Counted from the stretch's first letter, positions 1 to 64,000 are shown. The stretch: 64,000 bases of DNA from Ministeria vibrans ATCC 50519 (GCA_943704425.1 CALSCP010002097.1:1-64000); one strand, 5' to 3'. The notes: a model not told the origin generated them from the letters alone. Numbers and translations are program-made.

Positions 1-422
1 CTGCTGGTAGCGTGTTCTGCGCTCATTCTCTCGATCCTGAAATACGATTTGTCCAGGATCAGAAGAGACAAATCAAGGGCACAATTCTTGACTTTATCGA
101 CTGATCTTCCTTACGAGTACGCCAATATGATATACAGAGTGAATCACGCAAGATATAGGAGAGAGTTTATAATGAAATTACTGAGTACTGACAAAAAATA
201 CTGGTAGTGGTATTTAGTTTGATCAGCGGCCTCGCCAGTACGTCCTGTTGATCACCCCCGTCACCCTCAGTACGTGTTTTCATAGGATTACCGGTAGGTA
301 TTCAAAAATACTGAAATACTGTACCTAGTATTCCGAGGGCCTAAGTCTGTCTGACAGGAGTAGAAAGTGTGCATTTCCGAAAAATAAATTATTTCGATTT
401 TCATGTTCCCTCTCTTTCACGC

Positions 423-424
<2 letters not shown>

Positions 425-516
<92 letters not shown>
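425..516. repeat. (CT)n microsatellite
   Basis: Pure CT dinucleotide run downstream of the EGF-protein stop; it generates the spurious ERER/LSLS ORFs. Confidence 0.95.
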
Positions 517-518
<2 letters not shown>

Positions 519-602
519 TTTTCGCTTCTCTCTTTCCTTTTTTCCTTTTTCTCGTCGGGGACATTTGTATCGTCAACTTCACAGGCACACGCTCAGCACT
601 TG

Positions 603-3600
603 TCAGCAGTCAGCGGAAGAGCGCCTAATATCAGTAAGCGGAAACGCAGACTGAGGTAACGATTGAGGCATGTTCATGGAAGGCACTGATCGTATTGGAT
701 GCGCAAAACCTTTCCGCGATTTCCGGTACAACAGAATAATAACCACGACAGCTGCCACTAAGCACACAGCAAGAATGGCTATGGCAGCAATAAGACCAAT
801 GGATCCGGACGAAGAGCTACCGTTAGCCCCCACTCCACTCGCACCGGCAGCCCCACTGACGGCTGTTCCACACGAGGCACCCTCAAAGCCATTCACACAC
901 GCACACACCCACGCATTGGACGACAGCTGCGTGCCGCATGTGCCACCGTTTTCGCAGGGACTGCTGGAGCATGCATCCACGACCGGTGCTGCCACGGCTA
1001 CACTGCACGAGACACCCTCAAAGCCACTCGCACACGCACACACCCACGCGTTGGACGACAGCGAAGTGCCACATGTACCACCGTTTTCGCAGGGACTGCT
1101 GGAGCATGCATCCACGACCGGTGCTGCCACGGCTACACTGCACGAGACACCCTCAAAGCCACTCGCACACGCACACACCCACGCGTTGGACGACAGCGAA
1201 GTGCCACATGTACCACCGTTTTCGCAGGGACTGCTGGAGCATGCATCCACGACCGGTGCTGCCGCGGCTACACTGCACGAGACACCCTCAAAGCCATTCG
1301 CACACGCACACACCCACGCGTTGGACGACAGCGAAGTGCCACATGTACCACCGTTTTCGCAGGGACTGCTGGAGCATGCATCCACGACCGGTGCTGCCAC
1401 GGCTACACTGCACGAGACACCCTCAAAGCCACTCGCACACGCACACACCCACGCGTTGGAAGACAGCGAAGTGCCACATGTACCACCGTTTTTGCAGGGA
1501 CTGCTGGAGCATGCATCCACGACCGGTGCTGCCACGGCTACACTGCACGAGACACCCTCAAAGCCACTCGCACACGCACACACCCACGCGTTGGAAGACA
1601 GCGAAGTGCCACATGTACCACCGTTTTCGCAGGGACTGCTGGAGCATGCATCCACGACCGGTGCTGCCACGGCTACACTGCACGAGACACCCTCAAAGCC
1701 ACTCGCACACGCACACACCCACGAGTCGGCATTGACACCGCATGTGCCACCATTAGTACAAGGGCTGGAAGAGCATAACAAAGATACACTTTGTTCACAA
1801 ACGTACATGCTCGTGTTCACACTGCCGCACAAGAGCCCGCCACACGGGTTCCCCACGCATGGATTGTGTTCGCTCTCAAGCACAAAAACGCCAGCATAGA
1901 GCGGCAGGTTGAACGGCGTGCAATCAGGACACGCAATCACGGACACTTCAATGTCGAAAGGAACCTGTTGTTGAAACGCGGGCACAGGTGGAAACATGAT
2001 GGTCACATTGTTGCCCGACAGGACAATCTCGCCCGCCTGCACTAGTGCAGATGCTAATGTATCCCAAGAGCCTTCGCCTCCCCCAGTCACAGTCCAAGTG
2101 CTTGTCAAGTTGCCGAGAAAAGAAGAACTCGAGTCAGCAACCCACGTGATGACATTTCCAAACGGAGAGTCAAGCACAAGCGTAAGGTTCCACCCACCAA
2201 AGCGCACACGGTCTGCATTCACCAGAGTCGCAGAAGGCAAGAGTGTGGCAGTAACAGACGCGGGGTCCAACGGCGTCGCCGAAAGCGACACGTTGGTCGC
2301 ATCCAGTAAATTAGATATACCGCGAACAAGGGATGTAGTGGAAGACAAGACAAGTCCTGTGGAGCCTCTTTTCGCAAACTGCTCAGTGACCACATCCAAA
2401 AGAGACATGGCATTCGAGGGCATGCCAACAACAACCATCTGATTGCTTGCGTCCGTGATTGAGCGACGCTGCCCAGTACTACCGGGTGCCACTTCTGTAA
2501 TATTAAACAGAACATCGTCCCCAAGCTGCAGTTCAATCTCCGAAAGAAGATCAACTTCGACGTCGACATCAAGATTGATTGCACCGTTCACCCCTTGCGG
2601 CCACTTCAACAAGAAGAAGATGTACTTTGCGCCCATGGGGACGTCGATGATGCTTGAAAGAGCAGGTACTCCGGCAAACGGCCCCGTGATGCTCTCGAAT
2701 GACACTTCCACAATGGCTCCAGTTGGTTGGCTAATGTTCGCGGCAAGCTGCAGTGTGCTGTCGCTAGAGCGAGGCAATAGCACGCGCACAATTCGGGTGC
2801 CTGATTGGGGGCGTGTCAAAAACACATCTTCCAGGTAGCTTGGCGAGCCAATCGCTTCGACTTCGACCACGCGGACAGACCCAGAGCGCACAGCACACTC
2901 ATTCATGGTCAGTAGCGCACCAGAGGCACTTGTTTGCACAAAAAGACTGGCAGGCACCAGCACAGTGCAAGCCCCAGCGGAGTTGATGGACACGGACAGC
3001 TGCGTAACCTGTCCACTGCCGCCCCCATCCGACACCCATGGTACAAGTGCTGATGAGGCGGTGGCACACTGCGCGCCCTGGAATCCGATAGGACAGTCAC
3101 ACCTGTAGCCAAAGAGAAAATCATGGCACGTTGCTCCGTTCGCACATGGTGCTGACGCACACGCACCACTGCGGCTCTCACAAACATAGTCATTGGTCGT
3201 GTTGTACATCAGTGTGCCCATCACTGTGCTGTGCATGCAAAACACTGGAGAAACTGTAGGGGAAAACGTGAGATGCACAGTGATGTCGGTTCCAACCGCA
3301 AGCGATGCTCTGGGAATGACCCAACTTTGCTCTTCAAAGGTGCAATCGAAGGTACTGGTGGTATTAGAAAATGCACTCTGGGGGCCTAGCACAGTCACTG
3401 CGCCCACTTTCACCGTCACTGTCGCAAACTCGTTGCTTCGCCCAAAGTCTCCGTTCGTTCGCAACCACAATCTTCCGTCGGATGATGGAGGTGCTGTTAC
3501 TGAAAACTCCAAGGTCATGGGTTGCGATGTGTCTGCAGTCCCGGAGAAAAGTTTCCGTTGTGATTGCGCGACCTCTCCAGCAACACACGTCCCGCCATTG

Positions 3601-6600
3601 CCACATGAGATACCAGCACAGGCGCTTGTGGTGGCACACTGAGGTCCGGAACGATCGGAATTGCACTCGCACACGTACGCAGACACGGGCGCAAAGGACA
3701 AAGAGACAGTGAAAACCCCATCATGCAAGGAGACTGCCGCTGAGAAGGACACAAATATCCAAACTGTTTTCCCAGCAGAAAATAACTGTTTGGGCACCGT
3801 AAGTGTGCGCGATATGATAGCATAGTCAGTTGTCTGCCCGCTGAAAATGTCAGTCGCGGTGAACGTGGTCGTGCTTCCAGTGGAATACACTTGAATCGAG
3901 GCGCTTTCCCCGCGCTGGCCAAAACCTCCATCAGTTTGCAATGTGATCAGAACATCCTGTGAAGCCGACTCGGTCGGGGTGAGTGGGAAGGTGAGGAATG
4001 GGTTCACGCTCGAAAAAGGCTGCGTTATTTCAAATGTGTAGTTGCCAAGACACACACCTCCATCACCGCAAGGGCGTGTAGCACAGGCAGGCGTCGGCTC
4101 GACTACAACAGCCACATGGTTGCTGCTCAAGTCAGACAGACCAGCAGCTCCAATGGTCACGGCACGCTGGTGTCCAGTGCGTGAGAGACTGGTTACATTA
4201 CTTTCCAGAGTGTCAAGAGAGACGGAAACAACTCTGCTGGCTGTCGTGGTGCAAGTGCACGCGGTCGAATGGACAGCAACACAAAAAACCCGCGCAACGA
4301 TGGCATGGTGGAGAGCAAATTGGGCAGAGGGGACAACAGCATGCACACCCAGGCTGACAGAACTTTGTGCCGGCGCATCAACTAGCACAGCAGGATTCCA
4401 GGAGTCGGGAGTAAGAATTTTCAATGATGGTGTGCCTTGGGTGCACTCAACACGAACAAGCACGTCCTCAGCAGGCGGCGATGCATCCACAAACACGGAA
4501 TCGACAAACAATTCCAATTGCGCTGCAGTTTCCAACCCATACATTGTCACGTTAGTACTTTGGTACATTGCTCCCACGGCCAAAGGAAACAGTCGTAGAG
4601 ACACCGTGAGCGAGGTTATGGACATAATATCCTCAGTGGACTGCACACATATCAAGGCAAACACACTGTCTGGGCCGGGTACAATGGCAAAATTGTTTAA
4701 ATAGCCATTGTTAGTTGAGATGGCTGTCATCGCCCCGGTCACGCAATCAATCGGCGAGGTCGGTCGCGTAGTAAAAAATTTGACACGGATCACAGCCTTA
4801 GCAGGATTCGCAGCAGCAACACTGAAGACAAGCTGCGCAACTTGATTCGGCGGGATGGGCAGCAAGTACCGGTTCCATGACGTTTTGCCTGCCTTAAACG
4901 CGGGTATCACTTGCCCGCCACTCGCAAGCTCAAGGAGGTCCTTGTTCAGAACGTCGTCGGGGACAAAAGTAAACTTGAATGACACACGACCATTGAACGT
5001 AGTAACAGTAATGTCGTTGCAAACCTGGTTCGGATCAGTCCAGCAAGTTGAATTCTTCAAATAAAAGTAACCAGACACAATCTGATCGTCGGGCCACCAG
5101 GAAATATCCTGCCATGCTTTGAAAATGACAGCGTCCTTGTCAATATCAAAGTCAGACACAACAGCATTGCTGCACGGCACACTTTGTGCGCCAGTGCCGG
5201 TATTTGTAGCAGTAATTTTATAACTGCCACCCACCCAGAACTCAACATATGTGTTAGGATTTGAAAAATCAGTACCTGTAACACAAATTGTCAGGCGCCC
5301 AGTGTTGCTCTGATCGCTGTCAATGACTGCAACGGACGCTTGTCGCATCGCTGTGTGTGATTTACGGCACAACGTCGCTTCCGATGTTCCACTCACACAT
5401 CCACTGCAAAGTTTGCACGTGAAGGGACGTTCCGTAAAAAGATTGGACCAATCGAGGCTCATTTTGGTGCTGTCATAGGCATCACCAATAGGATCAAGAA
5501 AGAGCAAGTCAAGTCCCATTGCGTATTTCCCGCCGTATCCAGTGGAATACCCAAATGCGTTAATTGAATCTCCGGCACCAAACCCTTGCAAAGCACAGCT
5601 GCTCTCTTGCGTGCTCTCAGTCACATTGCACACTTTAGCGCACGTACTTTTCTCCTCTGCGTTAAAGCGTAAATACAAGAACGTTTGGAATCGTACTTCG
5701 GCAACCTCGAAAGACGCGAAAAAAAACGTCGCGTCCCCCGTAAGAAACACAATGGGAACAAGACCAATTGCGACATCAAGACTTGCGGGTCCTCCCACTC
5801 CAGGGAGCCGAGAAAGGGTGGGGCCAACGCGATTGAACTCATAAGGTGCCTCAAAGATACGTTTGAAGCCGCCGTCAGCATAGGCAGCACCAAATTCGAA
5901 CTTGCCTTGGGCATCCATGGAAAACTCGCTTGTCAGGCCCACATTTTTGATACTGTACGACATGGTCATATTCAGGGCCGCCTGTAGGAGCATTTACGAA
6001 TCAACAGGGAAAAGAAACAAGAGTGAGTCATGGTGTACTGAAAATAACACAATACCAACACACGCCTTTACCTCAAGTTCTATGTGGACGGGAATCCCAA
6101 GGATCGTGACATACACAGCAAAAAGGCCGCTACGAGAAATCAAATTCATTCTCTTCTCTACGTCTGTGTCATTCAGGCGAAGCTCCGCATTGTATGCGGC
6201 AGACGCTGCGGCGCTTCCTTTGATGGCGGCGTGGGCGCTTTCAACGTACGGCGTCAGTGTCCAAGACCACCCGGTGACCAAGCTGAGCTCGAATCCAAGT
6301 GTGATCTTCAGAGAGCCGCTGGTTCGCAGTTTGAACACGTTGTAGTCGAACGATTTGGTGAAGCTGGTGTTGAGAAGAGTGATACTTTTGTCCAAAGCAT
6401 ATCGGCGTTGGCGCGGCTGAGAGGTGCCTTCCTCTTCATGCTGAAGCGTACGCAACATGTGGTCGTATTCAACGTGATCATCAGCGTTGTCCGCTTGGAG
6501 GCGTTTCACACGAAAGTCCAAATGCTCAAAAGCGTGAATGGCGGAGGCAGGGCGCAAGTGCACCTTCAGTGTGACCAGTCTCTCGTCTTGCGTTGTAGTG

Positions 6601-7213
6601 TTGATGTCCATTGCAGCGAGTATAGTGGCCTTGGAGACACGGCCTGCTCGCACAGGCTGGCGCGCTCTTGCATAGACCCACTCAGGCAGGGGCATTTCGT
6701 CGATGGTGAGGGGGCGTTCCTCAATGCGCATGATCGAGACGCGATCCACAAACCCATGGAAGGGTCGGCTGGCGTCCTCGTCACCAGAACGCGAGCATCC
6801 AAATACATCGGTGCCATGAACAAACGCGCCCGGTGGGAACATGGCGGTCACATCAGCATCGCTATGAAGAAGCAAACGAAGAATAAAAATAAGCGGAACC
6901 CCATGGCATGGCGCGCTGGCGACGTTACTGCTTTTGCTCACCTTTTGTCTTGGGCACGCACAGCAACAGTCAGAGTGCTCTCATCGGCTCCACAACGCAC
7001 CGTGGCCACCGTCTGCTGTGAGGCCAGCTCGTCCACGTTGACAAATACAATGTTGTGTCGCTTGGTGGCGCGGTACGACAGAATCATGATGTCTGAGGAG
7101 CCGTCGTCGGCATAAGAGATGTGTCGCTGGCGGCGTCCAGTTGCGGCGGCGACGGTGGGGAGGAGGGCGCAGATGCACGCCGCCAGCAGCAGAAAGAGGA
7201 CACAGGGTCGCAT
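603..7213 (-). CDS. ~2150 aa type I membrane protein: signal peptide, C2-like domain, multiple EGF repeats, TM, short cytoplasmic tail
   Basis: Three ORFs join in frame via GT-AG introns 6862-6941 and 5982-6071. Signal peptide MRPCVLFLLLAAC; C2-like NTYVEFWVG...FKAWQDISWWPDDQI; EGF CxxxPCxNGGTC...CxC.xGF.G..C; TM IGLIAAIAILAVCLVAAVVVIILLY followed by RKSRK. Confidence 0.85.
877..1770 (-). repeat. Coding tandem repeat, 135-bp unit (45 aa EGF + linker), 6 near-identical copies plus 1 diverged
   Basis: ctgctggagcatgcatccac recurs at 961, 1096, 1231, 1366, 1501 and 1636. Confidence 0.95.
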
Positions 7214-7327
7214 CGGGTGCGAATATAAGCGAAGAATGGTACGGACGTGTGCTCTATTTATTCTCTAACCCTATACGTGGGGGGAGTAGGAGTGGATGAG
7301 ACGTGGCTTGTACAAAGGCGCCACCAC

Positions 7328-7590
7328 ATTTGCGCTCTCTCTCTCTCTCTTGGAAAAAGTTCCGCAGACGCCTACAATCATATTATGCGCTCTCTCTCTT
7401 TTGGAAAAAGTTCCGCAGACACCTACAACGCCATTTGCGCTCTCTCTCTCTCTTTTGGAAAAAGTTCCGCAGACGCCTACAATGCCGTATTATGCGCTCT
7501 CTCTCTTTTGCAAAAAGGAAAAAAAAAGTTCCGCAGACGCCTCCATTTGCGCTCTTTCTCTTTTGGAAAAAGTTCCGCAGACGCCTACAA
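7328..7590. repeat. Five-copy ~50-60 bp upstream repeat array
   Basis: Unit TGCGC(TC)n-TTTTGGAAAAAGTTCCGCAGACGCCTACAA with short variable linkers; the fourth copy is degenerate. Confidence 0.9.
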
Positions 7591-8996
7591 TGTGTGTGCT
7601 TGCACGCGCTCTAACTGATGCAAAGTAATGAGGACGAGATCGGCAAAAGAACGCGCCGGCCAATGAAAAGTCGACAAAATTTGCAAACTCTGCGCATGGA
7701 GTACTCTTCGTACAAGAAAATGTCAACACCACACACCATTCTTAGCACCAGTAGGTCAAAGTGCACATGATTGTATGAAGTACACAGAGCGAGACACACA
7801 AGAGCAACGAGGGATCACCATAAGTTGAGAGAAACAATTTCGAAACAATGGAGAAACAATGCCCATCGCACACCAACAAACGCTTTTAAAGTTCGTCACA
7901 CACACGCACAAAAACCATTGAGCAATTCTTTCACATTACGCGTTAAAGAAATAAGGGCAGAAGCCTTGCCACGGGCCTTTCAAATCGTAGAAAAAATAAT
8001 TTGGAATTTTGGATTTTGGATTTTTATTTTTTACGTTTTAGACGAATTGTAGACTCGAGAATTTTTCTCTAATTAACTTTGGAGCGCCGCGGAATCCCGC
8101 ACAAACTTCTCATGCCTCTGCCGCGCGCATGAGAGGGTACTGTTATTACTGTATAGTGTATACTGTAAGGTGCTTAAATTCCTTCTGCTAGGGTCTACTC
8201 GACTTTTGAGCCCGCGTCGGCTGAACGTCGGCTATTATATTTTCACATTTTTGACCAGGTAGAATCGCAAAATTCTGCAACAGATAGTAAGGTTAGTGCT
8301 ATATATGATACGTCGTGAAAGAATAAAGGATCAAAAAGTACTTTTTATGTCGAATCTACTCCGAGTCTAAAATTCGATTCAAATTCGATTGTGTAAAATT
8401 CGTGTAAATTATTAGAAGAAGAAGAAGAATGCAACCCATTTATTAATGGTACAGTCACCACGCAAAGACACAGCCAGACCGAAGAAAAATACAACCCATT
8501 TATTATTAACAAAAAATTGCAATTTCATTGCAATCCCAACGAAAATAATAATGAAAAATCGTCCATTTTTTTTTCGTTGATGTTATCTTATCGCTTATCA
8601 TTCACTTTTATTTGTTTTTTAGCATTGGCACTTTCGCCAGTGCCCAATTCCCACTAACTCTCAACATTATCTAAGTTCTAACAGCTTTGCGAACAGTCGT
8701 TTGGTGGCAGCAACGCTAACAAAAAAGAAAGTTCGTCCATATTTTACACAAGACTATGCCAACGTTCACGACGACACATATGCCCTCTATTTCTCTACAA
8801 TTGCTTAATAGCTACAACTAGTTGCTTTTCCTTCTCTTCATTATCATTATTATCGCCTGTTTCTTTAATAATTTGACTCAGCTTATTGTAATGTAATAAT
8901 AATTTTTTTATTATTAATATTTTTTTATACGCACGCAAAAGAAAGGTGCATTCATACTCATGGATGACTAACGTTGATTATTATGTATGTGTAGAC

Positions 8997-10837
8997 ATGA
9001 CGTCTGAATCCACCCTGCCGCTCATGTCTGTTCACAGCGACGCTGCTCCTGTAAGCACGTGCAATACGTGCCCGGGCTCAGCCGTCTGCTACGAGTTCCC
9101 CAATCGCCCTCTTGCGCACAAGCGCATAAAACGATTGTACTTTGCTCCTTTCGCCCAACAGGATGGCGCAGTCCCCGAAGTCAGCCAGAAACTCATTGCC
9201 GCTATCGTCCCCGTCTACAACGAACGCCCCGCTGATCTCAAGCGAACCCTTCTCTCGTTGCAAGCAACAGTGGAGCACGCCAATCGAAAACGTCTGCACG
9301 TTGCGGATGAACAATACGCTCTCAAAATTCTCGTTGTGCAGGTACGACATTTATGGCGCATGCGTACACTTCCTAGATCTCTGATTACATTTCAATAATT
9401 CTTATAATTGTTCGTCTTTTTGATTTATGCCCATGTTCGTGTGCCAATAGTCGTGTTGTGTCATGAATAATAACAAAATATATAATTATAAAACTTTCGT
9501 AAAAAATATATAATTATAATTATATTAATAAAATAATTTTTATTTTCCCTTTCAGGATGGCTGGGAGAAACGCTCTCGAGGCATGGAGAGCTTCATCTCA
9601 GCAATTTTTGGTATTGAAAATTGTCCCTTGCGTTTGAAGGTGGACGACGCACTGCACGCCATCATGACTCAAGTGCCCTTGGAGGAGAACGGTCGTCAGA
9701 TGTACTGGACGGACGTCCTGAGTGAGTTGCAGCAGTGCAGTCACCAAGTGCCGCACTCGTCGCTTGTGCTGTCGGGCAAAGCGTACTTGGCGGCCGGCAT
9801 CAAACTCGACGTCTCCTTTCTCATCAAAGTTGATAATCGAAAGAAGCACAACAGCCATCACTGGTTCTTCAACTCGTTTGTGGAAGAATGTGGTGCCGAC
9901 TATGCCTTTGCCACTGACTGCAGCACGGTGTACGACACGGACATGATGCATCATCTGCTCACAAAAATGGAGTCCAACCCGTGCTTCTGCGCTGTGACAG
10001 CGCGCCAGCGAGTGATGACATGCGCCATGCAGCAGCGGTACAAAGACCCGCAGTTTGACGACGACGATGACGACCACAACGGCAGCAACCTGACCAACAC
10101 GCAAGCATTGCCGACCGAGGAGGACGACGTCGCTGAAGACGCTAACTTCCACATGGTGAGCCCCCAAAATGATGAAGAAATCAGCTTGGCAGAAAAAGAC
10201 GCGGCTGGCAGCGCCTCAAACTCAGAGTCAGAGCCTTGCTTCCCACTGAGTACCAAACCACGACCCGCAAACATTGGCGAAAGCAACTCGTGGAGTCTAA
10301 AGCCACTGGACAACGAAAGTATTGGTGACTCTTGGCTGCGTGCGGTGCAACGCTTTGACTTTGAGTCATCCTTTGAGTCTTTCATGGGCGCCTTTTCGAC
10401 AGTCGGTGTGCTTCCAGTCCTGCCGGGTCCTTGCGGTCTCTACCGTGTTTCCGACTTGATCACGCCGTCGCAGGCCGCCTCCAAGGTGTGGACAGAGAAC
10501 GCACGCGCCAGCGAGGCCATCAAGCCGCGCGAGCACGGCGTTGGTGTCACTCCCCTCGACTGGTACTTCCAGGTGGTGACGCACACCAACCCCAAGATGG
10601 TGCTGGGGAACCTCCAGATTGCCGAGTGAGTTTTCAAAACAGGGGCAAAAGCTGCCGACTTTGGGTGTTAAACTTTTCCCCTATGTGTTACACAGAGATC
10701 GCATCCTATCGTACGCCTCGGTGCTCTTTGGACATCGCAATGATGCGTGGCAAACAGTGGTGCCTCAAGCGCGATTTTTCTTCGAGGCCGAGACGGATCT
10801 CTCACAGCTCGCCTTCCAGCGACGCAGGTAAGACACA

Positions 10838-10882
<45 letters not shown>

Positions 10883-12008
10883 TCATCAACTTCGAGAGCA
10901 CCGCGCAACAACCATTAAAAATTTTTTTCAACGCTTCCTTCACTTCAGATGGGTCAACGGAACGTGGGCAGGCTACGCCTACTTGCTTGGCGAAGGTTTG
11001 CTGTGGAAGTCAAATATGTCGCTGCCACGCAAGATTGGCGCGACCATCCTCTTTGGCTTTCAGCTGCTCATGTTTTTGGGGGTTGCACTAGCACCAGCCG
11101 TCTTCCAGATTGCCTTTATGTATGCGGTGCGCAAGCTGCTGACGGGCGACCTGCTGGAAGACGTGATCATTGGCGCCAACGCACTCTTGTACGTGGGCTT
11201 TGTCGTGGCCCACGTCCGTGACAAGTTTATCCCGTGGCTTTGGTACCTCAGTATTTTCCAGAATTTCATCACAATGACAGCAGTCATCGCTGTGATTGTC
11301 AAAATGGCGATCAGCGGCGAACTCTCGCTGACACCAACCGCCGACGATGGTGTGGTGTCCACCGGAGTGATGCTCATCATCAGTGGTGCCTTGATCGTCA
11401 CGCCCATGATCACATCGCTGGTCAACACCTTTTCAGACGACCTGCCGGTCGCACACATGCTTGCCGCCTTCATTCCATTCCTCTTCTTCCAGCCGACGCT
11501 TGTCATGACCATCAGCGCGTATGCCTTTGCGCGCACCTTTGACCTTACATGGGGAAACAGGCCCGAGGCAGGCGTGACCATCCAGCCGTCGCTGCCGGCC
11601 GACGGCGAGGCACTCGTGCACCGCATTGCCATGATCCAGTACGAGGGACAACCCGACGTGGTCAAAGCGGAGAACAAGCGCTGGTTGGAGAGACAGAGAC
11701 GCTACAACCGCGGCGACGAGTTCAAGGCACGCTCGCTCATGGTGTGTATATTCCTTGTGGTCACCAACATTCTCATTTTGCTTCTGGCCAACGAGTACAA
11801 CGACCGCAACTACGTCGTGTTCGCGCTCTCCTTCTTCTGCATCGTCTTTGGTGCACTGCAACAGCCCCTTTCGCTCGTCTTCTTTTGTTACAGTCGCTTG
11901 AGTCGCCTGTTCTACGCCGCCTGGCTCTCATACTTCCACTGGGACGCCAACCGCCGCATGCGCCTGGGAACGTACCCGCTGCGTAAGGAATATAATCCAC
12001 TGCAATAA
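8997..12008 (+). CDS. Chitin synthase (GT2), 4 exons
   Basis: Introns 9342-9555, 10626-10695 and 10828-10948 restore VVQ|DG, NRKKHNSH, VLPGPCGLYR, NLQIAE|DRILS and QRRR|W; multi-TM C-terminus with TWGNR. Start codon uncertain. Confidence 0.9.
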
Positions 12009-12121
12009 AATGAAACAAACACTTTTTTTTTTCAATTACATACATAATTATATGTTTTGTTAATTTCTTTGTTTTCACAACAATGATCATTCCAACCTGG
12101 AAGGAAAGGAAGGAAAGCGCT

Positions 12122-12801
12122 CTATTGTATCACAGCGGACTGGCGCAATCGAGCCAAGCGGTCCGCTTCGTAATGAAGGCTTGTCGAGAGCACCTCGTCG
12201 GTGTGTTGGCCAAGCAGAGGAGGAGGAAGGCGGATGGACGGGGGTGTGAGGGACATTTTAACAGCGGGAGAGACAAGGCGAATGGGACCTGCACTGGTGT
12301 GCTCGACAGTGGAGACGAGTCCACGCGCAAGCACTTGTTCATCTTGGAATGCCTCTTCAATAGTATTGACGGGTGCGCAGGGGATCCCATTGCAATGCAG
12401 CAGTGGCAGCCAGTGAGCGCGCGGGTGCGCTGCAAGTGCCTTGGTCACAAGGGGAATGAGCTGCGAACGGTTGCGCACTCTCTGGGCATTGCTGTGGAAG
12501 CGTGGGTCATCGCTGCGCACTGCTGGGTGTGCAAGTAGACTGCAGAAGCGAGAGAACTGACGATCGTTGGCAACAGCAACGACCATGGGGTGATCTTTGG
12601 TGTTGAGCATCTGGTAAGGCACAATGCTCTCATGTGCAGTGCCCAGCGGTCGCGCCTCCTGCGCCGCATTGAGCCAGTTGCTACCAATGTTGACCAACGA
12701 TGCAACGCTGCAGTCCAAGAGCGCCGCGTCAATGTACTGTCCCCCACCGCGGTTTCGACCGCCGCCCGTGCGCTCACGATAGAAAAGCGCTGCAAGAATA
12801 C
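12122..12801 (-). CDS. CaiB/BaiF family III CoA-transferase (SUGCT-like), C-terminal half only
   Basis: GQYIDAALLD, GTAHESIVPYQ, GIPCAPVN and PPLLGQHTDEVL motifs; the N-terminal half is not found upstream of the poly-A run. Confidence 0.8.
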
Positions 12802-12804
12802 CTT

Positions 12805-12854
<50 letters not shown>

Positions 12855-12889
12855 GTCCCAGGGAGTAAGAAAAAGCTTACCCAAGCGAT

Positions 12890-13090
12890 TTACTGCCCCG
12901 TCTTCTTCCGTGCGTAGTAGCCGATGCAAGCAAAGATGCCGAGGATGCCGAGAACGAGGCCGAGGACGAGCGCAATTGCGTCGCCGGCGTCGAATGCTTG
13001 CGCGGGCGCCGGCATGAACATGGCGACAAGGAGGAACGCCAGGGCGAAGAAAGACATCATGCTGTCGAAGAGAGACTTGAAGGACGCCAT
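12890..13090 (-). CDS. SMIM30: Small integral membrane protein 30 homolog, 66 aa
   Basis: AFDAGDAIALVLGLVLGILGIFACIGYYARKKTGQ closely matches recalled human AVEAGDAIALLLGVVLSITGICACLGVYARKRNGQ. Confidence 0.85.
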   Translation of the reverse strand: MASFKSLFDSMMSFFALAFLLVAMFMPAPAQAFDAGDAIALVLGLVLGILGIFACIGYYARKKTGQ

Positions 13091-13392
13091 GATAAATTTT
13101 TGTAAATTGTAATTTCAAATTTGTGATGATTATTGATTTGAAAATTGAATAATATTAAAAATTTTGATCGAAAGGAGTCTTACAATCCTGCACCTGCACC
13201 AATCCTGACTTCTGTTTACTGTTACCTGTAAACTCACTAATTGTTTTACCTGACACTTCACGTACCTGTAGCTTAGAAAGTGGTTCTGAGCTCTGAGTGA
13301 GCTGTTGTCGCTTTTCAAAAATATCTATTGCCTCATAATAATAACACACTTAATTGTCTTAATAGTTAAGACTTAAGACCACTCTTCTTTGA

Positions 13393-16300
13393 ATGTTTCA
13401 CCTCACGGCAGTAGTGGTTCTAGTGTGTCTTTTTGGTCGATCAGGTAAGTCTTTTGTTCGATTTTAAAAGAAGATTCGTAAGTGAATGTGTATTGTTGTG
13501 CATTGACTTGTTCAGACGGCGCTCGTGACAACAGCCAATACGTAAGTCCCGTCATTGGCGCCGGTGGCTTTGGCTACGGCTGCGGCAGCCTGCCGCCCGG
13601 TGCAATGTGGCCGTTTGGACTGTGTCGCGCGTCGCCAGACACTGCGCAAGACGAGTTTCGCTTTGCCCCCGACCACATTGGCGGCTACGCGTACAAGGTA
13701 CCCACGCGCCCACACCTTGCCCACTCACGACCCCTTTGTATGGGGGTTATACCCCATAGAAAGCATTGGACGTTTCGCTGAACGAGAGAGAGATTGAGAG
13801 AAGAGATGTTACTTATGTTATTGTTTGATAGGACACACACATTCGCTACTTTTCGCACACTCACATGGTTGGAGCAGGTACACGCACACTATTCACATGA
13901 AATTCACGTGCTTACTTGGCGACGCATAACTTCAGGAATTCCTGACTTGGGCAATGTTGGAGTGACGGCCACCTCGGTGTCCGTCTCCGAACTCAAACTC
14001 GCCAAGTGGGGCTACCGCTCGCATTTCTCGCACGAGACGGAGGTTCTCCGGCCAGGCTACTATGCCGTCAAACTCGAGACGTTCCAGGTGCTGGCCGAGC
14101 TTGCGGCTGCCGGACCCGAGGTGGCAATGCATCGCTACACATACCCTTTTCAAGCGACTGGGCGTAACGTGATTGTCGATTTGCAAGCGGCCCTCTCGAC
14201 GGGCTCTCCTATCACAGACAGCGCCGTTGAGATTGACATTGAGCACAACGAGATTAGCGGGTGGGTCATGAACAAGGGGGGTCTTACGAATCGCTTTGGA
14301 GGTCTCAACACGTCGTTTGTGATCCAACTGGACGCGCAAGTACTCAGCGCTGGCACGGGCGTCTTTGTCAACGGTACGCTCCACGAGGGCGTGCTCAGCA
14401 TGCAAGGCACCCACATTGGCGCAGTTCTCTCGCACATGGCCGACACAGTCGAGCTCAAGGTCGCCATCAGCTTCCTCTCCGTTGCTCAGGCGCGTACCAA
14501 CCTCGCAAGCCAAGCAGCGCCCGCCGTCGACTTTGCCAGCGCTATGGCTGCCAGTCAGGCCGAGTGGGCGCGTCTCCTTGCTACTGTCGATGTCGACTCT
14601 GACGATTCCGAAATGCTCACCAAGTTCTACACGGCAATGTACCACACGCTGATGGTACGCCCCAAGACACCTTAACACACTTCCATTCTCATTTTCCACC
14701 CTTTCTCTTCTCTTGCAGTCTCCAACTAAATACAGTGAGGTGCGACACCTTTCTTTTTGTTGCATTTAGTTTTTATGATGAAAAAACTCACTCAGCATTG
14801 TTTTTTTTTTTTGTTTTTTTTTTTCTTTGTTTCTATTGAACTGAAGACGGACGGATGGTATCGAACATTTGGTGAGACGAACCACATTGCGCAGGCGCCC
14901 AAAGACGAGCGAGTGTTGTCGGATATGAGTCTGTGGGACACCCACCGAACTCTGAACCCCTGGCTGACACTGGTGCAGCCCGATGTGTCGCTGGACATTG
15001 CACGGTCGTTGGTGCGGATGGCGGAGCAGGGTGGCGACATGCCGCGCTGGCCCCTTGCGCACGGCTTTACCGGCTGCATGATTGGCAACCATGGCTTCCA
15101 GGTCATTGCCGACACCTACCTTAAGGGCCTCACCGCCTTCAACCTCTCTGCCGCCTACGCCTACATGCGCGTGCAGGCCGTCGACCCGTCGCGCCCTCAC
15201 GGTCGTGGCGACGCTCTCAAGGACTACCTCTCGCTGGGCTATGTCTCTCTCGAGGACCATAAGAACGACGCGTCCCTTACTCTCTCCTTTGCCTTTGACG
15301 ATCACGGTATTAAAATATGACACAAAATATAATAATAATAATAATAGTAATACTAAAAATTAATTATTAATAATTATTAGTACTATTACTATAATCATTA
15401 ATAATTTTATTATTAATAAATTTATAATAATTATTATAATCTTTTATTTTCTTAATTTTATTAATATTATACTTTTTTATTCATCGTAGCTGTGGCAACC
15501 GTAGCATCGCTGTGCGGCAACGAGAGCGATGCGGCCATGTTTCGACAGCGCTCACTCAACTATGTCAACGTGTGGGACGCAGAGCGCCAATACATGTGCC
15601 CCCGCACTCGCGCTGGCAAGTTTGAGTGCCCTCTCCTTGTCACCGACCCTTTTGACAGCCATTATACCGAAGTAAGTAAAACTTTAATTGATCATCTCAT
15701 CTGATTGACTTGTTTGTTCTCTTCAGGGCGATGCTGAGCAGTGGCGCTGGTTTGTTCCGCACGATCCCGCTGGTCTTGTCCGTCTCTTCCGCTCAAACGA
15801 GACCTTTGCTGACAAACTCAACGTCTTCTTCAATGCCTCTCGTGCCCAAACAAACAAGTACAAAATATATTCACCTCTCGACACTGTCTCACGCACGTAC
15901 GCACACACGCACGTTTGCTTTTTTTTTTCCTTTCTTAATCAGTTATTTGCCTAACGAGTACTACTGGGCCGGCAACGAACCTGATCTTCTCGCCGTCTGG
16001 CTTTTCAACTACGCGGGCCGGCCCGACCTCACACAGGTATGAGTAGCCACTCCAAACAGACGCATTCTCAATCTACACTATTGCATGTAGTACTGGTCGC
16101 GCTGGCTCAGTGACTTCAAGTACACAGTCGATCCGGATGGAGTGCCTGGGAACGATGACTACGGCACCATGTCCGCCTGGCTCACCTTTACCATGCTCGG
16201 CTTGTACCCACAGACCGGCTCCACGCGCTACTTCCTCGGCAGTCCTCAGCACAAGGGTGCCTCCCTCCACCTGCCTTCAGGCACCCTCCGCATCACCGTC

Positions 16301-16480
16301 GACAATTACGCCGAGCGCAATATCTATGTCCGGTCAGTCCTTGTCAATGGCGTCTCTGCCACGGAGCCCTTTGTCGACCATGCCGATCTCGTGCGTCCCG
16401 GTGGCGCCCAGCTCCACTTCACCATGTCCGACACGCCCTCTCCATTCCTTTCCAAACACGCATTCCAAGAGAACAAGTAA
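13393..16480 (+). CDS. GH92 alpha-1,2-mannosidase, secreted, multi-exon
   Basis: YVSPVIG, PGAMWPFG, FYTAMYH, SLWDTHR, GCMIG, YTE|GDAEQW, GNEPD and PGNDDYGTMSAW motifs. Confidence 0.9.
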
Positions 16481-16576
16481 ACACACACTCAGACAGACGT
16501 GTTGCATTTCAGTATCCTGTGCGCCTTGCGTGAGTGCGTGTGTGTGAGATTTTTTTTGTCTGGAAAGAAGAAAGGG

Positions 16577-17706
16577 TTATCCCGAGTATCCCGGAACCTT
16601 CTTGTACGTAGAGCCCACAATCTCTACGAAGAACGAATCATGCTCAATTGGATTTCCAGGTGTGCAACCATTTATGTTGTAGTCACTTACGTTGCATGTA
16701 GTGCTAAAACACATCGAAACAATATTGTAGAAAGAGTTTAGTACATTGAACAATCGAATGAAAATTGGATTACCTGCCCATTAAGCATGCAGAGGATGCC
16801 CAAAAGTATCATGGAGCCGCGGTGAAGAAGAGACATGTCGTGGGTGTCGGGGTTGTACAGGAAGGTAAGGTAGATGGAGTAGGAACAGAACATGAGGAGG
16901 GGCGCGCGCAGCCAGACGTCGACACGCGCATGCGTGCGCTTGACCGTCTCATTGCTGACATAGCCTGCCTTTTGAAGGACCAGTAGTAAGTAGACAATGC
17001 CGCCGGGAAGACCCGAGATCGCAAAGGCAACAAGGTTCTTGCCTGGTCCAAAGTCAAAGGACGAGCCAATCTGAAGGAAAGACACCAAACGATGAAACTT
17101 CCAAAACTCAATTTATGGATGGATTCGCTTACAAAGACAAAAGGAAAGGCAAAAGCAAAGTGATGCATGGTGTCGGCGGGGGTCAGGTCGAATCCGAAAA
17201 AGTGGTTGTGGTACAAGTGGATGGCGCCGATGAAGTAGCACGGCCACATCGTCCAGTCACCCTCAGCCAGAGACGAGTTGAGCGGATCGCGAAAGGAGCG
17301 GAACACGTCGGGCAGGGCCGTTAGCGTCACCATGAGGTTGCCAACAAAGTGGACAAAGAACCACCGTGCTTTCAGATGCCTTGCAACTGTGACAGAGAGA
17401 AGAGAGAGAGATAGACAACAATGAGTTGGCAGGTTCATCATCAACCCAAAATCCTGGGCCGTTACGCCCCAAGTGCATCATTGATACGCACTCACGAGTG
17501 CATCCATGAGCGAATAGGCAAGGCGCGATGCGATGGGAGCGCCCGGCCAAGGCGAGACGGCCGTGCAGCGATAACATTTGCATGTCATTTCGCTCTGTCT
17601 CGCAAACAAAAAAAAAAAAACACCACCTACCAAGAATGTCGACAATGCCAAGAAAGCCCATGGCAAGGGTGATTTGGTAGACAGCATCCACAAGCGAAAC
17701 GGTCAT
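16577..17706 (-). CDS. TLC-like multipass membrane protein with a 13-nt microexon
   Basis: ARWFFVHFVGN, DTMHH, SGLPGGIVYLLLVL, VWLRAP and NGQ|HYMQ; microexon 16691-16703. Confidence 0.7.
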
Positions 17707-17955
17707 TTTCGGACAATGATTGAGCAAAAGCTGTGAGTAGTGCGGTCAAGTGACGAGTTACGACCAATGTACACTTGGGTCTTGAACACTTCCAACAGCC
17801 AAGTGGTAATTGTCAGTTGATAAAACAAACAGGAGACCGGAAAATCAATTGGTAGTTTGGTACGAGTGAATTCCGATTAATTTTACCAAAATATTCATTT
17901 TTTTTTTGGTTTGCGCGCTCAAAACTCGCTCTTTCTCTCTTTTGTCTCATTGTGG

Positions 17956-19921
17956 ATGGCGAGTGTGTCAGGAGCGGGCGCTGTCGACGGTGCCGACGCA
18001 TTGGCCTATAGTGGGAAGCATGATCCCCGTGCGCTGCTGCACGGGCCAATGGCCGTGGACGCGTCCGAGACGGTACTTCTGCGCCCTTCGTGTTTTGCAC
18101 GGTGTTTCGCCCTCTCCTCGCTCCCCGCTTGATCCATTCCTCCTCGCTTTTGCCGTGCTCACCCCAACTTACTCTATTCCGTGTTGTGTAGGGTGCCGCG
18201 CCGGCCGTGCGCACGTCGATGGCCTGTGAAAAGGACCACGACGTGTTTGCACTGCGCGAACGGTCCTTTGGCAACCAATATTCTCACTTGTACTACAATC
18301 GTCTGGTGTGCATGCGTCGATCCGTCTTAGAAGCTGCACGAAAACGATGGCCCGAGGCGGAGCACGTCGATGAGATCCTCAAAGTCGAAGAGGGCAAAAC
18401 TTGCTTCATTATTGGCACTCTGTACAAGGTACACACTGTCTCTCTCTCTCTCTATCTCTGACACAACGTGTCCCTAATTTCCTCTTTAACCCCTCCATCT
18501 CTTTTAATCACTTTGTATCTTTCTCCTCTCCATCACTTTGTCTTTGTATCACATTTGTTCCTCTCTCTCTCACACACACACAAACACACACTCCTTTCTA
18601 ACTCCTGTTAGGACATGACGGCCAAACCCAACATCTTGGAAGAGGTTGCACGCGAACAGTATCTTCCACCACCCGCTATCCGCGCCAAGTACACGGAGGA
18701 GACAGACTCGACTGTGCTCGAGGACCAAAGTGGCCGTGTGGGTCTGTGTGGGCACATTTCAGTAGACCTGGTGGTGACTGGGGCGGTCATTGCTGTGCGA
18801 GGACAAGAAACAGCAAGCGGCGACTTTGCCGTGGACGATTTTTGCTTTGCTGGCTTGCCAGTACAATCGCCACTTGTGACCGAACTTGCTGTTGCACCCT
18901 CCGCAGGCGGTGACCCTTACATTGCCTTGATTTCGGGTCTTAATATTGGCTCTGAGTCCACTAGTGATCCCGCCTGCAATCCGTTGCTTCTCGAAATGTT
19001 TGTTGACTATGTTACGGGTCTGCTGGGTGGCGAAAATGTATTGGAGGAAAAGCACTTGTCTATTTGTGAGAGATACTCACTCCTTCATCTGTGTCTCACT
19101 TAGGATCAAGAAGTTGCGTCGCGCATTGTACGCGTTGTAGTGGCCGGCAATGTGCTGGGCAATATGGGTGAAAAGCGAGACTCACGCCCCAAATACTTGC
19201 GCGGCAAGGAGGAGGCGGCCAGTGTCGAGGCAGTGAGTACGCTGGACTCGCTGCTTGCACGCCTCGCTTCCAGTGTTCCCGTCGATATTATGCCTGGCCA
19301 ACACGATCCCAGCAATCACACCATGCCACAACAACCCATGCATCCCTGTATGCTGCCACTCTGTGCCAAACTCGCCACTGTCGACGGTGTCTCCAATCCC
19401 CTTAAAATGTCTGTAGGACCCGTCAAGTAAGAAGAAGGCGTCGAAAATATGATTTCCCCTCTCCTCCCACTCACGCATTCCTTTCATATGCTTCATCAAA
19501 TCAAGAATTCTGGGTACATCGGGCCAGCCAGTCAACGATATCTTCCGCTTTGTCAGCACCGAAGACCGTCTGACCATTCTTGCGTCGACTCTCGAGATGC
19601 GTCATCTCGCCCCCACTGCCCCCGACACCCTTCCCTGCTACCCATTCCGCGACGGCGACCCATTCATCATTGCCGACTGTCCCCACATCTACTTTGCTGG
19701 CAATCAACCGGAATATTCCACCAAAATGGTCACCGGTCCGAACTTGGCAAGACACCCCGATCAAGTTTCACTCTCTTCTCGTATTCCTTCTTTTAGGGTC
19801 TCAGTCACAACAGGTTCGCATTATCTGTGTTCCCTCCTTCTCCGCCACCGGCACTGTAGTCCTTGTCAATCTGCGCACGCTCACTTCCACTCCAATGGAA
19901 TTCCAAGTCAATTTGAGTTGA
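17956..19921 (+). CDS. POLD2: DNA polymerase delta small subunit
   Basis: QYSHLYYNRL, IIGTLYK, LEDQSGRV, DIMPGQHDPSNHTMPQQPMH, GTSGQPV, RHLAPTAPDTLPCYPF and CPHIYFAGNQ. Confidence 0.95.
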
Positions 19922-20000
19922 TTGTTTTTAAAAAAAAAATAGTGAAATGTGCGTTTTTGTTTTTCTTCTTTGTGAGATTATTTTTATTTATTATTAATTT

Positions 20001-21489
20001 CTACACGCGCTTTCGCTTACGCAGACGGTCCGTGCCCCCACCGTCAGTGCTCAACGACCCTCGCGTCACCCTTCGCGTCTCCTCCTCTCCTCCTTCCTCT
20101 TCTGCTTCTTCTTCCTCCTCCTCTTCTTCTTCCTCCTCTTCTTCTTCCTCCTCCTCTTCATCTTCTGCCTTGAGACGACTTGAGCGTCTCTTACCCGCGC
20201 TACCCCGACTCCCAACACTGCTGGCACGTTCAATCTTGCTGTGAGCCGCCTGCTTGGCCTGTCGTGGTCTACGCTGACGACCTCGCGGCACGTCCGTATC
20301 GCTGTCTGACCCCATATAATCATCGTCTTCCTCTTCGTCGTCGTCGTCATCGTCACCCTCAAAGTCCCCGTCGTCGTCATCATCCTCTAGATCATATTCC
20401 TCCTCGTCGTCCACATAGTCATCTTTGCGTCTCCTCTTCTTCTGCGGACTTCCACTTGGTCTCCTTGTCCTCGTCGTTGTTGTTGTCTCATCATCATCAT
20501 CTTCCCCATCGCCGTGCGTCTGCCGCTGCTGCTTCTTCTTCGTTGAAGACGACGACGACGACCCACTTGCCCTGGTCGACTGCGGCGTCATGCTCTCGTC
20601 CCCTTCGTTGTCATCTTCATCGCCGTCTCCCTCTTGCACCTGTGGCGTCCCTTGTCCCGACATGTCCGCGGACGGTGACTGTACCGTGGCAGTGGTGGCA
20701 GAGCGTGAAACGCGAGCCTTGCCCTTCTTGCTGGGCTTCTTGGGCGGTCGAGAGCGCTTTCGATCACGTGTGTACGGCACGTCGGGCACGGTAAAGATTG
20801 GCGAGGGAAAGTCAACGGGAAGAGTCGTGGTACCGGCCAAAGGCCAGTGACGCCGGGTGTGCGCCAGAGCCTGTTCGGCAACGGCACGAGACTCGGGCGC
20901 CAGCTGATCACACGAATCGCGCAGCAGAGCACGCGACAAGGGCGGAAGAGGTGTGTGTACGCGCTCAGCAGTTGCCAGTCGGTCCATACGGTCGAGAGCA
21001 TCTTCGCGTGCATAGTGGTCGTTGTGAGCCACGCGTGGTTGTTTGATGAAGCGCTTTTGGTCGAGAGACAGGCCGGCGACGCTCGGCAGTGAAAAAAAGG
21101 GCGGTCGAGCGGGGGTGTCGGATGTCGTAGTGGCCGTCGTGCTTGACGAGGCTTGACCTGGACGAAGGCGCACACTGCTGGTGTCAAGGCCAAGTGCCGA
21201 GTCGGCGGCCTTCGCCATGAGTGGCGGCATGTCAGGCATGAGCATGGGAATGGCAGAAAGAGTGCCGGCACTTGAGAAGGCAAGCTCCATGTGCTCTTTG
21301 CGCAGTCGCTTCAGTCCACTTGGCGTTTGTTGGTGCGTCTGCTGAGCCGTGTCGTCGTCGGCCGTCTCCTCGACGCCCCCCTTTCTCCTGTTTTCTCGTC
21401 TCATTCGCCTAAGACAAAAAGTTATAAAATCTTAGTACACTACACAATAATACTAATAATACTAAAATAATAAAAATAAAAATAATAAA

Positions 21490-21554
<65 letters not shown>

Positions 21555-22792
21555 TAATAAAAATGATAATAATTTAATAAAATAATAATAATAATAATAA
21601 AATAAACATACCTGAGCTCGCGACTGTGCTGAGCAGTGAGTCGCTCCAAATGGTCGTCTGTGAGTCGCTCGAGAATGGGCTGCCATTCCCCAATCGTCGC
21701 GCGTAGTCCCGGATACACAACATGCGTCGCGTCCTTACCCCGCCACCCAACCACTCCTTGCGCAAACATCATCTTTCGGAAGATGACTTGTTCGCGAATG
21801 GAGTGTGCAATGTCACTCACAAACCTATTCGTACAATAATAATAATTTAATTTAGACACACAGTCTATAATAGTATACCTTCCGCCAATGCCAAGGTCAG
21901 AGCACACAGTCCGCGCAAAGTCTTCTGGGTCGGTTGTTGTGCGTTCGCTCATGTCCCACTCAAATCGGTCATTGTACGACAGAGCGCCATTAAGAATCTC
22001 AACGTGAATCGGAAAACGTGCATCGTCGGCGTCAAGAGGCGCTGCTAAGCCCGCCACTGACCCAAACTGTTCCAGCTGTGCACGGATGCTGGAGGCCACT
22101 AACGACGCCAGTGGCTTGCGCGGCAGTTCCATATCATCGCAAAGCATTGCGGCAAACGTGTCAGGCGACACCATCACATCTACACATAACCGTATTATTT
22201 ATGCGTGCCTCCCTCTCAACCTCTCTCCTCCTCGCTTGTACTCACCATGGATGTTCCAGGTGAAGGTGTCGCGGATAAAGCGACCCTCATGCTCGACGTC
22301 GATACGGATGGGCACCAGCAGCTCAGGCATAGTCGCGGCCGAGGCGAGGATGTCTGCCCAGGGACCCACGCCAACACACTCAAACAAGGGCGTATACGGA
22401 TTGTGCTGCTGCGGGTGCTCCTGCGACGCGCCCGGCCTCAGCGGCAGGGTGTCGACCTCCTCGGAGGTGGGCAGGTAGGGCGTGAAGGAGAGAAGGGCCG
22501 CTGGATCGGCATCGTCCGCGATCAGATCCGACTGCGTCTTGAACAGCTCGCGGTGCCCTTCAATCAGCATGTCGATCTCCGTCGCGCGCATGATCGTGAC
22601 GCGTGTGGCGCACGGCGAGACCACACTTGCGTCAATGAGCCTTGCGCGCTCTTTGGGCGTCGCCTGCCGCCGCCACAGCCCCGGGTACAGTAATAACACC
22701 TCGTCAATGGTCTTCTGGTGCAGCTGTGCAACACGCGTCGCGGTCATGTACTCCTGCGCAAAGCACAGTCAGAATGGCAGTCAGAAGAGACA

Positions 22793-22833
<41 letters not shown>

Positions 22834-23114
22834 GTCTCACAATCGAAAATGTTAACAATAAACAAATGGACAGAGACAAAAGTGAAGGGATCGCGTATTC
22901 GTCGACAGGGGGTACAAGAAGAGGCAGGGAGTGGTGGTGGTGGTACCTCGCCAAGGGGAGAGAAGCGAAAGCGCTGAGGGAGAATAACTTCGTCGCGATC
23001 GTCGCGCGCAACCGGCAGCGGATTGAGCACAATGCGGATGGGCGCTGGCGCGCCGCTCGCATTCGACGCGTGTTCGCCTTCAACGTGAAGACGCCCTGAA
23101 CGTCGAGATCGCAT
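20001..23114 (-). CDS. SMARCB1: SWI/SNF subunit SNF5/SMARCB1-like with long acidic C-terminal extension
   Basis: N-terminal winged-helix-like YPGLWRRQATPKER; RPT1 LVPIRIDVE..IRDTFTWN; RPT2 DRFEWDMS..PEDFARTVCSDLG; IAHSIREQ. Confidence 0.8.
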
Positions 23115-23412
23115 TCAATAAATATTGTGATCAAAATAAAGACAATTCACCCACAATAACAATTCACTCGCCCATCACGATTGTGGAGCGTGACGATACT
23201 CTCAAGATAGTCAAGAACTCAAGATACTGAAGTAGCTGATTTAGTCCGGAGTGGAGATCCAAATAAGAAGTCAATTTTTTTCTGTCACTTACACATTCTT
23301 TCTTTATTCATAATGTCTTGAACTATTATGATGGGGTTTATTTATACAAAAGGTAAATAAAGATAATAAAAAATAGTAATTATAATAGATAAAGAAATGG
23401 CGACTTGGACTC

Positions 23413-26400
23413 TTAAATGAAAGTTTCGACGGGATTAGCATCGAAAAAATTTAAAATCTGATCAATGTGGTCGCTTGAGTCGCCTTCCGTGATGTTTAGG
23501 GCCACGTCCGAGCCGGGGACGTCGTGATCGTCGAGCGATGTCGATGGGGATGGACCTTCGGCAAAGACGAGATTTTCAGAGTTGGTGTCTGCATGAAGGA
23601 CGAGAGGGTGTGTGGGCGATTGGGGCATAATACGACGCACGAGCAGGGTGGAATGTGGTGGCGACATGGACGATGTGGTGGATGCACCCGAGTGGAAATC
23701 CTCGCCACAGGCGGTCGGGCCAGCCGGACTACGGTCAAGCATGGTTGAGGCCATACTGGCACTCTCGTACACGTCGCCGCCGCCTGGGGACAAAAGCTGC
23801 GGTGACAACGCCGACGTCTCCTCTTCTGGCTCCCTCTTGAGTGTGAGGGCAGTGGTCGCGGTCGCCTCGGCATACTCGGCTGTATCGGTCGACGACGATG
23901 TCACGGTGGAATTGGACAGGACTGAGTGGCGCGCGGACGAGCGGTTGTCGTCGCTACCCTTGCGCGCATGCTGGCGTGGACGTGTAGACGACGACGCCGT
24001 CGTCGTTGTTGTGTTCGTTGCCTTGACAGAACCACCGGCACTACCGCTGTTGCTATTTGTGGCTGATGGCGGAGGTGGACTCGATCCGTTTTGCGTGGTG
24101 AGCGAGAGAGACCAGTCGTTCAGAAGGGAGACGACATCGGGATGGTGGCGCTCCACGGCGAGCATCATGGGTGTCTTCTGGTCGTCGTTTTCGACGTCGC
24201 GAACTGCAAAGCGCATGAGAAGGATACGAACGACGTCGGCGTGACCTTCGCGAGCGGCCAAGTGCAATGAAGTGTTGCCATGCGAAGTACGCCCGTTAAT
24301 GTCCATGGATGACATTTGAGCAATGTGGCGAGCGCACGGGAAGAGACCGAGTGCAGAGGCCCAGTGCAGGGCAGTCCACATCTTGTCGTCACGCAGACAC
24401 GGATTGGCTCCGGCACGCAGCAAACGCATTGCACAGACGGCGTTGCCGAGCTTGAGCGCTGCCATGGTCGCCGTTTCGCCGTCGCGTGTCGCCGTATTGA
24501 TGTTGATGCCCGCCTGCAAGAGCTGGTCGATGCCGTGCACGTCGCCGAGGCGACAGGCCTCGTGGAGAGCGGTGCTGCCGTGTCGACAGCGTTGGTTCAC
24601 TTTGATGCTGGGCACGCAAAGAAGTTCGTGTATGCAGTCGGCGTGACCGTGCGCCGCTGCCACGTGCAGGGCGGTGCGACCGTCGCGCGCGGGTACGTTG
24701 GGGTTCACACGGCCACCCAAGAGCACACGCACCACATCGGCATTGCCATAGTGACAGGCAGTGTGCAGCGGAGTCCAACCAGTCTCGGTGAGCATGGAGG
24801 TGGCGTCGTGGTAGAGCTGAGCGAACACAAACGACTGTTTCCCGTCTGGCGGCGCAGAAGTCCCACTGCCTTGGAGGTACTTCTTCGCGATTGAGTCGGC
24901 GTCGTTGACACGCACGGCATGGAGCAGTTCGCGGGCGTGGCGCTCACGCACACGACGTTGCTGATCCTCAATGAGCAGACGGTTGCGGCGTGCCGTCTCG
25001 GCGTCCTTGGCGGAGAGAACACCAGTGGCCAGGTTAGTTTTGATGTTGGGTTGATGTGACGTGGAGGATGTCGCCGAATGCGTCGACAAGGTGTCCCTTG
25101 AAATAGACACCGAAGTGGAGGCAGACAGTGGCGTGGCTCCGATCGCTGACGCCGCCGCAGTAGTGGCGCTCGTTGCTGTGGTTGTTGGATCCGAATGGCG
25201 TGTGGGTGTTGGACTTGACAAGAGAATGGGAGTGGGTCGCAATGACGAAGTGTCAATTTCGGATTCCTCGACGAGCATGGCACTCCCAGCCTCCTGGTGC
25301 TGAGGGCCACCCACCAGAAGGGTATCATAGGAGGAGGAGCCGTCGTCGGTGGCGTCACTGACCCTCTCGTCGTCGCTGAGGTTGAAATGGGGATGGTCGA
25401 TGTCACCACTGTGGCTAAGGGAGGGACGTTTGGGCGATGGCGAGAGCGCGGTGGAGTGATCGAGAAACGCCTCAAAGTCGTTTCCATGCAGCATTTGCAT
25501 AAAGGCTGTATCGCTAGGACCCGCAGCGGCTTCGACAGCGGCACGAAGACCCGCACTTGAGGGCAAGGGCAAAGGTGCCGAGGACATGAGCGAGGTGCGC
25601 AGCGAGGCATTCTCAGGGGTATCGACACGCGAACGTTTGCGGAAGCGAGCGCGCAGTCCACCGCCACCACTGCCACCGCCATTAATGCTGCCACGAACGC
25701 CGTCGGGCGATGATGACGAGGAGACTTCGTTCATGATGAGTTCCTGGGTGTCCTCGCTATAGGCATCGTAGTCGTCGTTGTCGTTCGAATTGTAGAGGGC
25801 ACTCTGAGACGTAATGCGACGACCATCGCCACCAAAGGCTGCCTTGCGGCTGCGCTTGAGCATGCCAACAACGAGAAAGAGAGCGAGAATGCAGGCGACA
25901 AGGGCGCCCACGACACTGCCAACGACCGTTGCCGAGCCAACACCGGACGAGGCCGACGAGGGCGCGCGTGCCTGGGTCCACTGGCCCGACAGGGAAAGAT
26001 CGGAGGGCAGCAACGAGAAGGCGTGCGATAGGGGAAAGCCGGCGTTAGCCTGCGTGAGAACGCCCGACGAGTAGGCGGCATTGAGGAAGTTTTGCATGTC
26101 CAGGGACGACGCAAGCTGACTGGTGGCGTCTGTAAGGGTGACATTGAACATGACGAGAGTCTCGTGCGTGCTACTGGCATTGGAGGTGGTGAGCATGCGA
26201 AGGGTGTCGCCGGCAAAGCCGGATCCGTTGCGAAGGTATGTATCGAGAGCTGCGGCGTCGGGAAGGAACGTGACAACGTTCCACACGTGCACGGGTCCGC
26301 CCAAGAGGCGGCCAAAATGAACACGGAAATCGCCAATGGCGTGCATAAATGTCTGAGGAGACATGGCCAGCACGACGGCAAGGGGAACGGGTGCCTCGCG

Positions 26401-27318
26401 AGACGCGGCGACATCGCAGGCACCTGCAGCCCAGCCACAGGCGGGCGCGTTGCAGGCGGCCAAACAGGTGTCGGAGTGCGAGAGGGTGGCGCACAGATCG
26501 TGAGAGGGGCACGCACCGAGTGGCTGCCAATCGTCGACGGTTGCACAGGTGGGATCGGTGGGACAGTCGCTGTTGCCGCAGCGTGACAGTTCCTCGGGGG
26601 TGCACGTACCGTCGTTGTAGCGGGCACGACAAAAGTCAGCCTCGGCACAAGCAAGCCAAGGGTCGTCGGCGGCGGCGCAGTCGCCGCCGTCGTACAGGCA
26701 TGCAGCGAGGTTGCAGAGCGGATCGCACACGCCGTCGCCGTAGCGTTGCTGACAGTAGGTGACGTTGGGGCAGGCGACCCATGAGGGTTCGGCCATGCTC
26801 GCCGGGCTCCACTCGAGGCAGTCGAAACCGTCCCAAAGGCAATCGGCGTCGCGACATTCGGCGTCGCAATGGCCGTCGGCAAACCGCAGCTGGCAGTGAG
26901 CGCGAAGAATAGCGGGGCAGTTGTCCCAGGCGACATGTGGCGGCGGCGTCGGCGTGGACGCGGTGGTGTTGAGCGCCTCGGAGCAGGCGCCATTGTCGTA
27001 GTTGCAGTGGACGTTGAGACAGCGCGAATCGCAGACGCCGTTGCAGGCAAGCGCGATACATTCGGTGCGCAGAGGGCACGCGGACATGGCACTGGAGCAG
27101 TCGAGACGTGCCTCGTTGAGGTGACAGCTGTTGCCGACCGCAAAGTTACAATCGGCGACGGTGGGAATGCCGAGGTTTGAGGTGTCGCGCCGGACGCGAC
27201 CCATCTCCCGGCCGACACGCGTCTCGTACATGTCCACCACGCCGTGTGCCTCCCACACAAAACACTGCAGTGCCATGCAGAGAAGCACCACGGCGCGAAA
27301 GGGGCTGTGAAGGCGCAT
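23413..27318 (-). CDS. Notch-like receptor without EGF repeats (SP, ~5 LNR, NOD/NODP, TM, 7 ANK, PEST), intronless
   Basis: LNR such as CQQRYGDGVCDPLCNLAACLYDGGDC; NOD-like LAVVLAMSPQTF; TM followed by KRSRK; ANK TALHWASAL, LHLAAREG, ERHHPDVVSLLND. Confidence 0.9.
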   Translation of the reverse strand: MRLHSPFRAVVLLCMALQCFVWEAHGVVDMYETRVGREMGRVRRDTSNLGIPTVADCNFAVGNSCHLNEARLDCSSAMSACPLRTECIALACNGVCDSRCLNVHCNYDNGACSEALNTTASTPTPPPHVAWDNCPAILRAHCQLRFADGHCDAECRDADCLWDGFDCLEWSPASMAEPSWVACPNVTYCQQRYGDGVCDPLCNLAACLYDGGDCAAADDPWLACAEADFCRARYNDGTCTPEELSRCGNSDCPTDPTCATVDDWQPLGACPSHDLCATLSHSDTCLAACNAPACGWAAGACDVAASREAPVPLAVVLAMSPQTFMHAIGDFRVHFGRLLGGPVHVWNVVTFLPDAAALDTYLRNGSGFAGDTLRMLTTSNASSTHETLVMFNVTLTDATSQLASSLDMQNFLNAAYSSGVLTQANAGFPLSHAFSLLPSDLSLSGQWTQARAPSSASSGVGSATVVGSVVGALVACILALFLVVGMLKRSRKAAFGGDGRRITSQSALYNSNDNDDYDAYSEDTQELIMNEVSSSSSPDGVRGSINGGGSGGGGLRARFRKRSRVDTPENASLRTSLMSSAPLPLPSSAGLRAAVEAAAGPSDTAFMQMLHGNDFEAFLDHSTALSPSPKRPSLSHSGDIDHPHFNLSDDERVSDATDDGSSSYDTLLVGGPQHQEAGSAMLVEESEIDTSSLRPTPILLSSPTPTRHSDPTTTATSATTAAASAIGATPLSASTSVSISRDTLSTHSATSSTSHQPNIKTNLATGVLSAKDAETARRNRLLIEDQQRRVRERHARELLHAVRVNDADSIAKKYLQGSGTSAPPDGKQSFVFAQLYHDATSMLTETGWTPLHTACHYGNADVVRVLLGGRVNPNVPARDGRTALHVAAAHGHADCIHELLCVPSIKVNQRCRHGSTALHEACRLGDVHGIDQLLQAGININTATRDGETATMAALKLGNAVCAMRLLRAGANPCLRDDKMWTALHWASALGLFPCARHIAQMSSMDINGRTSHGNTSLHLAAREGHADVVRILLMRFAVRDVENDDQKTPMMLAVERHHPDVVSLLNDWSLSLTTQNGSSPPPPSATNSNSGSAGGSVKATNTTTTTASSSTRPRQHARKGSDDNRSSARHSVLSNSTVTSSSTDTAEYAEATATTALTLKREPEEETSALSPQLLSPGGGDVYESASMASTMLDRSPAGPTACGEDFHSGASTTSSMSPPHSTLLVRRIMPQSPTHPLVLHADTNSENLVFAEGPSPSTSLDDHDVPGSDVALNITEGDSSDHIDQILNFFDANPVETFI

Positions 27319-27541
27319 TGGGACGAGGAGGCAAAGCTGAACCGCAAAAGTTACACGGATCTGTGTCGCCTTTGTCCAATCTTAAAATCGCTCACGAGCG
27401 CGCGTAGACGATTCAGGCAAAAGGTGATTTGTAGCTCAGGTGACCCACGACCGAAAGGAAAGGCAAAGAATGATATTGATTTGTATTTTTCATTCTTCAT
27501 TTTTTTTTTTTTTGCGCGATGATTATCATTTTTTTAAAAAA

Positions 27542-28282
27542 ATGCCGCAAATCTTTCGAATTGTTGTGTTGTCCGACACACATATGCACCATGACAAGCT
27601 GGTAGTTGAGGACCTGCCAGCAGCCGATGTACTGGTGCATTGCGGTGATTTCACGGCGTACGGTCGAGCGACTCATGCGCTGTCGTTCCTCGCCTGGATC
27701 AAAGCCCTTCCTGTCGATATGTACACACACAAAATCATGGTACTGGGCAATCATGAGCTGCCACTTCGTCATGAGTGGGGCATTGAACGAATACGAGCGG
27801 AATGTGCAGCGGTAGGCGTAGTGTTACTTGAGAATGAAAGTGTGACCATTGACGTGGGCGCCGACACGCCTCTCGTCATCCACGGCGCCCCGTTTGTGCC
27901 GGAGCACGGGGCTGGCGCACACAGCGTCTCGGCCAAAGCCCGGGCGGACGTTCTCGTGACGCACAACCCGCCTGCGGGCTGTCTCGACGGCGGAACGGGC
28001 GCAGCGACGGTGCGCAAGTTTATTGTGCAGCACCAGCCTGTGCTCGCGCTCTTTGGGCATGTCCATTCGCAACGGGGCGCTGTGCACGCGTCCGCTGTCT
28101 GTCGTACAACCTTTGTCAACGCTGCCATGTGTGGTAGCGGACGACACGAGCGGACACTGGTGCACGGTGCGGTCCTGTGTACGCTTGAGAGGGTACGCGA
28201 CTCCCATGCGACAGGCTGGTCCTGCTCCTCTGTCAAAATGATTGATCGTCCGTCGACTGAGTCGAGTGCGAAACAAGACTGA
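27542..28282 (+). CDS. Metallophosphoesterase (MPPED/239FB-like)
   Basis: SDTH, HCGDFT, GNHE, THNPP and FGHVH motifs. Confidence 0.9.
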   Translation: MPQIFRIVVLSDTHMHHDKLVVEDLPAADVLVHCGDFTAYGRATHALSFLAWIKALPVDMYTHKIMVLGNHELPLRHEWGIERIRAECAAVGVVLLENESVTIDVGADTPLVIHGAPFVPEHGAGAHSVSAKARADVLVTHNPPAGCLDGGTGAATVRKFIVQHQPVLALFGHVHSQRGAVHASAVCRTTFVNAAMCGSGRHERTLVHGAVLCTLERVRDSHATGWSCSSVKMIDRPSTESSAKQD

Positions 28283-28301
28283 AACGAATTACGAAACTGA
28301 G

Positions 28302-28417
28302 TCTTCATTGTAGTATGACTGAAGAAGAAAAAAAGAATGTGTATACAAGTACGAAGGGATCTTCATTGTAGTATGACTGAAGAAGAAAGAAAGAATGTGT
28401 ATACAAGTACGAAGGGA
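28302..28417. repeat. 58-bp tandem duplication between convergent 3' ends
   Basis: 28302-28359 and 28360-28417 differ at one base. Confidence 0.9.
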
Positions 28418-28471
28418 AAAGATACGAAGAAATCATATAGAAGCACAGGGACAAATAGACGCGTTCACCAG

Positions 28472-29320
28472 TTACCACTGACGGTTGATGTCGGGATCAA
28501 CGGGTGCCTCGAGGGGAGCGAGTGCGGCGGCGCCGGCGAGAGCAACAAGAGTGATGAATTGCGCATAGACACGAGCGTGCATGAGCTTGCGATCAAAGGC
28601 GACGCGCTTGTCGCGGAAGGAGTAGGCGATGGAGCCCACCATGGACGACGCCCAGATGGCGATGACAAGAGGTGTCTTGTTGACCGACAGCCACTGGACG
28701 GCAGGGTGGCGACGCTCGTGCACCTCCGTCAGTTGACGCTGCTTCTCTTCTCGCGAAAGTTGCGTGTGGTCCCGAATGGTCGCCGGATCGGCATGCGCCA
28801 ACTCTCTACGAGCCGACTGCATGAACTCTTCCGCGCCAGTAGCACTGCAGCCAATCGTGACCACTAAAAAAGAAAAAAACTCGTTAGAAAAACTCGCACT
28901 TGACAGGCGCAACATCAATTCAGAATCCACACGCCACACACACAGCACCAGGACCATGCTGTAAACCAATCACGACACAAAGGGGAGCGAAAACGCGTGC
29001 AGACACACAAAAGAAGGGCGATCGGGGAGGGGATGACAGAGGGACCCTACTTGCAACCATGCCGAGGCGCATTGTGAGCGGTGCCTTGGCGTAAATGGTG
29101 TGGCGGTGGCGCAGCACTGCGTGTAACACACCACTGATGCCCAGGCCTATGGATGCCCCGACCGCTGCGCCCCTGATCGACGCATTGTCACTGTGGCGAC
29201 ACAGAACGGAAAAGAAGAAAAAACGCCGATGTGAAAAAAGTCCGATTTGACGAGTGTGAGTGTGTGCTCCTCGTGCTTCCCGTACAGAATAGATTCTTCG
29301 CCCTCCTTGAAAATACGCAT
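28472..29320 (-). CDS. HIG1-domain protein (Rcf2-like respiratory supercomplex factor), 3 exons
   Basis: MRIFKEGEESIL|DNASIRGAAVG at the N-terminus; HIG1 motif KLMHARVYAQFITL. Confidence 0.8.
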
Positions 29321-29542
29321 GGTTATGAGTTCTGACTGGTATGAAAGGGTTGTAGTAAACAAAAAGTGTAAAAAAAAATTATTTTTGAAAATTGAAGTCA
29401 TCAAATCAATGAATATCACAAAGGAAGGGAACTGGAAAGCGATCGCCAATTCGCCAATTATTTTTATTGACTTATAATTATAGACCAATTTGTTTGCCTT
29501 CAAAACTCAAAAGTCACCCTCACATAAGTCACTAAAGTCTAA

Positions 29543-30481
29543 ATGGGCTGCGGCGCGTCAAAAAACGATATTGAAGCGCAAGATGCGCCATTGAAGAAAT
29601 CCAAGTCGAATCTGAAAGAGGATGCCGCGGCGAAACAAGGTTTGGCACCACAGCTACATACTTGAGAGTCACACGCCATTGATGAATCTCGTAATGTGGC
29701 GATCAGCGAAATCCAAGTCGTCCGTCAAAAAGGCGTCGAAAAAATCGCCGCCGGACGAAAGAAGACGCTCCAGCACAACACAAGCACCCGTAGCATTTGA
29801 TATTGTTCTTGGTAAGTAGTGCTCAACGCGGTGCTTGCGGCGTATGGCTTTGAATTTTGCGCGTTGCCCCTGACAATAACGAACAACATACGTCAATTGG
29901 TGCCCGTGCCCAAGAGAGAAAATAAATCACAATGCTCGCCTTGGGCGTAAAGTTGCTTGCGCCAACTATGGCTCGGTGCTTTTACAAGCGTACAAGCCCA
30001 TTTAGTTTGCGTTTTTGATGGTGTGGTGGTAAAGTGGAATCATACTGATTGTGTCGGGTTCTCTCTCGTGTTGCCAGGGGATACAAAGAAGGCGGCGCGA
30101 AAGCCCGATTTGTCATTGGGAAAGGTTGACAGGGCCACCAAACTCACACCAGAGATGCTGGCACAAAAGCAAAAAGATGCGGAGCGTCGCCGAAAGGTAA
30201 GATGAAAAAATATTATGTTGTTTCTACATTTTTCTCTCTCGTAGGCGGCAGAGAAGAAAAGACAGGAGCGAGCGTCGCAACGGACAAAACGGGCGCAACA
30301 GATGCGAGCACGCGTCAAAAAGGAGGCAGCAGAGTACGGCGAGGACAGCGAGGACAGCAAGAGTGCTGAGACGAGCGACTCGGAGTCAGAGGGGAGAACA
30401 AAGCACACGACGAACAAGACCAAGCGCGGTGTGATCAAGGCAAAGACGGGCGAGGATGTCCTTGACATTGACGATTTGTAG
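29543..30481 (+). CDS. Stathmin-domain protein (STMND1-like), 4 exons, 185 aa
   Basis: Exons 29543-29639, 29707-29811, 30078-30196 and 30245-30481 splice in frame; MGCGAS N-terminus; PVAFDIVL and LTPEMLAQKQKDAERRRK resemble stathmin GQAFELIL and LSLEEIQKKLEAAEERRK. Confidence 0.7.
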
Positions 30482-30539
30482 TAGTACGAGGAGAACTTTT
30501 TTCATTTTTTTGTACATTATATTGTTGTTTCGACTGTGA

Positions 30540-31561
30540 TTATGAATCCGGCGCGCTCCACATTTTAAGGGTACAGTCATACGAAGCAGAAGCAATATAT
30601 TTACCCCCTAAATACACACATACACATGTACGCGAATGAGAATGAGAAGTAAAAAAAAAAATAAAAATAAAGAAAGAGACATACCGCGGGCAATGTCGAC
30701 GGCCATCACCTTGCCATCGTGGCCGACGAGAGCCTTAAGGGGCGCCCAGGTGGGAGAGGCCCATGCGCGAATCTCACGGTCATAGCTGGCGGTGACGAGG
30801 AAGCGACCATGCGTCTGCTCGTACTTGACGGCACTCACAAGCGACGTGTGAGCGGGAAGGGTGTAGACGGTGCGGTTCTGTCGGAGGTCCCAGATGCGCG
30901 CTGTGTGGTCTTCTGAGCCCGTTGCAACGTGGTGCCTGAGCAAGTTGGAATGTGACGTGGACTCAGTGTCAGAAAAAATCGGCTCTCTCCTCTATGTGCT
31001 TCTCTATCACTTTGTTTCTCTCTCTCTATCACTTTGTTTCGTTCTCCCTCCCTCCTCACTCTCTCTTGTTTTGTACCCGTCGGGTGAAAAGTCAATGGCA
31101 AGAACTGACTTGATGTGACCCTCCAACAGCGACACACACCGCCCAGTCCGTAAGTCCCAGATCCGTCCATAACCATCCAATCCCCTTCAAATTCACATCA
31201 AGAGTCAGTCAAACAGCTCACTTTGTTTCCCTCCACTCCTTCTGTATTATTCGTACGATGTAGCTACGAGTGATCCGTCGCGGTGAAACGCCAGTCCGTA
31301 CACTTCGCGCGAGTGTCCCTCCTGATGAAGCAACTCGGTTTGTGTCCGCAGGTCAATCAGACGCCATGACTGATCAAAACTGTAGAGCAAAAGTGAGAAT
31401 GAGAGAGTGAGCGGCCTATCAGGTTTATGGTGCAGTGTACCAGGAAGCACCGAGAAAGTGGCCGGACGGGTGAAAGGCAACACGAGCAACACGACACCCC
31501 AGATTAGATAGCGAGTGCAGTGGCGTTTCCCTATAATTAATGCAAGACACAGAACATTATC

Positions 31562-31643
<82 letters not shown>

Positions 31644-32841
31644 ATCACCACAACGACACCCCCTTTCTTTTCCTTGCTTTACTTGACATGGTCCCATAGC
31701 AAGAGAGAGCCGTCCGCCGCACACGACGCCAGTGCGACTGTACTGCTCCCGCTCGGCTCCCACACCACGCCGCCCACTCGGTCACCGTGTCCCCGCAGTG
31801 TCCGCCCCGCCGTACAGTCCGGCACACTCCACAGCTTTACCAGTCCTGTGAATCCTCCACTCGCCAACTGCGTCGCATCCGGAGAAAATTCGCAAAAGGA
31901 CAGTGGTCGTGTGTCGCCAATTTGACTACAGTAGTTGGTCACACCCTACACAAACGTGGTGTCAACGAGACTCAATTCTTTTCCCTCTGGCTGTCTCTCT
32001 GCCTCAGACACCTCCCCTTCCCTTCTTTGGCCTACCTTGAGATTTCTGTGCAATGTCTGAATCTCGGCAGCGCGCTTTGACGCCTCTGTGGTGGCCAACT
32101 CACGACGCTGCGCGACCAGTCGGTCACGCGCGCGCTCAAGCGAGTACACAGCAATCTCCCGTCGTGCCTCTACCAGCGCACCCGATCCCTCGTGAAACCA
32201 TGCCTCCCTTGTCAATTGTGGTGCGCCCTCGCCCGATTCGTCGCTCGCATCAGGACCTGCGGCTATCAGAGAGATCGAACAGAACACACAAGTCAGTGCG
32301 TCGCTTGGCTGGTTTCCCCTCTGTCGATGCCAACACACACACACACACTCACACACACACACACACTCTCTCTCTCTACCTGTCGCAGCCGCATCAAAGT
32401 CTCCATGCTCCGTCATGAGCCCCCTCAGACGCTCGCGGCGCGATGCCTTGTCCTCGGCAAAGTACGTGACAGGCTCGCCGTAGTGGCGCAGCAGCGCGCG
32501 CACGTCTTCGTCTTTTGTCGGCAATGCCATTTTTCGTGATTTGACTCTGTGAGTGTACAAAAACACGAAAAAAAAAAAAAAAAACGATAAGCGCGCATGA
32601 ACATAGCATACACATAGACACACACAAACACACAGAGAATGTCCATGCGGACAGGGTGCGCGCGAGGCGACGGCGCGGCGCTGTGTGCGTCGTACGTGCG
32701 TTCAAACGACTCCTTGATCGCCTCGTCCTCCTCCAGCAAGTGCGCCGACGTCAGCGGCAATCGTTCGCCATCTCCCCCATCAATCTCCATTGCAGAGTTG
32801 TCTGCCGCAGCAGAACTTGCCGCTGCCACCGGATCGCTCAT
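30540..32841 (-). CDS. PRPF4: U4/U6 snRNP protein Prp4 (WD40), multi-exon
   Basis: SFM motif [22 protein letters not shown]; [15 protein letters not shown]; [12 protein letters not shown]; WD repeats. Confidence 0.95.
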
Positions 32842-32944
32842 GTGTTAAAATATTAGTTTTTAGTCAAATTTCGATTTTCGACTAGTAATTAATTTTATTC
32901 TTTTCTCTCATGCTCGCGTCACCTTTCACTTTGCTCGCGTCATT

Positions 32945-33124
32945 ATGCTGAAGAGACACTTAAATAGACACGTGATAGCGGCCATGTCGGGTGGAGTTGA
33001 TTCGGCGGTTGCTGCGCTGCTGTGCAAGACAAAGTCGTCCCAGTCGCTTCAGGGAGTCTTTATGCACAACTGGGACGAAATCGAAGAGAACGGCGCGTGC
33101 ACGAGCGACGCCGACTTTGCTGAG
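32945..33124 (+). CDS. TRMU: tRNA 2-thiouridylase MnmA/TRMU, first exon only
   Basis: [14 protein letters not shown]-loop and GVFMHNWD; the rest of the gene is absent after the (GA)n run. Confidence 0.8.
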
Positions 33125-33136
33125 GTACACACGTGG

Positions 33137-33245
<109 letters not shown>

Positions 33246-33324
33246 AGTGATAGAGAGAAAGAGAGAGAGAGAGAGAGTGTGTGTGTGTGTGTGTCGATGT
33301 CTGATCCCTGTGTGTAGTTCACAG

Positions 33325-33718
33325 TTTCGCTACATTGTCAATGAGAAGGCGCGTGACTCTGACCTGGGGCGCATTTGCGCTGAGACATGGAAGGCACTCG
33401 AGCGAGAACCCAACACAGACCGACTGGTAGAGAAACAGCGACTCGGAAATATGATTACTAAGAGGATTTTTTGGGGCGCAGCGCATGACACAGAGTGGTA
33501 TGACACGCACACTGCACCAGAGCGCAAGAGAAGCACCATTGAATATTGTGACGCTTGTGCTGCACTGCGCTGAGGGCGACAACACGCCTGACGGCCACGC
33601 CATGGCCCAAGCTGCGGCTGCCCTTGCCCCATCCCTGCTTACCATCGACCACTGGGCGGCACCCCTCTCGTGGCATGTGCTTTATGGCGCTCAGCCCGCA
33701 GCGCATTTGTATGATTAA
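33325..33718 (+). CDS. PSMG2: Proteasome assembly chaperone 2, C-terminal part only
   Basis: FRY.., SGMTRTL, HCAEGDNTPDG and WAAPLSWHVLYG match recalled PAC2 FVSEGDNIPDA and WKIPSSWRLLFG. Confidence 0.75.
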
Positions 33719-33964
33719 ACAAACTTACCGTTTCATGTATCAGCGTCTCGTTCCGCGCGATCAACCTCGCTCGCCCCTAGGAGCAAGCGAGGCCTCCTTA
33801 ATAAAATATAACTTGGATAAGATCACAAGACGTATTACTCCCGTATCCTATATAATTTCCTCTTACTGAGAATCACCTGAGAATAAATAATCGCAAGTTC
33901 GCAAATTACTTGCTGATAATTAAAAAATTAATATTGATAATATTATTATTTTTTTAGTTTGTTT

Positions 33965-35280
33965 ATGATTGCTCGACTCGAATTTTTCATCGCCATCGCC
34001 ACCTTGGCGACCTTGTGCTCAAGCGAGCACGTGCCGGCGGACGCCCTGCTGCAGAAAAGCGTTGTTCAGGTGTCGAAGGGCGTTGAGTTTGTGGGCGAGC
34101 AGTACGCGCACGACCCGGACCGCACGGCCAAGAACACGGCCACCGGCCAGTGGGAGTGGTCGTCGAGCACTGGCTGGACCTCGGGGTTTTGGCCGGGTAC
34201 ACTGTGGCAGTTGGCAAACTACACAGGTGAGACGACGAGACGCATTTGTGCTGTGACTCTTCAGTGTTTTGGTTTCATTTGTAGACTCCAAAGCACTCTT
34301 TGACAAGGCACACTCGTTTACTCTCGAGCGCGCGAGCGAAGCGAACAACACCGGCACCCACGACGTGGGCTTTATGGTCTTCTATAGCTTCGGAAAAGGG
34401 CTTGAATTGGCGCGGGGCTTCCTGGACGCCTCGCAACAGAGCTACTACCAGTCTACCATTGTGCAGGCGGCACACTCGCTGTCGACCCGCTGGAGCCCCA
34501 TTGTACGCATGTTGCGTTCGTGGGGCAGTGTCACGGACACTCAAAAGTTCGAGGTGATCATCGACAATCTCATGAATCTGGAGCTTCTGTTTTGGGCGGC
34601 CAAGACAAGCGGTAATCAGACCTTCCACTCCATTGCACACGAACACGCACTGCGCACCGGCCAGTACTGGATCCGCCCCGACGGCTCCACCTACCACGAA
34701 GTTATCTTCAACCCGGAGACGGCAGCAGTGCTCTCGCGTACAGGCACGCCTCAGGGCTATGCAGCCAACAGCACCTGGGCGCGCGGTCAAGCCTGTACGT
34801 TTCAAATTATTAACATACACCTCACAACCACCATCTATATATACACACAATATCATCTCTTTTCTCTTAGGGGGCATCTATGGCTTCACAATGGCCTACC
34901 GCTACACACGTGACCCGCAACTGCTGGCATACGCTGAGACCGTCGCCGCCTACTACATTGCTAATGTGCCGTCAGACCTTGTGCCCAAATGGGACTTTGA
35001 CGTGCCCCCACCGGGTGACTATCGCGACACGAGTGCCGCCAGCATTACCGCAGCCGGCTTGTACGAGCTGGCACACTTTACGGGCAACAGCACCTACCGC
35101 ACCATCGCCGACTCGACACTTGTTAACCTATCGTCCGCCAAGTACACAAGCGCCCCGTCTGCGTCCATGGCCATCCTCAAGGAGAACGCTCACGACTGCC
35201 AGGACCCTCTTTGCACCATTATTGAGTCCGACTATTACTATGTTGAAGCCCTCCAGCGCGTTCGTCGTCTCCAACAATAA
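33965..35280 (+). CDS. GH88 unsaturated glucuronyl hydrolase, secreted, 3 exons
   Basis: WTSGFWPG, THDVGF, IIDNLMNLELL, WARGQA|W, RDTSAASI and DYYYVEAL. Confidence 0.92.
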
Positions 35281-35447
35281 ATGAAAAACAAACAAACAAA
35301 TATGTCTTCAAAATTGTGGAGGCAATAATAATTATATTATGTAAATTATTGTATTTATGTATGTATGTTGTATGTAGATGTGTGTGTATGTGTGTGTGTG
35401 TGTGTGTGTCTGTTGGTTGTGCGCGTCAAACACGCAGGCTATCATCA

Positions 35448-35452
35448 TCAAA

Positions 35453-35483
<31 letters not shown>

Positions 35484-38400
35484 GTCGTCGTCGTCGTCGT
35501 CGTCGTCTTCGTCGTCATCATCATCATCATCGTCGTCGTCGCAAGCGGCAAATACACTGTCGCGCTTTGCGTCTGCGACTGCCTTGGCGTGTGTGTGTGC
35601 CACCTGACTTGACTTGCGCGGCACTCCCTGCGGCATCACCTGCCGCCCCCCCACATTGGAAATGCGGTCCACAATAACCGCCGCCGCCCTCCCGGAGTTG
35701 CTCTCCTCAGCAGACGGCAGTCTTCTCAACGTTCCTCCTCCGCCACTGGGACCTGCTCCGCCGTTGCTCGCAACCGCACTGCTTCCAATCATTTGCGCAA
35801 CTAGACGACACAAATGAATACAACAATAAATTAAAAAAAAAACAAAACACACACACACACACACGCACACAAAATACAACAAGAACATTATTATTATACT
35901 ATTAATACCATTCTGACTCGAGCGTTTCTGGCGCATACTCTGACGAATACGTTCTTGACGCTCGGCAGCATCGCCACGTCCGCGTCTGCTCTGGCGGTCG
36001 CGCGCAAAGGCATTGCCACTGCGCAGCGACGCAATGAGGTCGTCCATGACTCCCTCTTGGTCACCCTCGACGTCGAGGCTCAGGTTGCGCTGCCTCGCCT
36101 GCTCCTTCTGCTGCCGCTGTTCTCGCTCACGCTTGCGCTGTGCCTCCTTCTCCTTGCGCTCGCGTGCTTTGGCGTTGTCCATCACCGCTCCGTCAAGCGC
36201 ATTGAAGAAGGTCTGGAACGTCCCAAAGAACTCGTCGGGCGCCATGGTCGCAGGGTTCTCGCCAAAAAAGCGCACCACACTGTCGTACTGCTTCATCATG
36301 CGCTCGTACACACGCTCCAGCTCGCCAAAGTCTGTGCCGGCCTTGTCAACAAACTCGGCGAGCGCCTCGACAAAGCGATCGCCCTCGGGCAGTCCCTGGG
36401 AAGTCGCCTCGGTGATGCTGCGCTTCATCGTCACAACGCCCTTGCGCAGCTCGGCCATGTCTGCCTGCAGCGACGGCAGCGACGAGCGCGCCGCCTGCTT
36501 GACGCTACGCAACTCGTTCGTCGTCGTCAGCAACTCGCGCTCCTTGTCCTCACAAAACTGCGAGATAAAGTGTAACAGCGAACTGCGGTTGTCGGCCGTC
36601 TTGGTGTTGGCCAGTTTGGTCAGATGCTCAATCTTGAAACCGCGTGCGCCCGCATTGCGACTGCCCGTGTTCATGTAGTTGCCCAGCAGCAGCACGAGCT
36701 CGAGCAGACGCTCCAGCTTCTTGCTCCCCTTCACGTCTACCGACGCAGCCAGCACTGCCCGGATCTCGGGTTTTACTTCACGCACCATCTCGGCAAAACG
36801 CTTCTTGAACAGCAGATGCGACAAACGCTCGTCAAGCCGCGGCACCGACACTAGAGCCAACGCAAACTGATCCACCTTGGTCAGTGCCGACGGGTTGTCG
36901 GCATGCTCCCGCAGCTTCTCCTCCTCCTCCTTTGACGGTCGGTACTTCAAAAAGTTGTCCAGTGACTGTTCCGTAAACTTGTCTTCCTCCATCGCAATCA
37001 GTTGGTCGCGCATCACCTGCCAATCAACAACAGCACCCAAAGTTGAAAAAAAAAAACAAAAAAAAACATAAGCAACCCGTGACACGATAAAACTTATAGT
37101 AAATGCTGATGATAATAATATTATTATTATGGGTACCGTCGGTTCGGCTTTGAGTCGCTGAAGCAGAATGGACAGGTTGTGGCTCTTCTTGCCCTCGAGA
37201 CAGGAGATACCCTTATTCTTGGCCTTGGCAAGCGCTCCGCTGGCGCCCCCTTCGCCCGACGCAATGTCTGCGCCCGAAGGCTTGGCGCCAAACTGTCGCT
37301 GCAGCTCGAGAAAGTCAATGGAGTCCTCAAAGCGGTTGACGTCTGCCTTGGCCCACACCGTGTCGACAATCTTGGACTCGTTGAATTTGACCCAGTTGAG
37401 ACGTTTCATGGGCACTGCCGGAGTGTGCTTGAGCTCGGGACCCGTCGGACCCGCGGCATTGAACATGCCAAAGACGGGTGGTGGTGGCGGAGCGCCCGGT
37501 GGTGGTGGAGCGTCGGGCACGTCACCCATGGGCGGTGCTGGCGGTGGGGGAGGTGGCGGAGCACCGCCCAATGAGGTACGCGAGGCACGGTTACTTAACA
37601 CGGAAGTGTCGGCTGCGCCACCGACACCTGTACCGTCACCCGAACCGCCCGAGCCATCGCCCGTACCCACACCACGCTGTCTCATTTCGTCCATCTGCTG
37701 ACGCAACTCGGCAATCGTCTCTTGCGCCTCCTCAATGGCAAGGTGTGCCTCCTCAAGCTCCGTGTTGAGCTTGAGTTCGCGATCTGTCTTCTCCTGCACG
37801 GTCTGAGCCAGGTCGGTCTCGAGGTCGCCAATGCGCATCTGTGCACTCGCAAGCTTGTCCTGTAGATTGAACTGAACCAACAGACGATCGACGTCCATGG
37901 TGAAGTGCCCCCGAAAGTCCGGGTCGACGCCGTTGCGCTGGAGAATAATCTGCGTGACGGCCTCGTCGATGAGACGAAAGTAGTGCTTGCGGGCGGCGTA
38001 GTCGTCACGGATGAGCATGAGGTGCTGCAGGATGGAGAGCAGGTGCAATTCTGAGCTCGTACCGCCCACGACGTTTTTCAACAGCATAAAAATCTCCTGT
38101 GGGTCTGTGATCTCCATTTGGATCTTCTCAAAGCGGTCGAGAAGCTCGCTGTAGTCGTGACGCGTCTCGTGCTCAAACACGTCAAGTTGGACGTGCAGTG
38201 CGTCGTTGCCCGTCTGACGCAATGAACCGAGAATGTCGCCGAGACCTAACAGGAGCACTTCGTTGCGCAAGTGCAGACGGAACTCAAGGTCACCGGGACT
38301 GTTGACGAGCGCATTGATGAAGGTGACGCACGCAACCTGCAACGTCACCTTGGTCGCCTGGCTGAGGATGTCGACGAGGGAGGCGAGACGCGTGTCCGAT

Positions 38401-39217
38401 TCGCCACGCGCATTGCCTAGCTGTGTCATGGCTTCGAGGACCATGCGATGACCATCGGGCGGCACGAGACAAACGGCAGCAAGCAACTCGAGCACCATGA
38501 TGACCGTCTTTTCCTCGCCTGTCACAATGGCGCGCGCGACGTACATGAGCGTGCCGCTGTTTTGAATCACGTCGAGCAGACCGTGCTTGTTGTTCATGTA
38601 GGCCGCGAGCGACGCCACACACTCGTGCTGAATGGTCTGTTCCAGTTTCTCGTTGTGACGCGGTCGCTCGACGTCTGCGTCTCGCAGCACCTTCATGAGC
38701 GTGCTCATGCCTTTGATCGACTTGAACTGCTTCACCCACGAGATGGGCTGAGCCTTGAGCGACACCTTGAGGCGCGTGAGCACGTTGGGCAACAGTTTTG
38801 GAGCGCGGATCATTTGAACCTCCTTGAGGCATGTTTCAGGACTGTCCCAGTCTTTGGAGTCGTGTTTCTACAAATTTATTCAAGGAAATAATAATACGCG
38901 ATGGTAAACATTCGAGTTTGGCGTGTGTCATGAATGCACATCTGGCTACTTCGGTACCTCCTCCTTTTTTCGGTGAACGCACAACATGGTCCACTTCTTG
39001 GCCATTTCCTGTTCGAGCATGGGCGCTCGCTTGTCCGGCGGAATGTTCATTTCGTCCATGAGCGAAATAAACTGTTCGTTGAGCTGAGTCTCCGTCATGT
39101 CTGTCGGCATCGGCTTGATCTCCACCGACATGTGCGACTGGCCCATCAGCGACGACGAGGACACGTCGTACTTGGACTCTTTCTTCTTTCGAAACATCAT
39201 TTTCGACTGTGGTCGTA

Positions 39218-39251
<34 letters not shown>

Positions 39252-39728
39252 CGAGAGAAGAAGATGGTTCGTCAGCGAACATTGCAAAATCGAGCGTTAG
39301 ACGGAGAAGTGGCAGCCTGGAGAGGGCGTGAATGTATAGTTCGTGCACACTACTTGAGATTGCATCGGAGGAAGAGGCAATTGAAAGAGGCAGTGCAGAG
39401 AACGGTGAAGATGTGGTTTAAAAAAAAAAAAAAAAACTTTTTTTTGTTGTGACGACAGGAACACATTTCGACTTATTTTCTTGTTGGTGAGGATAGAAGA
39501 GAAGAGAAGGGTTGCGAATGGGGAACGACGGAGGCAAATGTGAACTGGCGAGTTGAACTTTTCAAATCGAGCAAAATAGAGCATCAAGGGGGGACAGCGA
39601 GGGGGGCTGAGGCGCACATGGGAGATGGAGGACGCGGATGGAGCGGGAGGGGTGGTGGTGGGGCGGATCGAGGCGGTTGCGGGCGAGGGATTCGTGTTGA
39701 GGTGATACGGTGCGCATTTACTTACCAT
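35448..39728 (-). CDS. Diaphanous-related formin (GBD/FH3-FH1-FH2-DAD)
   Basis: GBD KKWTML; FH3 LEFRLHLRNE; poly-Pro FH1; FH2 MKRLNW and GNYMN; DAD GVMDDLIASLRSG. An ATG-only first coding exon (39726-39728) splices in frame across 39207-39725. 3' end uncertain. Confidence 0.92.
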
Positions 39729-40211
39729 GGTGATTGGCACAACCTTCCCGAAGCGGGGCTCGCGGCAGTCGGGTGCTGCGAGGCAGTACACAGAGACAAG
39801 CGCAGAAAAGGCGAGAGCCCGTGAGGGTCTGAGGGATCAATGACAAGTTTGAGTGATAAGTGATTTCAGATTTGACTCTGAAATGAAATGGATTTGAGTG
39901 AGTTGACACTTGACAGTCTGAGTGAAGTATCTGAACTCTCTTTTAATTATGCTGACTCAACGCTATACGTTTGGTCCCCTGTGCGATTCGTCTGTATATA
40001 CGCTTTGGACCGCTGTAAATGATAAAAGCAATCCTACTTCTAATGTCGAATCAAGGGAACGACGAGCCAGAAGCGCAGTAGGGCGCTTGTTCATACTGTT
40101 ATTTTCTGTCAATTGGAACAGACGACACAATCGCACACAATATCGATTTGTGTATGTTCCAACGTACTATATATATACAATAGATACCGCCGCCACTGGC
40201 TGTTTACAGAG

Positions 40212-41391
40212 TCAGACGCTGGACTCGCGTGCGGCGGCAAGACGAGCGCGCTGGCAAGCAATGGCACGGTCCAGAGTGGCCAGGCGCGCCCGGTTCGCTG
40301 CAATGCGCTCTTCAAGCACTCGTGCAATGAGACCGTGGACCTTTTGAAGCATCGTTGTGAGCGCAGACACTGCGACACACACACACATATAGAGGAGTGT
40401 GTGATGTTAGAAAGCGACAAGTAAGGCTGTCTCGAAATCGGTTACCAAAGACAAGGCCATTCTGAAATGCGACAATGCTTGTGTCGGGGTTTTCTGCGTC
40501 CAGAGAGTGGCGTGAGGCGAGGAAAAGCGCGCGTTCCTCGTTTACAAGTGCCTGCAGCAGCTGTGTCAGTGCTGTGGGCTGGAAAAGACTGTCGCGCGCA
40601 CTGCTGTCGAATATTTCTAATGGAATTTGAACGGCCTCGTAGCTAACAGAGAAAGAAAAGGAAGCAAAGCAGAAAGGCGTCGCGTATACGCGAGTACGTG
40701 TGTGCAAAAGTGAATGTGTGAGTGAGTGAGATGCAAAACAACGTTCGAGTTTGTACCCGCCAGCGTCGCATTGTTTCGCTTGAAAGCACGTTACATAAAC
40801 ATGTTCCATCTACGTAGGGAGGCGGATAAGCGCAATGTGTTCCTTTTATCACGTTATTCTCTCCCTGCCTTTATCTCTTACCAGGGAGGGCTCGCTGCGA
40901 AACACGGAGAAAATGAGACCACAAAAGGTATGATCGAGCATCTGCTGCTGAGCCTGTGTGAGTGCGTCTGCGACGGCAAAAGACGTGTTTGAAAAGAGCG
41001 CTCTGGTCTCAATCGACGACCTACCAACATGCGAAGGCCATACGGTGAGCTTGGGGTGGGAATGGTACCAGCCGACGACGCGCGTCGCAAGGCCCGTCGT
41101 CTGCTCCAGCTCCTCCATTTCGCCAACGACGCTCGTCAGCACCTCCGCGGGGATTTCTACGCGGTCGCACTTGCGGTCACTTCGTTCAAACACCCTAATC
41201 GAGTAGATGCGCACTTCGTTGTCGCTCTACAGTCGCGCAGAAGAGTGTCGGGTCGAGAATAAGCGATTTCACATCAAGTCACATACCACAGTTCCAATTA
41301 AACAACCCATAATCTCCTCCTTATTCGTCGTCTGCGCATGGGTAAAACACAGCTCCAGTGCCGAAGCTGACAGCAAGGCGCGCTCCAGCAT
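40212..41391 (-). CDS. BRCC3: K63-specific JAMM deubiquitinase BRCC36
   Basis: EEIMGCLIG, RSDRKCDRVEI, VGWYHSHPKLTVWPSHV|D, GLIFSVF and a C-terminal coiled coil. Confidence 0.92.
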
Positions 41392-41684
41392 AGTAAATAA
41401 TTTGAGTACGTTCGAAGTGGTTCGAAATTCGAATCATAAGGTATAAGAGTTAGTTAGCATCTTGCAAATATCGTCAATAGCGTCACTATCATTTATCGCG
41501 ACTACCGTCTTCGACTCTCTTTGACTAACTAACAAGTTAGCGTTGGGATCACGTACTTAAGGCGTTTTACTGTTCGACCGAATAAGAATTAATAATAATA
41601 ATTATTATTATTATTATAATTGTGATAATATTATTATAATAATATTATCATATTCAATAAAATATTTTTAAGTCTTTCCACTCT

Positions 41685-43690
41685 ATGAGCTCTGAGGTCG
41701 AACAGGAAGTTGCGACTCAGGAAGTTGTGACTAGCGCTGAAGCGGTGAGTGGCGACGCTGCGGTCGCAATGGACTCGGGAGAGCCGACTGCAAACAATGA
41801 AGCGTGTGGCGTCGATTCACAATCGCAAGCGCCTGAGGTGTCAGTTTCGCACGTTCATCCAGTGCACGCCCTCCAAGAGCCTGTGCCGAGCGTGGCGTCG
41901 GCACAGGGTGGTGAGAATGCCGTGCGGGAGAGTGGGGCTGAAGAAAACGATGCCACGCCGTCGACGTCGGGTCACGAAAAAAATGCTGCCACTGAAGCTC
42001 CAAGCACCAGTGAGCCCCAAGCTGCCGGTAGTAGTGATGCGCTCGTGTCTGGCGCGAGCGAGGAGACCGGGGCCGCTGTGGAAACGGCTGCTGTGGAGGG
42101 AGCGGTCGTTGTTCCCGAATCGCATTTGGGCGCGTCGCGCCGATCGCGCTCACCGTCGTTGTCACGAAGCAGCAAAGAGAAGGAGAAGGAAGGTAGAGGT
42201 GATGCTGAACATCATGGGCATCACAGCAGCAAAGACCGCGAACATGAGCGAGAGAAGGACAAAGACAGGGCGCGTCCGCCCTCGTCGTCCTTATCGTCGT
42301 CACGTCGCCGATCTCGCTCCCGTTCGCCACCGAGTCGTGGCCGATCGTCGTCGTCGCGTCGTCGCAGCCGAAGTCGAAGTCCTCCCTCGTCACGTCGTAG
42401 TGGATCGTCACGACGCGATCGTGATCGCTCTCCGCCTCGGGTGGGCGCCGCGCGTTTTCGCTCTCTTCCCGAAGCTTGTCGTGTGTTCATTGGAAATCTC
42501 GCACCCCAGTCGGTCACCACCCCCGAAGTACGGGCACGCTTTGAGAAATACGGGCGTGTGCTGGAGGTGGCGTTGCATGATCGATTCTGCTTTGTGCAAT
42601 TCGACACGGTCGAGAGTGCGCAAGAGGCAATTCTCCACGAAAAGGGCACTCAGCTAGGCAACCGCACCATCGATGTGAGTATTGCAGGGGCACCGGGCAC
42701 AGTGCGACGTGGACCCCCAGTGACGGCGACCACCGGTCCTCCACAGCCAGGAGCGGCGATTCCCTACGGGGCCCATAGTGCTGCGTCATCGTACGGTCGT
42801 CACCAGCCTCAGTCAGTGCCACAGCAACACCACAACCCGTACCAACAGCAAGGCACAGGGGCGCCCCCAAACCGTCATGGTGGGCCCTCTGCCCCTGTGC
42901 CTGTTGCCATGCCTCCACCGGCGCCATCGAGTGCCGTTGCAGCGCCGGCCGACCTCAAAATCATCGTCAAAACACGCGACCAGATTAGCTATGCCGAGCA
43001 AATTGCAACGAGTGTCGTGCGTGAAGTACGTCTTGAAATTGACATTATGGTGCTAGACAGTCTTCCGGTGCGCGAGGCGACGACGCGTGCCCGTCGCGAA
43101 GGGGTGGGACTTCTTGCTGTCGTGTACCCCAACGACAATGTTCGTGGCGTCGTCACCGTCCATGTCTTTCATCGCACTCCTCCCGCCGGTAAGGGACCCA
43201 TGCGCACCAGGCGAACCAATTAATTTTGTATTTTGTGGTTATTTGTAGAGTTTTCCAATGTGCCCATTGTCGAGGCAGTGCGCATTATTGTAGGCGAGCA
43301 CCAACGAGCGATGCAGTTGCGAGGCCAGCATGTCGTCCCTCCTGCTGCGACCGCTGCGGCTCCTATTGGCGCTCCCTATGCTCCCCAGCCGCCGTATCAT
43401 CAAAATCCGCCTCCTCCGCCTCACCAGCAGCACCAACCGTCGTACGCCCCGCAGCAGACCGCTCAAACATCGTACTACCAGCAGCAGCAACAACAACCAC
43501 CGCAGCAACAGCAACAACAGCGGTACCCTCAGTCAGCGTACGGAGCTGCCGCTGCTGGTGCCGGTCCTACTGTTGCGCCGTCACAACCTCCTCCACCACA
43601 GGCTCACTCGACGTACTCCGGTGCATTCCCAGGCTCTTCTGCATTGCAGGAGCAAGAGGCAGCTGTGCAAGCCAAGATCATGACTCTACT

Positions 43691-43721
<31 letters not shown>

Positions 43722-43919
43722 CAACAACAACAACAGCAACAACCCAATCTGTATGGACGGCCTCCTGCCTCCAGCACTGCACCTGCTGCGTACGGCACCG
43801 CCTCTCAACCGCCCTACTCTAACGCACCGGCCCAACAGCAACATTACCACCCCCAACAACACCAACCGCACCAACCACACCAGCAGCACCAGCAGCACCA
43901 ACAACACCACCCCCATCCT

Positions 43920-43957
<38 letters not shown>

Positions 43958-44111
43958 GCAGCACGCACAGCTACCGTCATCTCAACACGCCGCATCCGCG
44001 TCCATTCCCGTCGTCCCTTCAGCCATTGACCTCTCTCGTCCCGACATGAAACGCGCTCTCGACGAACTCCTTGCCAATCCTGCCCTTCTCAGTTCTCTCT
44101 CTCGTCGCTAA
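41685..44111 (+). CDS. NCOA5: NCOA5-like protein: RS region, RRM, anticodon-binding-like domain, poly-Q tail
   Basis: RVFIGNL RRM; DLKIIVKTRDQISYAEQI; C-terminal IDLSRPDMKRALDELL; one short intron near 43190-43248. Confidence 0.75.
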
Positions 44112-44269
44112 CCACCCGGAGAAAACAAAATATAGAAAAAAAAACTGATATAAAAATGAAAGGTTCCTATAATGTTACTAATGATATCTTTTGTTTGTAC
44201 TACGCTCCATTTATTTTATTTCTCTGCCTATTCCGGTTCACTAAATTCATATTTTGCACTGTGTAATAG

Positions 44270-45702
44270 TTATTGATCTTTCTTGAGCTGGGGGTCGGTG
44301 GGAGTTTCGCCGGCAAAGGGATCGTTCTGGTCGTCGGTGGTGGCGAGCTTCCACATGAAGCGAGCAAAGACAAGGAAGACGACAAGACCGCCCAGGCCAA
44401 TGTACGGATGGTCCCGGTACATCTGCAGGAAGGGCTGGACGCCGTTGCGCATGCCCCGCAGCAGCGCTGCCATCACGCCTGTGCCTCCGCTGGCCTCTAT
44501 CTTGCCTTCAACAACGTCAGTGACAAACGCCGTAATAGCGTCCGCTGTGACGGCCGTGTCGCGAGGTAGCGGCCAGTTTTCGCGCGTCGACGAGCGCCAC
44601 ACGACCACGGTGGGTACGTCGTCCTCAGTCATGCCAAACTCACCGCGGTAAAAATTGGAGTAGTCGTTGATGTTGGCGACGACAAACTGAAAGTCGCGTG
44701 CCTCAGGCAGCACCGTGGCGCTCGCCTCCGTCACCTGGGTGGCCGCCTGACGCATGGCCAAGCCCAGTTCGCTGCCCAGGTCCGCACTCGACTGCACACC
44801 CATGACAAGTGTCTTACCCGAGTCCGCCAAAAATTGTCCATTTTGCGGTGTGAGCGGTGGACACAATGGCCAGCGTTCCAGTGCGAACCAATCGCTCAGC
44901 TGCGACGCGGCAAAAGCTCCGCCAAAAGGCTCAAACGACACCACACGGCCGTCTTTGCACGCCACCACCGCAACACCATTGCTGTTGGGTGCGGCCACCG
45001 TCACCGACAGTTTAGCCAGCACCTCCTTGTTGTTCGTCTCATAAAAATCGACTAAGGAATAAAAAGTGTGAGGATAGGAGTCAACACGAGCGATGTGGCG
45101 ATCAAGCACTGCTTACCACCCATGAAGTTTGCTCGGGCGAGCTTGCGAAACTCGAGGGACACATTGGGTGGCACGCGTTTGCCACCCTTCTTCTTCTTGA
45201 CGGGTTCGTCGGCAAGGGCGCTGGTGCTGTCGCTGTCGACGCGTGCGTGGACGAAGAAGACGGAGTGGGTCTTTTCCGCGGCGGCACGGATCTGTTCGAG
45301 TTGCGCGACGCTCGTGATCGCCTTGACAGGCTCGCTTGTGGCACGGTGTACATACTCCTTGAGTTGCGGGAGCTTGCGATCGCCGCGGTAGTCTGGGAAG
45401 GCGACGCCGTCGTGGAAGAGCGTCAAAGTGGGGAATCCGCGAACCTTCTCGCACGCCGTGGGTGGCGACGATTGTGTACAGTCGACGCGCACCACCTTGA
45501 CGCCTTGTACCTCGTGCGACAGTCTCTCCCACGTGGGCTCCAGCGTTTGGCAGTGGCCGCACCACGGCGCGAAAAACTTGACAAAGGTGTAGCCCTTGTT
45601 GACGGCATCATCAAAGGTCTCGTCCGTCAGCAACGCCACTTCGCCGTAGGCCGTCGCCACTGCAAGTGCACCCAGAAAGGTAAGGGTTGTCGTCAAGCGC
45701 AT
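44270..45702 (-). CDS. TMX3: Transmembrane protein disulfide isomerase
   Basis: Signal peptide, a single WCGHC, thioredoxin-like b domains, C-terminal TM and KKDQ ER-retrieval end. Confidence 0.75.
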
Positions 45703-46429
45703 CGCAAAGGTTAATTTTTGACTTTTACGATCGTTGATCAAAATTCCTCTCCATTGAAATTTCACATTTTGTTTCCCTTTTTTGTTGCATTTGGCTTGAG
45801 ACTATATCATCATGGTATGGAGAGGGTGACTGGCGCCTTGCGATTTGTCTTTTTTTCTGTCCTTTCGCGTCGATGTCATTGTGACTCTCCTGAAAAATCC
45901 CCAACATCTTCCGCCTTGTGATGCGCATCAGATCGCGTCTTTGACGGGACCTCGTGTATTTCCGGGCGCGACTGCGGCAATGCTTGTCGCCTTGCGTGTG
46001 CCATGATTTTTTTTTTTGCGTTTTTTGTATCAGTTGTTGAGTGCTCCTTGCGCTCACTCCCGCTCCTCGTGAGGGGCGTGTCGCCCTCTCGTTCTGAACC
46101 ACTCACCTCTGCTCTGGCGCCCGGCCTGATCCGTGTGTTTTTTTTCCCTCTGTCATCCGCTCGTCAAAACGTTCCACTCTTTCTCTTTCGCTTTCTCTCT
46201 CTCTCTCTCTCTCTCGGTCTCTCCTCTCTCTCCTCTCCCTCTCTTTCTCTCTCTCTCTCTCTCTCTCGCCCCGCTTTGGGTTTCAGCGACGCGGCGTCGT
46301 CATCGCCCTCTCGACCACCCTACATGTCCCCCTGCCCCTTCCTTGCCCCCCTCCCCCCTCTCCTTGTCCGCTCCGAACGCACAACATTATTATTATTATT
46401 AATTTTTTTTTTTTTTACTTTTGATGAAA

Positions 46430-46470
<41 letters not shown>

Positions 46471-47415
46471 GCTCCTATTCAATGCACGCCACATGGCAGT
46501 AGCCCAGACCGCTGCCAATTGCTACTTTGGTCCTTATTGTGACGTTGGAGCAGCAATCGCTTGCTTAACAGCGCGACACTATTTTTTTTTTTTTTTTTTT
46601 TTTTTTTGACACACACACAGTTCCCGCTTGCTCCACGCCGTATGGCCCCGTTCGCGTCTGCACCTTCCTCTCCCTGCTGTCTGCTGTCTTCTTGCACCAC
46701 CAGACCTCCCTCTCGCTTGCGCTGAGTGTCTACTTTTTGAAGTGCCGAGAGTTAAAAAAAAAAAAAAAGCCTCGAGAAAAAAAACCGTAGAGGGAGCAAC
46801 GCACGGCTTTGACGGTGTGTGCGACACACACGTGTGTGGATGGTGGTGGCGGGCGAGGCGTACCGCTTGAAGAGGCGTGTTTGGCGATAGAAAAGAAAAA
46901 AAAAAGGGCTTTTTGGAGCAAAGGGGAATCTCTCGTGTGCCGCCACTCCTCTCGTGGGGCACTGCTGTCTTTCGCACTCGTCTGCGAACCAGCGCACAGC
47001 CCCCCGGTGCGTCTCTGCACCGTACATGCCGGCCTAGGCGGCCGTGGATGTCCACGCGTGGTGAATTTCAAGACTCTTTTTTTTTTTTTTTTTTTGGTCT
47101 TGTCGTGACTCTCTTTGGGCAGCGACAACACGTGCGTCGTCCACGGATCACCCACGATCTTCTAGCGCTTCGTCTCTTCCCGTTGTTCCTGCTCCGTCTG
47201 TTCCTTCCCATTTTGTACTATTTTTTATTGCTTTTTGGCTCTCCTCTTGTGTTCAATCGCACGGGCTACCATCACGCACTCCGCACTGCACACGCCTCTC
47301 TTATCCACCCCTCCCTCACGCTCCTTCTATCCATGATTCATGGACTCGTCGTCGTATTTTTTGTCTCATCTCGTTCTGACTTATGTATCTTTGCGTCTTC
47401 TCCTTCTCTCCAGCA

Positions 47416-48201
47416 ATGCCGCGCGGACCCAAGCTCCATCTCAAGCGGTTGAACGCCCCCCACCATTGGCTTTTGGACAAAGTCTCGGGTCGCTTTGCGC
47501 CCAAGCCTTCTCCCGGACCGCACAAGTCGCGTGAGTGCATTCCGCTCATTGTCTTCATCCGTAACCGCCTGAAGTACGCGCTGACGGGCCAGGAGGTGAA
47601 GCTCATCTGCATGCAGCGTCTGATCAAGGTCGACGGTAAGGTGCGCACAGACACCAACTACCCGGCCGGCTTCATGGACGTCGTGTCCCTGGAGCGCAGC
47701 AACGAGCACTTCCGCATGATGTTCGACACCAAGGGCCGCTTCACCGTGCACCGCATCACCCCCGAGGAGGCGCGCTACAAACTGTGCAAGGTCAAGGCTG
47801 TGCGTGTCGGCGCCAAGAGCGTTCCTTGCGTCACGCTCCACGATGGCCGCACCATCCGCTACCCCGACCCGCTCGCCAAGGTCGCCGACTCGGTCAAGGT
47901 TGACCTCGAGACCAACACCGTCACGGACGTGATCAAGTTCGACACTGGCTCGCTCGTCATGATCACAGGCGGACACAACATCGGCCGTGTGGGCACAGTC
48001 GTCCAGAAGGAGCGCCACCCCGGCTCCTTTGACATTGTTCACGTCAAGGACTCGGCGGGCCGCTCGTTCGCTACCCGCTCCGGCAACGTCTTCGTCATTG
48101 GCAAGGGCAGCAAGGCCCTGGTGTCCCTCCCCAAGACCAAGGGCGTCCGTCTTACCATCGCCCAGGAGCGCGACCGCCGCTTCGCAAAGGCGTCTGCATA
48201 A
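47416..48201 (+). CDS. RPS4: 40S ribosomal protein eS4
   Basis: [32 protein letters not shown]; strong C/G third-position bias. Confidence 0.98.
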
Positions 48202-48308
48202 ACAAATCTCCCCACCACTTTTTGAGTACACAAAAAAGAAATATCTGTTCCAAAAAACTGAAATTAGCTATGAGAAGGAAAAAGAGAGAGGAGAAAGAAA
48301 CAAAAGGC

Positions 48309-48490
48309 ATGATAGAAAGAGAGAGAATGTTTATTTGAATGCAAAAAGATCATCGATGTCATCGGATGAGCCAAGGAAGACTAACCATGAGAAAGAAATG
48401 ATAGAGAGGAGAAAGAAATGATAGAAAGAGAGAGAATGTTTATTTGAAAGCAAGAAGATCATCGATGTCATCGGATGAGCCAAGGAAGAC
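48309..48490. repeat. 73-bp duplication of the FBPase 3' end
   Basis: 48309-48381 and 48418-48490 differ at two bases. Confidence 0.9.
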
Positions 48491-50488
48491 GGGAGAGCGC
48501 TCGTGGATGGACGTGGGACAGACCTCGAGAAGACGCGACTCGCCTGTGGTCGCCTTACCGCCCGCCTGCTCGACGAGGAACCTGAGAGAGATCAGTGTGT
48601 GTGTGCATGTGGAATGAGTGGCAGATTGGTCAGGGAGTGAGTTAAGTGCGAGATAAAGAGGATTGAGTGAGAGTTTAGTCAGAGAGTGAGTGAAACGGGT
48701 GTATATATCATAATTATATAATTATATGTGTTAAATGTGGTTCTTACGCCATCGGCAGCGCTTCATACAGCACTCGCAGTTTTCCCTTTGGGCTTTTGGA
48801 ATCTCCCGGATACATAAACACTCCTCTAAAATCATAACAAAATACACATTTTTAACGTTTCTGGCGCCTCGCTCAGTGTCTCTCAGTACCCGTAAAGCAG
48901 AGTGCGGTGCACATCAGCGACCATAGAACCCACGTAGCGCAATGAGTACTAAAATACCACCAAAGAAAATCAATCACAGCCATTCTCATATTGTGGTTGT
49001 TCGAACGGGTTTTCTTCCGCTCTCTTTTGGCGGGTTTTTGCACAGCTCGACATATTTGCGCGTCTGTTCGTTCCAGTACACCGAGTTTCCTTCGTTCACT
49101 GAGTAAATTTTGCCGCGAGGTTTGATTTTGATCTGGTCAAAAGCAAAGTGAGAAATTTTAGGGAAGGGGCTATCTATTTTTTACGTCTTCGTGTGTGAGG
49201 ATAAACTCTCCGATTGTGGTGTCGAGTGTGTAAGCGTGCACACCTGCGCCAAAGGACCAGACAAGAGACGTGGAACTACCGTACATACAGTAACCTGTGC
49301 GATGAGGGTTAGGGTTAGGGGGCAGGGTTACGGCTATAGGTGTTTTACCGGCCGCCACCAGCTCTGTGCCCGAGCGAAGCACATCGGCGTCCGATGGAGG
49401 CGATGCGCAGTCACTCAGGCGCTTGTACACTCCAAAAATGGTTCCGACGTTGACTCCACAGTCAATGTTGGATGAGCCATCGAGCGGATCGAACACCACG
49501 CCTGAAACAAACACAAACGCAAAATGAACAATCGCTTCGTTCCTTCACATGTCCATCCCCAACGTACAGTATTCGCCGTTAGGGTGGTTGGCCACAAAGT
49601 GAGTTTGCTCCTCCTCCTCCGACACCATGACCGAGACAACGCCACTGCTTGCCAGTGCATTCACCATCTACACAACATCCACCTCCCCTGCTTGAGCACT
49701 CTCGCACTCCTCACACCAAGTTTCTTCATACCACATCGTTAGAGAGCACATCCAACTTCTTCTGATCATCGCCGCTCGTGTTTGAGCCACCAGCCAAACC
49801 CGTCCTAACACACACACACACACACACACAAACACAAAAGGGACGCAATATAAATTATTATGGCCCAACTCAGTCACTGTTTGCCCATTTCACGTGCAAA
49901 TTTCCTCATCCGTCACAATAAAAACGCGCAGGATGCGCGACGCACATGCGGAATCACATGCATGTGCGTCGGTCTGCGCAGTCCCAAAACAGCCGCGAAC
50001 ACACAAAGGATGAGTTAAAAATAAAAAAAAGAGGATGTTTGGTAGAGAGAGATTGAGAGAGCGAGAGAGAGAGAGAGAGAGCGCCTGAAACGACTCCGAT
50101 TCGTTAGGAAACACGAGTACAGGTAGCATGCTGGCATGGGACAAAGGAGAGAGCGGCGATGAATCGCGAATGCAGGCGGGAAGGAGTGGAGAGCGAAGGG
50201 GCGCTTACAGTCCGGCCAGTCCAGCCTTGCTGACCGACTTGGAGATGTACTTGCAGCTGAGAATCACAGACGACAGCAGCAGGGTAAAGTTGCCCTGCAA
50301 TGCGCAGAGGAGGAGGAGGAGGAGGAGGAGGAGGAGAGAGAGAGAGAGAGAGGAAAACAGAGCGATCAGCGTGAAACTTCAAGTGCGATAATTCTTTTTC
50401 TTCTCTTTACCGTCGAGCCCTTGAACTTGCGCTGGAGCGAGATAAGGTGGCGCTGGGCAGTAATGAGGTCGAAAGCTTCGCTGTTCAT
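48440..50488 (-). CDS. FBP1: Fructose-1,6-bisphosphatase, multi-exon
   Basis: [53 protein letters not shown] and RSPVFLGS. Confidence 0.95.
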
Positions 50489-50793
50489 GTCTTATTTGAA
50501 AAGTGTCGAAAAAGAGTGATCACTGGATTCAGGTCTAATATTTAGTTATTTACTATTTAGGTCAGTCCAGATCGTGAGTCATCGGTATTTATTCGGTCAT
50601 AATTAGTTTGATTAGGAGAGTGTTCTGTTCTTGTTGCTCCTTAAGTCGCCGCCCTTCCCTTTCCTATTTTTGTTTTCCAGTTCAGAGTCTCCAAAAAGAC
50701 GACCGAGGGGGGTCTTTCTTCCGTTCTGTTCGTTTTTACACAAGGGTTGATTATGATGGTTGTACACACACAGAAGTAAAAGGGACGGCGGCT

Positions 50794-51517
50794 CTACTTC
50801 TTCTTCTTGCCCTTGTCGTCCTTTTCGGCGACTTTGGGACTCATGAGCTTGCGTTCCTTTGGGGAGCGGGGGTCGGCGGGGATGGGGTTTGCAAGGAAGT
50901 GGCGGCGTGCGGTGGAGTAGGCCTCGTCGCGCAGGTAGTCGAGGAGCAGGGAGATTCCGTTGGAGTAGGCCTGTGCGAGCGGCTCGATGAACAGGTTGCA
51001 CTCGAGACGTAGCACGCGGTCCGGCGCTGTCCAGTCAATGTTGCACAGTTCGGGTGGGAGGAGACGCATGGCGTTGCCTTGCGCCATGAGTTCGCGTAGT
51101 GGACACTCAAAGAGCTCTTTGGGCAACTCGTCGATTTTGTTGTCGCGCACGGACAACACTGACAAGGTGGAGATCTTGCCCAATTCGACAGGAATTGCGG
51201 CGAGCTCGTTGTCAGCCAAGTAGACACACCGCAACGAGGTTGAGTAGCCAATATTCGTGCCAATGTCGGTCACATTGTTGTCCGACAAGTCTAAGATCTA
51301 CATGAGTAAGTGAGTGAGTGTGTAAGTAAGTGTATGAGTGAGAATGAGTGAGTGTATAAGTGAATGAGTGAATGAGTGCGAGTGAGTGTGTGAGTGTGTG
51401 GGTGTGTGTGTGTGTGTGTGTGTGAGTTGAGTGTGTGTTTGAGTGAATGAGTGTGCAAGTGAGCGAGTGAGAGTGTGTTTGAGTGAGTGTGCGCGAGTGT
51501 CCGTCTGTCTGTGTCTA

Positions 51518-51561
<44 letters not shown>

Positions 51562-51910
51562 CATGGGGTGTACCTCGAGTGCAGCACACCCGCCAATACC
51601 GCGCGGCATCGCTGAGATCTTGTTTGAGGCGGCAATGAGAACTCGCAGATGTTGAAGGTTGTTGAGAGACGGTGGAAGCAGCGTGAGCTCGTTGTCGTAC
51701 ACGTTTAATACCTCCAAATGTGAGAGGGTGTTGATCGAGCTTGGAAGTTCTGCCGGAGAGAGACAGAGAGAGAGTTCAAGAGAGAGAGAGAGAGAGAGTT
51801 CAAGAGAGTTCAAGAGAGAGAGAGAGAGAGTTCAAGAGAGAGAGAGAGTTCAAGAGAGAGAGAGAGAGAGTTCAAGAGAGAGAGAGAGAGTTCAAGAGAG
51901 AGAGAGAGAG

Positions 51911-51971
<61 letters not shown>

Positions 51972-52401
51972 AGTTGTCGTCACACAAAAAACGGGAATCA
52001 CTCAAAAAGCAGAGCTATTTCAATGTAGCCGCACACAAGAGCACGTGGAACGCATAGAAAAGGATTGCTACAGGACACCCACCGGGAAGAGACAGCGCTC
52101 AAGAGAGCGGAAAAGGGCTCAAAAGGAAAACCAAAATCGATTTTTGTTTGCGTCAAAAAAAGTGAACTCGCGAAAAAAGGAGAGCAGAGAGAGAGAGAGA
52201 GAGGGAGAAAGAGAAAGACATACCTACGAGTTTGTTACAGGAGAGGTTGAGGACAGTGAGTTCTGACAGATCAACAATGCTCAGTTCAAAGGGTCCTTGG
52301 TTTGCGATCGATTTGCTGTGCAGCACTAGCTCGGTGACGTTCGACGACGCCGCGTCGTCCACTTGCTTGGCGACCGATTTGCTGCCGAAGAACGACGCCA
52401 T
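50794..52401 (-). CDS. RSU1: Ras suppressor protein 1 (LRR), 3 exons
   Basis: LRRs plus RSU1-like SKSVAKQV N-terminus and QGNAMRLLPPELCNID..LLDYLRDEAY..ANP C-terminus. Confidence 0.85.
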
Positions 52402-52480
52402 TGAGATAAAATCTAATATTGAATTTTCGTTTTCAATATGATACGAAATAATGAGTAGTAAATTGAGTATCATTATTTTT

Positions 52481-56732
<4,252 letters not shown>

Positions 56733-56743
56733 GTATGCATGTG

Positions 56744-56854
<111 letters not shown>

Positions 56855-56858
56855 ATCT

Positions 56859-56861
56859 NNN
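56859..56861. other. Assembly gap (NNN)
   Basis: Three N bases between (GA)n and poly-T; the flanking genes lack their last and first exons. Confidence 0.95.
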
Positions 56862-57010
56862 CTTTTTTTTTTTTTTTTTTTTATCTTTTTTGTGTTGTCT
56901 TGTCCTTTACCATTGACGTTTGATCGGTGTGACGGTGTGCTGCCCAGGGGGGAAACGGTGTGGCGGACGACACGTTTGTGATGCTAACGACGGGGTTGCT
57001 GTGTATGTAG

Positions 57011-59742
<2,732 letters not shown>

Positions 59743-59774
59743 GCATGTCTTTCTCTGTCCCCCTCTGTGTGTGT

Positions 59775-59813
<39 letters not shown>

Positions 59814-60217
59814 TTCGTGACATTTCAAGTGAAAGCTTTTCCTTTTCTTTCGTAAGAAATGCATGAAGCGACTTTAGTTCTCAAGATCAAACAATTAATA
59901 TAGATTAACTTATTTTTGATTTTTCGTTCACTTTTTTTTCTCTCCCGTGTTTGCACTTTTGCTGAGTATCATCGCATCATGTTGTAACACCGTTGATTGA
60001 ACCGACTACCTCCTTTTGTCGTTGTCGCTTGGATTTTGCGCGACTTCTTTTTTTGTGAAACACACATCACACGTGTGCGGAAATGCAGCCCTGCAAAGGA
60101 CTGCCGCTCAGCCCATCATGACCTATGATGGGTCAAGGTAGCATTCTACCGAACGGTGGACGGCGATTGACCCGGGATTGAGTGGTAAGCGAGATTTTCA
60201 AATTTGAGTGTTTGACG

Positions 60218-60252
<35 letters not shown>

Positions 60253-60261
60253 AACATATTT

Positions 60262-60344
60262 TGTCTGGTGATGAAAGAATCTATGCACCACTCTGAAGCG
60301 ATACGGTGAAGAGTAAATAGAACCTCTAAGAAGTCCTGAGGACA
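60262..60344 (+). ncRNA. C/D box snoRNA, dual guide (SNORD32/snR40-type and SNORD61-type)
   Basis: C GTGATGA 60268, D' CTGA 60293, C' GTGAAGA 60306, D CTGA 60336; stem tgtct/ggaca; guides ctatgcaccact and cctctaagaagt are complementary to conserved 18S GGUGGUGCAUGG and ACUUCUUAGAGG. Confidence 0.9.
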
Positions 60345-60505
60345 CTATATGTTTTGTGGATATCCACATGTGTGTTTTTTTTTTTGTGTGTTTTGGGTTA
60401 TTGACCGTTCTTGTGACATTGTAGGGCGATTCGCGAATGGCCCTCTTGCGGCGTCTCTTCTGCATTGGGGTAAGTCGTACGCTGAGTGTGTGTGTGTGTG
60501 TGTTC

Positions 60506-60597
60506 TTGTGAGATGATGAGCACTTTTATGACGTTCAAACCAGATCTGCTGCTGAGAAAGAAAAACTTTCGATGGCGATAGAATGTCTCTGATCCAA
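60506..60597 (+). ncRNA. C/D box snoRNA, candidate 5.8S guide
   Basis: C ATGATGA 60513, D' CAGA 60541, C'-like CTGCTGA 60549, D CTGA 60589; short terminal stem; guide atgacgttcaaac. Confidence 0.75.
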
Positions 60598-60793
60598 AAC
60601 CATTGTGTGGTGTATTTTGCGTTGTGTTGTATTGTATCACCTCCCTGACTGACAATTGTGCTTCAGTTGTTATCTGTAGAGCAAAGGAAAGAAGTATGGA
60701 CGGCGATGCATCCAGGTAAATCACGGAGAGAGACAGATAGAGAGCGAATCCGTGTGTGTGCGTGCGTGTGTGTGTGTGTGTGATTGTAACTGT

Positions 60794-60933
60794 GGACAGG
60801 TGATGACTCTGATAATTTGCGTCAGATGCTGCAACGGGCCAGTACCTTCCTCATGCCTGGAGGCGAGGCGTTCCCTTTCGAGGGGACACCCGATTGTGGC
60901 GCATGCGTGATAAATATTTCGTGTCTGATGTCC
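60794..60933 (+). ncRNA. C/D box snoRNA, SNORD16/snR87-type
   Basis: C GTGATGA 60800; guide taatttgcg complementary to 18S CGCAAAUUA; D' CAGA 60823, C' GTGATAA 60907, D CTGA 60925; stem ggaca/tgtcc. Confidence 0.85.
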
Positions 60934-61129
60934 CCTTTTACTTTTTGGCGTGTCCAGTTTTTGGTTTCTCTCCTCCTCCAAACACTTACACATTTCTTTC
61001 CAGATACACACCGTGCTATTGACGTACCCCGGCCGGGCCTGCCGTTCTATTCACCTACAATACAATGAATATGAATCACTTTCCTTCTAATAAATAATAA
61101 TAAGTTTAAAATTGTACTTTTATTTTACA

Positions 61130-62689
61130 ATGATCACAGTCGATGTGCAACTGTCACGCAGTGGCGCCTACTTTGTGGGCGAGATGATACGCTGTCGTGC
61201 GATTATATCCAATCGTGGCACGGAAACAGGGACTCTGGCGGGTCTCTTTGCCCGTCTCCACTGCACTCGCGCCTCCAATCCCAAGTGGGTGAAGAAAGAC
61301 TCACTGGTGACTTTTGACAAGGAACATGGGGCGGTGGCGGCCGTGGCAAAGGAGAGCGATTCACTTGAAATGCAGTCGACAGAAGCATTTCCCTGGAGAG
61401 CCAAAGGTGACCAAGCCACGTTGGATGGTGCCAGTTGGTGTATGTGTAGTTCATGCGTGCGTGTGTGGCGCATGTGCTGGTCTCGACCGTCTCACCGACG
61501 TGTTGTTATGTAGACGGTTTGAGTGATGCGCAGTTGCTTGAGTCAAGTGCGCTCCATGAGATTGTGCGCGGCCTCTCACTGGCCCCGGGCGCCCAGGAGA
61601 AAGGTACGAACAATGAGGGGGGTGGGCTGAGCGGCACAGAATGAACAACTCATGATTGTGTTTGTTTTAGCACTCTTTTCGTTTCGGCTCGCAAGCGATG
61701 TGCCAACACACAGTGGCCTGGCTATTGCCTACACCTATCACATTGCAGTCGCAGCTATTGTCGACGAAGACGTGCCTGTAAGACTCATGGTGCCCGTGCG
61801 GGTGTTCTATGTGAGACCAGGTAGGTGAAAGGTGCGACTGACCGCTGCTAACATAACAATTATGTGCGACGGTGTGTTACAGAGGCATTTGTGGCGTCAC
61901 AAGCAATTGAAGAGGAGGATATCAGTAATATGGAGAATCCTGTTCAAGATTGGTGGACAAGCAGCAATGGAGCAGCTCAGTAAGTGGATAGAATGGGGAA
62001 ATTTACGCGTTGTGCGACGTTCTCGTTTGTTTTTTTCTCTCAGAATCACAGATGAACCACTAATGGAAACGCTACAGAACGCACGAATACAACTACGACA
62101 GCGGATGCGAAGAGGTGGAGAAGGAGGGGAAGGCGGAGGGGGAGGGGGAGTAGGAGTAGGAGGCGGGCCAGGAGGAGGAGGGGAGGGAGAGGGAGGGGAC
62201 GGACGGGGAGTGGGCGCACTTGTTGATGCGATTGCGTATGAGGCGGCGACGGAGAGTGCCGCGCACGGCCGCAGTACGCACACAATGCGCGTTTCATTCC
62301 ACGCACGCATTTACTTCTTTTATTTGTATTATGTGTTTTTTTTCTTTTTTTTTCTTTTTTTTTTTGTAGGTACGTATAATATTGGCAGTGGTCATTCACG
62401 CGTGTGTACCTTCAAACTACGCAAGGTTCGAGCAAGACAACATTTTTTGTATCTCATACTCATCACCACCCCCTCCTTCTCTTCCTCCCCACCATCAGCC
62501 GTATGTGCGACTTGGGGAACTGTTTACTGGCACCTTTGACTTTTCACGGGCAACTGTGCCCTGTTTTCGTCTGTGTGTGTCTCTGGTGCGCACCGAACGA
62601 CTCTGTGACGAACTGCTGAGCGGCCCCTCCACACCCGTAAACGAAGCAAAGTGCACTGTCCTCGAACAACACAAAGTGTAAGAGACAGA

Positions 62690-62738
<49 letters not shown>

Positions 62739-63328
62739 GGGTGTGTGTGTGTGTGTGTGGGTGTGTGTGTGTGTGTGTGTGATAGAGAGAGGAGGAAGAA
62801 AGAAACAACGTGATCGAGCGAAAAAGGGAGAGGAGAGAAACAAAGCGATCTAGATAGATAGATAGAGAGAGAGAGAAAGGAAGGAGAAAGGAACACGGTG
62901 ATAGAGAGAAGATGATACACATGTAGAAAGAACCATAGCACTCAACGTCCCACTTTGCTTGTGCAGATGTGCAAATCACCGCAAATGTGACTTTGCTCTG
63001 GTTGTTCCCTTTGAAGAATCGCAGACGTTCAGCACATCACTTGGTACGAGTATTTTTGTGCACAGCAATTGAAGTGTACTTATGGTCGTACTGCGTTTTC
63101 TTGCGTGCAGTGAGTGTACAGTGGTCCATTCGCATTGACTTTGTAACACAGCCCCTCAGCGACACCACCACCAGTAGTAGTCATACACCCACTCTGGGTC
63201 CCACTCCACCCACTGCCACTGCGCCTGATTCCCAGGCATTGCTCTTTGCCGCAGGGCCCGCCCCCCTCGCCGCCTCTCTCTTATCCTGGACCCTTCCCAT
63301 CGTGGTCCTCCCTATGCCACCCTCGTAA
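61130..63328 (+). CDS. RGP1: RAB6A GEF complex partner Rgp1, multi-exon
   Basis: MITVDVQLSRSGAYFVGE, YNIGSG..YVRLGE, VSVQWSIRIDFVT and LSWTLPIVVLP. Confidence 0.85.
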
Positions 63329-63381
63329 CCTATTGAAGAAGCCAAACACTGTCCAGTTCTGTAATATGTAATATATAAAGT

Positions 63382-64000
63382 CTAGTGATGCGGCAGGAGC
63401 GTGTCAAGGTATTCGCGCGTCGCATCAGCAAGCACGTCCTCATGCAAGCGCAGAGGATTGTTGAAGAAGGATGCAGAGGCATCCTCGTCAATTAGATGTG
63501 TTCCCATCAGTTGGAGCAGCCCGGCCTCGTCGCTACCTTCGTAATAGTACACACGCAGCCCAATGGGCGTGGCCAACAGACGAGTGAAGTATTGCAGGAA
63601 CAACTATGTAGGATGGAGAGATATTTCAGAGAGTGACACTGTGACGACCATCCATTGACACACCTCCTTCTTGTGCGCCATATGGCTGCCAGTAATGCCC
63701 ACATGAACGTTTTCCCACTCGTCTGTGCTCATCTGTGCCTTCCAGTCGAGCACCTGAAAGTGCACTGCGTTGAGCTGTGCAATCGCCGCCTGCTCGACAT
63801 TCGCCTGCACATACGCCAGCGTCGACTGTGTGAATGCGTCTAGTTGAGCCCGTGTCACCGAGCCACTGCTCAATACTGACTGAAATGGGGGGCAAACAAG
63901 TGATTTATTAGACTGAATAGTCTCCTATGCACAAAACAACTTTTAAGGCGTCTTTGTTTGTTATACCTTTTGAAACCCACTGACGACTTTGTACAGGCTC
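63382..64000 (-). CDS. Hypothetical protein, 3' part; runs off the window
   Basis: Spliced exons give AAIAQLNAVH..EWENVHVGITGSHM..|LQYFTRLL..GTHLID..FFNNPLRLHEDVLADA. Confidence 0.65.

Follow-up and report, generated by a model that had tools for sequence, protein, structure and literature searches.

A single-exon Notch-like gene of Ministeria vibrans encoding LNR modules, an HD/SEA-like domain and ankyrin repeats, without EGF array or RAM motif

In animal Notch the S1 site sits in a loop of the HD domain, and the RAM motif is the source of most of the affinity for CSL. The origin of Notch signalling is a long-standing question, and the literature on the unicellular relatives of animals speaks mostly of 'subsets of Notch domains', as judged from Pfam architecture. 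LNR, TM and ankyrin (ANK) elements are combined outside animals in choanoflagellate Notch-like proteins (PMC2770060, PMC6040629). The 'Notch-like' protein of Monosiga has one EGF, two LNR and three ANK (Gazave 2009, PMC2770060), Notch of Mylnosiga fluctuans is described as EGF-Notch-TM-Ank (Richter 2018, PMC6040629), and NRR-like structures in choanoflagellate Notch-like genes were remarked upon in a 2025 preprint (10.1101/2025.09.30.679519). The canonical Notch receptor is diagnosed by the set EGF, LNR, TM and ANK (Gazave 2009, Richter 2018). Capsaspora owczarzaki receptors of the type treated here have been termed 'Notch-like' (Suga 2013, PMC3753549). In Ministeria, aggregation is reported to be accompanied by a joint rise in expression of RBPJ and of genes that have some of the Notch domains (2026 Nature, PMC13366479).

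The window, i.e. the whole stretch of 64,000 nucleotides of Ministeria vibrans DNA that was analysed, encodes a protein with the same order of LNR, HD, TM and seven ANK as animal Notch (NRR structures 3ETO, 2OO4, 4ZLP). The likeness extends to the HD fold and profile, to ANK repeats 5-7, which are in register, and to an S/T/P-rich tail. The protein differs from animal Notch in having five LNR modules instead of three and no EGF array, and therefore no EGF11-12 ligand site; the HD S1 site, the HD-C disulfide and the RAM PhiWPhiP motif are likewise missing, and Pfam NOD and NODP are not detected. By their published descriptions the choanoflagellate proteins are set apart from it, since they have at least one EGF, whereas the window protein has none and more LNRs. 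The gene adds one more member to the 'Notch-like' family known from Capsaspora and does not define a protein of a new kind. On balance we consider it likely that it encodes a type-I membrane receptor of this pre-animal family, working as a proteolytic switch.

Gene model, modules and nearest relatives

The 1301-aa ORF starts with ATG, contains no internal stop and lies in a frame that measures 1322 aa from stop to stop. Its features are as follows.

23413..27318 (-), whole single-exon ORF, 1301 aa plus stop (ORF list)
27241..27318 (-), signal peptide, residues 1-26 (read from sequence: basic n-region, hydrophobic core, ...EAHG)
27187..27198 (-), RVRR dibasic (furin-type) site, residues 41-44 (motif scan; N-terminal, outside the HD)
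26416..27087 (-), five LNR modules, residues 78-301 (Pfam PF00066, genome scan, six Cys per module)
25978..26412 (-), predicted HD/SEA-like juxtamembrane domain, residues 303-447 (AF2, Foldseek, VIA-align, hhalign)
25855..25923 (-), single TM helix, residues ~466-488 (hydropathy maximum 2.96 over 19 residues)
25843-25857 (-), KRSRK stop-transfer signal after the TM helix (motif position)
24805..25854 (-), low-complexity intracellular linker, residues 489-838 (motif and tryptophan scan)
25627-25647 (-), RFRKRSR basic motif, residues 558-564, within the linker
24085..24804 (-), seven ankyrin repeats, residues 839-1078 (Pfam Ank families, per-repeat HMM matrix)
23416..24084 (-), S/T/P-rich C-terminal tail, residues 1079-1301 (S 18%, T 12%, P 9%)
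23416-23427 (-), ETFI, class-I PDZ-ligand-like end (sequence end)

From the N-terminus the modules are thus signal peptide, RVRR, five LNRs and a juxtamembrane domain of 145 aa, then the TM helix and, inside the cell, a disordered linker of 350 aa, seven ANK and the tail (S+T+P 39%, no Pfam family), which ends in ...VETFI. An earlier, sequence-only reading had named the signal peptide, about five LNRs, the TM with KRSRK, RFRKRSR, the S/T/P-rich tail and the ETFI end, and all of these were located. Its furin-like RVRR is also present and is the sole R-x-[KR]-R of the ectodomain, but it does not occupy the S1 position: the scan of the ectodomain found no S1 furin site in the HD loop. Among Pfam families only LNR and ANK matched the protein; no EGF family did, and NOD and NODP gave no match at E up to 10. 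The HMM search proposed for LNR, NOD, NODP and Ank was accordingly positive for the first and the last only. The EGF array was said to be missing, and the ORF indeed holds no EGF cysteine pattern. The exact protein does not occur in a collection of 15 billion sequences. For the formin encoded next to the gene, the best match is from Corallochytrium (35% identity), with animal proteins coming after it.

The LNR array (residues 78-112, 131-167, 180-214, 220-258 and 267-301) was detected by PF00066 with E 4.8e-31 in four stretches of the whole protein and with E 1.3e-32 in five stretches when the ectodomain was scanned alone; each of the five modules has six Cys. The three best LNRs in the six-frame genome search lie at 26677-26781, 26818-26928 and 26980-27084. 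The first three modules are canonical; the fourth, which is atypical, has an insert, and the fifth is without acidic Ca-binding residues. When 1.84 billion representatives were searched by phmmer with the ectodomain, 252 matches were obtained, all confined to the LNR part; none extends into the HD and none is below 1e-30. Word-index searches with the ectodomain and with a three-protein alignment yielded almost no matches. LNRs are also found in unrelated proteins of the genome, one GNPTAB-like (C386) and one PAP2-like/LNR/EGF (C985).

The nearest named relative is Capsaspora owczarzaki CAOG_06027 (XP_004345617.1 / KJE95587.1; 'LNR domain-containing protein'; P0004 in our set), which probably belongs to the Notch-like receptors described by Suga et al. 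2013. Like the window gene it is a single exon and encodes three canonical LNRs followed by an atypical and a degenerate one, a predicted HD-like domain that lacks the cysteine pair of HD-C, a single TM helix with a basic stop-transfer, and ANK repeats with ALHWAA, LAVREGH and an LNDW cap; RAM and EGF are absent from both. Overall identity is only ~29%. Only the Capsaspora protein is extended at the N-terminus by a long S/T-rich stretch and has a large insert within the ANK and a Q-rich tail, whereas the window protein has a much longer linker from TM to ANK and the ETFI end. Full-length alignment showed that the module order is common to the window protein, P0004 and the environmental protein P0003, the latter two both single-exon and EGF-less. 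In all three, LNR4 is atypical and LNR5 degenerate, and the ANK domain has an HWA repeat and an LLxD[WY] cap; this cap also occurs in environmental P0297. The window protein has all features of the filozoan EGF-less, RAM-less Notch-like set of the CAOG_06027 type. Two paralogues are encoded in its own genome. The one on C2583 has RRSKRSRV after the TM helix, similar to RFRKRSR, and the one on C2362 has kept the TM helix and the ANK domain and has no LNRs.

The juxtamembrane HD/SEA-like domain

The region between the LNRs and the TM helix was predicted by AF2 to adopt a beta-alpha-beta-(alpha)-beta-alpha-beta topology, with pLDDT 74.7 and pTM 0.71 for the HD-only model; confidence in the full NRR model was low overall (pLDDT 56.9). 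When the NRR model was submitted to Foldseek, the top 13 matches were all Notch NRR structures (E ~1e-9, TM 0.62-0.67 per target). With the HD-only model the NRRs of Notch1/2/3 again came out on top, followed by the MAD domains of CDH23 and PCDH15. The HD/SEA-like folding anticipated for this region was thus borne out by prediction. The segments that had been likened to NOD and NODP correspond to beta1-alpha1-beta2 and beta3-alpha2-beta4 of the predicted fold, whereas the Pfam models themselves remained blank in the protein, in the juxtamembrane piece alone and in the whole genome. Proteins of sponges and choanoflagellates likewise escape these models (Richter 2018, PMC6040629).

Superposition of the HD model onto the HD of Notch2 (2OO4_B) by VIA-align gave Z 8.3 and rmsd 3.1 A over 102 residues, at 18% identity. 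Since other SEA-like domains match the model equally well (PCDH15 MAD12, Z 9.1), Notch is not set apart from them by fold alone. The SEA/MAD domains (MUC16 SEA, PCDH15 MAD12, CDH23 MAD28, dystroglycan) have the same ferredoxin-like alpha/beta fold beside the membrane and align at Z 7.5-9.1, with an identity of ~10% as against the 18% to the Notch2 HD; they have no LNR clamp. The autoproteolysis motif of autoproteolytic SEA-domain receptors (G/SVVV-type, beta2-beta3 turn) was not seen at the corresponding turn of the window protein when residues 340-390 were read, the only GSVV of the protein being at the start of the TM segment. The conserved HD-C cysteine pair is absent from the window protein, P0004 and P0003.

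Profile comparison by hhalign of the HD of the RAM-less family with that of bona fide Notch resulted in 94% probability and E 1.4e-7, with 78 columns in register (reversed control: E 0.86). A profile from the trio only matched the Notch HD weakly (P 1e-3 over 34 columns). As judged from these models and profiles, the domain is HD/SEA-like and a homologue of the HD of Notch. In essence, five LNRs beside this HD/SEA-like domain make the ectodomain an enlarged version of the negative regulatory region of Notch. The part that Pfam does not see, the HD, is accordingly present and homologous in this locus and its few relatives, and therefore a complete negative regulatory region together with Notch-type ANK repeats exists without EGF or RAM.

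Ankyrin repeats and the intracellular region

Seven ANK units begin at residues 847, 880, 914, 947, 980, 1014 and 1047, and the Pfam ANK families reach E 2.9e-47. The last three units line up, in register, with repeats 5-7 of the Notch ANK domain (ALHWA, LAAREG, ER.H.DVV.LLNDW). In the per-repeat HMM matrix, repeats 5, 6 and 7 match Notch 5, 6 and 7 best, with margins of 12.0, 14.4 and 4.9 bits, and no such ordered run occurs in the generic ANK proteins of the same genome; repeats 3-7 of P0003 match Notch position for position with margins of 14-21 bits. Of the seven repeats with Notch-specific ends that had been proposed, all seven are there, but only the last three are Notch-specific. The whole domain is less telling. 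Its tree gave no resolved placement, the query pairing with its own paralogue, and an AU test did not reject a single clade of all LNR-ANK proteins (p 0.168). A Notch-ANK profile run over the Ministeria genome ranked a generic multi-ANK protein first and the window gene about tenth, and against PDB sequences ankyrins and DARPins dominate the matches. The expected grouping with animal Notch is backed by the register of repeats 5-7, while tree, ranking and PDB matches are uninformative on it.

There is no tryptophan in residues 490-840, between TM and ANK, and therefore no RAM PhiWPhiP motif, in agreement with what had been noted before. W-x-P occurs within 150 residues after the TM in 21 of 31 LNR-TM-ANK proteins, the window protein being one of the 31, and mostly within ~25; bona fide Notch relatives among the same matches have WFP, WYP or WIP within ~25 residues of the TM.

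Proposed switch and competing interpretations

The genome was searched for the machinery that a Notch-type cascade would use, and CSL, an ADAM-type protease and presenilin are encoded, as had been suggested for checking. CSL was recognised by its LAG1 domain; its BTD domain gave no match in the exon-wise search, the CSL gene being intron-split. Presenilin scored 247 bits, the ADAM-type protease has Reprolysin_2 and disintegrin, and furin-type convertases have S8 and P-domain. The mechanism proposed here is plausible, each of its steps being inferred. The LNRs would clamp the HD and mask a juxtamembrane metalloprotease site, and the clamp might be opened by a mechanical pull, by loss of Ca2+ or by a partner on the outer LNRs. 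The ectodomain would then be shed by the ADAM-type protease, and presenilin/gamma-secretase would cut inside the TM helix. The freed intracellular domain could reach the nucleus via the basic RFRKRSR patch and act there through its ANK, possibly on CSL, without RAM-mediated docking.

A candidate mode of Notch signalling older than animals is an idea with precedents: the Capsaspora homologue exists, the term 'Notch-like' was used for such receptors (Suga 2013, PMC3753549), and there are the reports on Ministeria aggregation (PMC13366479) and on NRR-like structures of choanoflagellates (10.1101/2025.09.30.679519). With that homologue in the public record and the idea already raised by others, the advance is incremental. 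A wider proposal, which we put forward tentatively and regard as rather unlikely, is that the NRR-TM-ANK core is the ancestral Notch module, older than the EGF array and RAM, and serves unicellular holozoans as a ligand-independent, gated proteolytic switch opened by force or Ca2+, whose ANK-only intracellular domain would regulate CSL-dependent transcription, e.g. in aggregation. If so, animal Notch would have arisen by the addition of EGF and RAM to a working switch. The locus offers a compact, intron-free and tractable construct with which to ask if the proteolytic switch came before ligand recognition and before the docking of RAM on CSL.

A different function, of some weight although we think it unlikely, is that of a non-proteolytic surface receptor or an adhesion or mechanosensory anchor, the ectodomain sensing or binding outside and the ANK serving as a membrane-tethered cortical scaffold with no nuclear release. 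Both the RAM motif and the HD S1 site are missing, domains of the same SEA-like/MAD fold occur in non-signalling tethers (PCDH15, CDH23, mucins, dystroglycan), the ANK scores as generic by profile ranking and against PDB sequences, the PDZ-ligand-like ETFI suggests anchoring at the cortex, and the C2362 paralogue has TM and ANK yet no LNRs. However, the LNR-HD-TM-ANK order is exactly that of Notch, with ANK 5-7 in register and the HD homology, the NLS-like basic motif is common to the window protein and its C2583 paralogue, and the genome has genes for every protease of the Notch cascade.

Convergence, with domain shuffling bringing LNR, SEA-like domain and ANK together separately in this lineage, appears improbable; in that case the window protein would say nothing on Notch ancestry. 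All three domain types are older than animals (Gazave 2009, PMC2770060), convergence through shuffling is formally possible and Notch trees are without resolution (Richter 2018, PMC6040629), as is the whole-domain ANK tree here, and the unrelated proteins on C386 and C985 have LNRs as well. Against this stand three independent modules in Notch order, the match of the HD to the Notch HD in register (E 1.4e-7), the position-for-position correspondence of ANK 5-7 and of P0003 repeats 3-7, and the single LNR-ANK clade, which the AU test did not reject.

The last reading, a truncated gene model of an ordinary Notch with upstream EGF exons spliced on, is close to refuted: the genome has introns and an EGF-rich ORF lies inside the window (603-5993), but that ORF is ~17 kb downstream of the receptor gene with other genes intervening, all frames of 27319-36000, the 8.7 kb upstream of the ORF, are free of EGF-like cysteine patterns, the ORF opens with methionine and then the signal peptide, the Capsaspora and P0003 homologues are EGF-less single exons too, and adding EGF exons would not supply a RAM motif. 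The nearest gene on the upstream side, 27440-28282 (+), encodes a metallophosphoesterase and is transcribed divergently. Introns are seen in the adjacent SNF5-like gene, which is split.

Domain layout of the window protein

The gene at 23413-27318 on the minus strand is a single open reading frame of 1301 codons, running from ATG to stop, within a stretch of about 60% G+C as against about 50-54% in its surroundings. Nearly all of the features listed by the sequence-only reading were found in place by ORF, Pfam and motif position. The encoded protein is organised as follows:

Residues 1-26: signal peptide
Residues 41-44: RVRR dibasic motif
Residues 78-301: five consecutive LNR modules with six cysteines each
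Residues 303-447: cysteine-free domain of 145 residues
Between this domain and the hydrophobic helix: Ser-rich stalk
Residues ~466-488: transmembrane (TM) segment, a single strongly hydrophobic helix, followed by KRSRK
Beyond the helix: low-complexity linker of 350 residues without any tryptophan, with RFRKRSR at 558-564
Residues 839-1078: seven ankyrin (ANK) repeats
C-terminal tail: 223 residues, of which Ser, Thr and Pro make up 39%, ending in ETFI

Pfam returned LNR (E 4.8e-31) and ankyrin families only; no EGF, NOD or NODP match was obtained with the pieces scanned singly at E values up to 10. The roughly five LNRs proposed earlier are indeed five six-cysteine modules, but the acidic Ca-binding pattern is kept in LNR1-3 only, LNR4 carrying an insert and LNR5 lacking those residues. 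The furin-like RVRR is present as well, but the S1 site of Notch lies in a loop of the HD, the SEA-like juxtamembrane domain; being near the N-terminus, RVRR would remove a short propeptide and is not the S1 site. The window protein combines an enlarged NRR (LNR modules plus HD) with a single TM helix and an intracellular ANK domain of Notch type; it has neither EGF repeats nor RAM, the ΦWΦP motif found just inside the membrane in Notch. We consider its assignment to the Notch-like family highly probable.

The juxtamembrane region as an HD domain

Between the LNRs and the membrane, segments resembling NOD and NODP had been noted. Pfam does not recognise them as such, but they could be placed on the elements of the Notch HD, and an HD fold is predicted. 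When 31 LNR-TM-ANK proteins were aligned locally between LNR and TM, LAVVLAM, FRVHFGRLL, VHVW, LVMFNV, MQNFLNAAYSS and PLSHAF of the query fell on Notch β1, α1, β2, β3, α2 and β4, respectively. Independently built profiles were then compared with hhalign. The filasterean-type trio, i.e. the window protein, Capsaspora owczarzaki CAOG_06027 (P0004, XP_004345617.1) and the SRA-assembly protein P0003, matched the EGF-bearing Notch HD with P 1e-3 over 34 columns and the EGF-less set with P 1.5e-4 over 87 columns. The seven-member RAM-less family (see below) matched 19 RAM-bearing Notch HDs in register over 78 columns (94% probability, E 1.4e-7), while the reversed control against the same 19 gave E 0.86.

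The whole NRR (residues 125-497) was modelled with AlphaFold2 from a 10-sequence sub-range alignment (A4) at modest confidence (mean pLDDT 56.9; HD core 63-76). When this model was submitted to Foldseek against the PDB, the top 13 matches were all Notch1/2/3 NRR structures (E ~1e-9, target-normalised TM 0.62-0.67); the 300-320 columns aligned imply that the match spans LNRs and HD jointly. The model of the HD alone (residues 303-447, alignment A6) reached pLDDT 74.7 and pTM 0.71, with the topology β-α-β-(α)-β-α-β. Notch1 NRR chains were its best Foldseek hits (E 8e-4, TM 0.51-0.56), with MAD/SEA-like domains from CDH23 and PCDH15 coming next. In an exhaustive VIA-align comparison with 48,161 chains, those ranked highest were PCDH15 MAD12 (Z 9.1), CDH23 MAD28 (8.7), Nup54 (8.5), the Notch2 HD (8.3; rmsd 3.1 Å over 102 residues, 18% identity) and the MUC16 SEA domain (7.5). 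Structure by itself does not set Notch apart from other SEA-like domains, and the assignment of the HD to Notch rests on fold, sequence profile, adjoining LNRs and membrane-proximal position together. The SEA-like HD fold, on which the sequence-only reading had made its case depend beforehand, is accordingly what alignment and profiles, the NRR model and the HD-only model all predict for residues 303-447.

Relatives, paralogues and the ankyrin repeats

The exact window protein is absent from a collection of 15 billion sequences. In a full HMMER scan with the ectodomain, 252 of 1.84 billion representatives matched (best 1.6e-20), all of them aligned to the LNR part only. ANK repeats are also present in 32 of the 150 matches listed, and these fall into two groups. 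The bona fide Notch group includes a Saccoglossus Notch-like protein and a Caenorhabditis LIN-12/GLP-1-type protein; W-x-P follows the TM helix in 21, mostly within ~25 residues of it, many members carry EGF repeats, and all three W-x-P-bearing proteins with Pfam annotations on record have NOD or NODP. The RAM-less, EGF-less set consists of the trio together with P0080 (TARA), P0143, P0142 and P0297, all four environmental sequences. In a full-length alignment, P0004 and P0003 show the same module order as the window protein and share with it an atypical LNR4, a degenerate LNR5, the ALHWA repeat, LA[AV]REGH and a terminal LL-x-D-[WY] cap; the HD region of all three lacks a cysteine pair present in most other aligned LNR-TM-ANK proteins. 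In P0297, an ENA metagenome protein of 1077 aa, the ANK domain is capped by LLQDW and the HD cysteine pair is kept. RRARR occupies the Notch S1 position in its HD loop, so furin may process some of the RAM-less proteins.

Two paralogues of the window gene were found in the Ministeria genome (29.7 Mb, 2860 contigs):

Contig C2583 (L051:3445-5289), minus strand: atypical LNR, canonical LNR, HD-like region, TM helix, RRSKRSRV and ANK repeats
Contig C2362, 79224-81648 (L037:1108-3531), minus strand: signal peptide, Pro-rich stretch, TM helix followed by KKSLKRR, and seven-repeat ANK domain, without LNR

The exon on C2583 is open at both ends, which makes this a multi-exon gene. The C2362 ANK domain is 34% identical to that of the window protein, in register (WTPLHW, LLAARE), and its ectodomain of ~150 aa has an alternating β/α-like pattern that is not significantly HD-like by sequence (hhalign E 0.011). 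One genome thus holds a graded series with five, at least two and no LNRs.

The remaining LNR matches in the genome belong to unrelated proteins. On C386 (L004:193-1383, plus strand, and downstream LNRs) lies a stealth-type GNPTAB-like phosphotransferase gene with two LNR repeats, as in animal GNPTAB. On C985 (L005:1192-3093, plus strand), one LNR comes after the C-terminal end of a PAP2/haloperoxidase-like domain; a region of ~150 aa, some nine EGF repeats, a TM helix and a short tail follow in that order. Here LNR and EGF occur together, in a non-Notch order and without ANK repeats.

Raw similarity of the ANK repeats is generic, PDB and genome searches being headed by ankyrins, and within the genome the C2362 paralogue is the best match. 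The phylogeny proposed as a check gave little resolution: when 22 seven-repeat domains were placed in a maximum-likelihood tree, only one of 19 inner branches was supported, and the query paired with the C2362 paralogue. A single clade of all LNR-ANK proteins was not rejected by the AU test (p 0.168). A Notch-ANK profile was made from four domains, that of P0098, which has a RAM motif, and those of three Notch-type proteins that bear NOD or NODP. Its top match in the genome was a generic multi-ANK protein on C1980 (109 bits); the window gene, at 72.8 bits, came in at about tenth place. More informative was the scoring of single repeats with seven HMMs, one per Notch repeat. Query repeats 5, 6 and 7 matched Notch repeats 5, 6 and 7 best (margins 12.0, 14.4 and 4.9 bits), P0003 gave an ordered 3-4-5-6-7 match (14-21 bits for the first four), and P0143 and Capsaspora P0004 a 5-6 match (18-27 bits). 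Generic ANK proteins encoded in the genome showed no such ordered run, matching mostly the consensus-like repeats 4 and 6. By these margins, the 'Notch-specific ends' described earlier are genuine in the array's C-terminal half, but the N-terminal four repeats carry no specific Notch signal. Judged on sequence, the grouping with Notch is mixed.

The Capsaspora homologue has been public since 2013, a Monosiga 'Notch-like' protein was named by Gazave 2009 (PMC2770060), and Richter 2018 reported a Notch with the full domain order in Mylnosiga, together with partial versions elsewhere, noting that non-bilaterian proteins escape the NOD/NODP models (PMC6040629). NRR-like structures of choanoflagellate Notch-like genes were remarked on in a 2025 preprint (10.1101/2025.09.30.679519), and Notch-domain genes and RBPJ are reported to be up-regulated together in aggregating Ministeria (2026 Nature paper, PMC13366479). 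The window gene therefore joins an already known Notch-like family. What is added is explicit evidence for the presence and homology of the HD, for a coherent small family being RAM-less and for Notch-type ANK repeats 5-7, as well as the LNR-graded paralogue series.

Pathway genes and a possible mechanism

Of the partners sought, the genome profile search recovered a LAG1-type DNA-binding domain of CSL on C607, presenilin on C2128 (247 bits), several reprolysin-type proteases, one of them with a disintegrin domain (C2586), and two subtilisin-plus-P-domain convertases; DSL matches were borderline and lay within giant EGF proteins. The CSL gene is split by introns, and no BTD domain was detected by the exon-wise search. 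This gene content agrees with the literature on filozoans: intracellular and proteolytic components of the Notch pathway are older than animals (PMC2770060), and Capsaspora has CSL plus receptors resembling Notch and Delta by domain architecture (PMC3753549).

A proteolytic mechanism for the window protein is a tentative proposal, somewhat more doubtful than probable. The LNRs would autoinhibit a cleavage site beside the membrane, which would be opened by force, by the loss of Ca2+ or by a partner bound to the outer LNRs. Shedding by an ADAM-type protease and cleavage by presenilin would then release the intracellular domain, and its basic patch, which one paralogue shares, would direct it into the nucleus. 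Any output through CSL would need to come from ANK contacts alone, and this is the weakest link because RAM is the source of most CSL affinity in animals. The main rival to proteolytic release is a non-cleaved scaffold or adhesion receptor, which both the ETFI C-terminus and the LNR-less C2362 paralogue would fit.

That upstream EGF exons had been missed is effectively closed as a reading, since the frame closes 21 codons upstream of the ATG (open frame 1322 aa), the nearest upstream gene, a calcineurin-like phosphoesterase (27440-28282, plus strand), is divergently transcribed, no frame of 27319-36000 holds an EGF-like cysteine pattern other than (TG)n microsatellite translations, and the two closest homologues, P0004 and P0003, are EGF-less and single-exon too. 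The EGF-rich ORF at 603-5993 is on the same strand, ~17 kb downstream with other genes between; it encodes 1796 aa with tandem near-identical EGF repeats at 135 nt spacing (CSSSPCENGGTC... units, ~971-1799). Long intergenic (TG/CA)n microsatellites, whose translations mimic Cys-rich repeats, lie at ~31540-31780, ~35330-35600 and ~62650-62760. The minus strand at 35448-38813 encodes a single-exon diaphanous-type formin (GBD-FH3-FH2), best matched by Corallochytrium limacisporum (35% identity) and then by animal DIAPH2/3.
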